Under the pieces are notes generated by a model. It had not been told where the DNA came from, did no database searches, and worked only from the letters and a program-made list of their open reading frames with translations. Source: a virus (lineage: Duplodnaviria; Heunggongvirae; Uroviricota; Caudoviricetes). From it: a stretch of DNA of 64,000 bases. Position 1 is the stretch's first letter. The number at the start of each line of letters is the position of its first letter. Of this stretch, positions 1 to 64,000 are shown one piece after another. Location of the stretch: IMG/VR virus record IMGVR_UViG_3300012983_000030, one strand, 5' to 3'. The position numbers were made by a program, and so were the translations under genes.

Positions 1-418
1 GCTCATCAGTAATAGTTAAGTTATACTCATGTATTGCTTTAGCAGTCTTAGCTCTTGTCTCTTCACTAGCATGACTTTCTTGCATTATCTTACTATGCTT
101 TTCTAATAATTCAGGATTACTCCATACTTCTTTTTGCTTTATACGCTGCTTTTCTCTTTTTTCTTCTGTCCATGTATCTTTTATACTTTCTTTAAACTTA
201 GCTATAGTCTCTTCGCTAGTCTTCTTACCTTTATTCCAAGGCTCTTTGCCCATACGTGCTTCGGACAATTTCTTTCTTTGTTCTTCAGTCTTCTTATACT
301 TACCGTGTGTCTTATTATATTCTATTCCACATTCTCTACAGCAAAATATACTACTTTTTCTTGCCGGATGAAATAACTTACCACAATTTAAACATGCTAT
401 ATCTGCTTTCTTTTTCAC
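1..418 (-). CDS. Zn-finger/NUMOD3-motif homing-endonuclease-like protein, N-terminal part (runs off window start)
   Basis: Not in ORF track (no stop in window). Manual translation from GTG at 418 after RBS AAGGAG: MKKKADIACLNCGKLFHPARKSSIFCCRECG...TEEQRKKLSEARMGKEPWNKGKKTSEETIAK (CxxC pairs + NUMOD3-type motif). Confidence 0.7.
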   Translation of the reverse strand, partial: MKKKADIACLNCGKLFHPARKSSIFCCRECGIEYNKTHGKYKKTEEQRKKLSEARMGKEPWNKGKKTSEETIAKFKESIKDTWTEEKREKQRIKQKEVWSNPELLEKHSKIMQESHASEETRAKTAKAIHEYNLTITDE

Positions 419-442
419 TGCGCTATACTCCTTGCTAAATGG

Positions 443-458
443 TTATACTTAATAGAAC
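443..458 (-). promoter_or_regulatory. Motif B (GTTCT+AT-rich), candidate late/middle promoter
   Basis: Minus strand GTTCTattaagtataa upstream of the 418 start. Confidence 0.45.
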
Positions 459-503
459 ATAGTATAGACTAGAAGAAAATAATTGTAAATAAAAAAAATG
501 CAT

Positions 504-540
504 AAAAAAGAAACCCTCAAGATTTCTCTCAAGGGTCTCT
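504..540 (-). terminator. Rho-independent terminator after major capsid gene
   Basis: Stem agaaaccct/agggtctct followed by U-run on minus strand. Confidence 0.7.
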
Positions 541-569
541 CATATTACTATCTTCTAAGTGCTTGAAAA

Positions 570-2132
570 TTAAGCATTGTTGAAGTTAGAAATAGCACCA
601 CGTACTAAGTATTCAGGTTTATTCAAGAATAAATCATAGAATGACATAGCACCTTTGTGGTTCTTCAAGTTTGGAGCTTGGAATGTTGGAGTGAAATACA
701 ACGGAATCCACTCAGCTAAAACTATTGCAGAATCACCTAATTGGAAACCTTTGAAACCAAACACAACTTGGTCAGCTGGTAATGTATTGCTATAAGGAAC
801 AGCGATAACAGCAATTGTACCTTCACGCAATGTACCTGCTAAGTAAGGACCAATTGGTTTCTTAGCTTCTGGAGCAGCTTTGAAGCCTTCGATTTGTTCA
901 ATGATTGTTAAACCTTGACGAGCTGAACAAATGATGAATTCTACAGTACCACGACCAGCTGTTTCTTGGATAATACCGCGAGCAGCAGAAATTGTAGTAG
1001 TATAAGAAGAATATCTTTGTTGTAATGTCAAGTTTGCACCGTTAGCAGCACAATCAAATGTTAAGTCAGGGTTAGCAACAGCACCTGCATATACAGCGCG
1101 TACTAATGCTAAGTCTCTTTCCCAACGAATTGTACCAGCGATTTGGTTAGCAATCAATTCATCAGTATCGATAGCCAAGTGAGCATTCATAACCAAACCA
1201 GCAGCAACAGAGTAAGAACTCATTAATGGGTGTTGCTTAGCCATAATTGGTTGGTTAGGAATATCAAATTGAATCTTACGAATCAATTCAACGTCTGTTT
1301 CAACATCAACAGCAGCTTCAAAAGACATAGTAGCTTTATTAGCAATAGCTTCAGCATACATAGTTGTGTCTAATTCTAATTCAGCTTCACCTGTTTGAGC
1401 ATCAACTGTACCAGTAACACCACGACCAATTACTTGATATTTACCTTCGTTAACACCATCAAGACCTGCAGCACCATTACCATAGTCACGTGCAATTTCT
1501 TTACCAGCTAAACGAACGATGAATGAACCAGCGCGTACTTTTACTGTAGCATCAGCAGGAAGAGCAGAAGAAGGAGCAGCAGCAACCTTATCAGCAGCTT
1601 CAGCATTAGCATAACCAATGAATTCAGATGAGTATGTACCGTCTGTAGCTTGCTCGAATACGATGTCACCAGCTTCTACACCAGCAGCGTCCTGAGAGTA
1701 ACGTGTTTTAATCACGAAAATTTGACCTGACTGACGGTCAAGTGCTTGAATATCCGCAATATAATTTGCCACCATTTGTGGATAAAACACATTTACGATG
1801 TCAACAACTTTAGGTGTTAAAGAAGCAACACCAGGAGAAAGTAAGCTAACAGCAGAAGTAGAAGCATTGCCGTAGTCAGCTTCATGAAGAATGTCACGGC
1901 CTTGTTCTTTAGCAACATATTCAGCTGTATTTTCTAAAAGTTGAACCAAAGTAGCTGCAGCATATTTAGCTTCTTTGCTGTCTGATTCAATGCCTTTAAC
2001 TAAGTTAGGGCAACGTTTACCTAAAGTAGATTCGTGTAATACTTCAGCTGCGTGTGCAATACCTTTGTTGATTTTTGCGCTACGGGCTTTAGCTACCAAC
2101 GAATTGTCTTCAATTTTTGTTAATATAGACAT
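570..2132 (-). CDS. Major capsid protein, T4 gp23-like (HK97 fold)
   Basis: 520 aa; VDIVNVFYPQMVANYIADIQALDRQSGQIFVIKTRY resembles the gp23 N-terminal motif; C-terminal WIPLYFTPTFQAPNLKNHKGAMSFY; strong high-expression codon bias. Confidence 0.85.
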   Translation of the reverse strand: MSILTKIEDNSLVAKARSAKINKGIAHAAEVLHESTLGKRCPNLVKGIESDSKEAKYAAATLVQLLENTAEYVAKEQGRDILHEADYGNASTSAVSLLSPGVASLTPKVVDIVNVFYPQMVANYIADIQALDRQSGQIFVIKTRYSQDAAGVEAGDIVFEQATDGTYSSEFIGYANAEAADKVAAAPSSALPADATVKVRAGSFIVRLAGKEIARDYGNGAAGLDGVNEGKYQVIGRGVTGTVDAQTGEAELELDTTMYAEAIANKATMSFEAAVDVETDVELIRKIQFDIPNQPIMAKQHPLMSSYSVAAGLVMNAHLAIDTDELIANQIAGTIRWERDLALVRAVYAGAVANPDLTFDCAANGANLTLQQRYSSYTTTISAARGIIQETAGRGTVEFIICSARQGLTIIEQIEGFKAAPEAKKPIGPYLAGTLREGTIAVIAVPYSNTLPADQVVFGFKGFQLGDSAIVLAEWIPLYFTPTFQAPNLKNHKGAMSFYDLFLNKPEYLVRGAISNFNNA

Positions 2133-2325
2133 AGTAGTTATATTCCTTTACTATAAGTTAAGTTTTTATTTTGTTATTGTCTTTATTGTATGTTATATAT
2201 TATGTTAGAATAAATATTTCGTATTTATATATACGTATTATTCTAAATCCAGAGTAGTTAAAGATCCCGTAGTTGTATTAAGTTTGTTTTTGGGAAACTT
2301 TTTTATTATCAGAATTTATATTACT

Positions 2326-2341
2326 GATATTTTTATAGAAC
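2326..2341 (-). promoter_or_regulatory. Motif B upstream of major capsid gene
   Basis: Minus strand GTTCTataaaaatat. Confidence 0.45.
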
Positions 2342-2458
2342 ATAATATATACGTAGAAAATTAGAAGAATTGAATTTTTATTTATTTTTTACACTGTTTA
2401 TTTCATATAGTCATTAATTAGTTGTGTATAACTATTATAAAAGTATATATTTAAATAT

Positions 2459-2489
2459 TGTTTTACTTATATGATTTTAGTGTTAGAAT
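2459..2489 (+). promoter_or_regulatory. Motif A sigma70-type early promoter
   Basis: TGTTTTACT, 16-nt spacer, TGn-TAGAAT. Confidence 0.6.
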
Positions 2490-2541
2490 AGTGGTAATAT
2501 AATAGTAATATCTGTATTATAGAAAAGGATTTAGTTTATAG

Positions 2542-3249
2542 ATGGCGTGTAGTAAAAGATATAGGTATAGATGGAATGTAAAACATGCTATATTAGAGTT
2601 GTTATATGATAGTGAGTTATATAATTTGCCTGGATATTATGGTGGAAGGTTTATTAATCATTTTATAAATAACTATTTTGGATTTGAAGGATATAATGGT
2701 ATACATCTTGATTTAGTTATGGATAATGAATCTTTTACGTATAACTTTTTTGAGCCTATGCTGTTTATTGAGAGTGAATGGGCTAAGCGTATTAGTGGAA
2801 AGAGATATTATTTACCGTTTATTGAATCTGATTGTAAGGAAATAAGCCGTAGGTTATTTGTGTGGAATATACCTTCTTGTGTATTTAAGCCAAGAATGAA
2901 GGAAGATGATGATGGATTAGAAGAAGAGACACTTGCTTTAAATACAAATTGGTTAAATAGAAAGTTAAAAATAGCTGATGATGAAATAATAAAACGTAGT
3001 TTGTTATATACTGATGTTGAGAGTGTATTTATAAACTTATATACGATGAAGTTTAGAATATTTTTATATAATGATTTTGCGTTAATACCTGTAGATACTA
3101 TAAAAGAGAAATTGAGAGTAATCAATGAGCAGTTAAAAAGTTTTGGTATAACATATGTACAGAATATCTTTAATGATATGTATCGGTTATATAAGATAGA
3201 AGATATACATACAACACATACTCTTTTACGAATGTATGGGTATGTATAG
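2542..3249 (+). CDS. Hypothetical protein
   Basis: 235 aa ORF with RBS AAGGA and upstream motif A; unusually G/T-rich coding strand. Confidence 0.6.
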   Translation: MACSKRYRYRWNVKHAILELLYDSELYNLPGYYGGRFINHFINNYFGFEGYNGIHLDLVMDNESFTYNFFEPMLFIESEWAKRISGKRYYLPFIESDCKEISRRLFVWNIPSCVFKPRMKEDDDGLEEETLALNTNWLNRKLKIADDEIIKRSLLYTDVESVFINLYTMKFRIFLYNDFALIPVDTIKEKLRVINEQLKSFGITYVQNIFNDMYRLYKIEDIHTTHTLLRMYGYV

Positions 3250-3280
3250 TAGTATATAAGAAAGAAAGAGGTATATAGAT

Positions 3281-3607
3281 ATGCCATATAAAAGTACAAA
3301 AATAAAAATTATAAATACAGCGTATGATAGAAGATGTAAACTAACTGCAATACAAAAAGATGAGATTATATCACTTAAAGATACTATATCTCAACGTAAG
3401 TGTGCTGAAATGTTTAATGTATCTAGACGTACTATACAATTTTTATGGGATCCTAAAAAATTAAAAAGAAATATACAGCGTAGACAAGAACGTGGTGGTA
3501 CTAAACAATATTACAATAAAGAAAAGCATAGAGAACAAATAAAGACACATAGAAGATATAAACAACAACTATATTTGGAAGGTAAAATAAGTAATGACAA
3601 AGACTAA
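3281..3607 (+). CDS. HTH DNA-binding protein
   Basis: LTAIQKDEIISLKDTISQRKCAEMFNVSRRTIQF helix-turn-helix pattern. Confidence 0.7.
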   Translation: MPYKSTKIKIINTAYDRRCKLTAIQKDEIISLKDTISQRKCAEMFNVSRRTIQFLWDPKKLKRNIQRRQERGGTKQYYNKEKHREQIKTHRRYKQQLYLEGKISNDKD

Positions 3608-3821
3608 TAGTAAATCATCAGTAATAAAACCTACATATATACTTACTTTATATGGACAAGAATTAGTATATAATGATTCAGGTATTAATAAAAGATTAGA
3701 ATGGAAATCATATAGATTAGCTAAAAAGTTTTTAATGACTAATGAGTTTTTAATTGATGGTAAATTACTAAATACTGATGATATTACTATTACTGATTAC
3801 AGAAAATATTTAGAAAATTAA
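3594..3821 (+). CDS. Hypothetical protein
   Basis: 75 aa, overlaps upstream gene, RBS GAAGG. Confidence 0.55.
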   Translation: MTKTNSKSSVIKPTYILTLYGQELVYNDSGINKRLEWKSYRLAKKFLMTNEFLIDGKLLNTDDITITDYRKYLEN

Positions 3822-3840
3822 TACGTATTGGATATAAGGT

Positions 3841-4665
3841 ATGAATAACTTTGAAAATTTAGAAGATTTAGAAGGTGAAGTGTGGAAAGATTTACCTGAT
3901 TTTGAAGGTATATATCAAGTTAGTACTAAAGGTAGAATTAAAAGTCTAAAGTGTACTAAACGTTGTAAACCACATATATTAAAACAAACTGTAGTTGTAG
4001 AAAAAAGTCATCAAAAGTATAAAAATAGTAATGGATATGCACAGGTAAAATTGCATGTAAATGGTAAAGGCTATACTAAAAGAGTACATAGATTAGTTGC
4101 TATAACATTTATTCCTAATCCTGAAAATAAAGATCAAGTTAATCATATAGATGGTAATACTTTAAACAATTGTGTAGAGAATTTAGAATGGTCAAATGGA
4201 AGCGAAAATACATTACATGCAAGAAGAGTTTTAAAACGCGGTATTTCTCATGTAATCGGTGAAAGACATGGTAATGCCAATTTAACTTGGAATGATGTAA
4301 ATAAAATACGTGAAGATTATCCAAAAGATATAAATTTAGATTATAGAGATTTTGCAAAGATATATAACGTAAAACCTGGTGAAATAGGTTATATTGTTAT
4401 GAATAAAACTTGGTATGATCCTAAATATACTCCACCTAAGTACTCAAATTACTATATACGTAATGGAATTACTTCTAAAAAAGATAGAGTACAAACTATA
4501 ACTTTAAGTAAATCACAAATTTTAACAAAAAGTCAAGTAGATGAAATACGATTGCTATATAAAACACAACGATATTCACAACAAAAACTGGCTACTATGT
4601 ATAACGTTAGTAAATCATTAATAAGTGATGTGTTACTATATAAAAGATGTTTTTCTAAGATTTAA
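3841..4665 (+). CDS. NUMOD4-HNH homing endonuclease with C-terminal HTH motifs
   Basis: EVWKDLPDFEGIYQVSTKGRIKS (NUMOD4); VHRLVAITFIPNPENKDQVNHIDGNTLNNCVENLEW (HNH); C-terminal SQQKLATMYNVSKSLIS. Confidence 0.9.
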   Translation: MNNFENLEDLEGEVWKDLPDFEGIYQVSTKGRIKSLKCTKRCKPHILKQTVVVEKSHQKYKNSNGYAQVKLHVNGKGYTKRVHRLVAITFIPNPENKDQVNHIDGNTLNNCVENLEWSNGSENTLHARRVLKRGISHVIGERHGNANLTWNDVNKIREDYPKDINLDYRDFAKIYNVKPGEIGYIVMNKTWYDPKYTPPKYSNYYIRNGITSKKDRVQTITLSKSQILTKSQVDEIRLLYKTQRYSQQKLATMYNVSKSLISDVLLYKRCFSKI

Positions 4666-4702
4666 TTTATTATTTAATTAAAAATAAATTTTTACAAATA
4701 TC

Positions 4703-4734
4703 TGTTTTACGTTATTTTTTTTGTTTGCTATAGT
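4703..4734 (+). promoter_or_regulatory. Motif A early promoter
   Basis: TGTTTTACG-N17-TATAGT with TGn. Confidence 0.65.
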
Positions 4735-4764
4735 AAATGCATAGTAAATAATAGGAGAACTTAA

Positions 4765-5469
4765 ATGAAATTAGATAACAAAGAATTGTTTATACAAAGG
4801 ACTAAACTTTTAAATGACATTGCTGAATTACTTGGTCATGTAGAAACGTTAAAAGAATATGTTGATGAATATGTACAATCTTTAAAAAATATGCCTGGGA
4901 TATTCTTTAGAGTTAAAGATATCGTATATGTATTGACAAACAAAAGTATTGAGATAAATGATACAGCCGGTATTATGTCGATTGTAGATGATTTACCTAG
5001 CGTTTTATTTAAAGCATTAGATAATAAATCAATTGCTTATTATAAGACAGCAGAAGGTAAAGTCGCTGCTTTGGATATGTTTAGCGATTATATCATCAAT
5101 AATATGCACGTAATTTTACACGAATTAGTACACATTGATGATGAACGAAACGGTACAATCAAAAAGGGTGATAAAAGTGTAAGTACTAATCCCTATGCTT
5201 ATTATAATCATCCTTCTGAAATTAGAGCATATACACAAGACTGTTTATATTTGGCCATCACTGAAATATTCGAAGCAATAAATAAAAATGAAATTAAAAA
5301 TAAAACAGATTTAAAAAAGTTTTGTAAAATATATAAAGAATATAAAGATATTTTTACTAAAGCTAAGAAAAAGAATAACTTTGTTTATTGGACACCTGCT
5401 ACATTTAATGATTATCTTAGTAATTTAGATTATGTAGTGAATTTAATTGGTTTAAGTTTGCCAGACTAA
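4765..5469 (+). CDS. Zincin-like metallopeptidase-domain protein
   Basis: ILHELVHID (HExxH) plus downstream YYNHPSEIRAY (third-ligand Glu). Confidence 0.6.
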   Translation: MKLDNKELFIQRTKLLNDIAELLGHVETLKEYVDEYVQSLKNMPGIFFRVKDIVYVLTNKSIEINDTAGIMSIVDDLPSVLFKALDNKSIAYYKTAEGKVAALDMFSDYIINNMHVILHELVHIDDERNGTIKKGDKSVSTNPYAYYNHPSEIRAYTQDCLYLAITEIFEAINKNEIKNKTDLKKFCKIYKEYKDIFTKAKKKNNFVYWTPATFNDYLSNLDYVVNLIGLSLPD

Positions 5470-5508
5470 AGAAATTACTATAGTAATATTTAGTTAGGAA
5501 TAAATGAA

Positions 5509-6168
5509 ATGACATCAGTGTTTAGAAATAGGGTATTAGGTTACGATGTAGATGATAATAATTTAATTGAAGTGAGTTATCCTAATAGATGGTTAGACTT
5601 TGAAAAGTCTTCAATTAGACTTATAAAAAAGAATGAAATATGTATTTTTGAATATATAGCTTCAGTTATTGCTCTTTTGTGGAAAGAAGCCTCATGGCAT
5701 TCAGAATATTCTGTATTTCAGAGTACGAGTTTCGGTGTAAGTATATCTCCTATAGTAATAATTTATGATAAAAGACGTAATTTATTAATATGTGAAGCAA
5801 CCTATTTTCCAGATCAAGCTGCTGATACTCATTTGGTTTCAGATGAAGTCAAATGTGCTCGTATAGCTTTAAAAGATTTTCAAGAAACCATAAATAAGTA
5901 TAGCTTTAATTCAATTATTAATTTATCTCCGATATGTATTTATTCAGATTATTCACATACTCCAAAAGTAAATGATCAATATGATGAAGAGGAATGTCCT
6001 TATAAGTACTATTCACAACGAGACATTAGATTAAAAATCGTATTAGATTTAAATAAATTTAATGCATTGCATGAAGGATACTTACGTATGTTAGTAAATA
6101 AAAACACTTTGTATGATGAAGTTAATGAAAATCTTAGTGATTTAGCTAGTCTTTTGATATATGAATAA
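5509..6168 (+). CDS. Hypothetical protein
   Basis: 219 aa, RBS AGGA. Confidence 0.6.
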   Translation: MTSVFRNRVLGYDVDDNNLIEVSYPNRWLDFEKSSIRLIKKNEICIFEYIASVIALLWKEASWHSEYSVFQSTSFGVSISPIVIIYDKRRNLLICEATYFPDQAADTHLVSDEVKCARIALKDFQETINKYSFNSIINLSPICIYSDYSHTPKVNDQYDEEECPYKYYSQRDIRLKIVLDLNKFNALHEGYLRMLVNKNTLYDEVNENLSDLASLLIYE

Positions 6169-6197
6169 TCTCAGTAATTAATTTTTAATGCAAATTC

Positions 6198-6229
6198 TGT
6201 TTTACTATATGTATAATATAGTTTATAAT
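6198..6229 (+). promoter_or_regulatory. Motif A early promoter
   Basis: TGTTTTACT-N17-TATAAT. Confidence 0.7.
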
Positions 6230-6260
6230 AATATTATATTATAGATAAAATGGAGTTTCA

Positions 6261-7274
6261 GTGATGTTAGAATTTGATAAAGAATATAGAGTAGAGCTAA
6301 GAGTAAAAAACAATTTACTCTATAAAAAGATTTATGATAATTATGGAACAATAAAGAATTTTTCTGATACAGTTGGTATAAGTATTCAAGTAATCAGGGA
6401 CTTTCTTAATTTTAAGTGTGATTTATATAATAGAAGAGGTGGGGAATTAAAAAACAGTGTTAAAAAGTTAATGGATATATTTAAATGCCCATTAAATGAA
6501 TTATTTCCAGAAAATTATAAAGTCATAGAAACTAATAAATATATTAAAGAAGTTAGCCAGCAAGAAATAGAATTAATTTCTATGCAAAGTTCTGAGATGA
6601 ATTTGTTAACATACTCATTTGATTCTGAAATAGAACAAATTGACTTAAGAAACAAAATTGAGAAACTTATCAATACTCTTTCTCCAAGAGAAGCTGAAAT
6701 AATAAGACTTAAGCATTTTAATAATTATACAACAACAGAAATAGCTGAAGAATTAGGTATATCTAAACAAAGAGTAGGTCAAATAATTGAAGCTGCAATT
6801 GGAAAAATGTCACATCCTGGTAGAATCAAATCATTAAAAGAATATGCGGAAGGTAGAGATATTTTAACTAGCTTAAATGCTTATAATCCTAATCGTCTAG
6901 CAAAAATTAAAGATAAAGATGAAACAACTTTATTTATTTTAACTAATACTATTTGGAAGGATATATTAGGTGTTCGTCGTAGACTTTATACTAGGTATTG
7001 CCCTATTCAAATAGATCAAGAAACAATTAGTCGCGGATTTATTAAAAAATATAAAGGTAAGTATATAAAATTTATATACGATGAAGACAAAGCTGATAGT
7101 TTAGAAGATCTTAAGTTATTTAGAAAATTAATTAATATATTTATAGATTTATGTAAATCAGTTAGTGATGTTAAAATTACTGATAAATATATCATCATGC
7201 CTAGAAGTGAATTTGAAAAACTCAACAGTAAAGTGCTTGAAGTTAAAAATATAATAAGTATAAACATTGATTAG
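6261..7274 (+). CDS. XRE-like HTH + sigma70 region-4 domain protein
   Basis: LINTLSPREAEIIRLKHFNNYTTTEIAEELGISKQRVGQIIEAAIGKMSHPGRIKSLKEY matches RpoD region 4; no region 2 recognisable. Confidence 0.75.
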   Translation: MMLEFDKEYRVELRVKNNLLYKKIYDNYGTIKNFSDTVGISIQVIRDFLNFKCDLYNRRGGELKNSVKKLMDIFKCPLNELFPENYKVIETNKYIKEVSQQEIELISMQSSEMNLLTYSFDSEIEQIDLRNKIEKLINTLSPREAEIIRLKHFNNYTTTEIAEELGISKQRVGQIIEAAIGKMSHPGRIKSLKEYAEGRDILTSLNAYNPNRLAKIKDKDETTLFILTNTIWKDILGVRRRLYTRYCPIQIDQETISRGFIKKYKGKYIKFIYDEDKADSLEDLKLFRKLINIFIDLCKSVSDVKITDKYIIMPRSEFEKLNSKVLEVKNIISINID

Positions 7275-7311
7275 ACATTTAGCACCATAAGTAAAAATAA
7301 GCCATTTTTTT

Positions 7312-7327
7312 GTTCTTATAACATATA
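7312..7327 (+). promoter_or_regulatory. Motif B
   Basis: GTTCTtataacatata upstream of the 7356-9822 operon. Confidence 0.45.
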
Positions 7328-7355
7328 GTTAATTTAATATATTATAAGGTGAAAA

Positions 7356-8021
7356 ATGATAGTAGCGTATTCTGGAAAAAATGCAACTTTAGAGATGGTT
7401 AGCGGTAATAAAAATATAGGTTTAATTACTGCAAAAAACGATGGAGTTGAATATAAATTAGAAAGTAAACTTGAAGTATCTAATGATCAAAGAACTTTAA
7501 GCAAAAGGTTTTTATTTACTCTATTTAAAAATACAAAAAGATTATTTAAAGATCCTATTTCTCAACAAGTGGATTTAAAATTTTACGAAACATTTAGTAG
7601 TGGTAGAATTAATAGTGTTGCTAGTATTAGATGTGATACTGCTAAACATTTTCCTGCAGAATTAACAGTTAGAGATGAACCAGATAAAAATTACATTTCT
7701 AATAATTGGACATGTACTACTCATACTAGAGTATGGACACTTACTACAAAATATGATATGGGTAATGATGTTGCATTGCCTTTAGTAAGTAATGTATATA
7801 TGAGAACAAGTGATGTAAAATATAAAACAAAAGAAGTAGAAGTAGAAGAATTAGCAAAAGAAGCTACTATAAAAATGACAAGAGATGAAATAATACAAGA
7901 TGAAGCAGACGCTGCTGAATATGAGTCATATTTAGGTACTCATGTAATTGGAATAGAATATTACCATGATAATGAATTAGTAGCATCTGATATTCATAAA
8001 ATTATACTCATGCAAGACTAA
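7356..8021 (+). CDS. Hypothetical protein, possibly virion-associated
   Basis: 221 aa, beta-rich, first gene of a motif-B operon. Confidence 0.55.
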   Translation: MIVAYSGKNATLEMVSGNKNIGLITAKNDGVEYKLESKLEVSNDQRTLSKRFLFTLFKNTKRLFKDPISQQVDLKFYETFSSGRINSVASIRCDTAKHFPAELTVRDEPDKNYISNNWTCTTHTRVWTLTTKYDMGNDVALPLVSNVYMRTSDVKYKTKEVEVEELAKEATIKMTRDEIIQDEADAAEYESYLGTHVIGIEYYHDNELVASDIHKIILMQD

Positions 8022-8057
8022 TATAATATTTAATTCTTTTTAAGAAAGTTTATTAAA

Positions 8058-9215
8058 ATGATATTTTATGGTAGAAGTCAAATCGATGTGTTTCATCCGG
8101 CTAAATCAACTGGAACACAAATTGCAGCTATTAACAAAACAGGCGCTGTAATTAATGAAGGTGATAAAGTTTGGTTAAATAAAAATATAAAAATTCAAGG
8201 TAGTAATTATAAAGTTACTAATTCTTCTAATGCATATTATAACGATGGTGTATTAAACCGTGCTGGTACATTCGGTTGTAATGCTAATGCTTTGTATAGT
8301 TTTGGAGAAAGTTCTGCAAAGTGGATAAGTAATCCTTTTTCAATAAGTCCGACTAGTGTTAGATATTGTGCTGATAATAGTACTTTTGTTTTTAATTCTT
8401 CTGGTAATATGTCTGTTAGAATAGACGAACAGAATATTTTTCAATTAACAAGTATGACTCCAATTGCAGAAGATTGGTTTTACGAATCTAATACTAACTC
8501 TATACATAAATTAAACATGAAAACTGGAGAAATCATTGAAACATTAGGTACTGTGCCATATTTTGATGATGCTGCTATGACACGTATAAACAATACTATT
8601 CATAGTTTTACAGGATATGCTTATAGTTATGCATATGAAAATGGAGCTTTTGTACAAAAAAACAGAACTATAGAAAATTCATCTGTTTTTTATCCTGTTG
8701 CCGTAACGCTAGATAATAAATATATTGTAGCATCAGATCAAGAATATTATTCAAATCGTCAATATTATGCTGGTGGATTACGTTTAGTAAAAGTAATAGA
8801 TGAATTTACATTTAAAGTATTGTCTCAAAGTGAAATGCCAGCTGAATTACAAGAATGGTATAATAAAGATGCTTGTGTAGTATTTAATCAATATACTGGT
8901 GTATTGACATTATCTAGCTACACGGCTAATACATATGCAATGTTTAAATATGAAAATGATATATGGGTAAAATTAAATTTAGATTTAGGCAATATTATAC
9001 CAAGAAGCTCTTTGACAGTATCAGATGATTTAACAAGAGCTTTTTGTAGAGATAGCTCTACCGGTTATACTACTATAATTGATTTAGTAGATCTTTCTGG
9101 ATATATGACTGTTCCTTATAGAGCTTATAATATGAGTGAAAATACAATTACTGGTTATGCAGCAAATACAGCAGGACCAGATGAACAAGTTAAAGTAAGA
9201 ACAGTAATGGAGTAA
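8058..9215 (+). CDS. Putative virion/tail-associated protein with central beta-rich domain
   Basis: N-terminal AINKTGAVINEGDKVWL and C-terminal TGYAANTAGPDEQVKVRTV bracket an N/S/T/Y-rich beta region. Confidence 0.55.
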   Translation: MIFYGRSQIDVFHPAKSTGTQIAAINKTGAVINEGDKVWLNKNIKIQGSNYKVTNSSNAYYNDGVLNRAGTFGCNANALYSFGESSAKWISNPFSISPTSVRYCADNSTFVFNSSGNMSVRIDEQNIFQLTSMTPIAEDWFYESNTNSIHKLNMKTGEIIETLGTVPYFDDAAMTRINNTIHSFTGYAYSYAYENGAFVQKNRTIENSSVFYPVAVTLDNKYIVASDQEYYSNRQYYAGGLRLVKVIDEFTFKVLSQSEMPAELQEWYNKDACVVFNQYTGVLTLSSYTANTYAMFKYENDIWVKLNLDLGNIIPRSSLTVSDDLTRAFCRDSSTGYTTIIDLVDLSGYMTVPYRAYNMSENTITGYAANTAGPDEQVKVRTVME

Positions 9216-9219
9216 AAAG

Positions 9220-9822
9220 ATGCCGGTTTACTTTGGAAATAAAAGTCATGATATTATGATTGGAAAAGACCCTATTGAAAAGATGGGTGGAAATAAGCTA
9301 ACTTATAGTATGTATGGTGATAATATACCGATTATCGATAAAAAATGGTCACAAACCTATGATTGGCAAGCTGACGGGGTAACTTGGTCATTTAATAGTG
9401 TTATTCACGCAAAATGTTCAAATGATATGTTCACAAATATGTGGAAAAACGGCTGTGATGGTGTTAGGACTCTAAGTTCGTATCCGTCATTACTTGAATA
9501 TTTATACCCTTGTTGGAATACATTATCCAAGTATGATTTCTCCAATAAAATATCGTTAACAGTAGAACTACCTGTGGAAATAGATGTTTCTAGCGTTGAA
9601 GTAGGATTTTGGAGAAAAAGTTATGAAGATTATGTTAATGTCAATATGATATTATATGATGTGAATGGAAATGTTACAGGTTATACAACGTTAGCGAATG
9701 GTATAAACTCCATAACAGATAATGTAAAAGTAAAAAGCATTGAGTTTTGTGCATCTTCGATTAGTATAAAATCTTCACTCTCTGCTTATGTGTATTCGTT
9801 GATAATAAACGCAGCATATTAA
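9220..9822 (+). CDS. Shared-N-terminal-module family protein 1 (putative virion adhesin, beta-sandwich-like C-terminus)
   Basis: Begins MPVYFGNKSHDIMIGKDPIEKMGGNKLTYSMYGDNIP, shared with 10462, 11754 and 13967. Confidence 0.65.
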   Translation: MPVYFGNKSHDIMIGKDPIEKMGGNKLTYSMYGDNIPIIDKKWSQTYDWQADGVTWSFNSVIHAKCSNDMFTNMWKNGCDGVRTLSSYPSLLEYLYPCWNTLSKYDFSNKISLTVELPVEIDVSSVEVGFWRKSYEDYVNVNMILYDVNGNVTGYTTLANGINSITDNVKVKSIEFCASSISIKSSLSAYVYSLIINAAY

Positions 9823-9861
9823 AAAATTCATCAAAAGAACCGAGAATGTTAAAGTAAAATG

Positions 9862-9898
9862 AAAGACTCCAATCTAATTAAAGAAAGGAGTCTTTTTT
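9862..9898. terminator. Bidirectional terminator between convergent genes
   Basis: aaagactcc...ggagtcttt followed by T-run. Confidence 0.75.
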
Positions 9899-9912
9899 AT
9901 TATAAGCCATTA

Positions 9913-10446
9913 TTAATCTAATACTTGTATCGTTTCTTTAGGATGAAATACACATATGCTAGGTATGTCCCAAGAGTTAAGAGCCATTAATAGAGTATAT
10001 TTATATTTAGGATCTTGTAATTCTGGATCTTTTGTTGCAAGACTATAATGTAATGCTCTATTTCCTTTATCTGTTAATTCTACTGCGTCATATTCTTTAG
10101 ATAATTTTACAAAATCAATATAATATGATTCAGGTGTATAATAATTTTTTACCAAATATATAAAATCATCTACATTATCTATAGTATATACTTTTACATT
10201 AGGTTTTAGCGTCCATTCAAAATAATTATCGGTACAAGCAAAATCTTCATCTGTACACCAATTTTTCCAACTATCATCTCTACAACCCCATAATCCACCT
10301 GCTGGTTTATTAATATGATTACCAGTTATATCATTTAAGTATGGTTCATTAGCATATGTACGATAAACAACAGATTCAGCTTCGACTAAACGTTTTTGCT
10401 CATAGTCTGTTAAAATACTTTCTACTATTTTTTTCCATTTAGACAC
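9913..10446 (-). CDS. Conserved phage protein (KPxGGLW family), possible ADP-ribosyltransferase-like fold
   Basis: VYRTY...NKPAGGLWGC...W.NWC...IDFVKLSKEYDAVELT...SWDIPS; N-terminal IVE/LVE propeptide-like motifs. Confidence 0.5.
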   Translation of the reverse strand: MSKWKKIVESILTDYEQKRLVEAESVVYRTYANEPYLNDITGNHINKPAGGLWGCRDDSWKNWCTDEDFACTDNYFEWTLKPNVKVYTIDNVDDFIYLVKNYYTPESYYIDFVKLSKEYDAVELTDKGNRALHYSLATKDPELQDPKYKYTLLMALNSWDIPSICVFHPKETIQVLD

Positions 10447-10461
10447 TATATAATTTCCTTC

Positions 10462-11739
10462 TTATTTTGGAAGTTCAATTTTTGTAAATGTCAATGCATT
10501 ATCTGTAGTTCCAATTCCTAATTGTCCATTACCATTATAACCGCATCCATACAATTCGTTATTATAATTTACATATAAAGAAGCAGTGTTGTCAAAACTA
10601 AATGATTTAACATTTTCTGCTTTTTTAGTAAATGATTTTACATTATTTGTATCCCCAGATCCTTGTTGCCCGTAGTCATTTCTACCACAGCCATAAAGAT
10701 CATTGTTATTATTAATATACCATGTAGCATAACCAAAACAATATACTTTTTGTACATTTTCTGCGCGTTTTACATATGTATTTACTGTAGTTGTAGTTCC
10801 GTCGCCTTGCTGACCGTAATCATTTATACCATGACCATATAGATTATCATCTTGATCTATATACCAAGCACTGGTTACTCCACAATCGAAATCTTTTACA
10901 TTAGTAGCTATATTAACAAAGCGATATTGAGAAGGCCAACCAGGTCTTACATAATAGCCACATCCATATAATTCATTGTTATAATTTATATAAAGAGTTT
11001 GATTACGATTACATTTTATTTCTTTAACATTTTCAGCTCTTTTGGTAAATACCAATACAGTTGCAGCAGAACCATTCCCTTGAGGACCTTTATCTCCATC
11101 TCCGCAGCCATATAATTCATTATTGTTATCAATATACCAAGTTGTATGGCTCGAGCATGTAAAATCTCGAATATTTTCAGCTTTTTTGGTAAATTGGGTT
11201 ACATCAGTTATATTACCTGTTCCTTGTTGTCCGACACCATTGAATCCACAACCATACAAATTGTTATCATTTGTTAAATACCATGACGTAGAGCTATTGC
11301 AACAAAACTTTTTAATATTATCTGCTCTTTTAGTGAAAGCTAAAATATCATCTGTAGTTCCATCGCCTTGATTTCCATAACCATTATATCCACAACCATA
11401 CAATTCATTATTTTTTGTTAAATACCAGGTTATCGTTCTGTCGCAATCAAAATCTTTAATGTTTGAAGCTCTTTTGGTAAAAATAAATGAATCTTGTTTT
11501 GTACCATCTCCTAATTGTCCGTGGTCATTATTTCCACATCCATACAAATTACCTTTATCGGTTAAATACCAAGCAGTATATTCTGTTACTTTGATTTTAA
11601 TAATCTGTTCCTCGTCTTCTAATACAACAGGAATATTATCACCGTACATACTGTAAGTTAATTTATTGCCACCCATTTTTTCAATTGGAATATTTCCAAA
11701 TATAATGTTATGACTTTTATTTCCGAAATAGATTGCCAT
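10462..11739 (-). CDS. RCC1/BLIP-II repeat beta-propeller protein (shared-module family 2)
   Basis: About 7-8 repeats of WYxxxxNxLYGCGxNxxGQxGxGTT; shared N-terminal module. Confidence 0.85.
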   Translation of the reverse strand: MAIYFGNKSHNIIFGNIPIEKMGGNKLTYSMYGDNIPVVLEDEEQIIKIKVTEYTAWYLTDKGNLYGCGNNDHGQLGDGTKQDSFIFTKRASNIKDFDCDRTITWYLTKNNELYGCGYNGYGNQGDGTTDDILAFTKRADNIKKFCCNSSTSWYLTNDNNLYGCGFNGVGQQGTGNITDVTQFTKKAENIRDFTCSSHTTWYIDNNNELYGCGDGDKGPQGNGSAATVLVFTKRAENVKEIKCNRNQTLYINYNNELYGCGYYVRPGWPSQYRFVNIATNVKDFDCGVTSAWYIDQDDNLYGHGINDYGQQGDGTTTTVNTYVKRAENVQKVYCFGYATWYINNNNDLYGCGRNDYGQQGSGDTNNVKSFTKKAENVKSFSFDNTASLYVNYNNELYGCGYNGNGQLGIGTTDNALTFTKIELPK

Positions 11740-11753
11740 TTTATTTTTCCTTC

Positions 11754-13223
11754 TTATTCTTTTGGAAGTTTGATTTTTGTAAATGTTAATATTTTATTAT
11801 CACTTCCAACTAGTTTATACTGATTACTTCCACAAGCATATAATCTATTTTCATTATCTATATACCAGGTCATACCATGCATAGTATATACTTCTCTAAC
11901 ATTTTCAGCTCTTTTACTAAATCTAGTTACGTTGGTTGTAGTTCCATCACTTTGATTTCCATAACCATTATATCCACATCCATAAAGCTTACCATCTTTT
12001 ATATACCAAGTAGCTAAAGAATCATATGTAAAATAGTCGACACCAGAAGCCAATATCTCCCAGTAACCATCTTTTATATCAGATGTATCACCAGTTCCTA
12101 ATTGTCCATAATTATTTCTACCAACTGCATATACCTGCCCAGATGATGGTATAAAGCGATAAGTTGTAGTGTTAGTCGAATTGGTAAATAACTGATACCC
12201 TTCATTCCAAGAAGTAGATATGGCAAAAGGAGTTACGATAGTTGTATTGGTTTTATTTTTAATTCCTAATTGTCCATAGTTGTTATATCCACATGCATAT
12301 AATGAGAGTGAAGAGTATACATAAAATGTAGACGTATCTGTTACAAATACATCTGTTGCATTAGAAGCTCTTAGAGTGAATTTATCTACTGTTTTACCAG
12401 GTCCCCAACCATTACAGCTCTGTTGACCGTATCTATTATCACCACAACCATATAAATTTCCATTACTAGCTATATACCAGGATGCATTATACGAACAAGC
12501 AAATTTTTTAATTTTTGAGGATACTCTGGTAAATGTTGTCGACGAAATAGTACCACTACAACTACCCATACCACATACCCATAATTCATCATTATTTGTT
12601 ATATAGAAAGTAGTATATTTGTTAAGATAAACATCTTTAACGTTTTCAGCTCTCTTAGTGAATGTTAGAACATCACCGCTTGAATTACCTGAACCTTGTT
12701 GCTGTTGCAATCCACATCCATATAATTCATCATTATTTGTTATATAGAAGGTTGCATAATCACTACTTTGAACTTTTCTAACATTCTCAGCTCTCTTAGT
12801 AAATGTTAAAACATTTGTTTTATCACCACTTCCTTGTTGGCCATAATAATTATAACCACAACCATATAAGTCATCGTTGTTATCGATATACCAGGTTGAA
12901 TATACTGTAGTACCAACAGTTGCTATATAAAAATCTTTAACATTCTCAGCTCTTTTAGTGAATTTAGTTACCCTGGTTGTATCACCGCTTCCTTGCTGTC
13001 CATACTGATTACTACCACAACCATATAAATTACCTTTACTAGTTAAATACCAAATAGTATTTATTTCAATGTTTTTTATCTTAACGATATATTCATCATC
13101 TTCTAAAACAACGGGAATATTCTCACCATACATTGAATAAGTAAGTTTGTCTCCACCCATTTTCTCAATGGGATCTTTTCCAATCATAATGTCATGAGAA
13201 GTATTTCTAAAATATACAGGCAT
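11754..13223 (-). CDS. RCC1/BLIP-II repeat beta-propeller protein (shared-module family 3)
   Basis: Repeated LYGCGxNxYGQQGSGDTT; shared N-terminal module; ends FTKIKLPKE like its paralogue (FTKIELPK). Confidence 0.85.
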   Translation of the reverse strand: MPVYFRNTSHDIMIGKDPIEKMGGDKLTYSMYGENIPVVLEDDEYIVKIKNIEINTIWYLTSKGNLYGCGSNQYGQQGSGDTTRVTKFTKRAENVKDFYIATVGTTVYSTWYIDNNDDLYGCGYNYYGQQGSGDKTNVLTFTKRAENVRKVQSSDYATFYITNNDELYGCGLQQQQGSGNSSGDVLTFTKRAENVKDVYLNKYTTFYITNNDELWVCGMGSCSGTISSTTFTRVSSKIKKFACSYNASWYIASNGNLYGCGDNRYGQQSCNGWGPGKTVDKFTLRASNATDVFVTDTSTFYVYSSLSLYACGYNNYGQLGIKNKTNTTIVTPFAISTSWNEGYQLFTNSTNTTTYRFIPSSGQVYAVGRNNYGQLGTGDTSDIKDGYWEILASGVDYFTYDSLATWYIKDGKLYGCGYNGYGNQSDGTTTNVTRFSKRAENVREVYTMHGMTWYIDNENRLYACGSNQYKLVGSDNKILTFTKIKLPKE

Positions 13224-13303
13224 TGAATTTATTCCTTTATTACAGACAATTAATTAAATATCAATTCATAGTATTTGGAACTTGTTTATTATTAGACGAA
13301 TAT

Positions 13304-13335
13304 TGTTTTACAAAATAAATCAATTAGCATATAAT
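13304..13335 (+). promoter_or_regulatory. Motif A early promoter
   Basis: TGTTTTACA-N17-TATAAT. Confidence 0.7.
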
Positions 13336-13354
13336 TATAATATATGTTTTAGTA

Positions 13355-13537
13355 TTGGAGAGATATATTATGACTGAAATGGAATTATATAGAATAATAA
13401 ATGAAACACATGAAAAATTAGATAAGCTAATCAAACAACAATTTGAGTTAATTAAGCAACAAAAAGCACTTGCTGAAAAAGTTGAAAAATTAAATGAAAT
13501 TTTAGATGAAAATACCAAAAATAAAGCCCCTAATTAA
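13355..13537 (+). CDS. Small coiled-coil protein (likely start ATG 13370)
   Basis: Heptad pattern HEKLDKLIKQQFELIKQQKALAEKVEKLNE; own promoter and terminator. Confidence 0.55.
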   Translation: MERYIMTEMELYRIINETHEKLDKLIKQQFELIKQQKALAEKVEKLNEILDENTKNKAPN

Positions 13538-13549
13538 AGGGGCCTTTTT
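13523..13549. terminator. Bidirectional terminator
   Basis: aaagcccc...ggggcctttt between convergent ORFs. Confidence 0.7.
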
Positions 13550-13550
13550 A

Positions 13551-13868
13551 TTACCATTTCTTAATCCAAGCTATTATTTTTTCATATATAAATGATAAAG
13601 TACTTTTAATAGCATTTACTAAAAGATTATAAATAGTCTTAACAAACATAATTAATAGATTTGAAATACCTTTTAAGAGTTCCCATATCCATTTGAAGAT
13701 AGTCTGTACAAATACTATACAACCATTTTTTAATATTTCAAATGTTTCTTTAGCGAATTCTTTTATATTTTTAACAAAAGCTTTTCTAGTCTGTTTACAA
13801 TAATCTACGAACTGTTTCCATATGTTTTTCATTTTTATTTTATTCCTTATATTAAAATACTTGGTCAA
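13551..13868 (-). CDS. Amphipathic helical protein
   Basis: Regularly spaced F/W/I/L with Lys: FVQTIFKWIWELLKGISNLLIMFVKTIYNLL...IIAWIKKW. Confidence 0.5.
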   Translation of the reverse strand: MTKYFNIRNKIKMKNIWKQFVDYCKQTRKAFVKNIKEFAKETFEILKNGCIVFVQTIFKWIWELLKGISNLLIMFVKTIYNLLVNAIKSTLSFIYEKIIAWIKKW

Positions 13869-13966
13869 TTTTTATATATATTTGAACCATCAAAATATAA
13901 ATAGAATTACAAAGTTCATATTTATATCTAAATTTTAATCAGATACTATAACAAAGGAATAAATTA

Positions 13967-15001
13967 ATGCCAGTTTTAATAGGTAATAAATCTTATGATT
14001 TAATGATAGGTAATCATCATATTGAATATTTAAATAATAATGGAACTATCGCTTATTCAATGTATGGAAATAATATACCAATCAATGATGCCCCAGATTG
14101 GATTCCGACAGGTAAATTTGATGAAGATGGAATTATATTTAGCTTTAATAAACAACCTTACTATGGATCTGAAAAAGCTTACAAAGAAGTATATGAAAAT
14201 GGATTTAATTATTTTCATGGAAGAGACATAGATAGATATTACCAAAGTGAATTACCACAAACTGAATATATTACATCAGAAAGATATTCTGGATGGTGGC
14301 AATATAAATTACCAGAAGAACATTACGTATATAGTATTAAATGTGCATATGTACAAGATCATGATGAAACATGTAATATGAGTTATGTTACAATTTATGC
14401 TTATAATGGAGATCAAATTGTTGCACAAAAAAATGTAAACTTTTCTTTTAATGGTTTTGGTACTTTTGAATTAGTAGTAGATAAAAAAATTACACATTTT
14501 AAAATAAATGACCCTTGTCAAAAATATAGTGGAACTTTTTCATCCTTCAAATTATCAGGTGTATACTTTAATGTATTCAAACCTAAAAAACAATTCGTAC
14601 CTTTTGTTCAAACTGGTGATCAAGTAATAGATAATGTCAAATTTATATGTAACAGTACTTATGACGTACCAAATATTATTACACTTTGGAATAATACACC
14701 GGATAAGTATACAGCTGTTGGATTTTCTAGTACGGTTGATATTATGTTCAATCGTCCAATATTTGTAGAATCAATAACTTGGAATAATGGAAAAAGTAAA
14801 AATAAAAACTATCCATATTTTTATGTATATTATGATCCAGATAATTATACAACAAAAATAGCTGCTCGTAAGTACGAGGGCTCAGTAAATTCTGGCAGTA
14901 TTACTACAAATAATATAGGATTAATAATGTATGGTTTACATATGAGTCAGACTATTAGTAATGTAATGTGTTATTTACGTATTAATGGATATGAAATTTA
15001 A
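13967..15001 (+). CDS. Shared-N-terminal-module family protein 4 (beta-sandwich-like domains)
   Basis: MPVLIGNKSYDLMIGNHHIEYLNNNGTIAYSMYGNNIP; Y/N-rich C-terminus. Confidence 0.65.
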   Translation: MPVLIGNKSYDLMIGNHHIEYLNNNGTIAYSMYGNNIPINDAPDWIPTGKFDEDGIIFSFNKQPYYGSEKAYKEVYENGFNYFHGRDIDRYYQSELPQTEYITSERYSGWWQYKLPEEHYVYSIKCAYVQDHDETCNMSYVTIYAYNGDQIVAQKNVNFSFNGFGTFELVVDKKITHFKINDPCQKYSGTFSSFKLSGVYFNVFKPKKQFVPFVQTGDQVIDNVKFICNSTYDVPNIITLWNNTPDKYTAVGFSSTVDIMFNRPIFVESITWNNGKSKNKNYPYFYVYYDPDNYTTKIAARKYEGSVNSGSITTNNIGLIMYGLHMSQTISNVMCYLRINGYEI

Positions 15002-15049
15002 AGAAATCGAATTAACTAAATAATATACTTAAAAATCATTTATTTTAAT

Positions 15050-15085
15050 AAAGTCCTCTTGTTTTTAGGAGGGCTTTATTTTTTT
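15050..15085 (+). terminator. Rho-independent terminator
   Basis: aaagtcctc...gagggcttt + T-run. Confidence 0.65.
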
Positions 15086-15116
15086 GTTTTACAATAACAG
15101 ATTTAAGATATATAAT
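15085..15116 (+). promoter_or_regulatory. Motif A early promoter driving the small-gene array
   Basis: TGTTTTACA-N17-TATAAT. Confidence 0.7.
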
Positions 15117-15151
15117 TAATATTATTTTAGTAATATATAAGGATATATAAC

Positions 15152-15370
15152 ATGAAAATCTTTAATCTAATAAAAAATAAATTCAAAAAATCAAAACAAA
15201 TATCAATAACACAAAGTAGACCAACAGATACGTTATTAATAACATTAAATAAATGTGAAGAATTAAAATCTCAACGTAATAAAATAATTGAAATACTTCT
15301 TCGTGAATCTCCAAAATATCAAAGATTTATTGAATCAAATTATCCTGATTATTTTAATAATAAGAAATAA
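15152..15370 (+). CDS. Hypothetical protein
   Basis: 72 aa, RBS AAGGA. Confidence 0.55.
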   Translation: MKIFNLIKNKFKKSKQISITQSRPTDTLLITLNKCEELKSQRNKIIEILLRESPKYQRFIESNYPDYFNNKK

Positions 15371-15381
15371 GGAAAACCACA

Positions 15382-15603
15382 ATGAATAATCATGAACCAA
15401 AAGCAGGAGATATATATGTTAGTAGATTTGCTACTTATAGAATAATTAATAATGACGGATATCGTTGTTATTGTATTATTTTAGAAAATGATACTATCTC
15501 AATGAGAAGTGTGTATAATGATTATTTCAAAAAAAGTTGTATTTATTTGGGAGAAAGTGAATATAATATTAAAGATTTATTTAAAAGAAAAGGAGTAAAT
15601 TAA
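15382..15603 (+). CDS. Hypothetical protein
   Basis: 73 aa, RBS AAGGA. Confidence 0.6.
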   Translation: MNNHEPKAGDIYVSRFATYRIINNDGYRCYCIILENDTISMRSVYNDYFKKSCIYLGESEYNIKDLFKRKGVN

Positions 15604-16259
15604 TGGGGTATAGAAATTACTTATATATTGCAGATAAAAAGAAAATCAACAAAGTACGTAAAATGTCAGCAAACGAACTATGGGAATTAGTTGGTGGAAA
15701 AACAGAATTGGATGAAGATATCGATACGCCTTGGATAGGTGATGTATTAGATAAATTAAAGGCTGAAGAATTTATTGAATTAGGAAAATACTTAGATTAT
15801 ACAAATGAAATACAACCTTTTCTAAAACCATTATTTCGTGATAAATTAGTACATGATGATTATAATTGTGAAACGGAATGTATGTTAGTTAAACCAGAAA
15901 TATTACAAAAAATAGCAACAATATTTAAGGAAAAAGCTAAAAATTATTATAAGTCATTGTTAGAAGAAAAATCTTCAAATATATTAGACACACGTCCTCA
16001 ATTAGAAAGATGTACAGAAGACATTAGAACAAAACTAACTTGGCTTGAAAGTTTAGATACATTACCAAATAATAAATGGACTATAAGTGATACATGGCTT
16101 TATGAGTATGAAATGTTTAATATTCTTCACTTAATGAGAATATTTAATCCTAAAAAAACAAGCTTTAGTATGGATAGGACACTAAAAACGATTTGTACAT
16201 TGCAGATGAATAGGAGTTTGAAAAATGGTCAAATTAAAGAAAGAATATATAAAAGATAA
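15603..16259 (+). CDS. Hypothetical protein (C-terminus possibly frameshifted at A7 tract 16152-16158)
   Basis: TAATG coupling; alternative frame ends KKQALVWIGH* at 16185. Confidence 0.6.
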   Translation: MGYRNYLYIADKKKINKVRKMSANELWELVGGKTELDEDIDTPWIGDVLDKLKAEEFIELGKYLDYTNEIQPFLKPLFRDKLVHDDYNCETECMLVKPEILQKIATIFKEKAKNYYKSLLEEKSSNILDTRPQLERCTEDIRTKLTWLESLDTLPNNKWTISDTWLYEYEMFNILHLMRIFNPKKTSFSMDRTLKTICTLQMNRSLKNGQIKERIYKR

Positions 16260-16521
16260 CAATAAAATAAGAAAATGCTCTGCTAATGTAAGTAAAATGA
16301 ATATATTTGAATGGGTATACTATGATTTTAAAGATTGGAATGAATTATCAAACATAAAATATCATTTATATATAAGTTTAAAGGACATCTGCTTTGGTAC
16401 ATTGAATTTGATTAGTATATTATTACTACCAATATCTATTTTAATTAATGCTACACTTTCTATATATCGCGCTAGAAAGGAAGTAAAACAATATAGAAAG
16501 GACTCAAATAATGTGGTTTAA
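16225..16521 (+). CDS. Hypothetical membrane protein
   Basis: RBS AGGAG; hydrophobic GTLNLISILLLPISILINATLSI. Confidence 0.55.
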   Translation: MVKLKKEYIKDNNKIRKCSANVSKMNIFEWVYYDFKDWNELSNIKYHLYISLKDICFGTLNLISILLLPISILINATLSIYRARKEVKQYRKDSNNVV

Positions 16522-16795
16522 AAAGTATAAGATAAGAAAAGAACCTTACAAATATTATATAAATGTTCCTTTTGAAGTTGCTTTTAAAGCATTAAAAGAA
16601 GGGTATATCATCAAACATGCTAATTATGATGATATATATTTGAAATTATTAAATGGCAGAGTTTATGAATTGATGGATAGGAATGAAAAGAATAATTGTT
16701 TTGAAACAAATGAATTTGGTGTATTTGAAATGATGATGGATAGATGGCAAATATTACCACCAAATAGTATTATAGGTAGAAAGGTTAAGAAATGA
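16511..16795 (+). CDS. DUF2829/Tad2-like protein (divergent)
   Basis: FEVAFKALKEGYIIKH...EMMMDRWQIL resembles the F.EAL.ALK.G...D.LA.DW pattern. Confidence 0.4.
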   Translation: MWFKKYKIRKEPYKYYINVPFEVAFKALKEGYIIKHANYDDIYLKLLNGRVYELMDRNEKNNCFETNEFGVFEMMMDRWQILPPNSIIGRKVKK

Positions 16796-17250
16796 TTAAA
16801 TTATTTGGATATAACATTTTAAAAGATTGGGAACTTAAACAAAGAGAAGAAAATCATTGGGAAAAGATTAAGAAATACCTCAAGATAAAAAAACTTTGGC
16901 ATATTGATTATCACTGGGAAAAGAAACCTAAATGTTCTGCTTGTGATGAAGAAAGAAAGCTAACGATACAAATGCCAGATGGTAGTACAAAGAGAATTTC
17001 TTGCTCTTGTGATAAAACTTTAACAATAATGGAAGTAGCTCCACTTGATAAAGAATTACCTATTATTGCTGTTAAAGGAGAAACCATATATATGGCTGAT
17101 GGTTTTAGTGAATGGGCTATTAATGATAGAATTATATTCAATCAATCAGAATTACACACTACTGAAGAACATTTAGATAGATGTTTCTTTACTTCTGAAA
17201 AATTAGCAAAACAAGCTTTAAAAATCATAAAGGAAAATGAAAATAATTAG
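16792..17250 (+). CDS. Hypothetical Zn-binding protein
   Basis: CSAC...CSC motifs. Confidence 0.55.
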   Translation: MIKLFGYNILKDWELKQREENHWEKIKKYLKIKKLWHIDYHWEKKPKCSACDEERKLTIQMPDGSTKRISCSCDKTLTIMEVAPLDKELPIIAVKGETIYMADGFSEWAINDRIIFNQSELHTTEEHLDRCFFTSEKLAKQALKIIKENENN

Positions 17251-17299
17251 GAAGTTGTTATGTTGGCTAGAATTAGAAATTAAGACGGGGAATAAGTAG

Positions 17300-17524
17300 A
17301 TGACAGTAAAAGTAGGACAGATAAGAGAATATTTTGGTGATATACTTATAACAACACACATTGAATTTACTCAATGTAGGGGTGATATTGTTGACTGTAT
17401 TTATAAAGACGGAATTGTAAATGAATTTACTTGTAGTTACTTAGAAAAAAATACAAAACTTATCGCTGAATATCTAACTTGGCAAGAAGCAGTTAATTCA
17501 CCTGAATTTAAAGGAGATGAGTAA
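17300..17524 (+). CDS. Small protein, WQEAVNSPEFK family copy 1
   Basis: KVGQIR...IAEYLTWQEAVNSPEFKGDE, paralogue of 19505. Confidence 0.6.
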   Translation: MTVKVGQIREYFGDILITTHIEFTQCRGDIVDCIYKDGIVNEFTCSYLEKNTKLIAEYLTWQEAVNSPEFKGDE

Positions 17525-17964
17525 TGAGTTTGTATAATATGATGTTTGGTATGAATGCGCCTTTAACAATATTTTTGAGTATTGTTTTAAAACAAAAAGT
17601 AGATGACATTCCGAGATTTAGAGATTGTTTCTTAAAAGCAGATGATTGTCCAGTAGATGACTATGATTTTCTAATTTATACTCGTATGGGTGGTGGGAAT
17701 TATGAATGTTGGGGCAATGACGATGGAGAATATTATAAAGAAGATTGTGATTGTCCTTATTGTAGATTGTTAAAAATTGAAGAAGAAGATTGGTATATAT
17801 GTGGATATGATGACGATTTTGATAATACATATAGAACGTTAGTTGGTAAATTCACCGAAGAGCAAAGAAAACTATTTGAAAAATTAAAAACAATGTCAGT
17901 TGAAGAGATTAAAAAATTATATACTAATCTTTTTCCTGAAACAGTTAAGGAGCAAGAACAATGA
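17524..17964 (+). CDS. Conserved phage hypothetical protein
   Basis: PRFRDCFL...IYTRMGGGN...DDDFDNTY motif pattern. Confidence 0.6.
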   Translation: MSLYNMMFGMNAPLTIFLSIVLKQKVDDIPRFRDCFLKADDCPVDDYDFLIYTRMGGGNYECWGNDDGEYYKEDCDCPYCRLLKIEEEDWYICGYDDDFDNTYRTLVGKFTEEQRKLFEKLKTMSVEEIKKLYTNLFPETVKEQEQ

Positions 17965-18113
17965 GATGTCCGCCGGCATTACGCAGAATACCTGAAAGAA
18001 ATTATAAAAAGGAACTGCAAATAATGACTGTAAAGAGGGATTTTTGGAAAGTTCTCACGCTTACATTATTTACAACAAATATTCTTTATTGTTTGTTAAA
18101 AGCTTTGTTTTAA
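17961..18113 (+). CDS. Small hypothetical membrane protein (50 aa, not in track)
   Basis: ATGA overlap, RBS AAGGAG; MRCPPALRRIPERNYKK...VLTLTLFTTNILYCLLKALF. Confidence 0.5.
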   Translation: MRCPPALRRIPERNYKKELQIMTVKRDFWKVLTLTLFTTNILYCLLKALF

Positions 18114-18125
18114 AGGAGCAAGTAA

Positions 18126-18320
18126 ATGAGATTTGAAGAAGCATTATCAGCAATGAGAGAAGGAAAGAAAGTTTATAACTCAAATAAACCTACTGACGTC
18201 TATAGAATGAATGACTTTGGTCATCTAGAAATAATAAATGATAATTTTCCAGATGGTTGCCATTCCTCAATTAATGGGGATGATATATTCTCAGAAGATT
18301 GGGAAGTAATCGATGAGTAA
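18126..18320 (+). CDS. DUF2829/Tad2-like anti-defence sponge candidate
   Basis: MRFEEALSAMREGKKV...SINGDDIFSEDWEVID. Confidence 0.6.
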   Translation: MRFEEALSAMREGKKVYNSNKPTDVYRMNDFGHLEIINDNFPDGCHSSINGDDIFSEDWEVIDE

Positions 18321-18345
18321 AAAAAAATAGAAAAGGAATGACAAT

Positions 18346-19035
18346 ATGACTTTATTAATTGACAATACAGATAAATTAAAAGATATAATGGAATTTAATC
18401 CATCATTATCTTATTATAAATTTATCTGTTTGATAAGAGCAAAAGATTATAAAGACAAAGAAACGCCCTTATCTAACAAAGAAAAACAAGAAATAATGGT
18501 TAAACAATGGTTTGTTGATTCACAAGAATCATTAGATAAACAATTGCCTGATATGTTGAAAATGACAGAAATGTTTAAGTGTAGATTATATATGTGTTTA
18601 GATAGAAAATCTACAATGAAAACATTAGTCCAAATGAGGAATCAAATAAACAATTATCTTGATCCATTTTTAGGTAATGATAACCCGTCTTGTTCTGTTA
18701 AAGCAATTAATAAAATACCAGCATCTGCAAGTTCTGTTTCTGAATCATCAGACAAAGGTACTAGAAGATGGATGTATGATATTGATTCGTTGTCTCCATC
18801 TTTAGAAGAATATATTAGAAATAACTGTGGGCGACGATTCTATTTAGCAACATTTAAAACAAAAAATGGTTACCATATTGTTGCTAAAAGAAAATTTAAT
18901 GGTGCTTGTGCTATATCTGAATTAGTTGATTATGCTTTTGAAAACAATTTAACTAAACAATTTTTAGACAAACAAAATAGACCATTAGTTGAACTAAAAG
19001 AAAATGCTATGGTATTAGTTGCTATGGGAGAGTAA
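18346..19035 (+). CDS. AEP (primase-polymerase)-like fold protein
   Basis: RRWMYDID (DxD) and FKTKNGYHIV (TxxGxH) motifs. Confidence 0.5.
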   Translation: MTLLIDNTDKLKDIMEFNPSLSYYKFICLIRAKDYKDKETPLSNKEKQEIMVKQWFVDSQESLDKQLPDMLKMTEMFKCRLYMCLDRKSTMKTLVQMRNQINNYLDPFLGNDNPSCSVKAINKIPASASSVSESSDKGTRRWMYDIDSLSPSLEEYIRNNCGRRFYLATFKTKNGYHIVAKRKFNGACAISELVDYAFENNLTKQFLDKQNRPLVELKENAMVLVAMGE

Positions 19036-19037
19036 TA

Positions 19038-19349
19038 ATGGAAATTAACGAAACTATACCAAAAATTTCAAGCAATAAATTCCTATTTGAAAACTGGAAT
19101 TCAGAATTTTGTGTAAATTTTTATAATATGTATGAAAATAAAGAATTTATAAAAAGCAAAATCATAGGTTGGTGTGAATCATCAAAAGTCTTTGCAAGAA
19201 AAAGAAACGATGATGAATTCATTGCTATTATGCTTGATGATAATACTTGGTGTCATTTTCCAACCTTTGCAATAGAACTTTTAATTGGTAAAGATATGAG
19301 AGATTTTTGGAAGTTTGAGGGATATGAGGTCAAAGGAGAAAAACAATGA
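19038..19349 (+). CDS. Hypothetical protein
   Basis: 103 aa, RBS GGAG. Confidence 0.6.
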   Translation: MEINETIPKISSNKFLFENWNSEFCVNFYNMYENKEFIKSKIIGWCESSKVFARKRNDDEFIAIMLDDNTWCHFPTFAIELLIGKDMRDFWKFEGYEVKGEKQ

Positions 19350-19495
19350 CAGAATATGAAGCAAGCATATTATTAGAATTTATAGGTTTTAATTGGGCGA
19401 GTTTTAAAGCTTTCTGCGAAGAAAAAGGTATAGATGCTAATTGCCTATGTAAAAAATTAGCAAAGATAGCAGAAGAAGAATGGGAAGAAGAATAA
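19346..19495 (+). CDS. Small hypothetical protein (49 aa, not in track)
   Basis: ATGA overlap, RBS AAGGAG; MTEYEASILLEFIGFNWASFKAFCEEKGID... Confidence 0.55.
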   Translation: MTEYEASILLEFIGFNWASFKAFCEEKGIDANCLCKKLAKIAEEEWEEE

Positions 19496-19504
19496 AGGAG
19501 TTAT

Positions 19505-19738
19505 TTGATGTCGAGGATTAAAGTAGGACAAATATATAAAACACCATCAGGTTTTAGATATGTTGTGCAATGTGACCATAATCCTGATGGATTTTTTCCT
19601 GATGAAATTATTGTTCGTTATAACACAAAACCAAATATACCAGAAGTATCATATTGGACACCTGATGAAATTCTTATAGCTGAATATGCGACTTGGCAAG
19701 AGGCTGTTAATAGCCCTGAATTTAAAGGAGAGAAGTAG
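19505..19738 (+). CDS. Small protein, WQEAVNSPEFK family copy 2
   Basis: KVGQIY...IAEYATWQEAVNSPEFKGEK. Confidence 0.6.
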   Translation: MMSRIKVGQIYKTPSGFRYVVQCDHNPDGFFPDEIIVRYNTKPNIPEVSYWTPDEILIAEYATWQEAVNSPEFKGEK

Positions 19739-19957
19739 ATGATTATTACTCAAATTCAAAATGGTATTGTAGCTACTAATACTTATATTCAAATAGGAGC
19801 TGAAAAATATGATGTACCCAAGTACGTTCAAACTGCTTATCCAAAAATAAATTATATAGATAATGAAGATATTTACATAAATGGCTACAAATTTAATAAA
19901 AGGAATAAAAAGTTTGAAAGAACTGTTTTTTCTTATTTGAAATGTTTATTTGCTTAA
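19739..19957 (+). CDS. Hypothetical protein
   Basis: 72 aa, coupled to upstream gene. Confidence 0.55.
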   Translation: MIITQIQNGIVATNTYIQIGAEKYDVPKYVQTAYPKINYIDNEDIYINGYKFNKRNKKFERTVFSYLKCLFA

Positions 19958-20217
19958 AGGAGAAAGTTATGAAACTACTTAAAATTACTGGAGATACAAA
20001 TAAAATCATATATGAAGAAGAACACGACTATTGGTCTTATGATAAAGAAAATAAACCTTATGCAATATTAGAAGTAGAAACAAATGGTATTAAGGGTGGT
20101 TTAACTTTTCAAGCAAATTACAGAATATATCGTAATAAAAAAGGTAAACTTTATTGTAATGTTCGTAAAAAAAGAGTTTTCTTAGAAGATTTAGGATTTA
20201 AGGAGCAAGAACAATGA
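19942..20217 (+). CDS. Hypothetical protein (likely start ATG 19969)
   Basis: RBS AAGGAG precedes MKLLKITG. Confidence 0.55.
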   Translation: MFICLKEKVMKLLKITGDTNKIIYEEEHDYWSYDKENKPYAILEVETNGIKGGLTFQANYRIYRNKKGKLYCNVRKKRVFLEDLGFKEQEQ

Positions 20218-20402
20218 AATATTTATTAAGTTTAATGTTAGTAACAACTATGACTTGTACTAATGTAGGTAATAACATACAGAGATGTGAAAATGATGAA
20301 GTTATTTGTTATGTATATGATAGTGGTTGGGCTGGATTTGCTAAGTCTGGCAGAGGTGCTGGTATCTCTTGTAAATTTAAGGAGCTAGAAAATGAAAGTT
20401 AG
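20214..20402 (+). CDS. Small secreted/membrane Cys-containing protein
   Basis: Signal-like MKYLLSLMLVTT; RCENDEVICY...GISCKF. Confidence 0.6.
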   Translation: MKYLLSLMLVTTMTCTNVGNNIQRCENDEVICYVYDSGWAGFAKSGRGAGISCKFKELENES

Positions 20403-20928
20403 AAAGTTAAGAAAACTACTCAATGACACAAGTTATATCATACAAGAAACAGACGGTAAAATTTGTATCGGTAGTGCATACATACACAATATTATAACTA
20501 TTTATAAGGATACATTGAAAATAAAAGCTGATGATATACGAGGATTTGAAGAGCTAAATCGTATATATGAAAAATGCAAAGAGCTTATAGAAAATGGCGA
20601 AATGCGAGATATAGCCAATGGTAATGATGATATAACAGGTATGCAACCGGTTTTTATATTTGACAGTTGGGATGGTATTATTTGTAGTTATACAGATAAT
20701 ATGGAATGGCCTAACACAGATCACACTGGAAGATTATTATATGAAAATACCTCTTTTAAAACCAGAAAAGAAGCTGTTAAATATGGAATCAAAGAAATGA
20801 AGTATATTTTAGAGCGTGATATTGAGCAACTAGAAGATAAAATAAGAAATTTAGACAGTCTTAATTCAAGAATAAAAGGAGCTTCTAAATTACTAACACA
20901 ACTTATAGAAGAGCAAAACAATGATTAG
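20392..20928 (+). CDS. Hypothetical protein
   Basis: 178 aa with C-terminal coiled coil. Confidence 0.6.
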   Translation: MKVRKLRKLLNDTSYIIQETDGKICIGSAYIHNIITIYKDTLKIKADDIRGFEELNRIYEKCKELIENGEMRDIANGNDDITGMQPVFIFDSWDGIICSYTDNMEWPNTDHTGRLLYENTSFKTRKEAVKYGIKEMKYILERDIEQLEDKIRNLDSLNSRIKGASKLLTQLIEEQNND

Positions 20929-21067
20929 AAAGCTCATGTGTTGGTTAAGTTGGCACGAGTGGGTGTGTAGGAATCATTGTAGCGATTGTGAGGTACATAG
21001 AATACATGGTCATAAATGTTTATTAAAGCGTTTATATTGTAAACATTGTGGAAGGATAAAGAAATGA
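20921..21067 (+). CDS. Small Cys/His-rich Zn-binding protein (DUF1660-like, 48 aa, not in track)
   Basis: MIRKLMCWLSWHEWVCRNHCSDC...YCKHCGRIKK; ATGA overlaps on both sides. Confidence 0.55.
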   Translation: MIRKLMCWLSWHEWVCRNHCSDCEVHRIHGHKCLLKRLYCKHCGRIKK

Positions 21068-21645
21068 CAGATGAGTTAGAAAAAATATATGCATTACATG
21101 ATCTTATTAAAATTCATCCCTTTAGACAAGGTAATGAATTGCAATATATGAAAGATTATGCCGAACAACTTTGTACATTTTTTAACAAAGTATATGAATA
21201 TATTGTTAATAATACAACAGAAGATAGCTTAGAGTATCTAGCTGTTTATAATGCTTTACATGATTGGTTTCAAGCTACTAATCATTTAAGAAATCAATCG
21301 ATTAGAAAAGATCCTTCTAAAAAAGATTATATAAATCATGATATAATTTTTTTAGAAAAAGTTTTAGGTGAGATACATTTTTATTTAGACAATGGATATT
21401 TTAAAACTATTTCTCATTATATTACTAAAGGTAGTACTTTGGCAAAACACATAAAACCACAACATTTGATTAGAGAATATAGAGTAACAAAAGAAAATAG
21501 ATGGGAATATTATTTACCAAAAAAGGAATTACTTTATTATATTACCTATTTTGAAGCATTAGTAAAAACTGAGGATTTTTATATGTATTTGCTTGAAAAT
21601 TATAAAGAACTATACAATAATTTTGAGGTAAATTGGAATGAATAA
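21046..21645 (+). CDS. Hypothetical protein (likely start ATG 21064)
   Basis: About 193 aa, coupled to upstream stop. Confidence 0.6.
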   Translation: MWKDKEMTDELEKIYALHDLIKIHPFRQGNELQYMKDYAEQLCTFFNKVYEYIVNNTTEDSLEYLAVYNALHDWFQATNHLRNQSIRKDPSKKDYINHDIIFLEKVLGEIHFYLDNGYFKTISHYITKGSTLAKHIKPQHLIREYRVTKENRWEYYLPKKELLYYITYFEALVKTEDFYMYLLENYKELYNNFEVNWNE

Positions 21646-22195
21646 AAATAAGAATCCTTCAGTTGTATCAGTAACTGTTTATGGAAAAGATAAACAATTT
21701 AATATTGATTTACATAAAAGATATTTACCATTGCTTGCTTTTTATAAAGAAGATTATAGTTTTTCTATAGATAATAAACTTTATTATGCTGAAGGTTATT
21801 CTATATTTATGCATCCTCTTTTTCTAATCACTAATTGGACAGAAGCTGAATTGAGATTATCATTAAAAAACAGAATTAAAGCATTGAAAATCTCAGACCG
21901 TGAAATTTTAAATAATGTTCATAGAAATATCTCTATACATTGTGAATCTTATTATTTAGGTAGTCTCGAACCGAATAAGTTTAAGAAATTTATTGTTAAT
22001 TTACGTAAACACTATAAATGCGATATACAATTACTTTTTTCCTTATATAAAACTAGTTTAAAAAATGAAATGTGTATAGTAGATTTTGATAAGCTATATC
22101 AAAATAAAGAAAATATACTAAAAAGAATTTATACTGACGAATCATATACAGAATACTTAACATCTATTATAAGTAAAGAAATTAGAGATGCTTAA
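21638..22195 (+). CDS. Hypothetical protein
   Basis: 185 aa, RBS GAGG. Confidence 0.6.
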   Translation: MNKNKNPSVVSVTVYGKDKQFNIDLHKRYLPLLAFYKEDYSFSIDNKLYYAEGYSIFMHPLFLITNWTEAELRLSLKNRIKALKISDREILNNVHRNISIHCESYYLGSLEPNKFKKFIVNLRKHYKCDIQLLFSLYKTSLKNEMCIVDFDKLYQNKENILKRIYTDESYTEYLTSIISKEIRDA

Positions 22196-22267
22196 AATAA
22201 ATCTGCTTTACTTTTTAATTTTCCATTTCTATAATGCTACTTATTAATAAGATTTTCTCTTTTAGAA

Positions 22268-22283
22268 GTTCTTATATCTATAT
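22268..22283 (+). promoter_or_regulatory. Motif B
   Basis: GTTCTtatatctatat. Confidence 0.45.
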
Positions 22284-22317
22284 GATAATGAATAATTAAA
22301 TTAAGGAAAAAAACTCT

Positions 22318-23415
22318 ATGTCTGTTCCATTTTTAAATGAATTTAAAGAAGAAGTATCTAAAATATTAAATGAAGAAGATGCTCTTAGTGAAAGAAGAAA
22401 AGCCGGTGATGAATATCGTGATTTAGATGGTAATTTATCACGTACTTTTTTTAAACAAAAGAAAAATGCAATAGAAAATCCAGATGAGTTTATTAAGTTA
22501 GATCAGAATAAACAAGATCAAATTATTGACGGTGATAAAGAATATCTTAGAAGCAGAGGTTTAAATTGGGCTTGGAAAAACCACGCTTTTAGTCCAAAAC
22601 AATTTTTATTAGCACATCCTGATTTTTGGGCTAATTATTTAAGTAGACCAAATGCAAAGAAAAAAGATAAAGGAAATGTTATTTTAGATAAAGAAAAATT
22701 TGTAAATTCTTTACAGAAATTTATTGATACTTTACCAGAAAAAGATAGAATAAATGCTGAAGAATTAATGATGACAAATCCAGATGATTCTAAAACTCAA
22801 GTATTTAATACTGAACATCCTTTTATTAAAAATAAAGCTAATAGAGCAGCTTTTGCAGATAAGATGTTTAATCCATGGTATGACAGAACATATGGTACTC
22901 CAGCTGGTATGGGATTTAAATCAGATACTAGTGTTATGAAACGCGCTATTGATAACAAAGATGCTAATCCAGAAAGTTCTCATTGGAATGATTTTGTACA
23001 AGCTACTAAAGCAAGAACAAGCATTCGTGGTGCTAATAGAATGAGCGATGATATTACAAAATATACTGCAAAAGATATTGTTAGTTTAAATGATGATTTA
23101 GAAGATATTGTATATAACGTAGTAGATACTGTAAAAGGAAAAGATATTAATCAAGAATCTTACGCTTTAGATGAATTTATGACAGGTTTAGAAAAAACGC
23201 AAGGCAATAAAAAATTACAAACAGCTTTTATAAATGCAATATATGATCAATTAAATAAAGAAGATAGATCTTCAGAAGATAATGCATCATTTTTAGATAC
23301 TACAAAAATGACATTTTTTAAACGTAGATTACTTAAGAAAATGGGTTTTGAAGAATCAGTGAAACCATACTTAGATGCTTACAAAGAAAGTGTAGCTAAA
23401 ATTATAAATTCATAA
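22318..23415 (+). CDS. Putative internal head protein
   Basis: N-terminal FLNE/ILNE/LSE motifs; motif B promoter; own terminator. Confidence 0.55.
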   Translation: MSVPFLNEFKEEVSKILNEEDALSERRKAGDEYRDLDGNLSRTFFKQKKNAIENPDEFIKLDQNKQDQIIDGDKEYLRSRGLNWAWKNHAFSPKQFLLAHPDFWANYLSRPNAKKKDKGNVILDKEKFVNSLQKFIDTLPEKDRINAEELMMTNPDDSKTQVFNTEHPFIKNKANRAAFADKMFNPWYDRTYGTPAGMGFKSDTSVMKRAIDNKDANPESSHWNDFVQATKARTSIRGANRMSDDITKYTAKDIVSLNDDLEDIVYNVVDTVKGKDINQESYALDEFMTGLEKTQGNKKLQTAFINAIYDQLNKEDRSSEDNASFLDTTKMTFFKRRLLKKMGFEESVKPYLDAYKESVAKIINS

Positions 23416-23443
23416 CTTTTATAGATATTTAATTCTTTATTAG

Positions 23444-23475
23444 AAGTCAGTTAGTAAAAATTAACTGACTTTTTT
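23444..23475 (+). terminator. Rho-independent terminator
   Basis: aagtcagtta/taactgactt + T-run. Confidence 0.8.
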
Positions 23476-23506
23476 GTTTTACTTTTATTATTTATTCTTG
23501 TATATT
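23475..23506 (+). promoter_or_regulatory. Motif A early promoter
   Basis: TGTTTTACT-N17-TATATT. Confidence 0.65.
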
Positions 23507-23534
23507 ATTTTTCCATTATAAAGAAAGGATAACT

Positions 23535-24071
23535 ATGCGAAGTGAGTATATGTTTAATCAAATAAGTTTATTTTGGCAACAAAAAGATAAAGTTAGTTCT
23601 CAAATAGACTTTAGAAAAACAATAAATCATGACGGTAGTTTTTTATATGAAGATGAAATATTAATTAAAGTATTCGGTAATGGAAGAGATAAAATTATAA
23701 AAGCTATTATTAAAAATAGTATAAATTATGGTATATTTGAATTAGTCAATAATAATCTTACTTGGAAAAGAGGAAATTCCAAAAATGAAACATTTGAAGA
23801 ATTTAAAAAAAGATATGAAAAAGAATTACCAATGATAATTTATGCTAAAGTAAAACCAGAAGTACTTGGTTTAATTCGTATGCTTAATATTAACAATATT
23901 GTGAAAAATAAATTTAATTCAACATTAAGTTCACAGATTGCAGAATTAGTACAATATATGTATCCTTGTACTAAGTATAGAAAATATGGCATACATATTT
24001 TAGTAGAAAATACAAACTGTATGCATTCTTATTTACCGAAGATAAAGAATATAATTGATATTAATATTTAA
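23535..24071 (+). CDS. Hypothetical protein
   Basis: 178 aa, RBS AAGGA. Confidence 0.6.
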   Translation: MRSEYMFNQISLFWQQKDKVSSQIDFRKTINHDGSFLYEDEILIKVFGNGRDKIIKAIIKNSINYGIFELVNNNLTWKRGNSKNETFEEFKKRYEKELPMIIYAKVKPEVLGLIRMLNINNIVKNKFNSTLSSQIAELVQYMYPCTKYRKYGIHILVENTNCMHSYLPKIKNIIDINI

Positions 24072-24090
24072 CAAAGAGGAATAAAATATT

Positions 24091-24438
24091 ATGATTATTG
24101 AAAAAGGACATTATGAATTCGTAAGAGCAGGTTTAGGTGAAATTGACATTGATCTTTCAGATAAATCTTGTAAAGCGATACCTTTATATGATACAGATGG
24201 AATTACAAAAGTAGGAGAGGTAGATATTGTAAAAATTTCACCTTTACATTTAGATTTCAATTTACATACAGCTATCACAACTGATTTTGACTATTTATCA
24301 ATCGTTCCACAAAATTTTACTGTACAAAACGGTAAAATAATAAAAATATTTACATTTAAAATTACATCTACTTATAAAAATTTTGTATCATTTCCATTAA
24401 ATGATCAAGATTTTATTAAAAAAGTGGACAAAAATTAA
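24091..24438 (+). CDS. Hypothetical protein
   Basis: 115 aa, RBS GAGGA. Confidence 0.6.
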   Translation: MIIEKGHYEFVRAGLGEIDIDLSDKSCKAIPLYDTDGITKVGEVDIVKISPLHLDFNLHTAITTDFDYLSIVPQNFTVQNGKIIKIFTFKITSTYKNFVSFPLNDQDFIKKVDKN

Positions 24439-24442
24439 TTCC

Positions 24443-24474
24443 TGTTTTACATTTATAGTAAATCATTATATTAT
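24443..24474 (+). promoter_or_regulatory. Motif A early promoter
   Basis: TGTTTTACA-N17-TATTAT. Confidence 0.6.
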
Positions 24475-24509
24475 ATATACATAGAGAGTAATAAAGAAAG
24501 GATAAATAC

Positions 24510-25118
24510 ATGAGAAATTTTCCTGCAGAATATTTATACATTGATCAAGATGGAAATAGCTGGTATAAACGATTTAAACAAAAGAAATGTGCTTGTGATG
24601 TAAATGAGTATTTATTAGGATCTGAACCTGTTATATTACATCCTGATTTAACTGTTCAAAGTTTATTAAAATTAGTTTCAAAGAATAAAGCAATAAAAAA
24701 CATTTGTCCATTTGCAAATGAGATTTTAGAAGAAAGTAAAAATTCAACAGAATTAAATCTAAAAGGCCAATTATGTTTTTATTGGCAAGATTTACAAATA
24801 ACTGATAATATTCCAATAATTAATTATCCCAAAATGGAAGTATGTAGAATAGACCATAATGAAATTAAAAATCTAGACTTTTTAGGAATCAATAATATTA
24901 TGGATTTAACAATAAAAGTAGACAATAGATTACGTATTGTAGATGAAGATTATAAATTTTTATATTCAATGTCAATACGTCCTACTTTAATGCAAGTTGT
25001 ATACGGTTTATTTTGGGAATTGACATTTTTTGGCAAACCTTCTGAAAGACGTTCACAATTAATGCAAATAAAAGAAAACTTATTAAAATCAATTAAAGCT
25101 GCTAATATAGGTTGTTAA
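24510..25118 (+). CDS. Hypothetical protein
   Basis: 202 aa, RBS AAGGA. Confidence 0.6.
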   Translation: MRNFPAEYLYIDQDGNSWYKRFKQKKCACDVNEYLLGSEPVILHPDLTVQSLLKLVSKNKAIKNICPFANEILEESKNSTELNLKGQLCFYWQDLQITDNIPIINYPKMEVCRIDHNEIKNLDFLGINNIMDLTIKVDNRLRIVDEDYKFLYSMSIRPTLMQVVYGLFWELTFFGKPSERRSQLMQIKENLLKSIKAANIGC

Positions 25119-25510
25119 TGTATAATATTTTGATATTAGATGATGAATATTCCATTAGATCTGTTTTAGAATTAACTCTAAAAAAGAACGGATTTAAAGT
25201 AGGCTCTATCGAATCAGTAGATAGAGCCCTTGAATTGGAAGATACTTCTCTTGCTCCTATTTCTACTGCAGATTTAATTATTTCTGATTTTGAAATGTTT
25301 GATAAAACAGCAATGGATTTATTAAAGTATTTAGATGAGCATAATTTAAATATTCCTGTTATAATTCATTCTGGTTATATAAATGCAGAAAAAGAAATAA
25401 AAAATTCAAAATATAAAAATTTGGTTTTACATTTTATATCAAAACCTGCTACAAAGAATGATATATTAACTGCAATTAATTGTTCTTTGGAGGTACATAA
25501 TGATATATAA
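25112..25510 (+). CDS. Single-domain response regulator (CheY-like receiver)
   Basis: ILILDDE...DLIISDFEM (phospho-Asp)...IPVIIHSG...FISKP. Confidence 0.9.
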   Translation: MLMYNILILDDEYSIRSVLELTLKKNGFKVGSIESVDRALELEDTSLAPISTADLIISDFEMFDKTAMDLLKYLDEHNLNIPVIIHSGYINAEKEIKNSKYKNLVLHFISKPATKNDILTAINCSLEVHNDI

Positions 25511-25715
25511 GGAATTAGTAACATTATTAGATTCTGTAACAAGTAAAGATAGAAATGAAAAATTATCTTTTTACTATAATGGTAAAGAAGTTGAAGTAAA
25601 ACGTATTTGTGTTTCAGCAGATTATAAATATTCTATTGAATTTACAAAAAAGAAGAGAAGTATTTTTAAGAAAAATATCAATGTAGAAGATAAAAAGACT
25701 AGTATAAAAGGATAA
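25500..25715 (+). CDS. Hypothetical protein
   Basis: 71 aa, RBS GGAGG. Confidence 0.55.
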   Translation: MIYKELVTLLDSVTSKDRNEKLSFYYNGKEVEVKRICVSADYKYSIEFTKKKRSIFKKNINVEDKKTSIKG

Positions 25716-25737
25716 GTTCTTTTAATAGTTATATTTT

Positions 25738-26010
25738 ATGAAAGGATATATAATGCAAAATAATATAAATATGCTTTTAAAAGATTATTCTTCTGATAAA
25801 TTATCTATTGATGAAATTTCTAGTAAATTAATCAAACTTTTTGAAGAAAAAGAAAAATTAACTAAAAAATTAGAAAATCAACTTAAAGATAATAAATTGG
25901 TTTTTACTCAAATCAGAAGCATTTTAAATAATACAGATAGATTAGATAATGAGGTTTCTAAAAAAGAAATTTTATATATTCTTGAGCAAGAATTAAAAAA
26001 TTTTGAATAA
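25738..26010 (+). CDS. Hypothetical coiled-coil protein
   Basis: 90 aa; motif B at 25716. Confidence 0.5.
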   Translation: MKGYIMQNNINMLLKDYSSDKLSIDEISSKLIKLFEEKEKLTKKLENQLKDNKLVFTQIRSILNNTDRLDNEVSKKEILYILEQELKNFE

Positions 26011-26012
26011 AT

Positions 26013-26043
26013 TGTTTTACTTTTATAAAAAATTGATATAAAT
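26013..26043 (+). promoter_or_regulatory. Motif A early promoter
   Basis: TGTTTTACT-N16-TGa-TATAAA. Confidence 0.55.
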
Positions 26044-26089
26044 AATTATTGTTAATTCGTTAAATACAAATAAAAAGGAGTCTAAACTA

Positions 26090-26728
26090 ATGGTAAAAAA
26101 AGTACAAATCAAAATTAATGGTACAGTGTATCCTTCGATAAAAGAAGCAACAAAAAGTATGGGTTGGAATACTTTTGCATTACAAAATGCAATTTCAAAA
26201 GGTAAAACAACTTGTAAAGGTGTACCATTTGAGCGTATCGAACAAACAAAAGATACTTATTCTACAACTGAATCTACAGTTAAAGCTAAAAATTTTAAAA
26301 AGCAATCTTGCCCAGTATTATGTACTACTACAGGTAAAATATATAATACTATTACTAAAGCTGCAAAAGCTGCCGGTGTTCCAATGTGGACAATGAGTGT
26401 AAAAATGGCAGGAGCTGGAAAATTCATAGATAAAGAAGGTAATGAGTATATTCGTCAAAAACCAATGAAAAAACGTTCAGAAAGAGATTATGGTAAACAA
26501 ACTTCTAAAATAACTAGAGTTTTGACAAGAAAATATCATAAAAATCCTGAAAAAATTCAAGGATTAGTAATAACCAAAGTAGAGCAATCTGTTCCTACTA
26601 TTACAAAAAATATGAATCTATCTACAGAAGAAAAAGAATGTTTAACATTCTTCGCTAAGACATCTTTAGATAATAAAGATTATCAAAAAGCAAGTTGTTT
26701 GTTAAATATTTTAGCACGTAATTCATAA
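26090..26728 (+). CDS. NUMOD1-like tandem HTH DNA-binding protein
   Basis: INGTVYPSIKEATKSMG and PVLCTTTGKIYNTITKAAKAAGV; no nuclease motif seen. Confidence 0.6.
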   Translation: MVKKVQIKINGTVYPSIKEATKSMGWNTFALQNAISKGKTTCKGVPFERIEQTKDTYSTTESTVKAKNFKKQSCPVLCTTTGKIYNTITKAAKAAGVPMWTMSVKMAGAGKFIDKEGNEYIRQKPMKKRSERDYGKQTSKITRVLTRKYHKNPEKIQGLVITKVEQSVPTITKNMNLSTEEKECLTFFAKTSLDNKDYQKASCLLNILARNS

Positions 26729-26752
26729 TTAAAATTACATTTTGATCACCGC

Positions 26753-26789
26753 AATAAGGATCCAAAGTAAAACAGGATCCTTATTTTTT
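26753..26789 (+). terminator. Rho-independent terminator
   Basis: aataaggatcc/ggatccttatt + T-run. Confidence 0.8.
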
Positions 26790-26790
26790 C

Positions 26791-26822
26791 GGTTTTACTT
26801 TTAAGAAAAAGTATGTTATTAT
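26791..26822 (+). promoter_or_regulatory. Motif A early promoter (variant)
   Basis: GGTTTTACT-N17-TGt-TATTAT. Confidence 0.55.
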
Positions 26823-26851
26823 AATATTATAATTAATAAGGAGATTTTTAA

Positions 26852-28066
26852 ATGCAAAATGTTACAAAATTAGAAAATGGACTGACTATAGTAACTCAAA
26901 ACAAAGATTTTAATAATTTATCCATTGGCATTTGGGTAAAAGCTGGTTTATTAACCGAAACTCCAGAAATTAATGGTATTTCTCATTTTCTAGAGCATAT
27001 GGCATTTAAAGGTACTACTACAAAAAATGCTAAAGAATTAATTGATAGTATTGAACAAATTGGTGCGCAATGTAATGCATATACTTCTACAGATCATACC
27101 TGTTATTATGTTAATTTATTGCCAGAATATTGGAAACAAGGTATTGATTTTTTATCAGATATTGTTCAAAATTCTACTTTTCCCGAAGAAGAAATCGAAA
27201 GAGAAAGAAATGTTATTTTACAAGAATTAAAAGCTTCTTTAGATGATCCTACTAATATTGCTTTTTATGCATTTATGGAAAATGTATACAAAGATCAAAT
27301 ATTAGGTAAAAAGATTTTAGGTACGGAAGAAAACATTAAACGTTTTACTAAACAAGACTTTATAAACTATGTTACCGCGGGCTATGTCGGTGATAATATG
27401 GTAATTTCTGCTTGTGGTAATATAAATCATGAGGAATTCGTAGAATATATAAAAGTTTTGTTTAAAAATTTACAAAAAGAATCTAAACTAACATTTAATG
27501 CTACTAAATATAATACAACAGATATAGTTGTAGAAAAAGATATTCAACAAGCATATTTGATGCTTGGATTAGAAGGAATTTCTATGATGCACGAAGATAG
27601 ATACAAATTAAAAGTGTTTAACGCTATCTTTAATGGTGGAATGTCTTGTAGACTTTTTCAAGAAGTTAGAGAAAAACATGGATTAGGATATATTATTACC
27701 ACTATGTTAGAAAAATTTCCAGATTCTGGTTTCATAAGTATTTTCGCCGGTGTAGAAAAAGAAGATTTAGATAAAACAATTAAAGTATGTAAAGAAGTAT
27801 TGAATACTATGAAAACTTCTATTAGTGAGCAAGAATTAGAAAAAGCAAAAAATACTATTTTGTATGGATTAGCAGTAAGTTGTGATAAATGCTTTGGTTT
27901 AGCACAATATAATGCTGAAAGTTTACTATTTAAAGGTAGTATTGAATCATTTGATGATATTAGAAATAACATTATGTCATTAACAGTAAAAGATATTTAT
28001 GATTTTTCTGATAAATATTTAAATGAAAAATATGCTACTGTAATTATCAAACCTTTAGATAAATAG
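26852..28066 (+). CDS. M16 family zinc peptidase (pitrilysin/MPP-like)
   Basis: LENGLTIVT...GISHFLEHMAFKGT (HxxEH)...NAYTS...ERERNVILQE...GGMSCRLFQEVREKHGLGY. Confidence 0.95.
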   Translation: MQNVTKLENGLTIVTQNKDFNNLSIGIWVKAGLLTETPEINGISHFLEHMAFKGTTTKNAKELIDSIEQIGAQCNAYTSTDHTCYYVNLLPEYWKQGIDFLSDIVQNSTFPEEEIERERNVILQELKASLDDPTNIAFYAFMENVYKDQILGKKILGTEENIKRFTKQDFINYVTAGYVGDNMVISACGNINHEEFVEYIKVLFKNLQKESKLTFNATKYNTTDIVVEKDIQQAYLMLGLEGISMMHEDRYKLKVFNAIFNGGMSCRLFQEVREKHGLGYIITTMLEKFPDSGFISIFAGVEKEDLDKTIKVCKEVLNTMKTSISEQELEKAKNTILYGLAVSCDKCFGLAQYNAESLLFKGSIESFDDIRNNIMSLTVKDIYDFSDKYLNEKYATVIIKPLDK

Positions 28067-28076
28067 GAGGCGTATT

Positions 28077-28244
28077 ATGTTTATCGATAAATATAAGGTT
28101 CATCCAAAAAACCAAGAAGATTCTGAATTAGCTGAAGAATTTGAAAATAAAACTGAAGCTGAAAAAAGATGTGAAGAATTAAATGAAAAACTCAAAGAAT
28201 TAGAATGGGTAATTACATCTTTTATGGAAAATGTTGGTTTTTAA
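28077..28244 (+). CDS. Small hypothetical protein (55 aa, not in track)
   Basis: RBS AGGAGG; MFIDKYKVHPKNQEDSELAEEFENKTEAEKRCEELN... Confidence 0.55.
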   Translation: MFIDKYKVHPKNQEDSELAEEFENKTEAEKRCEELNEKLKELEWVITSFMENVGF

Positions 28245-28253
28245 AACAAAATC

Positions 28254-28285
28254 TGTTTTACTTTATTTATTATATACGTTATAAT
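28254..28285 (+). promoter_or_regulatory. Motif A early promoter
   Basis: TGTTTTACT-N17-TATAAT. Confidence 0.7.
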
Positions 28286-28306
28286 AAAATTATATAATAA
28301 ATAGGA

Positions 28307-29014
28307 GTGATAGACATGAAAAAAATATTTTTACTTTCGTTTTTATTAGGTTTCGCAACAATAGCAAACGCTGAATATAGTGATTTGCCTGCTATTCCTA
28401 AAGTAGAAGATTTAACAAAAGCACCTTTGTTACTTCAATGTGATGTATCAAGAAACGTTGTTACTAATCGTATAGATAGAGTAAATTCTGATATAATGGA
28501 TGATCACTATTGGTCAGAAGTAAACAGACAATCTTTTTACATTGTATTGTTTGGCAGCGCTTGGGAAGATATTGAAGAAAGTTGTTATGCATATCCAGCA
28601 TACGTAGAAACAACAACTCGTGTTCGTAGAGAATCTTACATGGAAAAGAAAGAATGCGAATTTGGACCAGTTGGTAGTGGTACTTATCAAATGCGTGATG
28701 CTTGGGGTGGATTTTTTACAATGGATGTACAAAATCATTATGCTTCAGCGACTTCTACTTGTAAAGTAAAAGTAAATGCAGCATTAGTCCAAGGAAATAT
28801 AAATAAAGTCAATTGGAGTAAACGTCAAAATTGTCAACAAGCTAAAAAACACTTTTTGAATCTAATCAAAGACCCTGATTATGGTAAAGATGCGATTCAT
28901 AGAGAATGGCAAAAAGAAAAATGTAGAGAAATCAGTTTACATGATTTTGAAGCTAAAACTGGATTGTTTGTAAGTAAATTTATACATGTAGTTGCGGAGG
29001 ATATAGTTCAATAA
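28307..29014 (+). CDS. Secreted/periplasmic Cys-rich protein
   Basis: Sec signal MKKIFLLSFLLGFATIANA/EY; six Cys in the mature part. Confidence 0.65.
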   Translation: MIDMKKIFLLSFLLGFATIANAEYSDLPAIPKVEDLTKAPLLLQCDVSRNVVTNRIDRVNSDIMDDHYWSEVNRQSFYIVLFGSAWEDIEESCYAYPAYVETTTRVRRESYMEKKECEFGPVGSGTYQMRDAWGGFFTMDVQNHYASATSTCKVKVNAALVQGNINKVNWSKRQNCQQAKKHFLNLIKDPDYGKDAIHREWQKEKCREISLHDFEAKTGLFVSKFIHVVAEDIVQ

Positions 29015-29574
29015 TGTCTACATATAAGCTACCTAATTTAATATATATAAGTAATTCAGGTGGAATCTATCAAAGTAATAAAACACTAAAACGTCTTAAA
29101 TATGTACTTGAATTAAGTGAAGAAAGAGTTACTTGTGAAATCGTAGATTCCATCCTTGGATTATATCGAATGCATGGTATTACAGATAATGAAGAATTTG
29201 AAGACATATTAAAAACTTGTAGATGTTGTATTTTTGTATTTGATACAAAACAAAAAAGATTAATACAAAGATTAATACGTCCATCATCATTACTACATTT
29301 AAAAAACGAGTTAACACATTCTGGTTTTATCTTTGCTTTTTATCAAGTATGTGCTACCGATGTTGATAACTCAGCTGTGTTAAATTTAACTTTAGCTAAG
29401 AAGAGAAAAAGTAAAGATACTTTTAAAGAAGTAGTTGATAAATCTGAATTAATTAATAAAATAACAAAAGAATATGTTGAAGTTAATAGAAAATATGTTT
29501 TACAATTAGTAAAAAATGAATTAAAAAAATATAATATTGAAATTAATAAAAACTTTAATGTGTATCTGGATTAA
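29014..29574 (+). CDS. Hypothetical protein
   Basis: 186 aa, TAATG coupling. Confidence 0.6.
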   Translation: MSTYKLPNLIYISNSGGIYQSNKTLKRLKYVLELSEERVTCEIVDSILGLYRMHGITDNEEFEDILKTCRCCIFVFDTKQKRLIQRLIRPSSLLHLKNELTHSGFIFAFYQVCATDVDNSAVLNLTLAKKRKSKDTFKEVVDKSELINKITKEYVEVNRKYVLQLVKNELKKYNIEINKNFNVYLD

Positions 29575-29580
29575 AGACAA

Positions 29581-29802
29581 ATGAAAAATAATATAAATAC
29601 TTTAAATGAAGAAGGAGCAGCTTGTTGTAAGAATTGTAAAAGAAAAAAGATAATAAGTTATCCATACATAAGTGTAGTAGATGATTTATTTTATGCAAGA
29701 TGCCCAAATTGTAATTATTATGATCAGTATGAGTTTTTAGCAGTAAGTAGAAAAAAAGCAATATTAAATTGGAATACTACAATGTTAGCTAAAAAAGAAT
29801 AG
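29581..29802 (+). CDS. Lar-like (restriction alleviation) Zn-ribbon protein
   Basis: CCKNC...RCPNC...SRKKAILNWN matches the Lar C-terminal AI..WN pattern. Confidence 0.5.
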   Translation: MKNNINTLNEEGAACCKNCKRKKIISYPYISVVDDLFYARCPNCNYYDQYEFLAVSRKKAILNWNTTMLAKKE

Positions 29803-29828
29803 CCTAGAATTATCTAGGCTTTTTTTTT
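29801..29828. terminator. Bidirectional terminator
   Basis: agcctaga/tctaggct with A-run before and T-run after. Confidence 0.8.
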
Positions 29829-29831
29829 ATT

Positions 29832-30266
29832 TTATATTTCGATTACGTTAACTCCAGCTTCTTCTGCTAATTTTTTAGCCATTTCTAAGTTAGTTTTCCA
29901 ATATTCTGAAACAGTATTATCTTTTTTTGAGTTTCTATAATAAATAGTTTTTATTCCAGATTGAATTATAATAGATGTACAATGTATACAAGAGGGATAA
30001 CCATAAACATAAATATCACAATCTGTTAAATCTTGTTTTGCATATAAAATTGCATTTTCTTCAGCGTGTAACATCAAAAGGCGCTTTATTTCTTTATCAT
30101 TAAGTCTTTCTGAATTATCATCAATTCCTTTAGCAAATCCATTAAAACCAGTACTAACTACCCTATTATTTTTATCTACAATTACGGCACCTATTTTATG
30201 ATTAGGATCTTTTGACATTGTAGATACTAATTCTGCCATTTTAATAAAATGATTTATCCATTTCAT
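29832..30266 (-). CDS. dCMP deaminase
   Basis: SKDPNHKIGAVIV...TGFNGF...HAEENAI...CIHC Zn motifs. Confidence 0.9.
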   Translation of the reverse strand: MKWINHFIKMAELVSTMSKDPNHKIGAVIVDKNNRVVSTGFNGFAKGIDDNSERLNDKEIKRLLMLHAEENAILYAKQDLTDCDIYVYGYPSCIHCTSIIIQSGIKTIYYRNSKKDNTVSEYWKTNLEMAKKLAEEAGVNVIEI

Positions 30267-30287
30267 ATTTAATCCTCTTGATTATTT

Positions 30288-30319
30288 TGTTTTACATTAT
30301 AAATATTTAATAGTATATT
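30288..30319 (+). promoter_or_regulatory. Motif A early promoter (divergent copy GTAAAACA at 30331-30338)
   Basis: TGTTTTACA-N17-TATATT. Confidence 0.65.
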
Positions 30320-30354
30320 ATTACAAATAAGTAAAACAAAAAAGAAGGTATTAC

Positions 30355-30654
30355 ATGAAAAAGTGGTATGTCAATAAAATATATAAAAGGGAAGGATATA
30401 AAGGTCCAAAAGTATTAGATGGACTTTTTTTATCTAAAGCTCATCCTAGACAAAAATCTAGAATAGGCTATGATGGATTATATTATGAAATCACAAGTAA
30501 TAAATACTTTCTTATAAGAGATGGTTTTAGCATAGAATCTGACAATGAAAAGGTCAATAATATCTTTGAAGCGATACGGATTTTACGTAATACTTTTACT
30601 GATTGCAATGAAAAAGCATTGAATCGTTTTATAAAGAAAATTGGAGAGCTTTAA
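30355..30654 (+). CDS. Hypothetical protein
   Basis: 99 aa, RBS GAAGG. Confidence 0.55.
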   Translation: MKKWYVNKIYKREGYKGPKVLDGLFLSKAHPRQKSRIGYDGLYYEITSNKYFLIRDGFSIESDNEKVNNIFEAIRILRNTFTDCNEKALNRFIKKIGEL

Positions 30655-32590
30655 TATGAATACTATATTATCTATTTTAGAAAAATGTAATGAGTCTTAT
30701 TCAAAAGGTCAAGTATATTGTTTAAAAGATGATGAAGTAAATATACTAGAAACTGAATTTAAGATTTCTTTGCCTACTACTTGGGTAGATGATTCAATAT
30801 ATGATACTATATATTATATGGCAAAAGAAAAATGGCCAAATGATAAATTTTTTAATAAATTGACATCTGATAATACTGGTTTTGGGCAAGATATTACTCA
30901 TGAAATACCAATGGGTAGTATGGAAGAACTAAAAGAAAATGATATTTTAAAATGGAAAAAAGGTCACACTAGTTTTATACTTTCTGATAAATTAGATGGA
31001 TGTTCTTTAATTCTCACTTATGAAAACAGTGAATTAAAAATCGCAGCAACAAGAGGTCATGGCACAGTAGGTAAAGATATATTAAGACATATTAAATATG
31101 TCGAAAATATTCCAATGAAAATTAAATGCAAACAAAAAATAATAGTTCGCGGTGAATTGTTATTTAAGAAAAACATGATTGAATCCATTTTAAAAGATAT
31201 TGAATTAAAAACAGGTAAAGCTCAAAAAAATGGTCGTAATACTATAGCTGGAGCATTAAATCGTAAAGATACTGTGATTGATATTTTTAAGAGTGCTAAG
31301 TTTGTTGCATATTGGACTTCCCTTAATCAAGGATTATCTTTTGAATTATTAGAAGCTTTAGGATTTAATGTGCCTTATTATCAATATGTATCTGATGAAA
31401 TTTTAAATGATGAAAATATGATTGATTATGTTAAAACACGTATGAAATTTTCTGATTATGAATTAGATGGTATCATATTAACACAAGTAGATAATGTTGA
31501 AACTGGTTTTGTTGGAGGTACTATAAATCCAAAATGCAGTCGTAAATTTAAATTAGGTATATATGATAATATTGCAGAATCTACAGTAACTAACATAAAT
31601 TGGCAAATAAGTAGATGGGGAGTATTTACTCCTGTATTAGAAATCGAACCGGTTGAAGTAGCCGGTGCCACAATTACTAACATTACTGCACATAATTATG
31701 GTAATGTTATAAAAACTAAATGTGGAATAGGTGCTAGAATTAAATTTAAGCGTGCTGGTTTAGTTATTCCTAAACTAGAAGAGGTTTTGATACCTTCTGA
31801 AGATTTTAATTTACCTAATTGTAAAACTGAAGTAAATGGTGTTGATTTACAATATATTTGGAGTGAGGAAACAGAAGATTTTCAAACAGAGATGAATATT
31901 CGTAAATTAGAATATTTTGGATCAAAATTAGAGATAGATCAGCTCGCTTATGGTAATTGTGCTAAGATATATAATTATATTTTAAATACTGAAAATAAAA
32001 GATTAGAGCCATATAAGATTTTTGAGCTCCCAGAAGGCTTAATTTCTACTTTAATAGGAAAGAATGGGGAAAAGATAGAAGCTAGTCTAAAAGCCAAAAA
32101 AAGTACCTTTACGGAGGTTAAATTTGCAGCTGCTAATGGTACTTTCGGTCCAGATATTGGTGAAAGAGTATTACAATTAGTTTGGAATAAATATGGTACT
32201 TTAGAAAATATGACTAAAGAAAAATTACAAGCTATTGATGGATTCGGTGAATCTAGAATAGAACAATATCTTGAATATGAGCATTTTTGGTATACAGAAA
32301 AAGTACATATGCAACTATTTGGATATAACATAATTTTTATTGATGATAAACCGATTTTAGAATCAAATTGTTGTGCTACATATAATGTTTGCTTTTCTGG
32401 TGTAAGAGATAATGCTTTAATGGAATATATAAATAAAAATGGTGGAAAAGCATCTGATAAATGGAATAAAAATGTAAATTATTTAGTAGTAAAAGATATT
32501 AATGGCACTTCTAGTAAAATAGAAAAAGCTAAAAAAATAAATTGTAAGATTATTACTTTAGAGGAAATTAAAAATGAATTACGAATTTGA
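30641..32590 (+). CDS. ligA: NAD-dependent DNA ligase
   Basis: DDSIYD (Ia), KLDG, ATRGHGTVGKDI, VRGE, YELDGII, RAGLVIPK, C-terminal BRCT (FSGVRD...NYLVV). Confidence 0.95.
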   Translation: MESFNMNTILSILEKCNESYSKGQVYCLKDDEVNILETEFKISLPTTWVDDSIYDTIYYMAKEKWPNDKFFNKLTSDNTGFGQDITHEIPMGSMEELKENDILKWKKGHTSFILSDKLDGCSLILTYENSELKIAATRGHGTVGKDILRHIKYVENIPMKIKCKQKIIVRGELLFKKNMIESILKDIELKTGKAQKNGRNTIAGALNRKDTVIDIFKSAKFVAYWTSLNQGLSFELLEALGFNVPYYQYVSDEILNDENMIDYVKTRMKFSDYELDGIILTQVDNVETGFVGGTINPKCSRKFKLGIYDNIAESTVTNINWQISRWGVFTPVLEIEPVEVAGATITNITAHNYGNVIKTKCGIGARIKFKRAGLVIPKLEEVLIPSEDFNLPNCKTEVNGVDLQYIWSEETEDFQTEMNIRKLEYFGSKLEIDQLAYGNCAKIYNYILNTENKRLEPYKIFELPEGLISTLIGKNGEKIEASLKAKKSTFTEVKFAAANGTFGPDIGERVLQLVWNKYGTLENMTKEKLQAIDGFGESRIEQYLEYEHFWYTEKVHMQLFGYNIIFIDDKPILESNCCATYNVCFSGVRDNALMEYINKNGGKASDKWNKNVNYLVVKDINGTSSKIEKAKKINCKIITLEEIKNELRI

Positions 32591-32939
32591 TCCTTCTGTA
32601 GTGAGTATAAGCAGTGCTTTAAATTCTGTTACAGATTTTTCATCTACAAGCCTTTTATCTCGGTCGAGTACTAATAATAAAATCTATTTACAAACATCAG
32701 AACGTAAAATTGATGTTGATACTATATTAACAAAAGAAGATTTAGCTACTAATAAACAACTTGCATATCAAGCTATTTATGAAGCATTAATTTCTGAAAT
32801 TCCAGAAAAAGCAGATGAATATAAAACATTGTGTAAACTATATAATTGTAATTATAGGACAGTTGTATTACTCATAGAAAGTGAAAACTTAAAAAAAGAG
32901 AATAAACAGTTACAAGGAGCTTTGAAAAATGACTTCTGA
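32574..32939 (+). CDS. Hypothetical protein (paralogue of next gene)
   Basis: LCKLYNCNYRTVVLLIE. Confidence 0.6.
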   Translation: MNYEFDPSVVSISSALNSVTDFSSTSLLSRSSTNNKIYLQTSERKIDVDTILTKEDLATNKQLAYQAIYEALISEIPEKADEYKTLCKLYNCNYRTVVLLIESENLKKENKQLQGALKNDF

Positions 32940-33216
32940 TGCATTTGGTTATATGAATTATGATCCTAACGTTGCAGCATATCCATCTGATGAAAAAGTG
33001 TACTATCAAATTACACCAATTGATATTCAAATATGTTATAAAAAATTATTTGATATGTACTGTGGATCATTTTTAGAAAGAAAAGGTGAATTTTTATCAT
33101 TGTTACGTTTATATAATGGTGATTATAGACGAACTGTGATTACAATAGAAACTCAATTACTTTCAAAAGAAAGTGAAAAAATGGCAGAAGTATTTTCAAC
33201 TAAAGTAGAAGAATAA
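32929..33216 (+). CDS. Hypothetical protein (paralogue of previous gene)
   Basis: LLRLYNGDYRRTVITIE. Confidence 0.6.
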   Translation: MTSDAFGYMNYDPNVAAYPSDEKVYYQITPIDIQICYKKLFDMYCGSFLERKGEFLSLLRLYNGDYRRTVITIETQLLSKESEKMAEVFSTKVEE

Positions 33217-33221
33217 CAATT

Positions 33222-33989
33222 TTGGCTTTACATTTTACAAAAAATTATATAAAATTATATAATGTAAAGGAGATTAATATAATGGTTATAAAATGTGATA
33301 AATCAAAAGTAATTAAAAGATCAAAAGAACGCACTGCTCGTATTGGTAAAACGAGTATATATAACATTATATATAATCATAATGAGCTATCATTTACTGA
33401 AAAAGTAAATTATATACGTCATCATTATACTCACTACGAAGGAAATTATGAATTTTTTCATTATCCAAACGGTAAACCAAATAGATTAAAATTTGAATTG
33501 AATGAATTAATTCAAAACGTAGTTAGTAAAAAAGTAGATCCAAAAGAATTAAAAATCTTTAATAAAAGGGTCGATGCTTGGCGTAAAGAAAAAAGAAGGT
33601 TAGAAAAAGAAAAAAGAAAAAAACTTTTAGATGAGTTAAATAAAAGTTATTCAGAAATTAGACCAATTTCATTAACTACTATTAACTTATGGCTTTCTAA
33701 AAAAGGTCCCACTTCTATTAGTAGCTGTGATGATATTGATTTAGTAAAAGCATATTTAATTAGTAAAGATTGTGAAATAAAAGATGGTCAACTTTTTAAT
33801 TATAAATATAAGCAAATAAAAGGTATGGCTAAAGCATGGTTACAAACTAGTAAAAATATACCTGAAGAACTAATTAAGAAGATACAAGAAGAAAATGAAC
33901 TTTTACGTAAACAAGCATTAGAATTACAAGAAATGTATGTATCTCCGGCTAATGACAATAACTATATAACAGATGAGGAGTTATTATAA
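33222..33989 (+). CDS. Hypothetical protein (likely start ATG near 33282)
   Basis: RBS AAGGAG before MVIKCDKS. Confidence 0.6.
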   Translation: MALHFTKNYIKLYNVKEINIMVIKCDKSKVIKRSKERTARIGKTSIYNIIYNHNELSFTEKVNYIRHHYTHYEGNYEFFHYPNGKPNRLKFELNELIQNVVSKKVDPKELKIFNKRVDAWRKEKRRLEKEKRKKLLDELNKSYSEIRPISLTTINLWLSKKGPTSISSCDDIDLVKAYLISKDCEIKDGQLFNYKYKQIKGMAKAWLQTSKNIPEELIKKIQEENELLRKQALELQEMYVSPANDNNYITDEELL

Positions 33990-34495
33990 TGCTTGAAAAA
34001 ACGCTTTTTGTTACAAGAGGTATTCCAGGAAGTGGAAAAAGTACATTTGTAAATAGACATTTGGCAAATACTACTATCATTTGTCCAGATGAATTACGTA
34101 TAAAATATGTAGGTATAAAAGAAACAGAAAATGGTCCACAAATTGATAACTCAAAAGATAAATTTATTTGGGATAAAGTTTTTCTTTTATTAGAAGAATC
34201 ATTAAAGACTAATACATATACTACATTAGACGCAACCTCTACAAAACAACATGATTTAAATAAATATTTAAAATTATGTCAAAAATATGGTGCTAAATTA
34301 GTAATAATTGATTTTTCTAAAATATCTCTTTTAGAATGTAAGTTACGTAATATTCAACGTGAAAAGTTTAGAATTGTACCAGAAGAAGTTTTAGACAGAA
34401 TGTATAAAAATTTACAAAATAAATTGACATCAGAATTACAAGAATGTCTAATAGATTTTGAAGATTTTATAAGAAAATATGAATTGAAAGGTTAA
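33989..34495 (+). CDS. Polynucleotide 5'-kinase (AAA_33-type, kinase domain only)
   Basis: RGIPGSGKST, CPDELR, LDATS, RNIQR...VPEEV. Confidence 0.85.
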   Translation: MLEKTLFVTRGIPGSGKSTFVNRHLANTTIICPDELRIKYVGIKETENGPQIDNSKDKFIWDKVFLLLEESLKTNTYTTLDATSTKQHDLNKYLKLCQKYGAKLVIIDFSKISLLECKLRNIQREKFRIVPEEVLDRMYKNLQNKLTSELQECLIDFEDFIRKYELKG

Positions 34496-35712
34496 TGATG
34501 AGCTATTATAATGATTTATTACAGTTTATAAAAGATAATGCCAATTGGATTGAATTATTGGCAAACGCTCCATATTTTATAACTGTTAAACAATGTCCTT
34601 TTAAAGACGATTCTGAAAATCTATTATATCCAGAATTATATATGTTTTCTTATAGTCAATTTGAAAGTGATTTTACTAATCCAATTGTAAAAGCTTGTCG
34701 AGGTAGCATTGTTTCGATTGAAAATAATGCACCTTATATGGTTTGTACGCCTTTTTACAAATTTGGTAATTATGGAGAAAATTATACAGATGAAATCGAT
34801 TGGGAATCTGTAGTTGTTAGAGACAAAGTAGATGGTTGTTTGATTAAATTATTTAATTATAAAAATCATTGGTATTGGATTACTAACAACGGTTGGGATA
34901 TTAAAGCAAATTTACCATCTGCTTTAAAATGTTGTTATGTAGAAAAAGCAACTGAAAATGCTAAAACTTTTGAAGATTTAATTCAATATACCTTAAAAGT
35001 TAATCATTTATCCTTTTCAGAAGAAAGTTTAAATCCAGACTATACGTATATGTTTGAATTAATATCTCCACAAAATAGAATAATTTGTGAATATGAAAAA
35101 ACTGAATTATATTTATTAGGTGGACGTAATAAACAAACCTATCAAGAATTTACTCCTGAACAACTACAGAAAGATTTTGAAAGTCTAAAATCTTTTAAAA
35201 TACCAACTGTATTTAATATTAATAATATTAATGATATTATTGCATTATGTAATTCATATTCTGACACTAAATATGAAGGAGTAGTAGTTTGTGATAAAAA
35301 CTTTAAACGTTTTAAAATTAAATGTGCTCATTATTTAGAAATAAAAGGGTTTAAGCATTTATTTGAAGGTTTTACTGATACAAAAATTTTTGAATCTTGG
35401 AAAAATGGTACAATAGATGATGTAATCGGTGTATTTCCAGCAATACAAACTCAATTAACTAAAATCAAAGAAGTATATGCAGAAGCCAAAAAAAGAATAG
35501 ATATGTTATTTCAATTGGCTAATATAAAATATACTGAATTACTTTTAGAAAAACGTACTAAAAAAGATTATGCTTTTTGGGTACAAAAAAATTTCAAAGA
35601 CTTGAGCAGTTTAATGTTTTTTGCAATTAAAGATGATGTAAAAATAGAAGACTTCATTTCACGTCTTAAATATGAACAAATTGAACAGTATGCTAATTTA
35701 TATAAGGAATAA
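34495..35712 (+). CDS. RNA ligase, T4 Rnl1-like
   Basis: KACRGSI, PFYKFGN, KVDG (motif I), FELISPQN, EGVVV, RFKIK. Confidence 0.85.
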   Translation: MMSYYNDLLQFIKDNANWIELLANAPYFITVKQCPFKDDSENLLYPELYMFSYSQFESDFTNPIVKACRGSIVSIENNAPYMVCTPFYKFGNYGENYTDEIDWESVVVRDKVDGCLIKLFNYKNHWYWITNNGWDIKANLPSALKCCYVEKATENAKTFEDLIQYTLKVNHLSFSEESLNPDYTYMFELISPQNRIICEYEKTELYLLGGRNKQTYQEFTPEQLQKDFESLKSFKIPTVFNINNINDIIALCNSYSDTKYEGVVVCDKNFKRFKIKCAHYLEIKGFKHLFEGFTDTKIFESWKNGTIDDVIGVFPAIQTQLTKIKEVYAEAKKRIDMLFQLANIKYTELLLEKRTKKDYAFWVQKNFKDLSSLMFFAIKDDVKIEDFISRLKYEQIEQYANLYKE

Positions 35713-35714
35713 AA

Positions 35715-36068
35715 ATGTTTTTTTCTAATACAGAAAATAAAAATTATTTATCGGTATATAATCGTATAAGACCGATACATTTGATATTTGTATCATTTTA
35801 TAATAAGCATTTTTCAGCAAGTAACAGAATGTATAGTTATGTTTGTGATGAAGAATTTTTAAAAAAATTACTAGATTTACAGTGCTTGGCTAATACAAAT
35901 ATTTCTAATAAGACTACTAACTATTTTATATGTTTGGATACATTACCTTCAGAGATACCAGCTTTAACTAAATTCTATAATAATGATTTAGTTAGCGTTT
36001 TTAAAACATATTTTGGATTAGCGGATTTAGATAAGTTATATAAAGGGGATGCAAATGTCATTGAATAA
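35715..36068 (+). CDS. Hypothetical protein, possibly degenerate BRCT-like
   Basis: NISNKTTNYFICLD resembles BRCT VSKKTDYLV. Confidence 0.5.
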   Translation: MFFSNTENKNYLSVYNRIRPIHLIFVSFYNKHFSASNRMYSYVCDEEFLKKLLDLQCLANTNISNKTTNYFICLDTLPSEIPALTKFYNNDLVSVFKTYFGLADLDKLYKGDANVIE

Positions 36069-36486
36069 TTTTATTAAACGTTTATTTAAAAAAGATAGTG
36101 TATATATACATTTGCCAGAAAGCATTTTTAAAGATAAAAAAATACTCTCATATGAAGATTTTTATAAAAAGTCTGGAATTTTAGAATATACTGAAAAAAT
36201 GCGTAAAGAAAATAAGTATAATACATATCATGTTGATAATGTAAGAGCTAATAATGAAACACAGCAAAAAATATTAGCTTTTATAACAAATAATTTAATA
36301 ACTACCAAAAATAAATATTCAAAAATGTATACTGAAAAAAAATTACGTGTAAATATTAGTTTTGAAGCTTTGATATTTGGTCCTTCTACTGATGAAAGTG
36401 TAAAAAACGATTATATTAAAATATTAAAACCTTTTAACAAACAATATAAATTAGTTACAGAGGAAATAGTAAATGGAAAACAATAA
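36049..36486 (+). CDS. Hypothetical protein
   Basis: 145 aa in operon. Confidence 0.55.
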   Translation: MQMSLNNFIKRLFKKDSVYIHLPESIFKDKKILSYEDFYKKSGILEYTEKMRKENKYNTYHVDNVRANNETQQKILAFITNNLITTKNKYSKMYTEKKLRVNISFEALIFGPSTDESVKNDYIKILKPFNKQYKLVTEEIVNGKQ

Positions 36487-36646
36487 AGAAAAAAATTTTA
36501 AAGAAATGTTTGGTTTAAAATTTGATAATGATGGTAAATGGACAGCCGAAGACATAGGTAATACACCGGTTGTGCCAAAAGCCAATAGAAAACAGCGTAG
36601 AGTAGCTAAAGTAATTTTGAGAAAAGCAAAGAAAAAGGTAAAATAA
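36473..36646 (+). CDS. Small basic protein (57 aa, not in track)
   Basis: MENNKEKNFKEMFG...ANRKQRRVAKVILRKAKKKVK; RBS GAGG. Confidence 0.55.
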   Translation: MENNKEKNFKEMFGLKFDNDGKWTAEDIGNTPVVPKANRKQRRVAKVILRKAKKKVK

Positions 36647-37089
36647 TGTATAACATAATCAATTTAAATACTACACAATCCGTAGATATAAATTTTACAG
36701 AAAATAATATTAGTAGTATTTTAAAAAAATGTAAAACACGTGATATTCCAAAAGAAGATTATGAAAAAATAGAGGCGGGCTTAAATTTATTACGTAATGT
36801 TTTTTGTAATTTTCAAGTAGATGCTACTATAGATGAAATTGATTTAGATGAAGATGTTATAGATGAAGCCTATTCAGATTTACATGGTGATTCTACATAT
36901 GATGATGGTATGAATGATGCTTGCAATAATATTAGAAAATATAAACTTTCAATGAAACAAACACATGGAATGTTATTATACAAGCTGGATAAACTAGCAT
37001 ATAATTATGGAAAGCAAGAATCATTAACAAAAGATGAAATAAAAACGATAAAAGAACTTTTAGATTATGAATATAACAAACTATGGTAA
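36646..37089 (+). CDS. Hypothetical protein
   Basis: 147 aa, TAATG coupling. Confidence 0.55.
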   Translation: MYNIINLNTTQSVDINFTENNISSILKKCKTRDIPKEDYEKIEAGLNLLRNVFCNFQVDATIDEIDLDEDVIDEAYSDLHGDSTYDDGMNDACNNIRKYKLSMKQTHGMLLYKLDKLAYNYGKQESLTKDEIKTIKELLDYEYNKLW

Positions 37090-38087
37090 AAATTAGACTT
37101 ATTTCAGATTTACATTTTACTGGTGGTATAAATGGACCAGATTGTGATAAAACGTATAAACAGTCTGGGCTATATCACTATTTTGGTAAAAAATTACAAC
37201 AAGAAACAGATTGCGTTACATTAATAGCCGGAGATATTTTAGAAGGTTTTGATAAACATTCAGATTTTTTTAATTCTTTTTTTCCAAATCAACATGTAAT
37301 TTTTGTAGAAGGTAATCATTCTGTATATATCAGAGATAAATATACAATAGATGAAATTAAACAAGAATTAAAGAAACAATTTCCAATTACACATTGCTAT
37401 TATCACTATTTAGAAAATGATTGGATGTGGATTCCAGGTTGTAATAATGAAGTAGCAGTAATAGGTAGTACTTTTTACACAGACTATCAATATAATGTAT
37501 TTGGAGATGTAAATGAGTATAATGCTCATCAACGAAGTTTAAACGCTATGTCTCTTTTATATGGTTTACCAATGCTAGAGCGTAAACCGGCAAAAAGATT
37601 AAGTAAAAAGATGATATTACATGAAAATTTATTTTTAGCAAGAATGCGTTTAAATGATTTTAAGTGGGGCAATATCTATGATAATGATTTAAAAAGAATT
37701 AGAAATCTAGACCCAGAAGATTATTTAAAAATGCATAACAAAGCTAAATTAAAAATAGAAAATGCATATAATGAAATCTTAAAATTTAATCCAAATGCTA
37801 AAATAATTTTAATGACTCATCATTGTTTATCTCATAAATGTATCGATAAACAGTATAACAAGAGTAAAGCGAATGCTAGTTATATATCAAAATTAGATTC
37901 TTGGATTGATACGATGCCAAATATTAAATTGGTTTTTTCAGGACACGTTCACTGTAGAAAAGATTTCAAATTTGGTAAAAATAAAACACGGTATATAATA
38001 AACGCATGTGGATATATACCTTATCGAGAACCATTTAAACCGAAAAAATTTAATCCAAACCTCATAATAGATACAAATAATTTGTAG
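37083..38087 (+). CDS. Calcineurin-like metallophosphoesterase
   Basis: SDLH, IAGD, EGNH, MTHH, SGHVH. Confidence 0.9.
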   Translation: MVKIRLISDLHFTGGINGPDCDKTYKQSGLYHYFGKKLQQETDCVTLIAGDILEGFDKHSDFFNSFFPNQHVIFVEGNHSVYIRDKYTIDEIKQELKKQFPITHCYYHYLENDWMWIPGCNNEVAVIGSTFYTDYQYNVFGDVNEYNAHQRSLNAMSLLYGLPMLERKPAKRLSKKMILHENLFLARMRLNDFKWGNIYDNDLKRIRNLDPEDYLKMHNKAKLKIENAYNEILKFNPNAKIILMTHHCLSHKCIDKQYNKSKANASYISKLDSWIDTMPNIKLVFSGHVHCRKDFKFGKNKTRYIINACGYIPYREPFKPKKFNPNLIIDTNNL

Positions 38088-38094
38088 AAAGTAG

Positions 38095-38128
38095 ATCCTC
38101 TTCATATTCTATATGTAAGAGGATTTTT
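38095..38128 (+). terminator. Stem-loop/terminator
   Basis: atcctctt-catat...atatg-t-aagaggat + T-run. Confidence 0.65.
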
Positions 38129-38133
38129 ATTAA

Positions 38134-38340
38134 ATGAGGTTAAAAATGCAAAATAAAATACTATTTGATTTTCACAAAGAAGGTGATAATTGGATTTTAG
38201 TTATTACTAACAATGAAACTAATCAAAGTTTACCTCCAATTACATTGAGAGAAGATATTACACATGAAGAAGTAACAGCTTTAGCTATTGAACTAGCCAA
38301 AGGAAATATTACAGAAACTTATATTAATTTTAAAGGATAA
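38134..38340 (+). CDS. Hypothetical protein
   Basis: About 64-68 aa; RBS GAGG before MQNKIL. Confidence 0.55.
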   Translation: MRLKMQNKILFDFHKEGDNWILVITNNETNQSLPPITLREDITHEEVTALAIELAKGNITETYINFKG

Positions 38341-38344
38341 ATTC

Positions 38345-38953
38345 ATGGAAAATTTAGAAGAACTTATGGAACCAGAATTAAAAAAAGCAGTAGACGATAT
38401 AATACAAGAATTAAAAACATCTAAGTTAGTTACTACTGAATTAACGGCTTTTAGTGAGTTAGATTCGGATGTGATTACTGAATTTTGCGAAAATAATAAT
38501 CTTACTGTATTTTCTGAATTTAAAACTGCTTTGACTACCCCATATGCTTTAGCTAAATATATTATGCTATCAATCGATCAAGCAAATATAATTAAAAAAA
38601 TTGAAAGCGAATTATCTACAAAATTAGATGATGAAAAAGTCAAATATACAATTTATAAGAATTTTTCAAATCAAATTGCTTTTGAAAAAGTCATTCCTCT
38701 AAATAGTGATGAAAAACCTCAACAACTTTTAGTAAAATATAGAATTGATCAAGACACAAATAAAATAATTTATTCAATACTAGGTGGACATTGGGGTTGG
38801 GATGTTACTATTAATCAATTAAAAGCTTTATTAGAAAATCAAACAATTGTTAGTGAAACAATTTCAAAAACAGTTGCTAACAAAGTTACTAACAGTCAAG
38901 ATACTATCAGTTTGGATGCATTTGGTATTAAAATTATAGTACAAAAACCATAA
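38345..38953 (+). CDS. Hypothetical protein
   Basis: 202 aa, RBS AAGGA. Confidence 0.6.
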   Translation: MENLEELMEPELKKAVDDIIQELKTSKLVTTELTAFSELDSDVITEFCENNNLTVFSEFKTALTTPYALAKYIMLSIDQANIIKKIESELSTKLDDEKVKYTIYKNFSNQIAFEKVIPLNSDEKPQQLLVKYRIDQDTNKIIYSILGGHWGWDVTINQLKALLENQTIVSETISKTVANKVTNSQDTISLDAFGIKIIVQKP

Positions 38954-39042
38954 AAAACAAATCATTAGAAGATACGTATGTTTACTATTTGGAAAATTAA
39001 AATGAATTTTTTAAAAAATTGGTTTTTCTTTTCTGAAAATAT

Positions 39043-39495
39043 GTGTTTAATATTAAAAGCGTTAAGTTAATTTATTTGACAGGAGGCAAACAAATTATGG
39101 GTATTGTTAAAATTAGAATGAATACTTGGAATAGACGCGGAAATAGAGACACGAAGTTCAAAAGAAATGTTGCACCTCGTGAAGGGTTTTTGGATTTTTG
39201 TACAAAAACTAATACAGTTACAATAAAAAACTCTGGAAATAAATGGAAACCTTGGGATACATCAATTCCTCGTGGTAAAGATGAAGCATATATACAAAGT
39301 AGAAAAGAGCTTTATTCAGGTTTATGCTTCGAAAATAAGCAGCAAGCTCAAAAATTTATGGAAAAACATAAAGACGAGATAGCTGCTATAGCCGCGGCTA
39401 ATCCACTTTTTGATCATTGGTCAATTATGAATGTAATAGACCGCTTTAAACCGACTTCAAAAATGGTTTATGGTAAAGACATTATAGAAGATTAG
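39043..39495 (+). CDS. Hypothetical protein (likely start ATG 39097)
   Basis: RBS AGGAGG before MGIVKIRM. Confidence 0.6.
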   Translation: MFNIKSVKLIYLTGGKQIMGIVKIRMNTWNRRGNRDTKFKRNVAPREGFLDFCTKTNTVTIKNSGNKWKPWDTSIPRGKDEAYIQSRKELYSGLCFENKQQAQKFMEKHKDEIAAIAAANPLFDHWSIMNVIDRFKPTSKMVYGKDIIED

Positions 39496-39526
39496 ATTTT
39501 TAAGATATTATATAAAGGAGGTTTGA

Positions 39527-39916
39527 ATGAAGGGTTCCATCGGATATAAACAATATAAAGAGCATTTTAATTCTGCCCCAGATATCAAAATGGAAATAGC
39601 TGAGCTTTCTACATTAGGAAACTGCAGATATAATCCAAATGATAAAAAAACGGCAGATATAAGTGAATTTTTAAAACGTCCTGTCAGATATCATTTTGAC
39701 ATTAAAGTTAAACCTGCTAATGTACCTACTTTGTTTCATCATGCTTGCTATTTTGATAGTAAAGAAGATGCAGAAAAAGCACATCGTCAATTTAAAATCA
39801 AACTATACGATCAGCAAACTAAACCATATTTAGATAAGATTGCCAAAAAAAGAAATTTATCAGTAGAGGATCAAGAAAAAATTTTACAAATAATTGATAT
39901 GATTGACAAAATTTAA
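39527..39916 (+). CDS. Hypothetical protein
   Basis: 129 aa, RBS AAGGAGG. Confidence 0.6.
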   Translation: MKGSIGYKQYKEHFNSAPDIKMEIAELSTLGNCRYNPNDKKTADISEFLKRPVRYHFDIKVKPANVPTLFHHACYFDSKEDAEKAHRQFKIKLYDQQTKPYLDKIAKKRNLSVEDQEKILQIIDMIDKI

Positions 39917-40245
39917 TTTTTGTTAGGTTTTTTACGCCGTCTAATAGCTTCCATGAACTTTTCTTTATTTTCTTTAGATTTGTACCAATCGGAACGCTTT
40001 TTGGCGGCTTTTTTATTGTTTTCTTTGTATTTAGGATTAGCTTTTCTTTTAATATGTCCTTTTTTAACAGCTTCTGAATTACCTTTTGTACCTTTATACA
40101 TATCACTTCTTAAAAAGATATCTTCTTCTGGTTTTGAATGCTGAAATTTAGACTTTTGAAGCGCTCCAAAGTTTTTAAATCTTGGATCTTGTTCATTTGC
40201 TAATAATAACTCTAATGTTTCATTTAAAATTTGTTCAAGTCGCAT
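39913..40245 (-). CDS. Basic protein, putative internal head/DNA-binding protein
   Basis: MRLEQILNETLELLLANE propeptide-like start; Lys-rich remainder. Confidence 0.55.
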   Translation of the reverse strand: MRLEQILNETLELLLANEQDPRFKNFGALQKSKFQHSKPEEDIFLRSDMYKGTKGNSEAVKKGHIKRKANPKYKENNKKAAKKRSDWYKSKENKEKFMEAIRRRKKPNKN

Positions 40246-40736
40246 TATACTAATTCCTTTCCAGGTACATATAATCTTTGAGCAAAGCGATTATTTTTAT
40301 AATCAGATTCCCATACATAAATTACTCTAAATCCTAAAGAATGAAATAATTTAAATCTAGCTTTTGTAGATTCATATAATTGACGATAAGTTGTTTTTGT
40401 TAATGGATTAATAGTATCAAATACTTTTTTATATTGAAGAGGATGTGCATGAAAAAAATTACCTAAAAATTCATAAATTGTTCTAGTAGTAGCATTATAT
40501 CCATCTACAATATATACTTTTCCATTAAATCCATAAATAACTTTACTTCTTTCTGGTACTTGTAAATTAGTTAACCAAATTTCTTCACTTTTAGAAGTAC
40601 CATGTCTAAGTCTAGTTTGTCCTACTTTTACGAATCCAACTTTAGGTTTTTTAGGTTTACAGAATTTTTTAATTGCTTTTCTTGTTGCAACACGTGATTT
40701 TGCTGCTTTTGTTTTAGTTTTTTGCTTTACAATCAT
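40245..40736 (-). CDS. Vsr/DUF559-like PD-(D/E)XK endonuclease
   Basis: SKSEEIWL...VDGYN...IYEFLGNFFHAHP...GFRVIYVWESD. Confidence 0.75.
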   Translation of the reverse strand: MIVKQKTKTKAAKSRVATRKAIKKFCKPKKPKVGFVKVGQTRLRHGTSKSEEIWLTNLQVPERSKVIYGFNGKVYIVDGYNATTRTIYEFLGNFFHAHPLQYKKVFDTINPLTKTTYRQLYESTKARFKLFHSLGFRVIYVWESDYKNNRFAQRLYVPGKELV

Positions 40737-40753
40737 AATTTTTCCTTATATAT

Positions 40754-40769
40754 TCTTAATTAATAGAAC
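40754..40769 (-). promoter_or_regulatory. Motif B
   Basis: Minus strand GTTCTattaattaag; a divergent copy GTTCT at 40788 points to hsp20. Confidence 0.45.
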
Positions 40770-40796
40770 AATTAATTGTATTTAAGAGTTCTATTT

Positions 40797-40863
40797 AGTG
40801 TAAGCGCTTTATAGGCTTACGTTTATATTAATCTTGCTTAAAATTTAGGAGATTTTTAAAATG
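40797..40863 (+). promoter_or_regulatory. ROSE-like RNA thermometer in hsp20 5'-UTR
   Basis: Hairpin 1 gtaagc/gcttac (40800-40820); hairpin 2 AAUCUUGCU (40830-40838) pairs with SD AGGAGAUU (40847-40854) with bulged G. Confidence 0.7.
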
Positions 40864-41313
40864 ACAAATAAGCAAATTACACCGTTGATGCGCGGTTCTC
40901 TTTCTCGCATCATTGACTCTCAATTTTCACCTTTTATCGACGCTTTCTTTTCAAATGCTTTACCTTTAAATTTAGTAGAGCGTCAAGAGTCATTTCCAAA
41001 ATATAATATTTATCGTAAAGACAAAGATACTACTGATGAATTTACAGTAGAATTAAGTTTAGCTGGTTATCCTAAAGAGGGTTTAAAAGTATCAACTGAA
41101 GATAATGTACTATATGTAGAAGACATTACCGCTGGTACTCCAGAAAGAGATTATCTTTATAAAGGTATAGCTAGTAGAAAATTTAAATGGAGTTTAAAAC
41201 TTCCAGAATTTTCTATAATCGATAAAGTTAATTATGTTAATGGTATTTTACAAATTAATATTAAAATCGAAGTACCAGAAGAGAAAAAACCAAAAATCTA
41301 TGAAATTAAATAA
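40861..41313 (+). CDS. Small heat shock protein Hsp20 (IbpA-like)
   Basis: FPKYNI...VELSLAGY...YLYKGIASRKFKWSLKL...NGILQI...PEEKKPKIYEI. Confidence 0.95.
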   Translation: MTNKQITPLMRGSLSRIIDSQFSPFIDAFFSNALPLNLVERQESFPKYNIYRKDKDTTDEFTVELSLAGYPKEGLKVSTEDNVLYVEDITAGTPERDYLYKGIASRKFKWSLKLPEFSIIDKVNYVNGILQINIKIEVPEEKKPKIYEIK

Positions 41314-41330
41314 TATATAATAAAAGGAGG

Positions 41331-41365
41331 AGTGCCTTATTATATTATTAGTAAGGCACTTTTTT
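41331..41365 (+). terminator. Rho-independent terminator
   Basis: agtgcctta/taaggcact + T-run. Confidence 0.8.
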
Positions 41366-41396
41366 GTTTTACTTATTACAAAATATACTTTATATA
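41365..41396 (+). promoter_or_regulatory. Motif A early promoter
   Basis: TGTTTTACT followed after 17 nt by TATATA. Confidence 0.55.
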
Positions 41397-41429
41397 TTAC
41401 TTATTGTTTAATTTATCGAGGATATTTTA

Positions 41430-41852
41430 ATGTTTGGTTTTTTCAAGAAAAATAAAAAAGATAATATTATATCGCTTTTAGAATCATTACCTATAATATA
41501 TAATAGTGCTGAAAATGAACAGAAAATAATTGATTTCTTTGATGCTATTGTTTGTTATGCTAGTAAGAAAGATATTTTTGATTATTTACATAATTTATCA
41601 AAGCAAAATCGTATTCATTTTGTAAATCTTCTCACACAAAATATGTTGGGTTATATGGATTATAAAATAAGAATGATTAAAAAAGTTAAACAATTTGCAA
41701 TAGATAATAACAATATATTAAGTGATGAAACTATAATGAGACTTAGTAAATTTGTACAAGATGATTTTGAATATAGTGAAACTATCTTAGAAACATCAAA
41801 AATCATAATTAATCAATTATCAAGCGATCTTTTTGAAAGGCCAATGAAATAA
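41430..41852 (+). CDS. Hypothetical protein
   Basis: 140 aa, RBS GAGGA. Confidence 0.6.
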   Translation: MFGFFKKNKKDNIISLLESLPIIYNSAENEQKIIDFFDAIVCYASKKDIFDYLHNLSKQNRIHFVNLLTQNMLGYMDYKIRMIKKVKQFAIDNNNILSDETIMRLSKFVQDDFEYSETILETSKIIINQLSSDLFERPMK

Positions 41853-42757
41853 TGAATTTTATTCCAAATAATCCAAACTCAGATAATCCAAATTTATGGA
41901 CAACATATTCTTATAAAATCATAGGAGAGGTTGATCCAAAAATGTTAGAATTCTTACCGCCTGATATTCGTGCATTGATTGAAAAAGATCTAAAGGCAGG
42001 TAGTAATGGTACTGAATTTAAAAAACAAGAAGAAGAGAAAACTGAACCAAAAGAAAAACTCAAATTTGACTATAAAATGGTTAATTGTAATGAAGATCTA
42101 AAGACATTAACCAAAAAATTAAAAACATCTAAAGTAAAAAATTATGGTTTACTTTTATATGGTGTATCAGGTGCAGGTAAATCAATGTATGGTCAATGGT
42201 TAGCTCAAGAATTAGGTATGCCATTTATTAAGAAGAGAGCTTCTGATTTAGTAGATAAATTTGTAGGTCAAACTGAACAAAATATTCAAGCTGCATTTAA
42301 AGAAGCCAAAAAGAAAAAGGCCGTACTATTATTTGACGAAGCCGATTCATTTTTATTTGATAGGAAATATGCAAAGCAAGACTTTCAAGCATCACATGTT
42401 AATGAATTGTTAACTCAAATGGAAGATCACCCTTATCCATTTATCATGACCACAAATCTAAAAGATAAAATTGATAGAGCTTCTTTGCGTAGATTTATAT
42501 TTAAGATTAAGTATGATTACATGAAGCCAGAAAATGTAAAAGCTGGAATTAAAACATACTTTGGAAAGCAATTTAAGTTAAAACCTGAACAATTAGAAGA
42601 ATTAAAATATCTTTGTGCTGGTGATTTTAAAGTGGCTAAACGCAAGTTAGATATTTTAGAAAATGGCGAATATACAAATGAATTAATTTATCAATATCTT
42701 AAAAAAGAAATTGATGAAAAAGAGATTGATGAAGGAAGTGCTTCTATTGAATTTTAA
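41852..42757 (+). CDS. AAA+ ATPase
   Basis: Walker A GVSGAGKS, Walker B LLFDEADS, SRH MTTNLKDKIDRASLRRF. Confidence 0.9.
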   Translation: MNFIPNNPNSDNPNLWTTYSYKIIGEVDPKMLEFLPPDIRALIEKDLKAGSNGTEFKKQEEEKTEPKEKLKFDYKMVNCNEDLKTLTKKLKTSKVKNYGLLLYGVSGAGKSMYGQWLAQELGMPFIKKRASDLVDKFVGQTEQNIQAAFKEAKKKKAVLLFDEADSFLFDRKYAKQDFQASHVNELLTQMEDHPYPFIMTTNLKDKIDRASLRRFIFKIKYDYMKPENVKAGIKTYFGKQFKLKPEQLEELKYLCAGDFKVAKRKLDILENGEYTNELIYQYLKKEIDEKEIDEGSASIEF

Positions 42758-42773
42758 AAAAGGAATCTAATCT

Positions 42774-44111
42774 ATGAATGATAATTTAAAGGCTTTGTTT
42801 ACAGGTGAATATTGTTTATCAGATAGTCAAAAACAAGCATTTGATATTTTAAATAAAACTAAACACAATTTATTTGTACAAGGACAAGCAGGTACAGGTA
42901 AATCTACTTTTATTAGTTATTTACAAGCAAAGTTAGATAAAAATATCATTGTTTGTTCACCTACTGCTGTTGCTGCTTTAAATGTAGGCGGGGTTACATT
43001 ACATTCATTGTTTAGATTGCCTATTTGTGATTATATTTCTGATGATAATCTTTATAGAGGTAATCGTAAGAAAACTGCTGAATTATTAAAAGAAACTGAT
43101 TTACTAATTATTGATGAAATATCAATGGTAAGACCAGATATATTAGATGCTGTAGATAAGCTTTGCAAAAGACTTTGTAGAAGCAGAAAGCCTTTTGGTG
43201 GAATTCAAGTTTTATTAATGGGGGATTTATATCAATTACCTCCAGTTATTACAAGTGGATCTGCTAAAGTTTTTGAAACACTTTATTCAACAAAAGATGT
43301 GTATTTCTTTGATTCTGAAGCATATAAAAATGGTAATTTTGTAAATATCGAATTTGATCAGGTTTATAGACAAGCTGATATAACTTTATTAGACATGTTA
43401 AATAACTTAAGAAATAATGACAATCTTTCTAAAGTTATTGATTATTTTAATACTTGTAAAATAACAGATAAAAAAATATTAGACAATGCAGTTACCATTA
43501 CTCCTTATAAAAGTACAGCAGACGAAATAAATATTCAAAAATTAAATAAATTAACTGCTAAATCTAAAAAATATAAAGCTAGTAAAAATGGTTCATTTGA
43601 AAAGTCATCAACAGTACCTGCTCCAGAAGAATTAGTATTAAAAGAAGGTGCTTTAATTATGTTTAATAAAAATAATTCACCAGAATGGATTAATGGAAGT
43701 ACCGGTATAATTGAAACTTTAGGAAATGATGTAATTAAAGTAAAATTAATTGATTCAGATAGGACAGTTATTGTTACTAGAGAGCAATGGGAAAATAAAG
43801 AATATGAAATTGAAGAAAACTTTGATAGTAAAGGTAAACCTCTAAAACCTACTATCATTGAAAAAATAACAGGTACATATAAACAATTTCCATTACAATT
43901 AGGTTATGGATTGACTATTCATAAAGCACAAGGAAAAACATTAAGTAAAGTAAATATAGATATAAGTCATGGAGCCTTTGCGCATGGACAATTATATGTT
44001 GCTTTATCACGTACTAGAAATAAAGAAGATATGAATTTATTAAATAAAATAACAGTCAAAGATTCAATAATTAGTCCAAGAGTTATTAAATTCATGAAAT
44101 TGTTAAAGTAA
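42774..44111 (+). CDS. Pif1/RecD-like SF1B DNA helicase
   Basis: GQAGTGKST, IIDEISMV, GDLYQLPPV, VYRQ, LGYGLTIHKAQGKTL, YVALSR. Confidence 0.95.
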   Translation: MNDNLKALFTGEYCLSDSQKQAFDILNKTKHNLFVQGQAGTGKSTFISYLQAKLDKNIIVCSPTAVAALNVGGVTLHSLFRLPICDYISDDNLYRGNRKKTAELLKETDLLIIDEISMVRPDILDAVDKLCKRLCRSRKPFGGIQVLLMGDLYQLPPVITSGSAKVFETLYSTKDVYFFDSEAYKNGNFVNIEFDQVYRQADITLLDMLNNLRNNDNLSKVIDYFNTCKITDKKILDNAVTITPYKSTADEINIQKLNKLTAKSKKYKASKNGSFEKSSTVPAPEELVLKEGALIMFNKNNSPEWINGSTGIIETLGNDVIKVKLIDSDRTVIVTREQWENKEYEIEENFDSKGKPLKPTIIEKITGTYKQFPLQLGYGLTIHKAQGKTLSKVNIDISHGAFAHGQLYVALSRTRNKEDMNLLNKITVKDSIISPRVIKFMKLLK

Positions 44112-44114
44112 AAA

Positions 44115-44144
44115 ATGTCCCATTGATTTCGATTAATGGGACAT
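44115..44144. terminator. Bidirectional terminator
   Basis: atgtcccatt/aatgggacat between convergent genes. Confidence 0.75.
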
Positions 44145-44148
44145 AATA

Positions 44149-45984
44149 TTAAGCATTCCAAATATATGTAGATTGTCCAGAATCATAAATAAACAAATAT
44201 CCAGCTTCTAGCATAAGATATTCGTTACTTTCACCTTTTTTATGACTTTTATCTTTATGTAATTGTGAATAACCTCTTTGTCTTAATAAATTATCTGTAA
44301 TGTGTCTAAAAGTAACTGGATGAAACCAATGTTTAGCAGGGTCACCAAAAGTTTTTAATTTCATTCCTAACTTTTTATATACATCGCCGCTAAATTTTGA
44401 ATTATCACAGTAAGAAACAATTGAAGTGGGATTATATAATTTAATAAAATGTTTAAATAGCTTTTCTGCTCCACCTACTACTTTATAATTTGAATTAGTA
44501 CATAACCTTAATAGCTCCCATTCAAATTTTTTATTATAACGAGGTTTGCCAAAAGTCATTATTTGTATTAAATCATTGTCTTTATATAAACCTAAACATA
44601 CTTCTTGTCCCATACAACTACCTTGTAAATGATACTGCTCTAAAAATTCACCAGTTTTAGATTTAGTTACTTCTTTAATGGTTAAATTTCTAGCATATAA
44701 TGTTGTTTTAGTATTTAATAAGGCAATTATTTGATCTTCATTATCCCAATCCCAAATATGAATACATCTATATCCATTTTCTTTTGCCAAAAGTGTTTTT
44801 TCTTGGTGATAAGTCATGCTTTTTGGTTTAATTTTATGTATACCTTTATAAAAAATTTGAGAAGAATTATGTGTAAAAGTAGGATTTATTTCAATTAGAG
44901 TATTATTAACTTTTATATCATAACTTTTATTAATCAATTTAAACTCTAATTCGTTTTCTATGTTTAATTCATCTAATTTGGCTTTAAACCTTTGATTTAT
45001 TTTAGAAATAGCACCTCCTGCTTTTTGACAAGAGTCCAAAAGACACGTATAAGCTACGCCATACTTTTCTAAATTAGTTTCTTTTACCTTAGCATAATTA
45101 AATCCAGTGGTTTTACCATAACGTTCTAAATTTGTTTTTTTAATTTTTTCTTTAACTTCATCTGAAGCAGATGGATGTTCAACTCCATACCTTTTTAAAT
45201 TAGTAAGCTTTCTTTTTTGTTGTATCTTTTCATTTTCTTCTTTTGATTTATTTTCTATGGCGTTTTTAATTTTTTCTTTGACTTGATTAGATTTAGAAGC
45301 AACAGTATGACCATAACGCTTTAAATTAGTCAATTTCATTTTTTCTTTTGTATATACATCTTGCGTAACATACTCGACGCCATATTTTTCTAAATTGGTT
45401 TGCTTTATTCTTTCTTTTATCTTATCACTTTGAACAGAAAATTCAACACCGTATTTTTCTAAATTTGTATTTTTGCGTTTACTTACAATTTTAGTTATTT
45501 CTTCAGTACTTTTATTTTGCCAAGTATCAGATACCTTTTCTCGAATATCTTTAACTTGAGTGATATATTCTACACCGTATTTACTTAAATTAGTTTCTTT
45601 TATTTTATTATAATTATTTAAATTACCATATTTATTTAATTTAGTATTTTGTGTTCTTTTTAATAATTCTTTACTAGCATAACCGACTCCCCCAAAATTT
45701 TTAATAGTAGTGTTTTTCATTTTTGTATACTTATGTTCGGTTCCGCATTCATAACAACAAAAACGTTTACTGTCTATATAATTTCCAGTTTTACCATAAG
45801 CTTTTACTTCAGGAGACCAATCATATTCTTTACCGCAATGCTCACATATTCTTTTTTGTGGTAAGTTGTCTTTACGATTAAACTCATTTCTACATTGAAT
45901 TGAACAATAAGCTGATTTATATGTTCCTCTTTTAGGTTCATATTCATATTCTTTACCACAGTGTTTGCAAATGTTTTTTAGCAT
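44149..45984 (-). CDS. Hef-like endonuclease: Zn fingers + TNLxKYGV repeats + Vsr-like nuclease + GNAT-like C-terminal domain
   Basis: CKHCG/CEHCG fingers; about 9 TNLEKYGVE-type repeats; IEINPTFTH...CIHIWDWD; C-terminal YARN...HLQG...VVGGAEKLF...VSYCD. Confidence 0.75.
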   Translation of the reverse strand: MLKNICKHCGKEYEYEPKRGTYKSAYCSIQCRNEFNRKDNLPQKRICEHCGKEYDWSPEVKAYGKTGNYIDSKRFCCYECGTEHKYTKMKNTTIKNFGGVGYASKELLKRTQNTKLNKYGNLNNYNKIKETNLSKYGVEYITQVKDIREKVSDTWQNKSTEEITKIVSKRKNTNLEKYGVEFSVQSDKIKERIKQTNLEKYGVEYVTQDVYTKEKMKLTNLKRYGHTVASKSNQVKEKIKNAIENKSKEENEKIQQKRKLTNLKRYGVEHPSASDEVKEKIKKTNLERYGKTTGFNYAKVKETNLEKYGVAYTCLLDSCQKAGGAISKINQRFKAKLDELNIENELEFKLINKSYDIKVNNTLIEINPTFTHNSSQIFYKGIHKIKPKSMTYHQEKTLLAKENGYRCIHIWDWDNEDQIIALLNTKTTLYARNLTIKEVTKSKTGEFLEQYHLQGSCMGQEVCLGLYKDNDLIQIMTFGKPRYNKKFEWELLRLCTNSNYKVVGGAEKLFKHFIKLYNPTSIVSYCDNSKFSGDVYKKLGMKLKTFGDPAKHWFHPVTFRHITDNLLRQRGYSQLHKDKSHKKGESNEYLMLEAGYLFIYDSGQSTYIWNA

Positions 45985-46040
45985 ATTAATACCTTATATA
46001 AACTTATATATTTATATATTATAGAATTAAAAAGTAAAAC

Positions 46041-46075
46041 AAAAAAATGCTCTAAACATGAAGCCTAGAGCATTT
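46041..46075 (-). terminator. Terminator after tail tube gene
   Basis: aaatgctcta/tagagcattt with A-run 46041-46047. Confidence 0.7.
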
Positions 46076-46111
46076 ATATAAGTCATCTAAAAGAAAAGTG
46101 ATGATTAAAAA

Positions 46112-46663
46112 TTAATCGTTTTCATCACCCATTAAGAAGTAGTTATAACTCAAATTACAACTTATTTCGATAGGGTCTGAACTTGAGGCATTAATAGTTG
46201 GGAAAGATACTTCAGTTGGGAACACATCGAATAATCTCATGTCATAACGAGTCAAACCTTCTGGTTTTGGTTCATATACATCAGGATTTACTAATGCTAC
46301 GTTAACGTCTGCTGTATAAGATTCTAATAATGAAATTGTACCATTTTTATAGTTATGATACATATTGCACCAAACTTTAAAAGCTTCTGTAATTGAAGAA
46401 TCCCAAACTTCAGTAAATGTAACTTTCCAGTCACCAGCACGAGTTTGTTTACCAGCATAACGTCTTTCGAAACCACCCCATTGTACAGTAGTTTTATCAC
46501 CTGTAATTGTTGGTAAACCAAAAGTTTGACAACGTAATTCTAAGTTTTCAGTTTTTACTAAAGATGTAAGTGGTGATCCAGCTTTGAATACAATTTGGAA
46601 TGTAGCCACGAACATTTTCAAAGGATCCTTAAGATTCTGGACCTTGTTTAACGGATGTAACAT
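46112..46663 (-). CDS. Tail tube protein, T4 gp19-like
   Basis: LELRCQTFGLPTITGDKTTVQWGGFERRYAGKQTRAGDWKVTFTE...FDVFPTEV...ISCNLSYNY. Confidence 0.85.
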   Translation of the reverse strand: MLHPLNKVQNLKDPLKMFVATFQIVFKAGSPLTSLVKTENLELRCQTFGLPTITGDKTTVQWGGFERRYAGKQTRAGDWKVTFTEVWDSSITEAFKVWCNMYHNYKNGTISLLESYTADVNVALVNPDVYEPKPEGLTRYDMRLFDVFPTEVSFPTINASSSDPIEISCNLSYNYFLMGDEND

Positions 46664-46721
46664 TTATATAAATTCCTTTACATTATTTATTAAAAAATCA
46701 AATAGTAGACCGCCACTTGGT

Positions 46722-46742
46722 GTTCTTAATTAATAGAACAAT
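46722..46742. promoter_or_regulatory. Dyad motif-B site GTTCT-N8-AGAAC
   Basis: Inverted repeat; 20-mer TTCTTAATTAATAGAACAAT identical to 40753-40772. Confidence 0.5.
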
Positions 46743-46773
46743 CTAAAATTATAATATGTATTTTACATCAAAT

Positions 46774-46805
46774 TGTTTTACTTTTATATTTATATATAGT
46801 ATAGT
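46774..46805 (+). promoter_or_regulatory. Motif A early promoter
   Basis: TGTTTTACT-N17-TATAGT. Confidence 0.65.
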
Positions 46806-46825
46806 TTTTTTTCTAGGAGTTTTTA

Positions 46826-48352
46826 ATGAAAGAAAAATTTATTTGTCAATATTGTAATAAAGAATATGAAGTCGATCCAGAGCTTGGAATTTGGCAAAAA
46901 GATAATACTCAATTAAAAACTCAAATTGGAGTATCTTGTAAAAAATTTTGCTGTTATGAATGCGGTAAAAAATCACGTGCAGAGAAGGTTTCTGCACAAT
47001 GGCAAAGTAAATCTATAGATGAAGTAAAAGAAGTTATCAGTAAGCGAAAAAAGGCTGTTAAACCGCGTGTTTGTAAAGTATGCGGCAAAGAATTTATTCC
47101 AAACGGTCCAACCGGTAATGCAAAAGGTGTTTATTTATGCTCTGATGAATGTAGAGAAAAACATTTTCGTCTAATTCCAGATAGTGGAATAAAAAGATGT
47201 CAAAATTGTGGTAAAGAATATCACTATGAATCTGGGCAAGGTAGTTGGGATAAAGATAACAATTTAGTAAAAGTAAATGGACTTGGACATGAGTTTGTAG
47301 TCAAAAGTCACAGATTTTGCTGCTATGAATGCGGAATTAAGTATAAAGAAAGAAAACGTAAGGTAAGTAATATTGTAAAATATGGTCGAATTAGTCCATT
47401 TCAAGATATTGATTTTAGAAAGAATCTTATTGAAAAACAAAAAGAAAATGGTACCTTATTTATATCTAAAGGTGAACAAGAAATTATAGATTGGCTAAAT
47501 TCATTAGGAATTGTTACAGAAAAGTATATTACTGGAAATGGATTAGATAAAAACTCACCTCGTATTGAGATAGATATTTATATACCAGAAAAACACATCG
47601 GTATAGAATATAACGGTGCTTATTATCATAGTATGAATGGTATTAAAAAAGATAGAATGACTAGAAATTATCATTATAATAAATCAAAGTGGGCAAAAGA
47701 AAATGGCATAGAATTAATACACATCTGGGAAGATCAATGGATTAATAAAAAAGAATTAATAAAAAGTATTATAAAAGCGAGATTAGATTTGATTGATAAA
47801 CAAACTAATCGAATATATGCTAGAAATTGTGAGATACGTGAATTATCAGTTGAACAATATAAACAATTCTGTGAATTAAATCATATTCAAGGATATAAAA
47901 AGGCTAGTATTAAGTTAGGTTTATTTTATAAAAATTCTTTAGTACAAATTGCTTCTTTTAGTAAAGTAAATAATAGAGGTAAAGCAACTGTTACTAATTC
48001 TTTATATGATTACGAATGGGTAAGAGGATGTCCAGCTTCTTTAAACTATGTAATAGGTGGAACATCTAAACTTTTTAAGTATTTTATTAAAAAATATCAA
48101 CCTAAAAACGTATTATGTTATGCAGATTGGAATTTATTTAATGGAAGAGGATATACTGAATGTAATTTTAAATTAACTGGTTATACAGGACCTGATAAAT
48201 TTTATATTACAACAGATCATAAGTATACTCGTATTGATAGAAATCCACATCGATATAAAGAATTAATGAATCTTGTTCAAGCTAATAAACTTTGGCTATG
48301 CTATGGAGCAGGTTCATTGAGATTTGAATGGACGAGCCTTTCTTTTAACTAA
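46826..48352 (+). CDS. Hef-like endonuclease: Zn fingers + Vsr-like nuclease + GNAT-like C-terminal domain
   Basis: Three CxxCG fingers; SKGEQEI...EIDIYIPEKHIGIEYNGAYYH...IHIWEDQW; IYARN...NHIQG...IGGTSKLF...LCYAD. Confidence 0.8.
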   Translation: MKEKFICQYCNKEYEVDPELGIWQKDNTQLKTQIGVSCKKFCCYECGKKSRAEKVSAQWQSKSIDEVKEVISKRKKAVKPRVCKVCGKEFIPNGPTGNAKGVYLCSDECREKHFRLIPDSGIKRCQNCGKEYHYESGQGSWDKDNNLVKVNGLGHEFVVKSHRFCCYECGIKYKERKRKVSNIVKYGRISPFQDIDFRKNLIEKQKENGTLFISKGEQEIIDWLNSLGIVTEKYITGNGLDKNSPRIEIDIYIPEKHIGIEYNGAYYHSMNGIKKDRMTRNYHYNKSKWAKENGIELIHIWEDQWINKKELIKSIIKARLDLIDKQTNRIYARNCEIRELSVEQYKQFCELNHIQGYKKASIKLGLFYKNSLVQIASFSKVNNRGKATVTNSLYDYEWVRGCPASLNYVIGGTSKLFKYFIKKYQPKNVLCYADWNLFNGRGYTECNFKLTGYTGPDKFYITTDHKYTRIDRNPHRYKELMNLVQANKLWLCYGAGSLRFEWTSLSFN

Positions 48353-48721
48353 ATATATGATTTGAACAATTTCACTATAATTTACTAAAAACTTAGCCAA
48401 TTGAGGTAAAGTAATACATTTTGCATATTTCTTTTCTAAAAATTTAGTTATCTTATCCACATCTGCATATATAAATTCATTATAATGACCAGTAGCATAT
48501 AATTTATACTTTGGTTTATATGCTTTTCCTTTATATACAATTTCTTGATAAGTTTCTCGATTATCTTTATATACAATATATTCATCACCTGTAGAGGAAA
48601 AAATACAAAGCTTAGGCAAATGAAATTCATTTGAAATATCATATGTTGCTTCAAATTCATTTGTTGTATCATAGATACATCTCATGTAATACTTATTTTT
48701 ATATCTATATAATTTACGCAT
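48314..48721 (-). CDS. Hypothetical protein
   Basis: 135 aa, RBS GGAG; 3' end overlaps the Hef-like gene. Confidence 0.5.
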   Translation of the reverse strand: MRKLYRYKNKYYMRCIYDTTNEFEATYDISNEFHLPKLCIFSSTGDEYIVYKDNRETYQEIVYKGKAYKPKYKLYATGHYNEFIYADVDKITKFLEKKYAKCITLPQLAKFLVNYSEIVQIIYLVKRKARPFKSQ

Positions 48722-48783
48722 AAAAAATCTCCGAATACTCCTATATAGGTAAGAATATCCGGAGACTTAACTTTCTACTAAAA

Positions 48784-50946
48784 TTATTTACCTAATTGCT
48801 CTTGAATTTGTGAATAATTTAAGAATTTACGATTTTTAAAATCTTTTTCTCTTCTAGTCTTATTCCAACCAGCTACTCTACTGAAATATCCGATTACACG
48901 AGTTAAATAAGATACTTTTTTAGATTCACATTTTGGACAGCAATCTACTTTACCTTTATGTACATATCCACATTCTGCACATTCAGAGTATACTGCATTT
49001 AATGCAAAATGTGCCATACCATATTTAATAGCATCTGAAATTAAAGTTTTGGCTTGTGAAGAAGTAACGTGTGAATCAATATTAATATGTACAATACTTC
49101 CACCTGTCATAAGAGCATTAATTTCACCGTCTCTTTTCATTTTTTCATAGATTGTATAATCTTTCCATAAAGAGCACCATTGATTAGCATATATATCATA
49201 AGTACCGTCAACCAAGATTTTATCAGATTTTGCTAATTTTGGAGCCATACCTTCGGCTGGAATTGCTTCAATATTAAAGATTATACCTTCTTCAGCTGCA
49301 ATTCTTTTACATTCATTATTAAAATATACTAAAAAGTCTTTCATATAATCAAACTCAGCATGGTTATATTTTGATTTTAAAATTTCTTCTGCTTCAACAT
49401 AACCACAGCAACCAAATGTAGAAAACATATGTGACATATTAATCCAACCGTTTGTAATCCAAGGTTGTGTTTCATATTTTTCTAATTTGTGAATTAATAC
49501 ACGATGAGCTTTAAGAATTTTAGCCATTTCTTTAACACGATCTGTTACAATAGATTTAAAATCATCATATGACTCTGCCTCATATGCAGCACGTGCAAAA
49601 TTAATTGTAACTACACGGTGTGAACCTAAAGAAACTTGTGAACCACCAAATGAGTTAACGCCTTCACCTAATTCTAACATTTCAGCATCTGAAATTAATC
49701 TACAACAAGATGCAACTTTTGTACCTTCTGAACAATAAATGTTAAATCTAGAAATATCTTTTTTAACAATATAATTTAACAAAGCATTATTTTCAGTAGT
49801 TAACTTGCGTTCACCGGTTTCAGCATTTACATCAATACCTAAGTTAATAGTAGTTACTGGAAATGGGAATTGCAAACCATTACGTAATGGATCACCTTCA
49901 TTAAAGATATCGATATACATTTCTTGTAATTCTTCAATATAATCTAATACAAATTCTTTAAATGCTTCTTTTGTATTTTCTAGATTATTATCTTCTACTA
50001 CAGCTGCTTTCTTTTGGAAATACCATGCATAGTTATCTTCATCTATTAAACCACGTAATTTATCTCTATCGAAACAAGAAACGTTAGTAAATGGAGATTC
50101 TACTGAGTTTCTAGAATAGTGATTAACAGTATGAATAAATTGTTGTAAATGGTTTGACATTGCTTTACGTACTTTTTTATCTGTACGTAAATCATCTAAA
50201 GTAATTCTTTCTTTATATATAGCTAAGTGAGCAATATCTAAAAAGAAAGTACCAACTGCGATAGCACCTGCAACATTGAATGAGATTTCTCTAATTGTAT
50301 CACCGAGAACAGAAATATAGGTAGCTACACGATGAGCAGGACTAGAATGTACTTGACCAAAATTACGACCTTCCATTACAATCTTAGAAGCATCAATACA
50401 ATAACAATATGGAACAAGAATCTTAGTGGAATCATTTAAAGCTAAGGAAAAATCAAACATTGAAGCCATACATTTTTTAGCTTCATCTTTACCATATAAT
50501 TCTTTTAAAGTTTGATATAAATAATCATATCCAACTAACTTTTTATAAGGCAAGAAAGCTTCGCCTTGAATACCTTCCATATTTGTTGAAGTTTTATTTG
50601 CATTGTCATCAACAGAAATATCATTAACTGTTTGTAAATTACCAAAAGTCAAAGTAGAAATAGTAGATAATGGATCGAAATGCTTTTGTGATAAACCATG
50701 TAAACTTAAAATATCCTCTACTTTTTGTTTTAATTCTTCTCTATCTTTGACGCCATATTTTGATTTAATTGATTTTGCTAAACATTCAGCGATATTTTTT
50801 TGTGTCCTAGTAGTATTGGCTTCAGATAAACTAATATCAATTAATTTATTCATTTCTTCTTGGTATGGATTTTCTTCTAAAGCATTAAATACCGGATATT
50901 TAATCTTAATCGCTTTTTTATCAGACGTCATGTTATTTCCCTTCAT
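48784..50946 (-). CDS. nrdD: Anaerobic (class III) ribonucleotide reductase, no ATP-cone (likely start ATG 50931)
   Basis: YCYCID, ESPFTN, ASCCRL finger loop, IPAEG, CAEC...CPKC, TRVIGY glycyl-radical motif. Confidence 0.95.
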   Translation of the reverse strand: MKGNNMTSDKKAIKIKYPVFNALEENPYQEEMNKLIDISLSEANTTRTQKNIAECLAKSIKSKYGVKDREELKQKVEDILSLHGLSQKHFDPLSTISTLTFGNLQTVNDISVDDNANKTSTNMEGIQGEAFLPYKKLVGYDYLYQTLKELYGKDEAKKCMASMFDFSLALNDSTKILVPYCYCIDASKIVMEGRNFGQVHSSPAHRVATYISVLGDTIREISFNVAGAIAVGTFFLDIAHLAIYKERITLDDLRTDKKVRKAMSNHLQQFIHTVNHYSRNSVESPFTNVSCFDRDKLRGLIDEDNYAWYFQKKAAVVEDNNLENTKEAFKEFVLDYIEELQEMYIDIFNEGDPLRNGLQFPFPVTTINLGIDVNAETGERKLTTENNALLNYIVKKDISRFNIYCSEGTKVASCCRLISDAEMLELGEGVNSFGGSQVSLGSHRVVTINFARAAYEAESYDDFKSIVTDRVKEMAKILKAHRVLIHKLEKYETQPWITNGWINMSHMFSTFGCCGYVEAEEILKSKYNHAEFDYMKDFLVYFNNECKRIAAEEGIIFNIEAIPAEGMAPKLAKSDKILVDGTYDIYANQWCSLWKDYTIYEKMKRDGEINALMTGGSIVHINIDSHVTSSQAKTLISDAIKYGMAHFALNAVYSECAECGYVHKGKVDCCPKCESKKVSYLTRVIGYFSRVAGWNKTRREKDFKNRKFLNYSQIQEQLGK

Positions 50947-51496
50947 TATTAAAATATAATATTCCTTTATCGGAGATTAGATTGTACTTACTATCATAAA
51001 AATTTTGATTTTCAGAAGCTAATATATACTCTGAATCTGTTTTTTTAGATAGTCTACTTAAATTTTTATCAAATTTACCACATTTGTAATATTTAACATT
51101 TTCTAAAGCTAATTTTTTAACAAATTCGATATCATAACCAGTAAATATACAAATGTCATATTTTTTTAAATTAGAGGTTAAATACTTAGTCAATTCTTGA
51201 TTTTTGAAGAATAAAGGATCTCCACCTAAAAAAACTAATTTATTAGTATTTGCTCTTTCTGCAAAATTTTTAATTTTTATTAGCATCTCTTCAAAAGATT
51301 CTTCATATTTTTTAAATACTTGTAAAGATACACTATGACAACCTTTACAATTATGTTCACATCCTGCCATTATAATAGCAACTGCATTTCCTTCTGGTGA
51401 AGGAAAATCTAACCAAGTCTCTTCTAAAGAAATAGTATGCTTTTTCATAGTACTCCTATATACTATTACCACGAAATAGTTAAGAAAATCAAGCAC
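50933..51496 (-). CDS. nrdG: Class III RNR activase, radical SAM (likely start ATG 51448)
   Basis: GCEHNCKGCH, LVFLGGDP, ICIFTG, KCGKF, NQNFY. Confidence 0.9.
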   Translation of the reverse strand: MLDFLNYFVVIVYRSTMKKHTISLEETWLDFPSPEGNAVAIIMAGCEHNCKGCHSVSLQVFKKYEESFEEMLIKIKNFAERANTNKLVFLGGDPLFFKNQELTKYLTSNLKKYDICIFTGYDIEFVKKLALENVKYYKCGKFDKNLSRLSKKTDSEYILASENQNFYDSKYNLISDKGILYFNNEGK

Positions 51497-51508
51497 TTCG
51501 AAGTGAAG

Positions 51509-51524
51509 TTGTATAGTATAGAAC
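51509..51524 (-). promoter_or_regulatory. Motif B upstream of nrdG-nrdD
   Basis: Minus strand GTTCTatactatac; palindrome CACTTCGAAGTG at 51494-51505 just downstream. Confidence 0.45.
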
Positions 51525-51664
51525 TTGAGGTCATATTATTTTCTACTTAAGAATATTTACAAAAATTTAATTCTAAAAACACCATTTTAAATGAAAAAAG
51601 CGCTCTACTTTTTTACTAGTAAAACGCTTTTTCAATTATATCAATAGATTAACAAGAAAGATAA

Positions 51665-52741
51665 TTATTTTGGTTTAGGACCTATAAAAAAATATTTCTT
51701 TAATGTTTCAGGAGGTCTTGTTTTTATTTTTTCTTTTGGTACTAAAACTACTTTTTCTTGCATGGGATTTTTTAAATTTTCAACCAATTTTTCTTTATTT
51801 TTTCTCTTTATAATAGATAATACTTTATTAACACTAAAAAAATTACCTACAAGCAAATCTATCTTTTTAATAACAGAAACTTTATTACTTTTTATATTTT
51901 CAGCTTTAATATAGCTATCATTTTTTAAATTATCATCTTTGTATTTGATTTTTTCAACATTTTCTTCTTTTTTTATTTTTTTATTTCTTCTTGTATTTAC
52001 TGCTAATACGATTGCTATTTGTAAATAATCAGTACCTACTATTACTAATAAAATTACAATGGTTAATGCGTTTTGCAATGAATCATAATTATTACAATCT
52101 TTTTGTGTAAATTTACAAATAGTTGTTAATACATTGGCTATTTCACTTTTATTCTCAGAAACTTGCTTAATTTTCTCTTCATTTTCTGTACTCAAATTAG
52201 TATTGCTATTTAAAACTTTTTCTAAAGCTATTAAAGCATTTTTATCTAGTCTTCTTTTAGTATTATTACATGTATTTTCTTTAGTTAAATTACCGTTTGC
52301 TCTTTTTATACAATTTTGATAATCAGTTTTATTCCATTCTATAGCAGTATCATACTCTTTTCTAGCGATTGTGATGAAATCTTCATTTTGTGATTGCTTA
52401 TTTTCAGCATTTGCTGCTAATTTATTATAATAAGCAACGTTAATCATAGCTTCTCTAGTTTCTTTTGACACTAAAGAATCTAATTTTGAATATACACCAA
52501 CAGCAGAATAAACAAATAATAACGCTAAAATAAGAGTAATAACGTATTTTACTCCTCTTAAATTAGACCATTCGTCTACAACAAAATTGAATAATAAAAA
52601 TCTACCAAGGTCTATTACTAAAAATAAGATTAAGATAAACATACCAGCCGTTGCAAATAAATCTCGCATACCAAAAGCGGTCAAAGCTGATGAAAATAAA
52701 GCCATAACAAATGCTACGGCTAACATAAATTTATATTTCAT
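51665..52741 (-). CDS. Multi-pass membrane protein with large soluble coiled-coil domain
   Basis: Three N-terminal TM segments ending SAVGVYSKL, Cys-containing middle, fourth TM ALTIVILLVIVGTDYLQIAIVLAV. Confidence 0.7.
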   Translation of the reverse strand: MKYKFMLAVAFVMALFSSALTAFGMRDLFATAGMFILILFLVIDLGRFLLFNFVVDEWSNLRGVKYVITLILALLFVYSAVGVYSKLDSLVSKETREAMINVAYYNKLAANAENKQSQNEDFITIARKEYDTAIEWNKTDYQNCIKRANGNLTKENTCNNTKRRLDKNALIALEKVLNSNTNLSTENEEKIKQVSENKSEIANVLTTICKFTQKDCNNYDSLQNALTIVILLVIVGTDYLQIAIVLAVNTRRNKKIKKEENVEKIKYKDDNLKNDSYIKAENIKSNKVSVIKKIDLLVGNFFSVNKVLSIIKRKNKEKLVENLKNPMQEKVVLVPKEKIKTRPPETLKKYFFIGPKPK

Positions 52742-52767
52742 AGATACATAGTCCCCAAAAATAATAA

Positions 52768-52783
52768 ACTATTTATTTAGAAC
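52768..52783 (-). promoter_or_regulatory. Motif B
   Basis: Minus strand GTTCTaaataaatag. Confidence 0.5.
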
Positions 52784-52805
52784 TTTGTATATTTTTAGAT
52801 AAAAA

Positions 52806-53042
52806 TTAAGCTAGCCTTGTAATATAAATAACCTTTATAAAGTCTTTTACTGATTTTGGTAATTCACTGCCTTCGTGTGTATAAACACTGATTTGTGAAT
52901 ACTTTCTAGTTGGAAATTTGCGTTTAATAGTGTTTAGATTATCACTGATATATCCATTTGACTTAAAAGTATATATTTCTTCTCCTACTTCCATGTTTTC
53001 TATTTTAGTTAACATACTATCAGCAGAGCGTGGTTTAGGCAT
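52806..53042 (-). CDS. Small hypothetical protein
   Basis: 78 aa, RBS GGGAG, motif A at 53082-53113. Confidence 0.55.
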   Translation of the reverse strand: MPKPRSADSMLTKIENMEVGEEIYTFKSNGYISDNLNTIKRKFPTRKYSQISVYTHEGSELPKSVKDFIKVIYITRLA

Positions 53043-53133
53043 TTATAACTCCCTTATTAAACACAAATCTTAATTTATTATAACATATTATAGATTATTT
53101 TAAAAGTAAAACAATTTCTTAGATTATCAACAT

Positions 53134-53167
53134 AAAAAAATAACCTATTGATAATAAATAGGTTATT
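53134..53167 (-). terminator. Terminator
   Basis: aataacctatt/aataggttatt with A-run 53134-53140. Confidence 0.7.
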
Positions 53168-53191
53168 CTACACAAAAAGTAAAACAAAAAA

Positions 53192-53428
53192 TTATTCATC
53201 AACTACTATTTTTTTGTATCTACGACAATGACAAAAAATTTCAGTTTCACCTTCTTCTACCTTTGGATAAGAATTTCTAAAATCTTCACAGATACACAAA
53301 GTTTCAGGTGTTCTCTCTAACAAACATGGGCAATGAAAATCATTTTTTTCAACAGCCTGTGTCATTTTTTCATATATTTTTTCATTTGGATTTTTAATTA
53401 CTTTAAATTTTGTCATTTGTATCTCCAT
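53192..53428 (-). CDS. Ferredoxin:thioredoxin reductase catalytic-subunit-like protein (likely start ATG 53416)
   Basis: CPC-x9-CIC...CHC triple motif of FTR beta chain. Confidence 0.75.
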   Translation of the reverse strand: MEIQMTKFKVIKNPNEKIYEKMTQAVEKNDFHCPCLLERTPETLCICEDFRNSYPKVEEGETEIFCHCRRYKKIVVDE

Positions 53429-54005
53429 ATAACGTTTTTACTCTTGTAATAATATCTTCGATATTAATAGGGGAAAAAGGTAATGTATTCGGAAATTCAG
53501 AACTTGTATCTACTCCTATATGCACTGCTTTATACCCTAAATCTTGATAAATTTTATCATAGCTAGTTATATTATGAATATGTCCATATAAATGGATAGC
53601 ATAACTACGATAAGCTCCATCAAACTCTAAAATAGGAAAATGTGAAAGAATAAATTTAAAATGCTCTCCATTTTTACTATTATATTTTATTGTATGATAA
53701 TCTCTAACAGATTGCCATAAACCTTTATTTTTAAATTCAGCATGCTCTTTTATTTTATCGTGATTTCCTAAAATTAAATGCTTAGCTCCATTTAATTGTC
53801 CAAGAATATTTTCTAAATAATCTCTATATCCACGTAAAGAAAAATCACCCAAAACATAAACTAAATCACTTGGCTTAACTACTCTATTCCAATTAGAAAT
53901 TAAAGCATTATCATGCTCTTCTATTGAAGAAAAAGGTCTACCTTTTCCAAGAGTTATAATACTTCTATGTCCAAAATGTAAATCCGAAGTAAACCAAATA
54001 GTCAT
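53403..54005 (-). CDS. Calcineurin-like metallophosphoesterase
   Basis: WFTSDLHFGH, LGDF, GNHD, SHFP, HLYGHIH. Confidence 0.9.
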   Translation of the reverse strand: MTIWFTSDLHFGHRSIITLGKGRPFSSIEEHDNALISNWNRVVKPSDLVYVLGDFSLRGYRDYLENILGQLNGAKHLILGNHDKIKEHAEFKNKGLWQSVRDYHTIKYNSKNGEHFKFILSHFPILEFDGAYRSYAIHLYGHIHNITSYDKIYQDLGYKAVHIGVDTSSEFPNTLPFSPINIEDIITRVKTLYGDTNDKI

Positions 54006-54008
54006 CTT

Positions 54009-54215
54009 TTACCACACTATATATTTTTTAACATTATCTTTTATTATATAAAGTTCTCTTTCTTTTGAAAAATTTTCTTTTACAATATATATTTTGTTAT
54101 TTTTTATATTCCTAATTTTACAACCATGCCCAATTACACTACCGGTCTGAGCGTATTTATAATTTTTTATATCTTCTATCACACCGTCTTTATAAGTATC
54201 TCCTGGCTTATACAT
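54009..54215 (-). CDS. Hypothetical protein
   Basis: 68 aa, RBS AAGGA. Confidence 0.55.
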   Translation of the reverse strand: MYKPGDTYKDGVIEDIKNYKYAQTGSVIGHGCKIRNIKNNKIYIVKENFSKERELYIIKDNVKKYIVW

Positions 54216-54268
54216 CTTTAAATCCTTTAATATTAAAACATAACTATATTAATATTACATTAAAAAAA

Positions 54269-54634
54269 TTAAGAAGTAAAGCCAGAATTTTCCCAAATAT
54301 ATACTGGAATTCCTTTTTTCTTAGCTTTTATTATTGAATCCAAAGTACCTTTTGATTTATTAACAACAAAAGCGATTACAGCATCCGCATTATCAATAAT
54401 GGTCTGATTACGTAAAAAACCAGCTATTTTACCATTTTGATTCCAATCTGGTAAATAAACTTCCATATCTAGATTAAATTCTTCAGCAAACTTTTCAGCT
54501 AAAGTATCAGCACCTTTGGCACCGCCAGATACAATAGTATCAAATTTGTTTAAATTAACACTTTTCAATACAAATAATTTTAATATTGAATAATCATTAA
54601 AAGTACGAGACCCTATAATCGCTAATTTTGCCAT
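54269..54634 (-). CDS. SLOG/DUF2493 (YspA/DprA-like) protein
   Basis: LAIIGSRTF, IVSGGAKGAD, AGFLRNQTII, SKGT. Confidence 0.85.
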   Translation of the reverse strand: MAKLAIIGSRTFNDYSILKLFVLKSVNLNKFDTIVSGGAKGADTLAEKFAEEFNLDMEVYLPDWNQNGKIAGFLRNQTIIDNADAVIAFVVNKSKGTLDSIIKAKKKGIPVYIWENSGFTS

Positions 54635-54635
54635 A

Positions 54636-55511
54636 TTACACCGCTATTGGAAAAGATACTTTTGGACCATGTTCATAATTTTCAAGAGTTGCCATTTCAT
54701 ATCTAAAGTTAAATACATCTGCTTCTGGAGTTAAGACCAACTTAGGTAATTTGAAATCAGTTTGTTTCCAAGCTTCCATATTTTCTTTTACTATAGATAC
54801 GTGATTGTCGTATATATGACAATTACAAAGATTTAATGTAACAGTACCTGGTACCATTCCTACAGTTTGAGCAACTAAGTGTAATAACAAGCTATAAAAT
54901 TGAAAATCAGTAGGTACACCTAAAATTAAATCACAAGAACGTTGATTTACAGTAATATGTAAACGTCCGCCTAAATAATTAAATTGAAATACATATACGC
55001 AAGGAGGTAATGCCATTTGATCTTCTTGAGATGGATTCCATGCATTTACAATCAATCTTCTATCATATGGATTCTTTTTTAAAGTATCTATAACGCGTTT
55101 TATTTGATTAATACCTAAATGCTTATTATCAATGTCATATCTTTCATATGGAGCATTAAATGCAACCCATTGATAGCCATAAATTGGACCAAGGTCACGT
55201 TCGTTAAATTGGGCTTCTTTATCTTTTGGATCAGCAGCTTTTGGATTAGCCCAAGAATTCCAATATTGACATCCTCTATCTTGATAATACTTTTTATCTG
55301 TATTACCCATTAAAAAACATTCTAATTCTACACGACAACCTTTAAACGGTAAAGGTCTAAATGTTAAAATTGGAAAGCCTTCTGCTAAATCATGAGTTAA
55401 AACTTTGTTTAATTTTACTAATGTATTATTTCCTGTACGACAAGGACTTTCTATGCCTTCATTTAAAATTTCTTCTACTAAATCTAAATATTGCTTATCA
55501 TAACTATTCAT
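54636..55511 (-). CDS. thyA: Thymidylate synthase-family enzyme (Asp at the conserved Asn position)
   Basis: CRTG, LGPIYGYQW, DRRLIVNAWNP, LPPC, QRSCDLILGVPTD, CHIYDNH. Confidence 0.9.
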   Translation of the reverse strand: MNSYDKQYLDLVEEILNEGIESPCRTGNNTLVKLNKVLTHDLAEGFPILTFRPLPFKGCRVELECFLMGNTDKKYYQDRGCQYWNSWANPKAADPKDKEAQFNERDLGPIYGYQWVAFNAPYERYDIDNKHLGINQIKRVIDTLKKNPYDRRLIVNAWNPSQEDQMALPPCVYVFQFNYLGGRLHITVNQRSCDLILGVPTDFQFYSLLLHLVAQTVGMVPGTVTLNLCNCHIYDNHVSIVKENMEAWKQTDFKLPKLVLTPEADVFNFRYEMATLENYEHGPKVSFPIAV

Positions 55512-55579
55512 TATAATCCCCTTTTTGAAATTAATCTATAATATAGAATTCATATTAAACAACTAGTCTAATAATTATT

Positions 55580-56251
55580 TTAATCCCAAGTCATACTTTT
55601 TACTAATTCCCAAGGAGCAATATTACTGTCTTTTAATTTACGATATATTTGATATGTATTGTTTCTATTTATATATTCGCCTTTTACTTTTCCATTCCAT
55701 CTTTCCAAGATATAAGTTTCTGCTTCTTCTAAAGTATTTAAATCCATATATAAAGGCATATAATTGTTACTTATCCACTTATGAATATTTTCATAATTTT
55801 TTGTAATACAATGTCTAATGTCACCGTTTGGATAACGTACATCTACTAAATATTTATATAAAGAGGGCCATTTAGATATAATTTCTACTACTTCAACTAA
55901 AGATTTGTTTATAAACTCAGGTCTAGAAAAGCCTGCAATTTGTACACGTTTAACAATACAGCGAGAAGGAAGAATATTAATATTTCTTCCAATTGGCATA
56001 TTGTGTACTGCATATATTAATATATTTGTCGGATTAATCCCAGCTTTTGTTTCTAAAATTCGCCATTGTCTAGAAAAACGTATATTTTCAAAAGTATGAC
56101 TAAAAGTGTCTTTCTTTACTTCTATATCAATTAAATATCCGTTTTTTAGATTAACACAAGCATCTAAATCAGTAATGCCATTAGAAAATCGGCTCAGTGA
56201 GCTAAAATCTAATGGCTGTTCTAAAGCTTCTTGATTGCGTATAATTGACAT
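55580..56251 (-). CDS. Putative PD-(D/E)XK nuclease-fold protein with C-terminal extension
   Basis: ITDLDACV...LIDIEVK; own motif A promoter. Confidence 0.5.
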   Translation of the reverse strand: MSIIRNQEALEQPLDFSSLSRFSNGITDLDACVNLKNGYLIDIEVKKDTFSHTFENIRFSRQWRILETKAGINPTNILIYAVHNMPIGRNINILPSRCIVKRVQIAGFSRPEFINKSLVEVVEIISKWPSLYKYLVDVRYPNGDIRHCITKNYENIHKWISNNYMPLYMDLNTLEEAETYILERWNGKVKGEYINRNNTYQIYRKLKDSNIAPWELVKSMTWD

Positions 56252-56276
56252 TAATTACTCCTTGTTAACTATACCC

Positions 56277-56308
56277 AGTATAAAGCTAATTATATTTAAT
56301 GTAAAACA
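56277..56308 (-). promoter_or_regulatory. Motif A early promoter
   Basis: Minus strand TGTTTTACA-N17-TATACT. Confidence 0.65.
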
Positions 56309-56313
56309 GATTT

Positions 56314-56685
56314 CTATTTATTTTCTTTTTTTATATCTTGTAATTCAAACCATACCAAACACATCATATTCCACAACGCAGCTTGCAAATGTGTAGATGG
56401 AGTATTTTCAAAATTAGGATCTTCATCCCAACGATTACCTTTTTTATATTCTACCCAATGTCTTAGCATTGCTGCTTCATAACGAGATTGAGCATTATCT
56501 AATTTTTGCCAATTGTTTGGACCATATTTTGCACTACCAACAGTAAAACGTTTTACTGCTGCTTCAATTACTTCCCAAGGTAATAAAGAATAATCAAGCT
56601 TACCTGTATCCCATTTCATACCAACAGATAAATCTTTTTTACCAACAACTTCTTTATATTCTTTCTTTTTATCAGCCATTATCAA
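56314..56685 (-). CDS. dATP/dGTP diphosphohydrolase-domain protein (DUF5664-like)
   Basis: GMKWDTGKLDYSLLP...GSAKYGPNNWQK...AAMLRH...HLQAALWNMMCL. Confidence 0.8.
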   Translation of the reverse strand: MIMADKKKEYKEVVGKKDLSVGMKWDTGKLDYSLLPWEVIEAAVKRFTVGSAKYGPNNWQKLDNAQSRYEAAMLRHWVEYKKGNRWDEDPNFENTPSTHLQAALWNMMCLVWFELQDIKKENK

Positions 56686-56744
56686 TAATCCCTTTATTCA
56701 AGGGCCACAATAATTATTATCATGACCCTTTACGCTTCCCAAGC

Positions 56745-57281
56745 TTATTTTGTACCAGTACTTCCAAAAGCACCTGATTGTCTTTTTGTTTTAGGTCCTT
56801 GTTCATAAGCACTATTTGAAATTTGTATTGCAGCTTCATTCGAAATAGAATGAATAATACCTTGAATAATCTTTTCACCAGGGTTAATCACAGCTGCCCA
56901 TTCTTTAAATCCAAGAAATCCTAAAAATCCACGACGACGAATACGAACATCTTCTTTACCACGAACTACTTTAAATAAGTTAATATGAATTTCTCCACGA
57001 TAACCCGCATCAATAATAGTAGCTCCATATACAGTACCTTTTTTCAAAGATACTCCTGACTTATTGTCCATCTTCATCATTTGAGTATTTTTTAATTTAA
57101 TTTTAATACCTGATGGAATATTAACTTGCTCACCTAAACGAAGATAATATGGTTTGCCTTCATTCCAATCATTTGGAACAAAAAAATCAAAACCTGCATC
57201 TTCATCTCTATTACCTGTAATGTCTTTTACATCACGAACTTTTGTATACTGCATTTTAAAATCCTTTCTTTTAATAATCAC
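56745..57281 (-). CDS. dut: Trimeric dUTPase with an insertion between motifs III and IV
   Basis: DAGFDF, NKSG, IIDAGYRGEI, EKIIQG, RQSGAFGSTG. Confidence 0.9.
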   Translation of the reverse strand: MIIKRKDFKMQYTKVRDVKDITGNRDEDAGFDFFVPNDWNEGKPYYLRLGEQVNIPSGIKIKLKNTQMMKMDNKSGVSLKKGTVYGATIIDAGYRGEIHINLFKVVRGKEDVRIRRRGFLGFLGFKEWAAVINPGEKIIQGIIHSISNEAAIQISNSAYEQGPKTKRQSGAFGSTGTK

Positions 57282-57372
57282 ATTTTATAGAATGTGAAAC
57301 CTATCATTTTTCTACAAAATATTTTTTATTTATTTCCAAACTCTATGAAAATTTAATAATTTCAATTTATAA

Positions 57373-57388
57373 GTTCTAAATAAATAAG
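57373..57388 (+). promoter_or_regulatory. Motif B
   Basis: GTTCTaaataaataag. Confidence 0.5.
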
Positions 57389-57985
57389 TTGTTATATAGA
57401 ATAAGGGAAAATAAAATGTCTAACTTTAGTGTTATGGTAAAAAATGTATTAAAAGAACATAATATCGTATTAAGTGAAGATTCTATTGAAGATTTAAAAA
57501 AGCAAATTAAATATTTAGAAGATGAAATCGCTCGTAATGAATTAGCTGATAATTTTTATTATACAAACGGTGGATATGATTCAGATTCTGCTCAATTACG
57601 TAAATTAAAGAATAAATTAAATGAATTAGAAAGAGCTTCTCGTACTCCAGAAGAAAATGAAAGATTAGATGCCGAAGAAAGAGAACGTAGAGAAAAAGAG
57701 AAAAAGGCCGCTGCAGATTACAATAAGTCTTTATATGATGTTCTTGAAAAATTTCATTTTAACGAAGGTGATAAAATAAAAAACCGCGAAACTGGTGAAA
57801 TTTATGTTGTAGATGAAGTTACAAAAAAATGGGATAGCCATGGTGAAAACTATCCCAAAATGACACCTTATTATCATTATCATATTACATGTTTAGATCC
57901 AAATGCAAAAGATAACTTTGGTAGACCAAAATCTTACTATACCGGTGAAGTTATTCATCGTGGATACGATCTTTATGAAGAATAA
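57389..57985 (+). CDS. Putative internal head protein (likely start ATG 57418)
   Basis: MSNFSVMVKNVLKEHNIVLSEDSIE propeptide-like start; isolated + strand gene with motif B. Confidence 0.55.
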   Translation: MLYRIRENKMSNFSVMVKNVLKEHNIVLSEDSIEDLKKQIKYLEDEIARNELADNFYYTNGGYDSDSAQLRKLKNKLNELERASRTPEENERLDAEERERREKEKKAAADYNKSLYDVLEKFHFNEGDKIKNRETGEIYVVDEVTKKWDSHGENYPKMTPYYHYHITCLDPNAKDNFGRPKSYYTGEVIHRGYDLYEE

Positions 57986-58642
57986 TTAATCTATCCAGTC
58001 TATTTCTGGTAATCCATTGTAAGAATTATCCCAAATAAACATTGCATATGCGGCGGCACCACCATTTTTAAAAGTGCCGCCATTTTTTCCACAGCCTTGC
58101 CTATTTACATATTGCCATACATGTTTAAGTTTTCTATTCTTAAATAAATCTAAACGTCCTTTTGTTTCTAAAAAAGTAGTTTTCAAAAACATAATACAAA
58201 TACCATCAGAATCTAGTAATTCTAAAGATTTTTCAACAAATGTTTTGGATAAAGCATACGGAGGATTAGTAAATATACACTTTAAATATGGCTTCCATTC
58301 ATCACGTAAATTTTCTTTATTTAACTGTAAAAAGTCAATATTACCTTCACCATATCCTCTATCTACTAAATCAGTACCCAATACATCATATCCTTCAGCT
58401 ACTAATTCTTTTGCAATATGTCCTTGTCCAACCGCACATTCCCAAATCTTTTTTGGTAATTTAAAATTTCTTTCTTTACATTTTTTAAGAAAGAGTTGAA
58501 TTGATTCAGGATGAGTCGCATAAAAGTCATTTTCTGCTACATTTTCTTCTTTAGTACGATGATTGCAAGCATAAATAGCTGTATTTCCTGTCCAATCTTT
58601 AGCCATTTTAATATTCCTCCTGTGTATTACCAGATTCTTCAT
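57986..58642 (-). CDS. DNA N6-adenine (or N4-C) methyltransferase, phage type
   Basis: DFYATH, IWECAVGQGHI (SAM motif), TDLVDRGYG, IFTNPPY. Confidence 0.85.
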   Translation of the reverse strand: MKNLVIHRRNIKMAKDWTGNTAIYACNHRTKEENVAENDFYATHPESIQLFLKKCKERNFKLPKKIWECAVGQGHIAKELVAEGYDVLGTDLVDRGYGEGNIDFLQLNKENLRDEWKPYLKCIFTNPPYALSKTFVEKSLELLDSDGICIMFLKTTFLETKGRLDLFKNRKLKHVWQYVNRQGCGKNGGTFKNGGAAAYAMFIWDNSYNGLPEIDWID

Positions 58643-61600
58643 ACATGTGTTTATATTTATTCCAATAGTGATATTTTGCTTTTAATACATAAATATGGTC
58701 TTTTTCTAATTTACATGGTATCATTTCAAGTAATTCATTTAAAGGTACCTGTGAAATTAGAATTGGAGACAATTTTTGACAAGCAGCGAATCGATTGCCT
58801 TCGCCCCAATCTTGACGTTTAATATGTCTTTCTAAGGCTTTTATCGTTACTTGTCCTTTATATTGAGTAGGTTGCTTTAATTCCTCTTTTAATTTAGGTA
58901 AATTATCAAGAATAGACTCTACATCAAATTCATATTTATTTTCACTATATAAAGTTTGTAATTCACCTGTTTTTGGATTCTCTTGATCAGGTGTACGCGT
59001 ATATCTACTAGGCTGTGCGCATTGTTCATCTGCATTCTGTAAGCCTAGATTATATGCTAAATAATACCAAATCTTTTTATAAGCTGTACTTGTAACAGGT
59101 TTATTTAGTCTCACGACAATATGATATGACCTATGTCCTGACCATACAATACGATAAGTATATTGTTCAATCTTCTTAATCAATTCTTCTTGCTCTTCTC
59201 TACTCAAATAGTCACATTCAAATAAGAAGTTTTGCGATACTACACCTGCTTTGGTTGGATATAAATCAGTATTGTCTTTTAATGGATTCAAAGCTTGTAA
59301 ATATGCAGGTTCTTCTACTTTTGTATAATTAATATCATAATATGGACCAAATACTTCTTTTCTATTTAATAAATTCTTTGCAAAATTAACATATTCAGAA
59401 GTATTTATTTCATCCATTTCCAATTTATTGATATCATCAACAATAAGCATATGGTCTGTAAAACCTGTAATCTTAGAAATAGAATTAGTCAAAGCAGTAA
59501 TATTATTACCATTTTCATCTTTCATGGCTTTGCCTTTGGCATCTTTTACAACTACTTCTCTTTCATTTCTACTTCTACTATAATAAGCTTGAGTTCGAGG
59601 ATCATCTGCTTTACCAATAACAAAAGCCAAACTTCTACCTTCTACTTTTTTATTAGTTGTAGCATCATAAATTTCACCAACACTGTGTCGTTTATATATT
59701 ACAAAATCTCGTGGTAATACTCCTTCTAACAAAGCTTTATGAGTAACAATATTACATAAAATCTTTGAAGTTGCTTTACCAAACTTTTCATTTGATAAAT
59801 AAAATCCTTTTGATTTTACTTTACCATTTGTAAATTGACAATAATAATTATTTACATTATTTTGTTGTAAAATAGCAATCTCATCAAACTCTAATACTAA
59901 GCGAGTTTCTTCCATCCATTTTTCACAGATTGGCATAAAATCAACATCAGATTGTCTTTCAATCATAATACCATCTGTATTAGTCTGAACAATATTAAAA
60001 CCTGCTTCAAATAAACGCTTTGCTAAGATAAATAATAAAAGCTGACCATGTACACATATGGTTGAATTTGACCAAGTATCATATAATGGATTATATGCAG
60101 AAAGCATAGCTCCGATTGCACCATTTAATACTAATTTTAGACCTTGATTAAGTAAGTCTTTTCCAGTATGTTTTGCTTCAATTCTAGTCTTATATACTTG
60201 CTCATAAGAATCTGGATTTGCAGCAGCTCCTCGTGACATTAATCCATACTGAATTAATAAAGAAGGATACAAACTTGCAACGTCCATATTTACAAGATTT
60301 TCTGATCCATAACCTAATAAGGCTTGATGTAATCCTCCAAATCCAAATTGATACAAGTGACCTTCATCTTCACCACCCATATAATATTCAAACTTTTCCT
60401 TTATGTAATTTTCATTATCTTGATTTTTTAAATAAAAGTCAAGTAAAGTGGTACCAGCTAATTCTTTCATAGCCAATTCAGGAATAGCATAAAACTGTTT
60501 TTTATTGTTTACTATTTTAAAGGTATTTGCAGAATTTGGTTTTGCATCTTCACCACATAATACTTTTCCTGCGAAAGAAGCGGACTTAGTGATTAAATTC
60601 AAAGCCTTCATTTTATATTCTACAATCAAATTCCACTTAATATCATATGAATCTCTTGCAAATTCACGCATTTTATATTTTGGATTTTCTTTTTTGGCTT
60701 CAACATCTTCTGGTTTAGGCAAAAACAATTCTAATGTATTATCTACGTCCATTTCGCAGTATCTTTCAACATCTATTCTTTCAGAAGGTGTTAATGGAGT
60801 TTGAATATCAAAAGGTACGCTAGAATCATAATTACGTTTATCTAAAACTGACATTGTTAATTTTTTCAAAGAATTTCTACGAATATCAAAAGGTAGATGT
60901 AAAGAAATATCCCATGAAATAAAGTTTGGAGGAGTAACATTAGGAATTACTTCACCTCTACTATTATAGCAAAGTCCATGCTCTACTTTACATACTTTGT
61001 ATTCTTCTTTAAAATCAGGATATCTTTTTACTTGTTCATCATTAATTAAAGCATCTGAAAATTCTTTTACAGTTTTAGTATCTTCTACTGCATAAGGATA
61101 TGCCATTGCATGTCTAATTACTGAATCGTCATACCCACTATTATTAAAACCAATTAAGATTTTATCTTTTATCCATTCTCTTAAACTGTCAGCATCATTC
61201 CAACAAATTACAGTATTCTTTTTATCTAAACTCTTAGCTACAAATAACCAATCGTACTTAAATACCTCAATATCGTATACCCACTCATAACGATGATCTA
61301 TATTATATCCATCTCGTTCACGCTGTTTTGCATCCATTGTATCATGAATATATTTTTTATAGGCATCTTTATACCATTTATCATACCATTCTGAGCGTGT
61401 ACCATTTGGATTAGATTCATCACCTCTAAATACAAAACTTGAGCGTGTAGAATTTAATTTTGAACCTTCTTCTTCGCTTATTGGTGTAATAAATAAAGGT
61501 TGTTTTGTTTCAGTATCTTTATATTTATATGAAGAAAGAATTGTTTCAATATCCTCACTATAAACAGGCACTGTAGTTAAAGCTTTCTTAAGTGCCGCTT

Positions 61601-62393
61601 TAAATTCTTCTTTTATTTCAACAGAATCTTCTTCGCAAATTTTATCGTTAAGAGAATAAAGCAACTCTATATTAGTAAATGCATCATAAATTTTAAAATA
61701 TTCTGTTTTTTTAGCAATTTTATTTATTTTTGTATTAAATCTAAAACCTTTTAATATACCTTCATTATATAAATCACAGATACTATTGAGTTTATTGATG
61801 ATTGTTCTTGTATCACAATATGGAGATTTTACAATATTTTTACTTATTTCTGTTTCATCTAATATTGATGCAATTTGTGAATAGTCTTCGTTTACACCCG
61901 GAAGAACAATATAAGGAATATGCCAAGACTCTTTAATAGATATTTCTTTACTAAATATTTCAATAGTATTATTATATTCACGTAAAGTACAAATTCTACC
62001 ATCTGAATCAATTGAAGAAGAATAATCTTCTTTAAATGCATCAAAAGCGGCTTGTCCAACAAAACCAAATATTAATTCATTTTTATGAAGTGTGCCTTTT
62101 TTAAAATATCTTTCTAAAATTGGAATTAATGTTAATCTTGAAAAATTTTTCTCATCTATATTAGATACTGCACAAATATGTGTTTCTGCTGATTTAAATT
62201 TACTTTTAAAACATTCAGATAAATACATCAAACCTTTAGTAGAATTGAATAACTCTTCTTTATCATTTTCTAATGGTCTATCCATTATTAAAATAAGTTT
62301 TGGACCAAGAGTACTTTCATAATCATTTAGCAAAGGTCTGTTGATGTACATATATATATTCTCCAAATTAGTGTATATAAAAATAGAATCCAC
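58608..62393 (-). CDS. Family-B DNA polymerase with N-terminal UDG-like and C-terminal AEP primase/PriCT-like domains
   Basis: Exo YDIEVF, GFNNSGYDD, YCEMDV; Pol MDVASLYPS, KLVLNGAIG, NTDG; C-terminal FLFECD, SGHRSYH, D...SRYTRTP, GEGNR. Confidence 0.9.
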   Translation of the reverse strand: MDSIFIYTNLENIYMYINRPLLNDYESTLGPKLILIMDRPLENDKEELFNSTKGLMYLSECFKSKFKSAETHICAVSNIDEKNFSRLTLIPILERYFKKGTLHKNELIFGFVGQAAFDAFKEDYSSSIDSDGRICTLREYNNTIEIFSKEISIKESWHIPYIVLPGVNEDYSQIASILDETEISKNIVKSPYCDTRTIINKLNSICDLYNEGILKGFRFNTKINKIAKKTEYFKIYDAFTNIELLYSLNDKICEEDSVEIKEEFKAALKKALTTVPVYSEDIETILSSYKYKDTETKQPLFITPISEEEGSKLNSTRSSFVFRGDESNPNGTRSEWYDKWYKDAYKKYIHDTMDAKQRERDGYNIDHRYEWVYDIEVFKYDWLFVAKSLDKKNTVICWNDADSLREWIKDKILIGFNNSGYDDSVIRHAMAYPYAVEDTKTVKEFSDALINDEQVKRYPDFKEEYKVCKVEHGLCYNSRGEVIPNVTPPNFISWDISLHLPFDIRRNSLKKLTMSVLDKRNYDSSVPFDIQTPLTPSERIDVERYCEMDVDNTLELFLPKPEDVEAKKENPKYKMREFARDSYDIKWNLIVEYKMKALNLITKSASFAGKVLCGEDAKPNSANTFKIVNNKKQFYAIPELAMKELAGTTLLDFYLKNQDNENYIKEKFEYYMGGEDEGHLYQFGFGGLHQALLGYGSENLVNMDVASLYPSLLIQYGLMSRGAAANPDSYEQVYKTRIEAKHTGKDLLNQGLKLVLNGAIGAMLSAYNPLYDTWSNSTICVHGQLLLFILAKRLFEAGFNIVQTNTDGIMIERQSDVDFMPICEKWMEETRLVLEFDEIAILQQNNVNNYYCQFTNGKVKSKGFYLSNEKFGKATSKILCNIVTHKALLEGVLPRDFVIYKRHSVGEIYDATTNKKVEGRSLAFVIGKADDPRTQAYYSRSRNEREVVVKDAKGKAMKDENGNNITALTNSISKITGFTDHMLIVDDINKLEMDEINTSEYVNFAKNLLNRKEVFGPYYDINYTKVEEPAYLQALNPLKDNTDLYPTKAGVVSQNFLFECDYLSREEQEELIKKIEQYTYRIVWSGHRSYHIVVRLNKPVTSTAYKKIWYYLAYNLGLQNADEQCAQPSRYTRTPDQENPKTGELQTLYSENKYEFDVESILDNLPKLKEELKQPTQYKGQVTIKALERHIKRQDWGEGNRFAACQKLSPILISQVPLNELLEMIPCKLEKDHIYVLKAKYHYWNKYKHMYEESGNTQEEY

Positions 62394-62444
62394 ACTAAAT
62401 ATGGATTCTACTTAATTATTTTTGAAAATTTTTCAAATAATTTT

Positions 62445-62690
62445 CTATTCTAAACCAACTGCAGTTTCATATAATTCAAAAATATATTTTTCTTCATCGC
62501 GCTCGTTTTTAGCACGTGCTCTTTGTTTAATTACATGTCTCAATGCTTTTACATCAAAACCTGCAGATTTTGCTTCGGCATAAATGTCTTTAATATCACC
62601 ACTTATACCTTTCTTTTCTTCTTCGAGGTGTTCGATTCGTTCAATCAAAGATTTTAAACGTTCATTATCAATTCCACCAACTTCAGTCAT
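62445..62690 (-). CDS. gapR: GapR (DUF2312) nucleoid-associated protein
   Basis: RLKSLIERIEHLEEEKKGISGDIKDIYAEAKSAGFDVKALRHVIKQR...YETAVG. Confidence 0.9.
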   Translation of the reverse strand: MTEVGGIDNERLKSLIERIEHLEEEKKGISGDIKDIYAEAKSAGFDVKALRHVIKQRARAKNERDEEKYIFELYETAVGLE

Positions 62691-62709
62691 TTTATTTATA
62701 TCTCCTTTA

Positions 62710-63045
62710 TTAACTATTAAAAATTAAGTTTTCTTTGCGATAATCACAAGGATTACCATTAACAAATGATTTAATATTCATGTATGCTTTAAGCGTACTT
62801 ATATATTTACATTTGCCGTTTTCATTTTTTAAAATTTGTACAGAAGAAGGATTGCCTTTATAAATAATAACACTAATGCTATAATTCTTTTCTTCTAATT
62901 CTTTCCAAACTTTTGTAGGAATTAAAATTTTCATACCACGGCGCTCTACTTCTGTAATATCTTCTAAAGGTTCTTCTATCATTATATCATTAGATGAAAA
63001 AACATTATAAAAGATTGCGAATAAATTTCTTAAAAATTTAAGCAT
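62710..63045 (-). CDS. Hypothetical protein, degenerate HNH-like remnant
   Basis: SFVNGNPCDYRKENL resembles HxNGNxLDNRxxNL but lacks the His. Confidence 0.5.
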   Translation of the reverse strand: MLKFLRNLFAIFYNVFSSNDIMIEEPLEDITEVERRGMKILIPTKVWKELEEKNYSISVIIYKGNPSSVQILKNENGKCKYISTLKAYMNIKSFVNGNPCDYRKENLIFNS

Positions 63046-63056
63046 ATATTTCCTCC

Positions 63057-64000
63057 TTACTCTAAAATTTCACCAGTTTCTGGATCATACTCTAATTCTT
63101 CGCTTTCTTCAGAAATCAAATCCATTTCTTCGCTCTTATTAGTAATATAATCTAAAACAGTTTGTTTAAAATGTTCCATACGCTCAGGATTTTCTTTTAA
63201 CCATACCATGGCTTTTTCTTTACCCTGTGCTATATTTTCACCTTTATATTTTACCCAACTTCCTGCCTTTTCAAGAAGACCAAACTTAAATGCTAAATCT
63301 AAAATTTCTTCTTCTTGAGAAACTCCTTTGCCATATCTAATAATAAATCTAGCTGTACGGAAAGGAGGAGCAACTTTATTTTTCACCACTTTAACCGTAG
63401 TTTCTACAGAAGTAGCTATCTCTTCACCATTTAATTTTTCAGTAGTAGGACTTTGTTTTTTCCAAATTTTCATAATAACAGATGAATAAAATTTAAGAGA
63501 TTCACCACCACTCATCACATCAGTATCACCATACATTACACCAATGTTTTTACGAGTCTGAGAAATAAAGAAACACATACAATTTGATTTTGCGGCTAAT
63601 GGAGTAATACGTTTTAAACCATCTGACATCATTTTAGCTTGACGTCCAATAAAATTATCTCCCATCTCACCATTAATTTCAGAATCTGATAACATAGTTG
63701 AAACTGAATCGAATACAATCAATTTAACTTTACCTTGCTTTAATAATGCTTCTGCAATTGAAAAGCAAGCCGTACCTGATTCTGGTTGTGCAAATAATAA
63801 ATGTTTTAAATCTACACCTAAAGCTTTTGCATATCCTAAATCTACTGCATGTTCAGAATCTAAATATGCACAAAGATAACCTTTCTTTTGAGCATTTGCT
63901 ACTAATTGTAAAGCAATAGTAGATTTACCACTAGATGCTTCACCATAAATAGTATTAATTCTTCCTTCTGGTAAACCACCAACACCTAATGCAACATCAA
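63057..64000 (-). CDS. recA: RecA recombinase (N-terminus beyond window end)
   Basis: Upstream of the tracked ORF: [27 protein letters not shown]...LDSEHA...FAQPESG; then [25 protein letters not shown]. Confidence 0.95.

Follow-up and report, generated by a model that had tools for sequence, protein, structure and literature searches.

What lies at this locus? In the window, by which we mean the whole 64,000-nt stretch of DNA analysed here, from an uncultured gut or rumen giant phage, four open reading frames, 9220(+), 10462(-), 11754(-) and 13967(+), share a conserved N-terminal module of about 38 aa and then continue into separate payloads (Table 1). The initial annotation had described this common start, and both alignment and profile search bear it out: a module HMM run against the window's ORFs in all six frames matched the four with E values of 1e-25 to 1e-30, the next best ORF scoring 0.56, and the copy count refers to this 64,000-nt window only. 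Residues M1, N7, S9, G15, I19, E20, Y29-S30-M31-Y32-G33 and N35-I36-P37 are invariant in the module alignment, and the start, M-P or M followed by a small residue, is conserved. Across the 38 codons of the three close copies, 10-14 codons differ at synonymous sites only and 5-11 differ non-synonymously, in line with the earlier remark that the DNA differences are mostly synonymous. When the paralogs of the window and of the sister phage described below are compared by the NG86 method, the dN/dS of the module is 0.04-0.21, while dS ranges from 0.75 to saturated. Because dN/dS is this low with dS near saturation, selection accounts for the conservation and recent gene conversion does not; the module is a separate unit maintained by strong purifying selection.

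Table 1. Features of the module locus and its surroundings (window coordinates; a point marks a feature without strand).
Feature	Position	Strand	Remarks
gp23-like major capsid protein	570..2132	-	PF07068 1e-24, phrog_138; 7 kb from the cluster
Hypervariable island	5493..15001	.	From comparison with the sister phage, whose contig ends inside its own island, so that 15001 is not an established right edge
Genes 7356 and 8058	7356..9215	+	Upstream of gene 1
Module gene 1	9220..9822	+	200 aa; module codons 1-38 (9220-9333), then ~160-aa beta-rich payload
Conserved intergenic stretch	9850..9917	.	Follows gene 1; 91% identical to sister phage 11300-11368
Interposed 177-aa gene without module	9913..10446	-	phrog_8582
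Module gene 2	10462..11739	-	425 aa; module 11626-11739, then RCC1-like propeller with eight LYGCG repeats
Module gene 3	11754..13223	-	489 aa; module 13110-13223, then RCC1-like propeller; 14 nt upstream of gene 2
Terminator-like hairpin, both strands	13523..13546	.	Separates 13551(-) from the 11754(-) start
Small helical, hydrophobic 105-aa protein	13551..13868	-	90% aa identical to sister phage 14286-14567
Module gene 4	13967..15001	+	344 aa; divergent module 13967-14083 with one-residue insertion, then two beta-rich domains
Terminator-like hairpin closing gene 4	15047..15080	+	Upstream of promoter 15088-15116
Sigma-70-like promoter	15088-15116		Downstream of hairpin 15047..15080

The payload follows the module after a linker of 5-10 residues. 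Genes 2 and 3 carry RCC1-like payloads with a predicted closed propeller fold, as had been noted before. PF25390, PF13540 and PF00415 all exceed the Pfam gathering cut-off in both proteins, the PF25390 match reaching 4e-50 (171.5 bits) in gene 2 and 1e-47 (163.5 bits) in gene 3 against a cut-off of 150. The AF2 model of gene 2 is confident over residues 44-425 (pLDDT ~97), and Foldseek relates it to UVR8 (E 1e-29) as well as to RCC1 and HERC2. In the same model, module residues 1-41 have pLDDT below 50 and do not pack on the propeller, as would be expected if the module folds only on a partner. We considered whether the module is a "velcro strand" of the propeller and rejected this, since it also precedes non-propeller domains and is not packed against the propeller in the AF2 model. 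The payload of gene 1 found no match in Pfam or PHROG searches, although an ortholog, P0005, is 78% identical to the gene 1 protein; that of gene 4 has homologs in P0009, P0013 and P0108, all three of which likewise begin with the module. The AF2 model of gene 4, built from eight sequences, has a pLDDT of 42; for the gene 1 payload, the ESM Atlas yields a weak lead to F5/8-type-C. The statement that these two payloads are unrelated holds only in part: some resemblance links 9220 and 13967, whose BLASTP similarity extends past the end of the module to about residue 80.

How widespread is the module? A search of 1.84 billion representative proteins returned only 39 clusters, about 35 of them real members, and in these the module stands at or near residue 1; it is thus a rare, position-specific element and not a generic low-complexity leader. 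One cluster, P0042, is an N-terminally cut fragment, and the matches in P0029, P0038, P0039 and P0044, which fall in internal repeats of proteins without an informative Pfam family, were taken as chance. The family extends the earlier proposal of interchangeable C-terminal domains well beyond the partners first noted. In addition to RCC1, the module precedes F5/8-type-C (discoidin) domains, Gly-rich domains, Ig-like domains of the type found in the crAss001 head-fibre protein gp29, and several unnamed beta domains; payload assignments in relatives also include NedA-like galactose-binding and Gly_rich_2. For example, one to three Ig-like domains follow the module in P0012, P0028 and the sister-phage gene 15606-17063. 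The domain of P0012 matches crAss001 gp29 by phmmer at E 5e-11, and three domains of 15606-17063 match the head-fibre (HFD) Ig-like family PF25641 at 3e-36; a Pfam scan found this family in none of the four window module genes. IMG/VR contained no relatives of the module, 8058 or 13967; window DNA 7000-16000 and the 9220 protein had no match among GenBank phages, and the Gly-rich and discoidin relatives had none among PDB sequences. Nor did the module profile detect similarity to any solved anchor in the PDB (best E 0.07). The family is new and uncharacterised, has no Pfam or PHROG model, and would follow an already known principle.

Comparison with a sister phage, L001, reveals how the locus changes. 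The left flank (480-5492) is 90-94% identical to it at the nucleotide level, and the major capsid protein is 99.6% identical, yet the same locus holds seven module genes there and four in the window; another contig carries seven in tandem. Inside the island only the modules, some intergenic DNA and a single RCC1 gene still match, the last being gene 2, whose ortholog (12674-13960) has 77% aa identity. Payloads have been replaced in the space bounded by the conserved module on one side and conserved intergenic DNA on the other, with breakpoints at the module end; the replaced payload of gene 1, for instance, is bracketed by its module and the intergenic stretch 9850..9917. Similarly, the relative P0003 is a deletion hybrid in which a module-RCC1 start is joined to the C-terminus of the 9913..10446 gene. 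There is thus real cassette turnover at the module locus between near-identical phages, and related phages swap payload domains freely. Since the adhesin repertoire turns over while the capsid protein stays almost unchanged, the locus is likely a hotspot of phage-host or phage-mucus adaptation. Genes 7356 and 8058, which are probably co-transcribed with gene 1, had been put forward as docking partners of the module. They belong to no known Pfam or PHROG family, and neither the syntenic 20 kb of the sister phage nor any other module locus compared (L001-L004) encodes a homolog of either, so they are not a conserved partner; no other conserved candidate partner was found at the compared loci.

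What, then, is the module for? Because binding-type payloads are exchanged freely behind one conserved peptide, the peptide most likely plugs interchangeable heads onto the virion. We infer this docking role, the association with the virion and the docking site by analogy to three systems, the crAss001 head fibres (PMC10172136), the conserved peptides of Klebsiella and K1-5-type phages (PMC6872550) and the RCC1 array of phAPEC6 (PMC7247149), and we lean modestly towards a virion-docking peptide that displays lectin-like heads. We propose that the module alone is probably unfolded and would fold on touching a virion protein, anchoring small globular heads on the particle exterior: RCC1 propellers, discoidin or jelly-roll-like domains and, in relatives, glycine-rich domains. 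Each phage carries two to seven such genes in a hypervariable island, and lineages change their repertoire by payload swap or deletion between the module and conserved intergenic DNA and not by a DGR or an invertase.

The first of these precedents is architectural. The hexon pocket of crAss001 is occupied by residues 1-38 of gp21 and 1-58 of gp29 (PMC10172136; PDB 7QOF, 8CKB), and there, as here, a small C-terminal binding domain comes straight after a short N-terminal segment. Both are gut phages, and the gp29 Ig-like domain itself follows the module in the three proteins named above. However, crAss001 has one gene of each kind and not an array, and its capsid type differs. We also considered homology between the module and the gp29 N-terminus, to which a BLASTP alignment crossing the module had pointed, and rejected it: profile-profile tests were negative, hhalign giving a probability of <1% when a module alignment of 42 sequences was compared with the N-terminal part of a gp29 alignment of 51 sequences. 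T4 Hoc and T5 pb10 are dispensable binding domains displayed on the surface at hexamer centres, each from a single gene; Hoc, unlike the module proteins, is anchored by its C-terminal domain and displays Ig-like domains, and neither protein matches the module proteins in sequence.

In phages K1-5, K1E and SP6 and the Klebsiella KP32, KP34, Menlow and PhiK64-1 groups, secondary receptor-binding proteins dock by an N-terminal "conserved peptide" (PMC6872550). As at the module locus, the peptide is group-specific and sits on otherwise unrelated proteins, and divergent cassettes are exchanged horizontally within conserved synteny. The module proteins could accordingly be classical tail-fibre or receptor-binding proteins, their paralogs widening host range and the module anchoring them in an adaptor or baseplate socket. 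This explanation, which we consider unlikely but deserving of weight, draws on a documented mode of attachment in branched systems (PMC6872550) and on the genes that accompany the module in other phages: tail tube and baseplate hub genes in L002, and a tail-tip-domain protein and a Gly-rich protein in L003. RCC1 and Gly-rich proteins also sit in the tail module of C. difficile phages, and RCC1 propellers occur on annotated T7-type tail fibres, those of Littlefix and PollyC; both observations speak for virion docking in general as well. In the branched systems, however, the payloads are trimeric depolymerase tailspikes on a T4gp10-like branching domain and each site has a distinct peptide; here the payloads are small and lectin-like, as many as seven paralogs have almost the same peptide, and neither a T4gp10-like domain nor any other adaptor turned up when the neighbouring ORFs were scanned against Pfam and PHROG. 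No shaft, coiled coil or beta-helix separates the module from the head, and in the window the module genes lie near the capsid gene. Paralogs with a near-identical peptide and no shaft or trimerisation domain argue for many equivalent sites and not six baseplate sockets. If the module is a docking peptide, candidate sites would be the capsid hexon centres, as for the crAss001 head fibres, or neck or sheath rings, as in "hairy" jumbo phages, and a baseplate location is possible. The arguments for capsid or tail are indirect: the fold of the Ig-like domain is a generic spacer, and module gene neighbourhoods point both ways.

Could the proteins act elsewhere than on the particle surface? The T4 capsid-targeting sequence is an N-terminal tag of ~10 aa that ends in an L/I-x-E prohead-protease site, and a module of this kind would load proteins inside the head for injection. 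Widely differing proteins that share an N-terminal tag and are encoded in one hypervariable locus, in a T4-like phage with a gp23-type capsid, do recall the T4 internal-protein locus. We nevertheless regard this as very improbable: the module has 38 aa and not ~10, E20 is preceded by P-I within a conserved P-I-E-K run and not by L/I-x, so that no cleavage motif stands in register, and the lectin- and adhesin-type folds have no obvious role inside the host cell. A somewhat less remote alternative, though still improbable, is that the proteins are not virion-associated and work in the infected cell, with the module serving as a handle for a phage or host factor or as an element of self-association or folding. 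We infer the presence of the module proteins in particles, which leaves room for this alternative, as does the position of the genes next to a sigma-like regulator and numerous small genes of early type. It accords poorly, however, with payloads of carbohydrate-binding type and head-fibre-like Ig spacers, with a turnover as fast as is typical of host-contact proteins, with structural genes beside the module genes in three phage backgrounds (the major capsid protein in the window and sister phage, L002 and L003), and with the finding that the phAPEC6 virion contains RCC1 array proteins (PMC7247149).

That array, gp001-010 of an Asteriusvirus (Rak2-like) phage, consists of RCC1-like "DNA condensation proteins"; several members are in the virion proteome, and the particle bears unassigned fibres at its hexon centres and on its tail (PMC7247149). 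All of the array proteins start with the tag MLPF[AG]RM[VIL]KYGN[IV]. Both phages are jumbo phages in which a tandem array of RCC1 propeller genes has a common N-terminal tag. The phAPEC6 tag, however, has 12-15 aa against 38 here; the phages differ in host group and capsid lineage; and the genes there are read as encoding DNA-condensation proteins (PMC7247149). The module HMM does not match gp001-010 (E >0.2), and the MLPFxRMxKYGN tag is not found in the module, the sole resemblance being YGNIAP versus YG(D/E)NIP. Behind this common YG(D)NI(A)P core there may be a shared docking solution. It is conceivable, if doubtful, that unrelated giant phages (gut and rumen T4-like jumbo phages and Rak2-like coliphages) have independently evolved a "universal plug", a short N-terminal peptide by which a mixed and quickly exchanged set of lectin-like heads is mounted at hundreds of equivalent sites on capsid or sheath. 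If so, each particle would wear a combinatorial sticky coat for host or mucus glycans, a decoration system distinct from the tail-fibre determinants of host range.

Finally, should the module prove to be a virion plug, the family would mark surface-display proteins, so far unannotated, in uncultured gut and rumen jumbo phages, would explain the pile-up of "chromosome condensation" RCC1 genes in phage genomes, and would offer a natural 38-residue tag for showing foreign binding domains on such particles. A TATAGTAA-like motif, considered as a late promoter shared with the capsid gene, is not enriched in the window (13 matches versus 10.3 expected). The 13551..13868 protein, whose PHROG matches are weak and limited to helical tape-measure segments, is retained inside the cluster in both the window phage and its sister.

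What defines the peptide shared by the four module genes? When all six-frame ORFs of the window were searched with a profile of the module, exactly four matched (E 1e-25 to 1e-30; next-best ORF, E 0.56), so the four-gene family described in the initial annotation stands. The module copies share only 58-79% nucleotide identity. Between the three close copies, synonymous differences affect 10-14 of 38 codons and non-synonymous ones 5-11; dN/dS, computed over paralogs from the window and the sister phage, is 0.04-0.21 (dS 0.75 to saturated). The earlier proposal that the copies differ mainly at synonymous sites, and that the peptide is selected, is borne out by these values. Because of this nucleotide divergence, the synonymous excess, and the low dN/dS at high dS, we conclude that the peptide is old and under strong purifying selection, and that recent gene conversion has not homogenised the copies.

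Module genes and major capsid protein gene of the window
Feature	Coordinates	Strand	Basis or remark
gp23-like major capsid protein	570-2132	minus	PF07068
Module gene (gene 1)	9220-9822	plus	First ~38 residues common to all four
Module gene	10462-11739	minus	First ~38 residues common to all four
Module gene	11754-13223	minus	First ~38 residues common to all four
Module gene	13967-15001	plus	First ~38 residues common to all four

The AT-rich window (GC 25-30%) also encodes NrdD, NAD-dependent DNA ligase, RNA ligase, a Dda-like helicase, homing endonucleases and a family-B DNA polymerase, and the longest contigs with module-family proteins reach 238,861 bp. Since the top capsid-protein match among GenBank phages is only 34%, we conclude that the phage has no cultured relative.

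An exhaustive HMMER search of the module profile against 1.84 billion representatives returned 39 clusters, of which ~35 are genuine members, with the module starting at residue 1 in most cases and otherwise close to the N-terminus; a word-indexed protein search agrees with this picture. The representative P0042 is a fragment cut at its N-terminus. Matches in P0029, P0038, P0039 and P0044 fall in internal repeats and were taken as chance. Alignment of 42 N-termini gave the consensus M-P-h-h-h-x-N-x-S-[HY]-x-h-x-h-G-x-x-x-I-E-K-M-G-G-x-x-h-T-[YF]-S-M-Y-G-[DE]-[NE]-[IP]-P (h, hydrophobic), immediately after which variable sequence begins. The module is a new, unannotated family, and the observation is broader than first described. 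RCC1 propellers follow it in many members, and the profile search suggested in the initial annotation turned up further partners: discoidin-type domains (F5/8-type-C or NedA-like galactose-binding; P0008, P0018), Gly_rich_2 (P0012, P0014; P0015, P0031 and P0043 resemble this type by eye), an Ig-like domain with a match in gp29, a head-fibre protein of crAss001 (P0012, P0028; three copies in sister-phage gene 15606-17063), and several unnamed beta domains.

In the window, the expected RCC1-like propellers of 10462 and 11754 are recovered by Pfam (above cut-off), AF2 (pLDDT ~97) and Foldseek (UVR8, RCC1, HERC2). The other two payloads, previously called unrelated beta domains, match no family and are not fully unrelated to each other, because the similarity of 9220 and 13967 runs beyond the module to about residue 80. 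The 9220 payload has a weak F5/8-type-C lead in the ESM Atlas. AF2 gave no confident model of 13967, and all three homologs found for its payload begin with the module, in both subtypes (MP... and MTG...). Classical RCC1 propellers are seven-bladed, with 51-68 residues per blade; the 10462-11739 propeller may be eight-bladed, since it contains eight LYGCG repeats spaced at 48 residues and its TM-scores to seven-bladed structures are just 0.65.

Comparison with a sister phage from a 241-kb metagenome record (locus L001) shows how payloads turn over. The capsid proteins are 99.6% identical and window 480-5492 matches the L001 left flank at 90-94% nucleotide identity; past this flank, window 5493-15001 and L001 8373-20117 are almost completely different. 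The sigma-region-4 protein (6261-7274) and its counterpart share just 37% identity, and 5509, 7356, 8058 and 9913 have no counterparts in L001, so 7356 and 8058 are not supported as the suggested module partners. Of the seven module genes in L001, four have an RCC1 payload, one a double discoidin, one a Gly-rich-like payload, and one three head-fibre-like Ig domains. Matching DNA within the island comprises the 9220 module (9215-9329, 90%), the intergenic stretch after 9220 (9850-9917, 91%), an RCC1 gene and its ortholog (82%), 11754 in its 5' part along with small gene 13551 (80%), and, before 13967, the divergent promoter region (84%). Gene 1 has a payload of ~520 nt in the window and an RCC1 payload of ~1180 nt in L001; as both sit between conserved module and conserved downstream DNA, this is a clean cassette replacement. 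Two short proteins of relatives are deletion hybrids that look like recombination scars between neighbouring cassettes: P0003 (112 aa) fuses module and RCC1 start to the C-terminus of a 9913 homolog at LTDKGN, present in both parents, and in P0041 (38 aa) the first 24 module residues are fused to the C-terminal end of an RCC1 protein (FTKIELPK). The window genes concerned are 9913-10446 and 10462-11739.

We propose virion docking as the most likely role of the module, a reading that we favour by analogy and with modest confidence. Residues 1-41 have AF2 pLDDT <40 and are not packed on the propeller, which fits a segment that would fold only on its partner. In crAss001, gp21 residues 1-38 and gp29 residues 1-58 occupy a capsid hexon pocket and bear small C-terminal domains (PMC10172136); secondary receptor-binding proteins of K1-5/SP6 and many Klebsiella phages dock through conserved N-terminal peptides that are specific to each group (PMC6872550). 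As a third precedent, phage phAPEC6 has eleven RCC1-like proteins, several in the virion proteome, and its particle bears unassigned fibres, both at the hexon centres and as rings along the tail (PMC7247149). The module family would be a new form of this docking-peptide principle, and the modular-adhesin reading of the initial annotation is plausible and in line with such systems, short of proof. The module resembled neither any PDB chain nor the gp29 N-terminal family, the neighbours of the module genes included no recognisable adaptor-like protein, and no late-promoter motif was enriched.

Where would the peptide dock? Since the paralogs share one peptide, are without shafts, and belong to a family with head-fibre-type Ig spacers, we lean towards many equivalent sites, as in capsid, neck or sheath decoration. 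A site on the tail or baseplate is a serious rival, which we rate as rather unlikely: C. difficile phage tail modules hold RCC1 and Gly-rich proteins, RCC1 also occurs on T7-type fibres, and module genes adjoin tail genes at two loci. At locus L002, two module-RCC1 genes are flanked by thymidine kinase and a homing endonuclease, and tail-tube and baseplate-hub genes come next; on the 8.9-kb contig L003, seven consecutive module genes precede a membrane protein, a tail-tip-domain protein and a Gly-rich protein. Within L003 7981-8976, the tail-tip protein (105 aa) ends in the phage tail-tip domain (PF24243, E 7e-10), and the Gly-rich protein has a different N-terminus (MPIFNDLSN...IKDIYVGGD). 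In Clostridioides phage LIBA2945 (locus L006, 8494-15707), the stretch from the tail-fibre genes to the endolysin encodes a 1627-aa RCC1-domain protein and a glycine-rich protein; thus both payload types sit in the tail module of a cultured Firmicutes phage.

An analogous tag is present in the Rak2-like coliphage phAPEC6. All of its gp001-010 except gp004 and gp008 carry MLPF[AG]RM[VIL]KYGN[IV], at residue 1 in every carrier apart from gp002, for which the annotated start is placed further upstream. This tag does not match the module (E above 0.2), and the sole likeness is YGNIAP versus YG(D/E)NIP, a motif too short for statistics; chance alone could explain it, as could convergent evolution of similar ways to dock. 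The motif closes both peptides, as KYGNIAP in the Asteriusvirus tag and as (S)MYG(D/E)NIP in the module, and in each case the payload comes just after it.

Finally, we note two conserved proteins. Inside the module clusters of both phages lies a gene for a small, very hydrophobic helical 105-aa protein (13551-13868, minus; 90% identical to L001 14286-14567, minus), a candidate assembly factor or membrane protein. On the left edge of the island, a conserved 234-aa protein (window 4765-5469, L001 7646-8350) that matches no family contains an HExxH-like motif, HELVH.

Follow-up and report, generated by a model that had tools for sequence, protein, structure and literature searches.

Canonical thymidylate synthase (TS) reads the O4 and N3-H of uracil through an asparagine, Asn177 in E. 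coli ThyA. In a 64,000-nucleotide stretch of tailed-phage DNA (IMG/VR record IMGVR_UViG_3300012983_000030; hereafter, the window), a gene for a TS homolog encodes aspartate at this position. This raises the question of whether the enzyme still makes dTMP or whether it acts on dCMP and contributes to a modified-cytosine phage genome, and, in the second case, whether the group added is a methyl or a hydroxymethyl. An earlier, sequence-only reading of the locus had proposed a dCMP methylase or hydroxymethylase and left this last choice open.

A full-length ThyA homolog with aspartate at the specificity position

The open reading frame begins with ATG downstream of an RBS-like AAAGGGG, and its product is a member of the thymidylate synthase superfamily with a full-length ThyA fold. 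It matches PF00303 over the entire profile (positions 1-266 of 266; E 9.4e-79; 264.7 bits for a cut-off of 24.3) and is 35-48% identical to canonical TS. The AlphaFold2 model (pLDDT 96.6) shows a TS-like fold that extends to the C-terminus, and the top Foldseek matches in the PDB are mouse and human TS (TM 0.88-0.92, E ~1e-32). The protein exceeds the TIGR03284 "thymidylate synthase" equivalog cut-off (215.7 vs 108.35 bits) and falls below that of NF002497 (239 vs 327 bits), as well as those of the other PRK01827 models. A promoter and terminator scan of 53000-58800 returned 38 sites where 38.1 were expected. Megablast of 12 kb of the window against 50,697 phage records gave zero matches, and the best tblastn matches among cultured phages of the same collection were below 40% identity, indicating no cultured relative there.

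We mapped residues by aligning the protein to E. coli K-12 ThyA (from NC_000913) with MAFFT and, outside the list below, use E. coli numbering. The features of the gene are as follows:

54636-55511, minus strand: ThyA-fold open reading frame, 291 aa, full-profile PF00303 match; predicted dCMP C5-methyltransferase
54906-54908, minus strand: GAT, Asp202, at the position of E. coli Asn177, the substrate-specificity residue (alignment; Asp in 119/119 clade representatives)
54930-54932, minus strand: GAT, Asp194, equivalent to E. coli Asp169; retained, hence no D169N signature (alignment; rule of PMC13326640)
54996-55001, minus strand: TGC GTA, catalytic Cys171 (E. coli Cys146) followed by Val172, which replaces His147 (alignment)
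55008-55010, minus strand: TTA, Leu168, equivalent to E. coli Leu143, the hydrophobic "water-excluding" position that marks methyl over hydroxymethyl products (alignment; rule of PMC13326640)

The segment QRSCDLILGVPTDFQFY of the protein pairs without gaps with QRSCDVFLGLPFNIASY of E. coli ThyA, which bears out the earlier placement of Asp at the Asn177 position. The remaining TS machinery is retained: Cys146, Glu58, Tyr94, Arg21/126/127/166, Ser167, Asp169, His207 and Tyr209, together with the folate-contacting Trp80 and Trp83 and the TS C-terminal tail, which ends in Pro-Ile-Ala-Val.

Diagnostic rules for such enzymes have been published: N177D indicates dCMP as substrate, a hydrophobic residue at 143 a methyl product and D169N a 5-hydroxy product, while T4 gp42 and MilA carry Asp or Glu at 143 (PMC13326640). 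Both residues that characterize canonical TS, Asn177 and His147, are replaced in the window protein (Asp and Val). It has instead the combination that these rules assign to a 5-methyl-dCMP (5mdCMP) synthase, namely Asp177, a bulky hydrophobic residue at 143 (Leu) and Asp169. The gp42-type pattern is not seen, since position 143 is Leu rather than Asp or Glu and the C-terminal closing segment is present, nor is the D169N of 5-hydroxy-dCMP synthases, either in this protein or in any of the 119 clade representatives.

Asp177 is invariant in a clade of uncultured phages

The homologs of the window protein form a clade of 119 clusters at the 90% identity level, drawn from uncultured phages of ~230 kb, whose representatives are 56-88% identical to it; the closest, P0001, stands at 88%. 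Asp occupies the Asn177 column in all 119, so that it is neither a chance substitution nor a sequencing artefact. Three further changes are fixed across the clade: His147 to Val, Leu, Met or Ile; Phe176 to Thr, Ala or Ser (Thr in the window protein); and Asp205 to Asn, also found in the window protein. Beyond the clade, the closest sequence is P0120 at 48% identity, and it shows the Phe-Asn of E. coli.

"Long-form" ThyA proteins occur in eukaryotes, some archaea and many phages. In a tree of 93 sequences, our clade is nested within the long-form cluster, which mostly carries Asn177; the ThyA of phage PaMx74 sits in another part of the tree, at the end of a long branch. Given this distant placement and the 29% identity to PaMx74, Asp177 of the clade probably arose independently of the Xp12/PaMx74 type. 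About 11 changes between Asp and Asn are required across the tree, at least six of them forced by well-supported branches; the Asp177 class (Xp12 type, MetaGPA) is a functional, polyphyletic one, so that descent separate from Xp12/PaMx74 is compatible with 5mdCMP synthesis. When positions 147, 176 and 205 were tested for coupling to 177 on phylogenetically independent pairs, the six available pairs, too few for adequate power, gave p ~0.5, and the raw counts alone ran in the expected direction.

Nucleotide-metabolism genes of the window and its relatives

The phage has 27% G+C (73% A+T) and is assigned to the T4-like phages on a Gp23-type capsid protein. The window holds the following genes of nucleotide metabolism:

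29832-30266, minus strand: dCMP/dCTP-deaminase-family protein, 144 aa (tblastn); candidate 5-methyl-dC nucleotide deaminase yielding dT nucleotides
48784-50946, minus strand: anaerobic ribonucleotide reductase NrdD (PF13597, E 4e-71; syntenic in relatives)
50933-51496, minus strand: NrdD activase NrdG (PF13353 and PF04055; syntenic in relatives)
56314-56685, minus strand: DUF5664 dNTP diphosphohydrolase-family protein (PF18909, E 7.8e-24); candidate supplier of dCMP from dCTP
56745-57281, minus strand: dUTPase-family protein, 178 aa (PF00692, E 2.5e-9), beside the TS gene in all relatives (synteny L001-L004)

We read NrdD and NrdG as a source of dNTPs and as a sign of an anaerobic host. Gene content was further assessed in three related IMG/VR genomes (G001-G003) that are 93-98% complete. 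Each has a single PF00303 gene, with no second ThyA and no ThyX (PF02511), and all three encode a dihydrofolate reductase (DHFR) and a PF00383 dCMP-deaminase-family protein. Neither a C5 DNA methyltransferase nor Tmk was found in these genomes. Searches of the relatives for TET/JBP proteins, which like C5 DNA methyltransferases would represent a post-replicative route to modified cytosine, and for a homolog of T4 beta-glucosyltransferase, both run without a positive control, returned no match. In G001 and G002, the dUTPase and TS genes flank a gene for a T4 gp1-like dNMP kinase (L002:8065-8700 in G002); neither this kinase nor DHFR was found within the 64 kb of the window. The open reading frame at 55580-56251 was considered as the missing dNMP kinase and set aside, as it has a D-x-E-x-K-like motif, no P-loop and no similarity to T4 gp1.

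The deaminase is 58-71% identical to the PF00383 genes of the relatives (tblastn) and 36% identical to the product of the PaMx74 cd gene. Its best solved relative is 7FH4, the bifunctional dCMP/dCTP deaminase of PBCV-1 (E 5e-18), which is likewise the closest structure to the 5mC-selective deaminase mSCD-B5 (bioRxiv 10.1101/2024.12.05.627091). Viral contigs with modified cytosine carry PF00383 deaminases together with Asp177 ThyA homologs, and several of these deaminases convert 5-methyl-C nucleotides to dT (same source). The sequence-only reading had entered as a caveat that a dCMP deaminase would feed a normal TS; the published co-occurrence points the opposite way, such deaminases being typical of Asp177 phages. 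For the window deaminase, 5-methyl-dC nucleotides are the probable substrate and dT nucleotides the product. It is encoded 24 kb from the TS gene, whereas in most published cases the deaminase lies within 3 kb.

The DUF5664 gene adjoins the TS gene in the window and in G003, and a DUF5664 member from phage Wayne converts dNTPs to dNMPs (PMC12884076). The window protein showed no similarity to the two PaMx74 pyrophosphohydrolases or to PDB entries. A dCTP-clearing enzyme is not conserved, with PF18909 in one of the three relatives (G003) and MazG in none. Since a Dut-like gene adjoins DUF5664 as it does in PurZ0 phages, a 2-aminoadenine Z-genome was also considered; it was set aside, as PurA and PurZ homologs are absent from the three relatives.

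Comparison with characterized enzymes

Among the closest known systems are the Xp12/PaMx74-type (Pamexvirus) ThyA homologs, which are phage dCMP methyltransferases; Xp12 infects Xanthomonas. Five of seven Asp177 homologs assayed in vivo made 5mdCMP, as did the Xp12 enzyme; PaMx74, whose ThyA is a homolog of the 5mdCMP-producing enzyme, is said to replace C entirely with 5-methylcytosine (5mC); and Xp12 has been proposed to obtain dT by deaminating 5-methyl-dC nucleotides, with no need for a second TS (bioRxiv 10.1101/2024.12.05.627091). PaMx74 ThyA shares Leu143, Cys146, a non-His residue at 147, Asp169 and Asp177 with the window protein, and the setting is similar as well: a small PF00383 deaminase, a dNTP pyrophosphohydrolase near the TS gene, DHFR (here, in relatives) and no second TS. 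The two differ in the low identity and distant tree position given above, in the deaminase gene, which is adjacent to the TS gene in the Xp12/PaMx74 type, and in the pyrophosphohydrolase, which here is of another family (DUF5664) for which no resemblance to those of PaMx74 was detected. The phages differ too: the PaMx74 type is a siphovirus of ~60 kb and 67% G+C, whereas here we deal with a T4-like myovirus of an anaerobe, ~230 kb and 27% G+C.

In fold (TM ~0.9), length, both characteristic insertions and the catalytic and phosphate-binding residues, the window protein resembles canonical long-form ThyA (EC 2.1.1.45), from which it is set apart by Asp177, fixed in the clade, a non-His 147 (here Val), Thr176 and Asn205. 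The laboratory mutants E. coli Asn177Asp and L. casei Asn229Asp carry the same substitution on a canonical scaffold and methylate dCMP (Liu and Santi, 1992; Hardy and Nalivaika, 1992, as cited in PMC8670742). Unlike these mutants, the natural enzyme adds fixed second-shell changes at 147, 176 and 205 that may adapt the active site to cytosine.

T4 gp42 yields a hydroxymethyl group and releases tetrahydrofolate. This dCMP hydroxymethylase (PDB 1B5E family) belongs to the TS superfamily, has the catalytic Cys and Asp177 and comes from a T4-like phage, but it is 246 aa long, with Asp at 143 and no C-terminal segment, and shares just 22-25% identity with the window protein (25% over 126 residues in one alignment). 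The 5-hydroxy-dCMP synthases of RB69 (gp48), DLP3 and RL38J1 are Asp177 ThyA homologs with dCMP as their substrate, encoded by T4-like and other phages (PMC13326640); they combine Asn169 with Glu143, in contrast to Asp169 and Leu143 here.

Predicted activity and competing explanations

Combining the sequence, the structural model and the published rules, we put at roughly 60% the probability that the product of the open reading frame at 54636-55511 is a 5mdCMP synthase, a dCMP C5-methyltransferase that depends on folate. The rules are extrapolated to this clade, as it is independent of, and 29% identical to, the Xp12/PaMx74 type that has been assayed. The proposal of a dCMP-modifying enzyme and a modified-cytosine genome is thereby supported and narrowed to a methyl product, because Leu143 is kept where gp42 and MilA have Asp or Glu. 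On the same evidence, the phage DNA probably holds 5mC in place of cytosine; replacement need not be complete, since the relatives do not share an enzyme that would clear dCTP.

The need for thymidine in a 73% A+T phage whose near-complete relatives have a single TS-family gene would also be answered by an enzyme that methylates both dUMP and dCMP, giving dTMP and 5mdCMP, with a deaminase that acts on ordinary dCMP or dCTP. The dUMP-type machinery is intact apart from 147 and 177, and a dUTPase, which yields dUMP, always adjoins the gene. We nevertheless find dual specificity rather unlikely: Asp177 is fixed even across the deepest splits of the clade, and His147 has been replaced, which argues for commitment to cytosine, and the Xp12-type precedent reaches dT through 5-methyl-dC deamination (bioRxiv 10.1101/2024.12.05.627091). 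It is likewise improbable that the protein is an ordinary TS that tolerates Asp177, converts dUMP to dTMP and leaves the cytosines of the phage unmodified. Such an enzyme would complete a textbook dTMP pathway with the deaminase, dUTPase and DHFR, a gene set that fits this route too; it would be in line with the TIGR03284 score, and two of the seven assayed Asp177 homologs gave no detectable 5mdCMP (same source). Yet the Asn-to-Asp change by itself made dCMP methylases of the L. casei and E. coli enzymes, and Asp177 is enriched among experimentally selected cytosine-modified contigs, for which position 177 is the top discriminator and 147 the second (PMC8670742). In our 93 sequences, His147 is kept in 57/57 with Asn177 and lost in 28/36 with Asp177, and in relatives the neighboring gp1-like kinase points to a dNMP other than the canonical ones.

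A T4-like phage with Asp177 also brings to mind gp42 itself, with production of 5-hydroxymethyl-dCMP and possible later glycosylation. Beyond this shared residue and the Gp23-type capsid, the evidence runs the other way and makes hydroxymethylation decidedly unlikely: Leu143 and the C-terminal tail depart from gp42, which is matched over part of its length at far lower identity than canonical TS; the DHFR of the relatives would be needless for an enzyme that releases tetrahydrofolate; and their lack of a beta-glucosyltransferase match, in a search run without a positive control, goes in the same direction. TS homologs have recently been shown to perform unexpected chemistry (PMC13326640), and one could think of another C5 reaction, such as 5-hydroxy-dCMP synthesis, or of an inactive or regulatory paralog. 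With D169N absent throughout the clade and the catalytic residues all intact and strongly conserved, we regard this as very improbable.

Proposed pathway

For the 5mdCMP synthase that we favor, published mutagenesis and phage enzymology suggest that Asp177 would hydrogen-bond the N3 and 4-amino group of cytosine, replacing the contacts with uracil N3-H and O4, while Cys146 would attack C6 of dCMP and methylene-tetrahydrofolate would donate the carbon. Leu143 and the closing C-terminus would then allow hydride transfer from the cofactor to complete the methyl group and release dihydrofolate, to be recycled by the DHFR found in relatives. In this scheme, the anaerobic ribonucleotide reductase would supply dCTP, and dCMP would come from the dNTP diphosphohydrolase (DUF5664 here), from host-DNA breakdown or from both. 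The ThyA homolog would turn dCMP into 5mdCMP, which kinases (the T4 gp1-like enzyme in two relatives) would phosphorylate to 5mdCTP, to be built into phage DNA. The PBCV-1-like deaminase would turn some of the 5-methyl-dC nucleotides into dT nucleotides, making a second thymidylate synthase unnecessary, as proposed for Xp12. In virion DNA, 5mC would replace much or all of the cytosine and blunt restriction.

Discussion

The Asp177 rule is already a standard screening criterion, IMG/VR and viromes have been mined with it before, and the enzyme class is known. What is new here is that an independent Asp177 lineage is carried by a T4-like phage whose host is an anaerobe. A broader picture, which we advance tentatively and at somewhat less than even odds, is that a large clade of T4-like, AT-rich phages of ~230 kb with anaerobic gut or rumen hosts evolved a 5mdCMP synthase from long-form ThyA independently of Xp12, and routes all of its pyrimidine methylation through 5mdCMP, toward 5mC or toward all phage thymidine. 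With 73% A+T in the genome, thymine would then be the fate of most of what such a "cytosine methylase" makes, and T4-like phages would have 5mC as a third route to cytosine replacement, besides 5-hydroxymethylcytosine and 5-hydroxycytosine.

If the predicted activity holds, this would be another case of convergent Asn177-to-Asp retargeting, with no new principle. It would also bring T4-like phages with anaerobic hosts under the Xp12 scheme, where a deaminase and a single ThyA homolog together supply 5mC as well as T. The automated label "thymidylate synthase", earned under TIGR03284, would hide a base-modification gene in widespread uncultured giant phages of gut and rumen, where 5mC would affect restriction sensitivity, cloning, bisulfite or enzymatic methyl-sequencing, nanopore base-calling and host-range inference. 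The clade enzyme and its partner deaminase are also candidates for the toolbox of 5mC-selective deaminases (bioRxiv 10.1101/2024.12.05.627091).

A thymidylate synthase fold with a cytosine-type specificity residue

54636-55511, minus strand: ThyA homologue, 291 residues

This ORF covers the Pfam thymidylate synthase (TS) family PF00303 end to end in a profile search (E 9.4e-79). Its product is 35-48% identical to canonical TS, both solved and metagenomic, and its AlphaFold2 model is confident (pLDDT 96.6), with mammalian TS as the best structural matches (TM 0.88-0.92). For residue mapping we aligned the protein to E. coli K-12 ThyA, taken from the genome record; the alignment is gap-free from the catalytic Cys through the specificity residue.

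Active-site residues of the window protein and their E. coli ThyA counterparts
Leu168, E. coli Leu143: kept
Cys171, E. coli Cys146: kept
Val172, E. coli His147: changed
Asp194, E. coli Asp169: kept
Thr201, E. coli Phe176: changed
Asp202, E. coli Asn177: changed (codon GAT, 54906-54908, minus strand)
Asn230, E. coli Asp205: changed

The remaining catalytic and phosphate-binding residues are all conserved (E. coli numbering: Arg21, Glu58, Tyr94, Arg126, Arg127, Arg166, Ser167, His207, Tyr209), as are Trp80, Trp83 and the C-terminal tail, which ends Pro-Ile-Ala-Val. The sequence-only reading had placed an Asp at the Asn177 position: the peptide it cited lies in this ORF, the GAT codon encodes residue 202, and the alignment pairs that residue with Asn177. 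The window protein thus has every part of a TS active site, with a specificity residue of the cytosine type.

The residue pattern predicts a 5-methyl-dCMP synthase

In MetaGPA, an enzymatic selection of cytosine-modified phage DNA, no family was more strongly associated with modification than the TS domain, whose two most discriminating positions were 177 and 147, with Asn177 in unmodified contigs and mostly Asp177 in modified ones (PMC8670742). Where position 143 is bulky and hydrophobic, water is kept out and a methyl product results, while Asp or Glu stands there in T4-like 5hmdCMP synthases and MilA, and D169N marks 5-hydroxy-dCMP synthases (PMC13326640). The Xp12 enzyme and five of seven tested homologues made 5mdCMP in vivo (bioRxiv 10.1101/2024.12.05.627091). 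PaMx74 ThyA, our reference for the Xp12 type, shares Asp177, Leu143, Asp169 and a non-His147 with the window protein, whereas T4 gp42 has Asp143 and falls outside the signature. The window pattern is the 5mdCMP-synthase signature, under rules extrapolated across ~70% sequence divergence. Asp169 excludes a 5-hydroxy-dCMP synthase.

A search of 5.8 billion proteins with the window protein returned a clade of 119 clusters (90% level), 56-88% identical to it, nearly all of 291 aa and many on contigs of 200-250 kb. All 119 carry Asp177 along with Leu143, Cys146 and Asp169; position 147 is aliphatic and never His, position 176 holds a small residue, and Asn205 is present in all except two. At 50% clustering the entire clade collapses to one representative, its next relatives being 41-44% identical. 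The Asp177 signature is therefore a fixed property of the clade and not a one-off.

In a FastTree phylogeny of 93 sequences, the clade (support 100) is nested in a 21-sequence, all-Asp177 group (support 94) within a well-supported "long-form" TS cluster that is mostly Asn177. The tree requires ~11 changes between Asp and Asn at position 177, at least six of them forced by strongly supported branches, and PaMx74 ThyA is placed elsewhere on a long branch. These placements and forced changes suggest that Asp177 arose repeatedly, and in the window clade probably independently of the assayed Xp12 type, although a FastTree topology of divergent, long-branched sequences should not be over-read. Asp177 also occurs in about 25 of 150 distant TS representatives, P0157, P0194, P0205, P0236 and P0255 among them. 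Some of the 25 are 480-550 aa long with His147 and Phe176 retained, and these may be fusion or intein-containing forms.

Genomic setting

The window (27% G+C) encodes a T4 Gp23-type capsid protein, a sigma factor, an NAD-ligase and an Rnl1/PNK-type RNA repair set among other phage genes; megablast and tblastn against cultured-phage records found no close cultured phage. Two RCC1-repeat proteins, an M16 insulinase-type peptidase and the RNA-repair set (AAA_33 kinase, T4 Rnl1-type RNA ligase, metallophosphatase) lie at 10462-13223 (minus), 26852-28066 (plus) and 33989-38087 (plus).

Four IMG/VR contigs carry ThyA homologues 58-62% identical to that of the window, three of them 227-237 kb long and 93-98% complete (G001-G003). 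The order polymerase, NPPY methyltransferase-like gene, dUTPase, (DUF5664), TS, several small genes, NrdG, NrdD is conserved. Each near-complete relative has a single PF00303 gene, bearing Asp177, together with DHFR and at least one PF00383 deaminase; ThyX, Tmk and C5 DNA methyltransferase are absent from all three. Other genes here are:

29832-30266: PF00383-type deaminase, 58-71% identical to those of relatives
54269-54634, minus strand: SLOG-family protein, 121 aa (YAcAr PF10686, E 6e-11; also DprA-like)
55580-56251, minus strand: 223-aa protein without Pfam match, with a PD-(D/E)xK-type LIDIEVKK motif
57986-58642, minus strand: 218-aa protein with a TNPPY motif
58608-62393, minus strand: 1261-aa ORF without Pfam match at E<=0.01, 58-73% identical in relatives
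L002:8065-8700 and L001:2754-3392 (relatives' loci): T4 gp1-like dNMP kinase, 211-212 aa, between dUTPase and the Asp177 TS

Of PF00383 deaminases on modified contigs, 70% lie within 3 kb of a TS homologue, vs 6% of those on unmodified contigs, and the TS homologues near them on modified contigs are mostly Asp177 (bioRxiv 10.1101/2024.12.05.627091). The window deaminase is 36% identical to that of PaMx74, and its best solved relative, PBCV-1 7FH4 (E 5e-18), is also the closest structure to the type deaminase of that preprint.

The gp1-like kinase (P-loop GLKGSGKDT) is found in G001 and G002 and is absent from G003 and the 64 kb window. Roughly at its site, between the TS and DUF5664 genes, the window has the 223-aa protein, with a 30% identical homologue in L002 (8718-9380). 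The SLOG gene starts one base past the TS stop codon, making translational coupling probable; it has no counterpart beside TS in L001-L004. Binding or cleavage of nucleotides is typical of SLOG/LOG proteins, so this one may act in the modified-nucleotide pool. The TNPPY protein, conserved in relatives beside the dUTPase and polymerase genes, has sub-threshold matches to Eco57I and Dam N6-adenine methyltransferases and is likely an adenine methyltransferase. In the window (48784-50946) and in L002, a single 720-aa ORF encodes NrdD; in L001:9747-11966, L003:13437-15632 and L004:13437-15632 it is divided into two adjoining ORFs matching ~575 and ~135 residues, the C-terminal piece separate, which may reflect a naturally split gene, the remnant of an intron or intein, or a frameshift.

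Proposed pathway and alternative readings

By established TS chemistry, Cys171 would attack C6 of dCMP, with the carbon coming from methylene-THF; hydride transfer from the cofactor would then complete the methyl group and release dihydrofolate, as the retained hydrophobic Leu143 position and closing C-terminus suggest. When the C-terminus of L. casei TS is truncated, dTMP is no longer formed, although the partial reactions persist. DHFR in genomes whose sole TS-family member is of the window type fits a DHF-releasing reaction; a hydroxymethylase, which gives off THF, has no need of DHFR. NrdD/NrdG would supply dCTP, and the neighbouring DUF5664 protein is a candidate source of dCMP by family analogy, a member of that family hydrolysing dNTPs to dNMPs (PMC12884076). 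The TS homologue would convert dCMP to 5mdCMP, kinases would yield 5mdCTP, the deaminase would make dT nucleotides from some of the 5-methyl-dC pool, and dUTPase would keep uracil out of DNA. Full replacement of C in phage DNA is uncertain, since the relatives do not consistently encode an enzyme that would clear dCTP. The Dut and DUF5664 pair also raised a Z-genome, which we rejected as the three near-complete relatives have no PurZ.

The sequence-only reading of a possible dCMP (hydroxy)methylase can be narrowed: Asp177 predicts the dCMP substrate, and Leu143, the C-terminus and DHFR favor methylation. The same features, with the low similarity to gp42, disfavor a hydroxymethylase. A gene set that looks like a route to dTMP would suit an ordinary dUMP TS, and the protein scores above one NCBIfam equivalog cut-off for "thymidylate synthase" (TIGR03284, 215.7 vs 108.35 bits), so that standard pipelines will label it and similar Asp177 enzymes ordinary ThyA. 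However, mutagenesis precedent, the MetaGPA association, the loss of His147 throughout the clade and the dNMP kinase neighboring TS in relatives conflict with this reading, which we consider improbable. An enzyme acting on both substrates is plausible, as the near-complete relatives of this AT-rich phage have no other TS.

For the preferred 5mdCMP synthase, the principle, diagnostic residue and deaminase partnership are already published, and contigs such as G001-G003 would by construction be caught by the preprint's IMG/VR rule of PF00383 plus an Asp177-bearing PF00303 homologue (bioRxiv 10.1101/2024.12.05.627091). Published systems have a MazG/PRA-PH-type pyrophosphohydrolase and a deaminase mostly close to the TS homologue, whereas the window has DUF5664 and a non-adjacent deaminase. 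While the functional class itself is known, the lineage and setting are new: a protein 29% identical to PaMx74 ThyA and probably of independent origin, in a T4-like, ~230 kb, low-G+C phage of an anaerobic host, unlike the Xp12/PaMx74 type.
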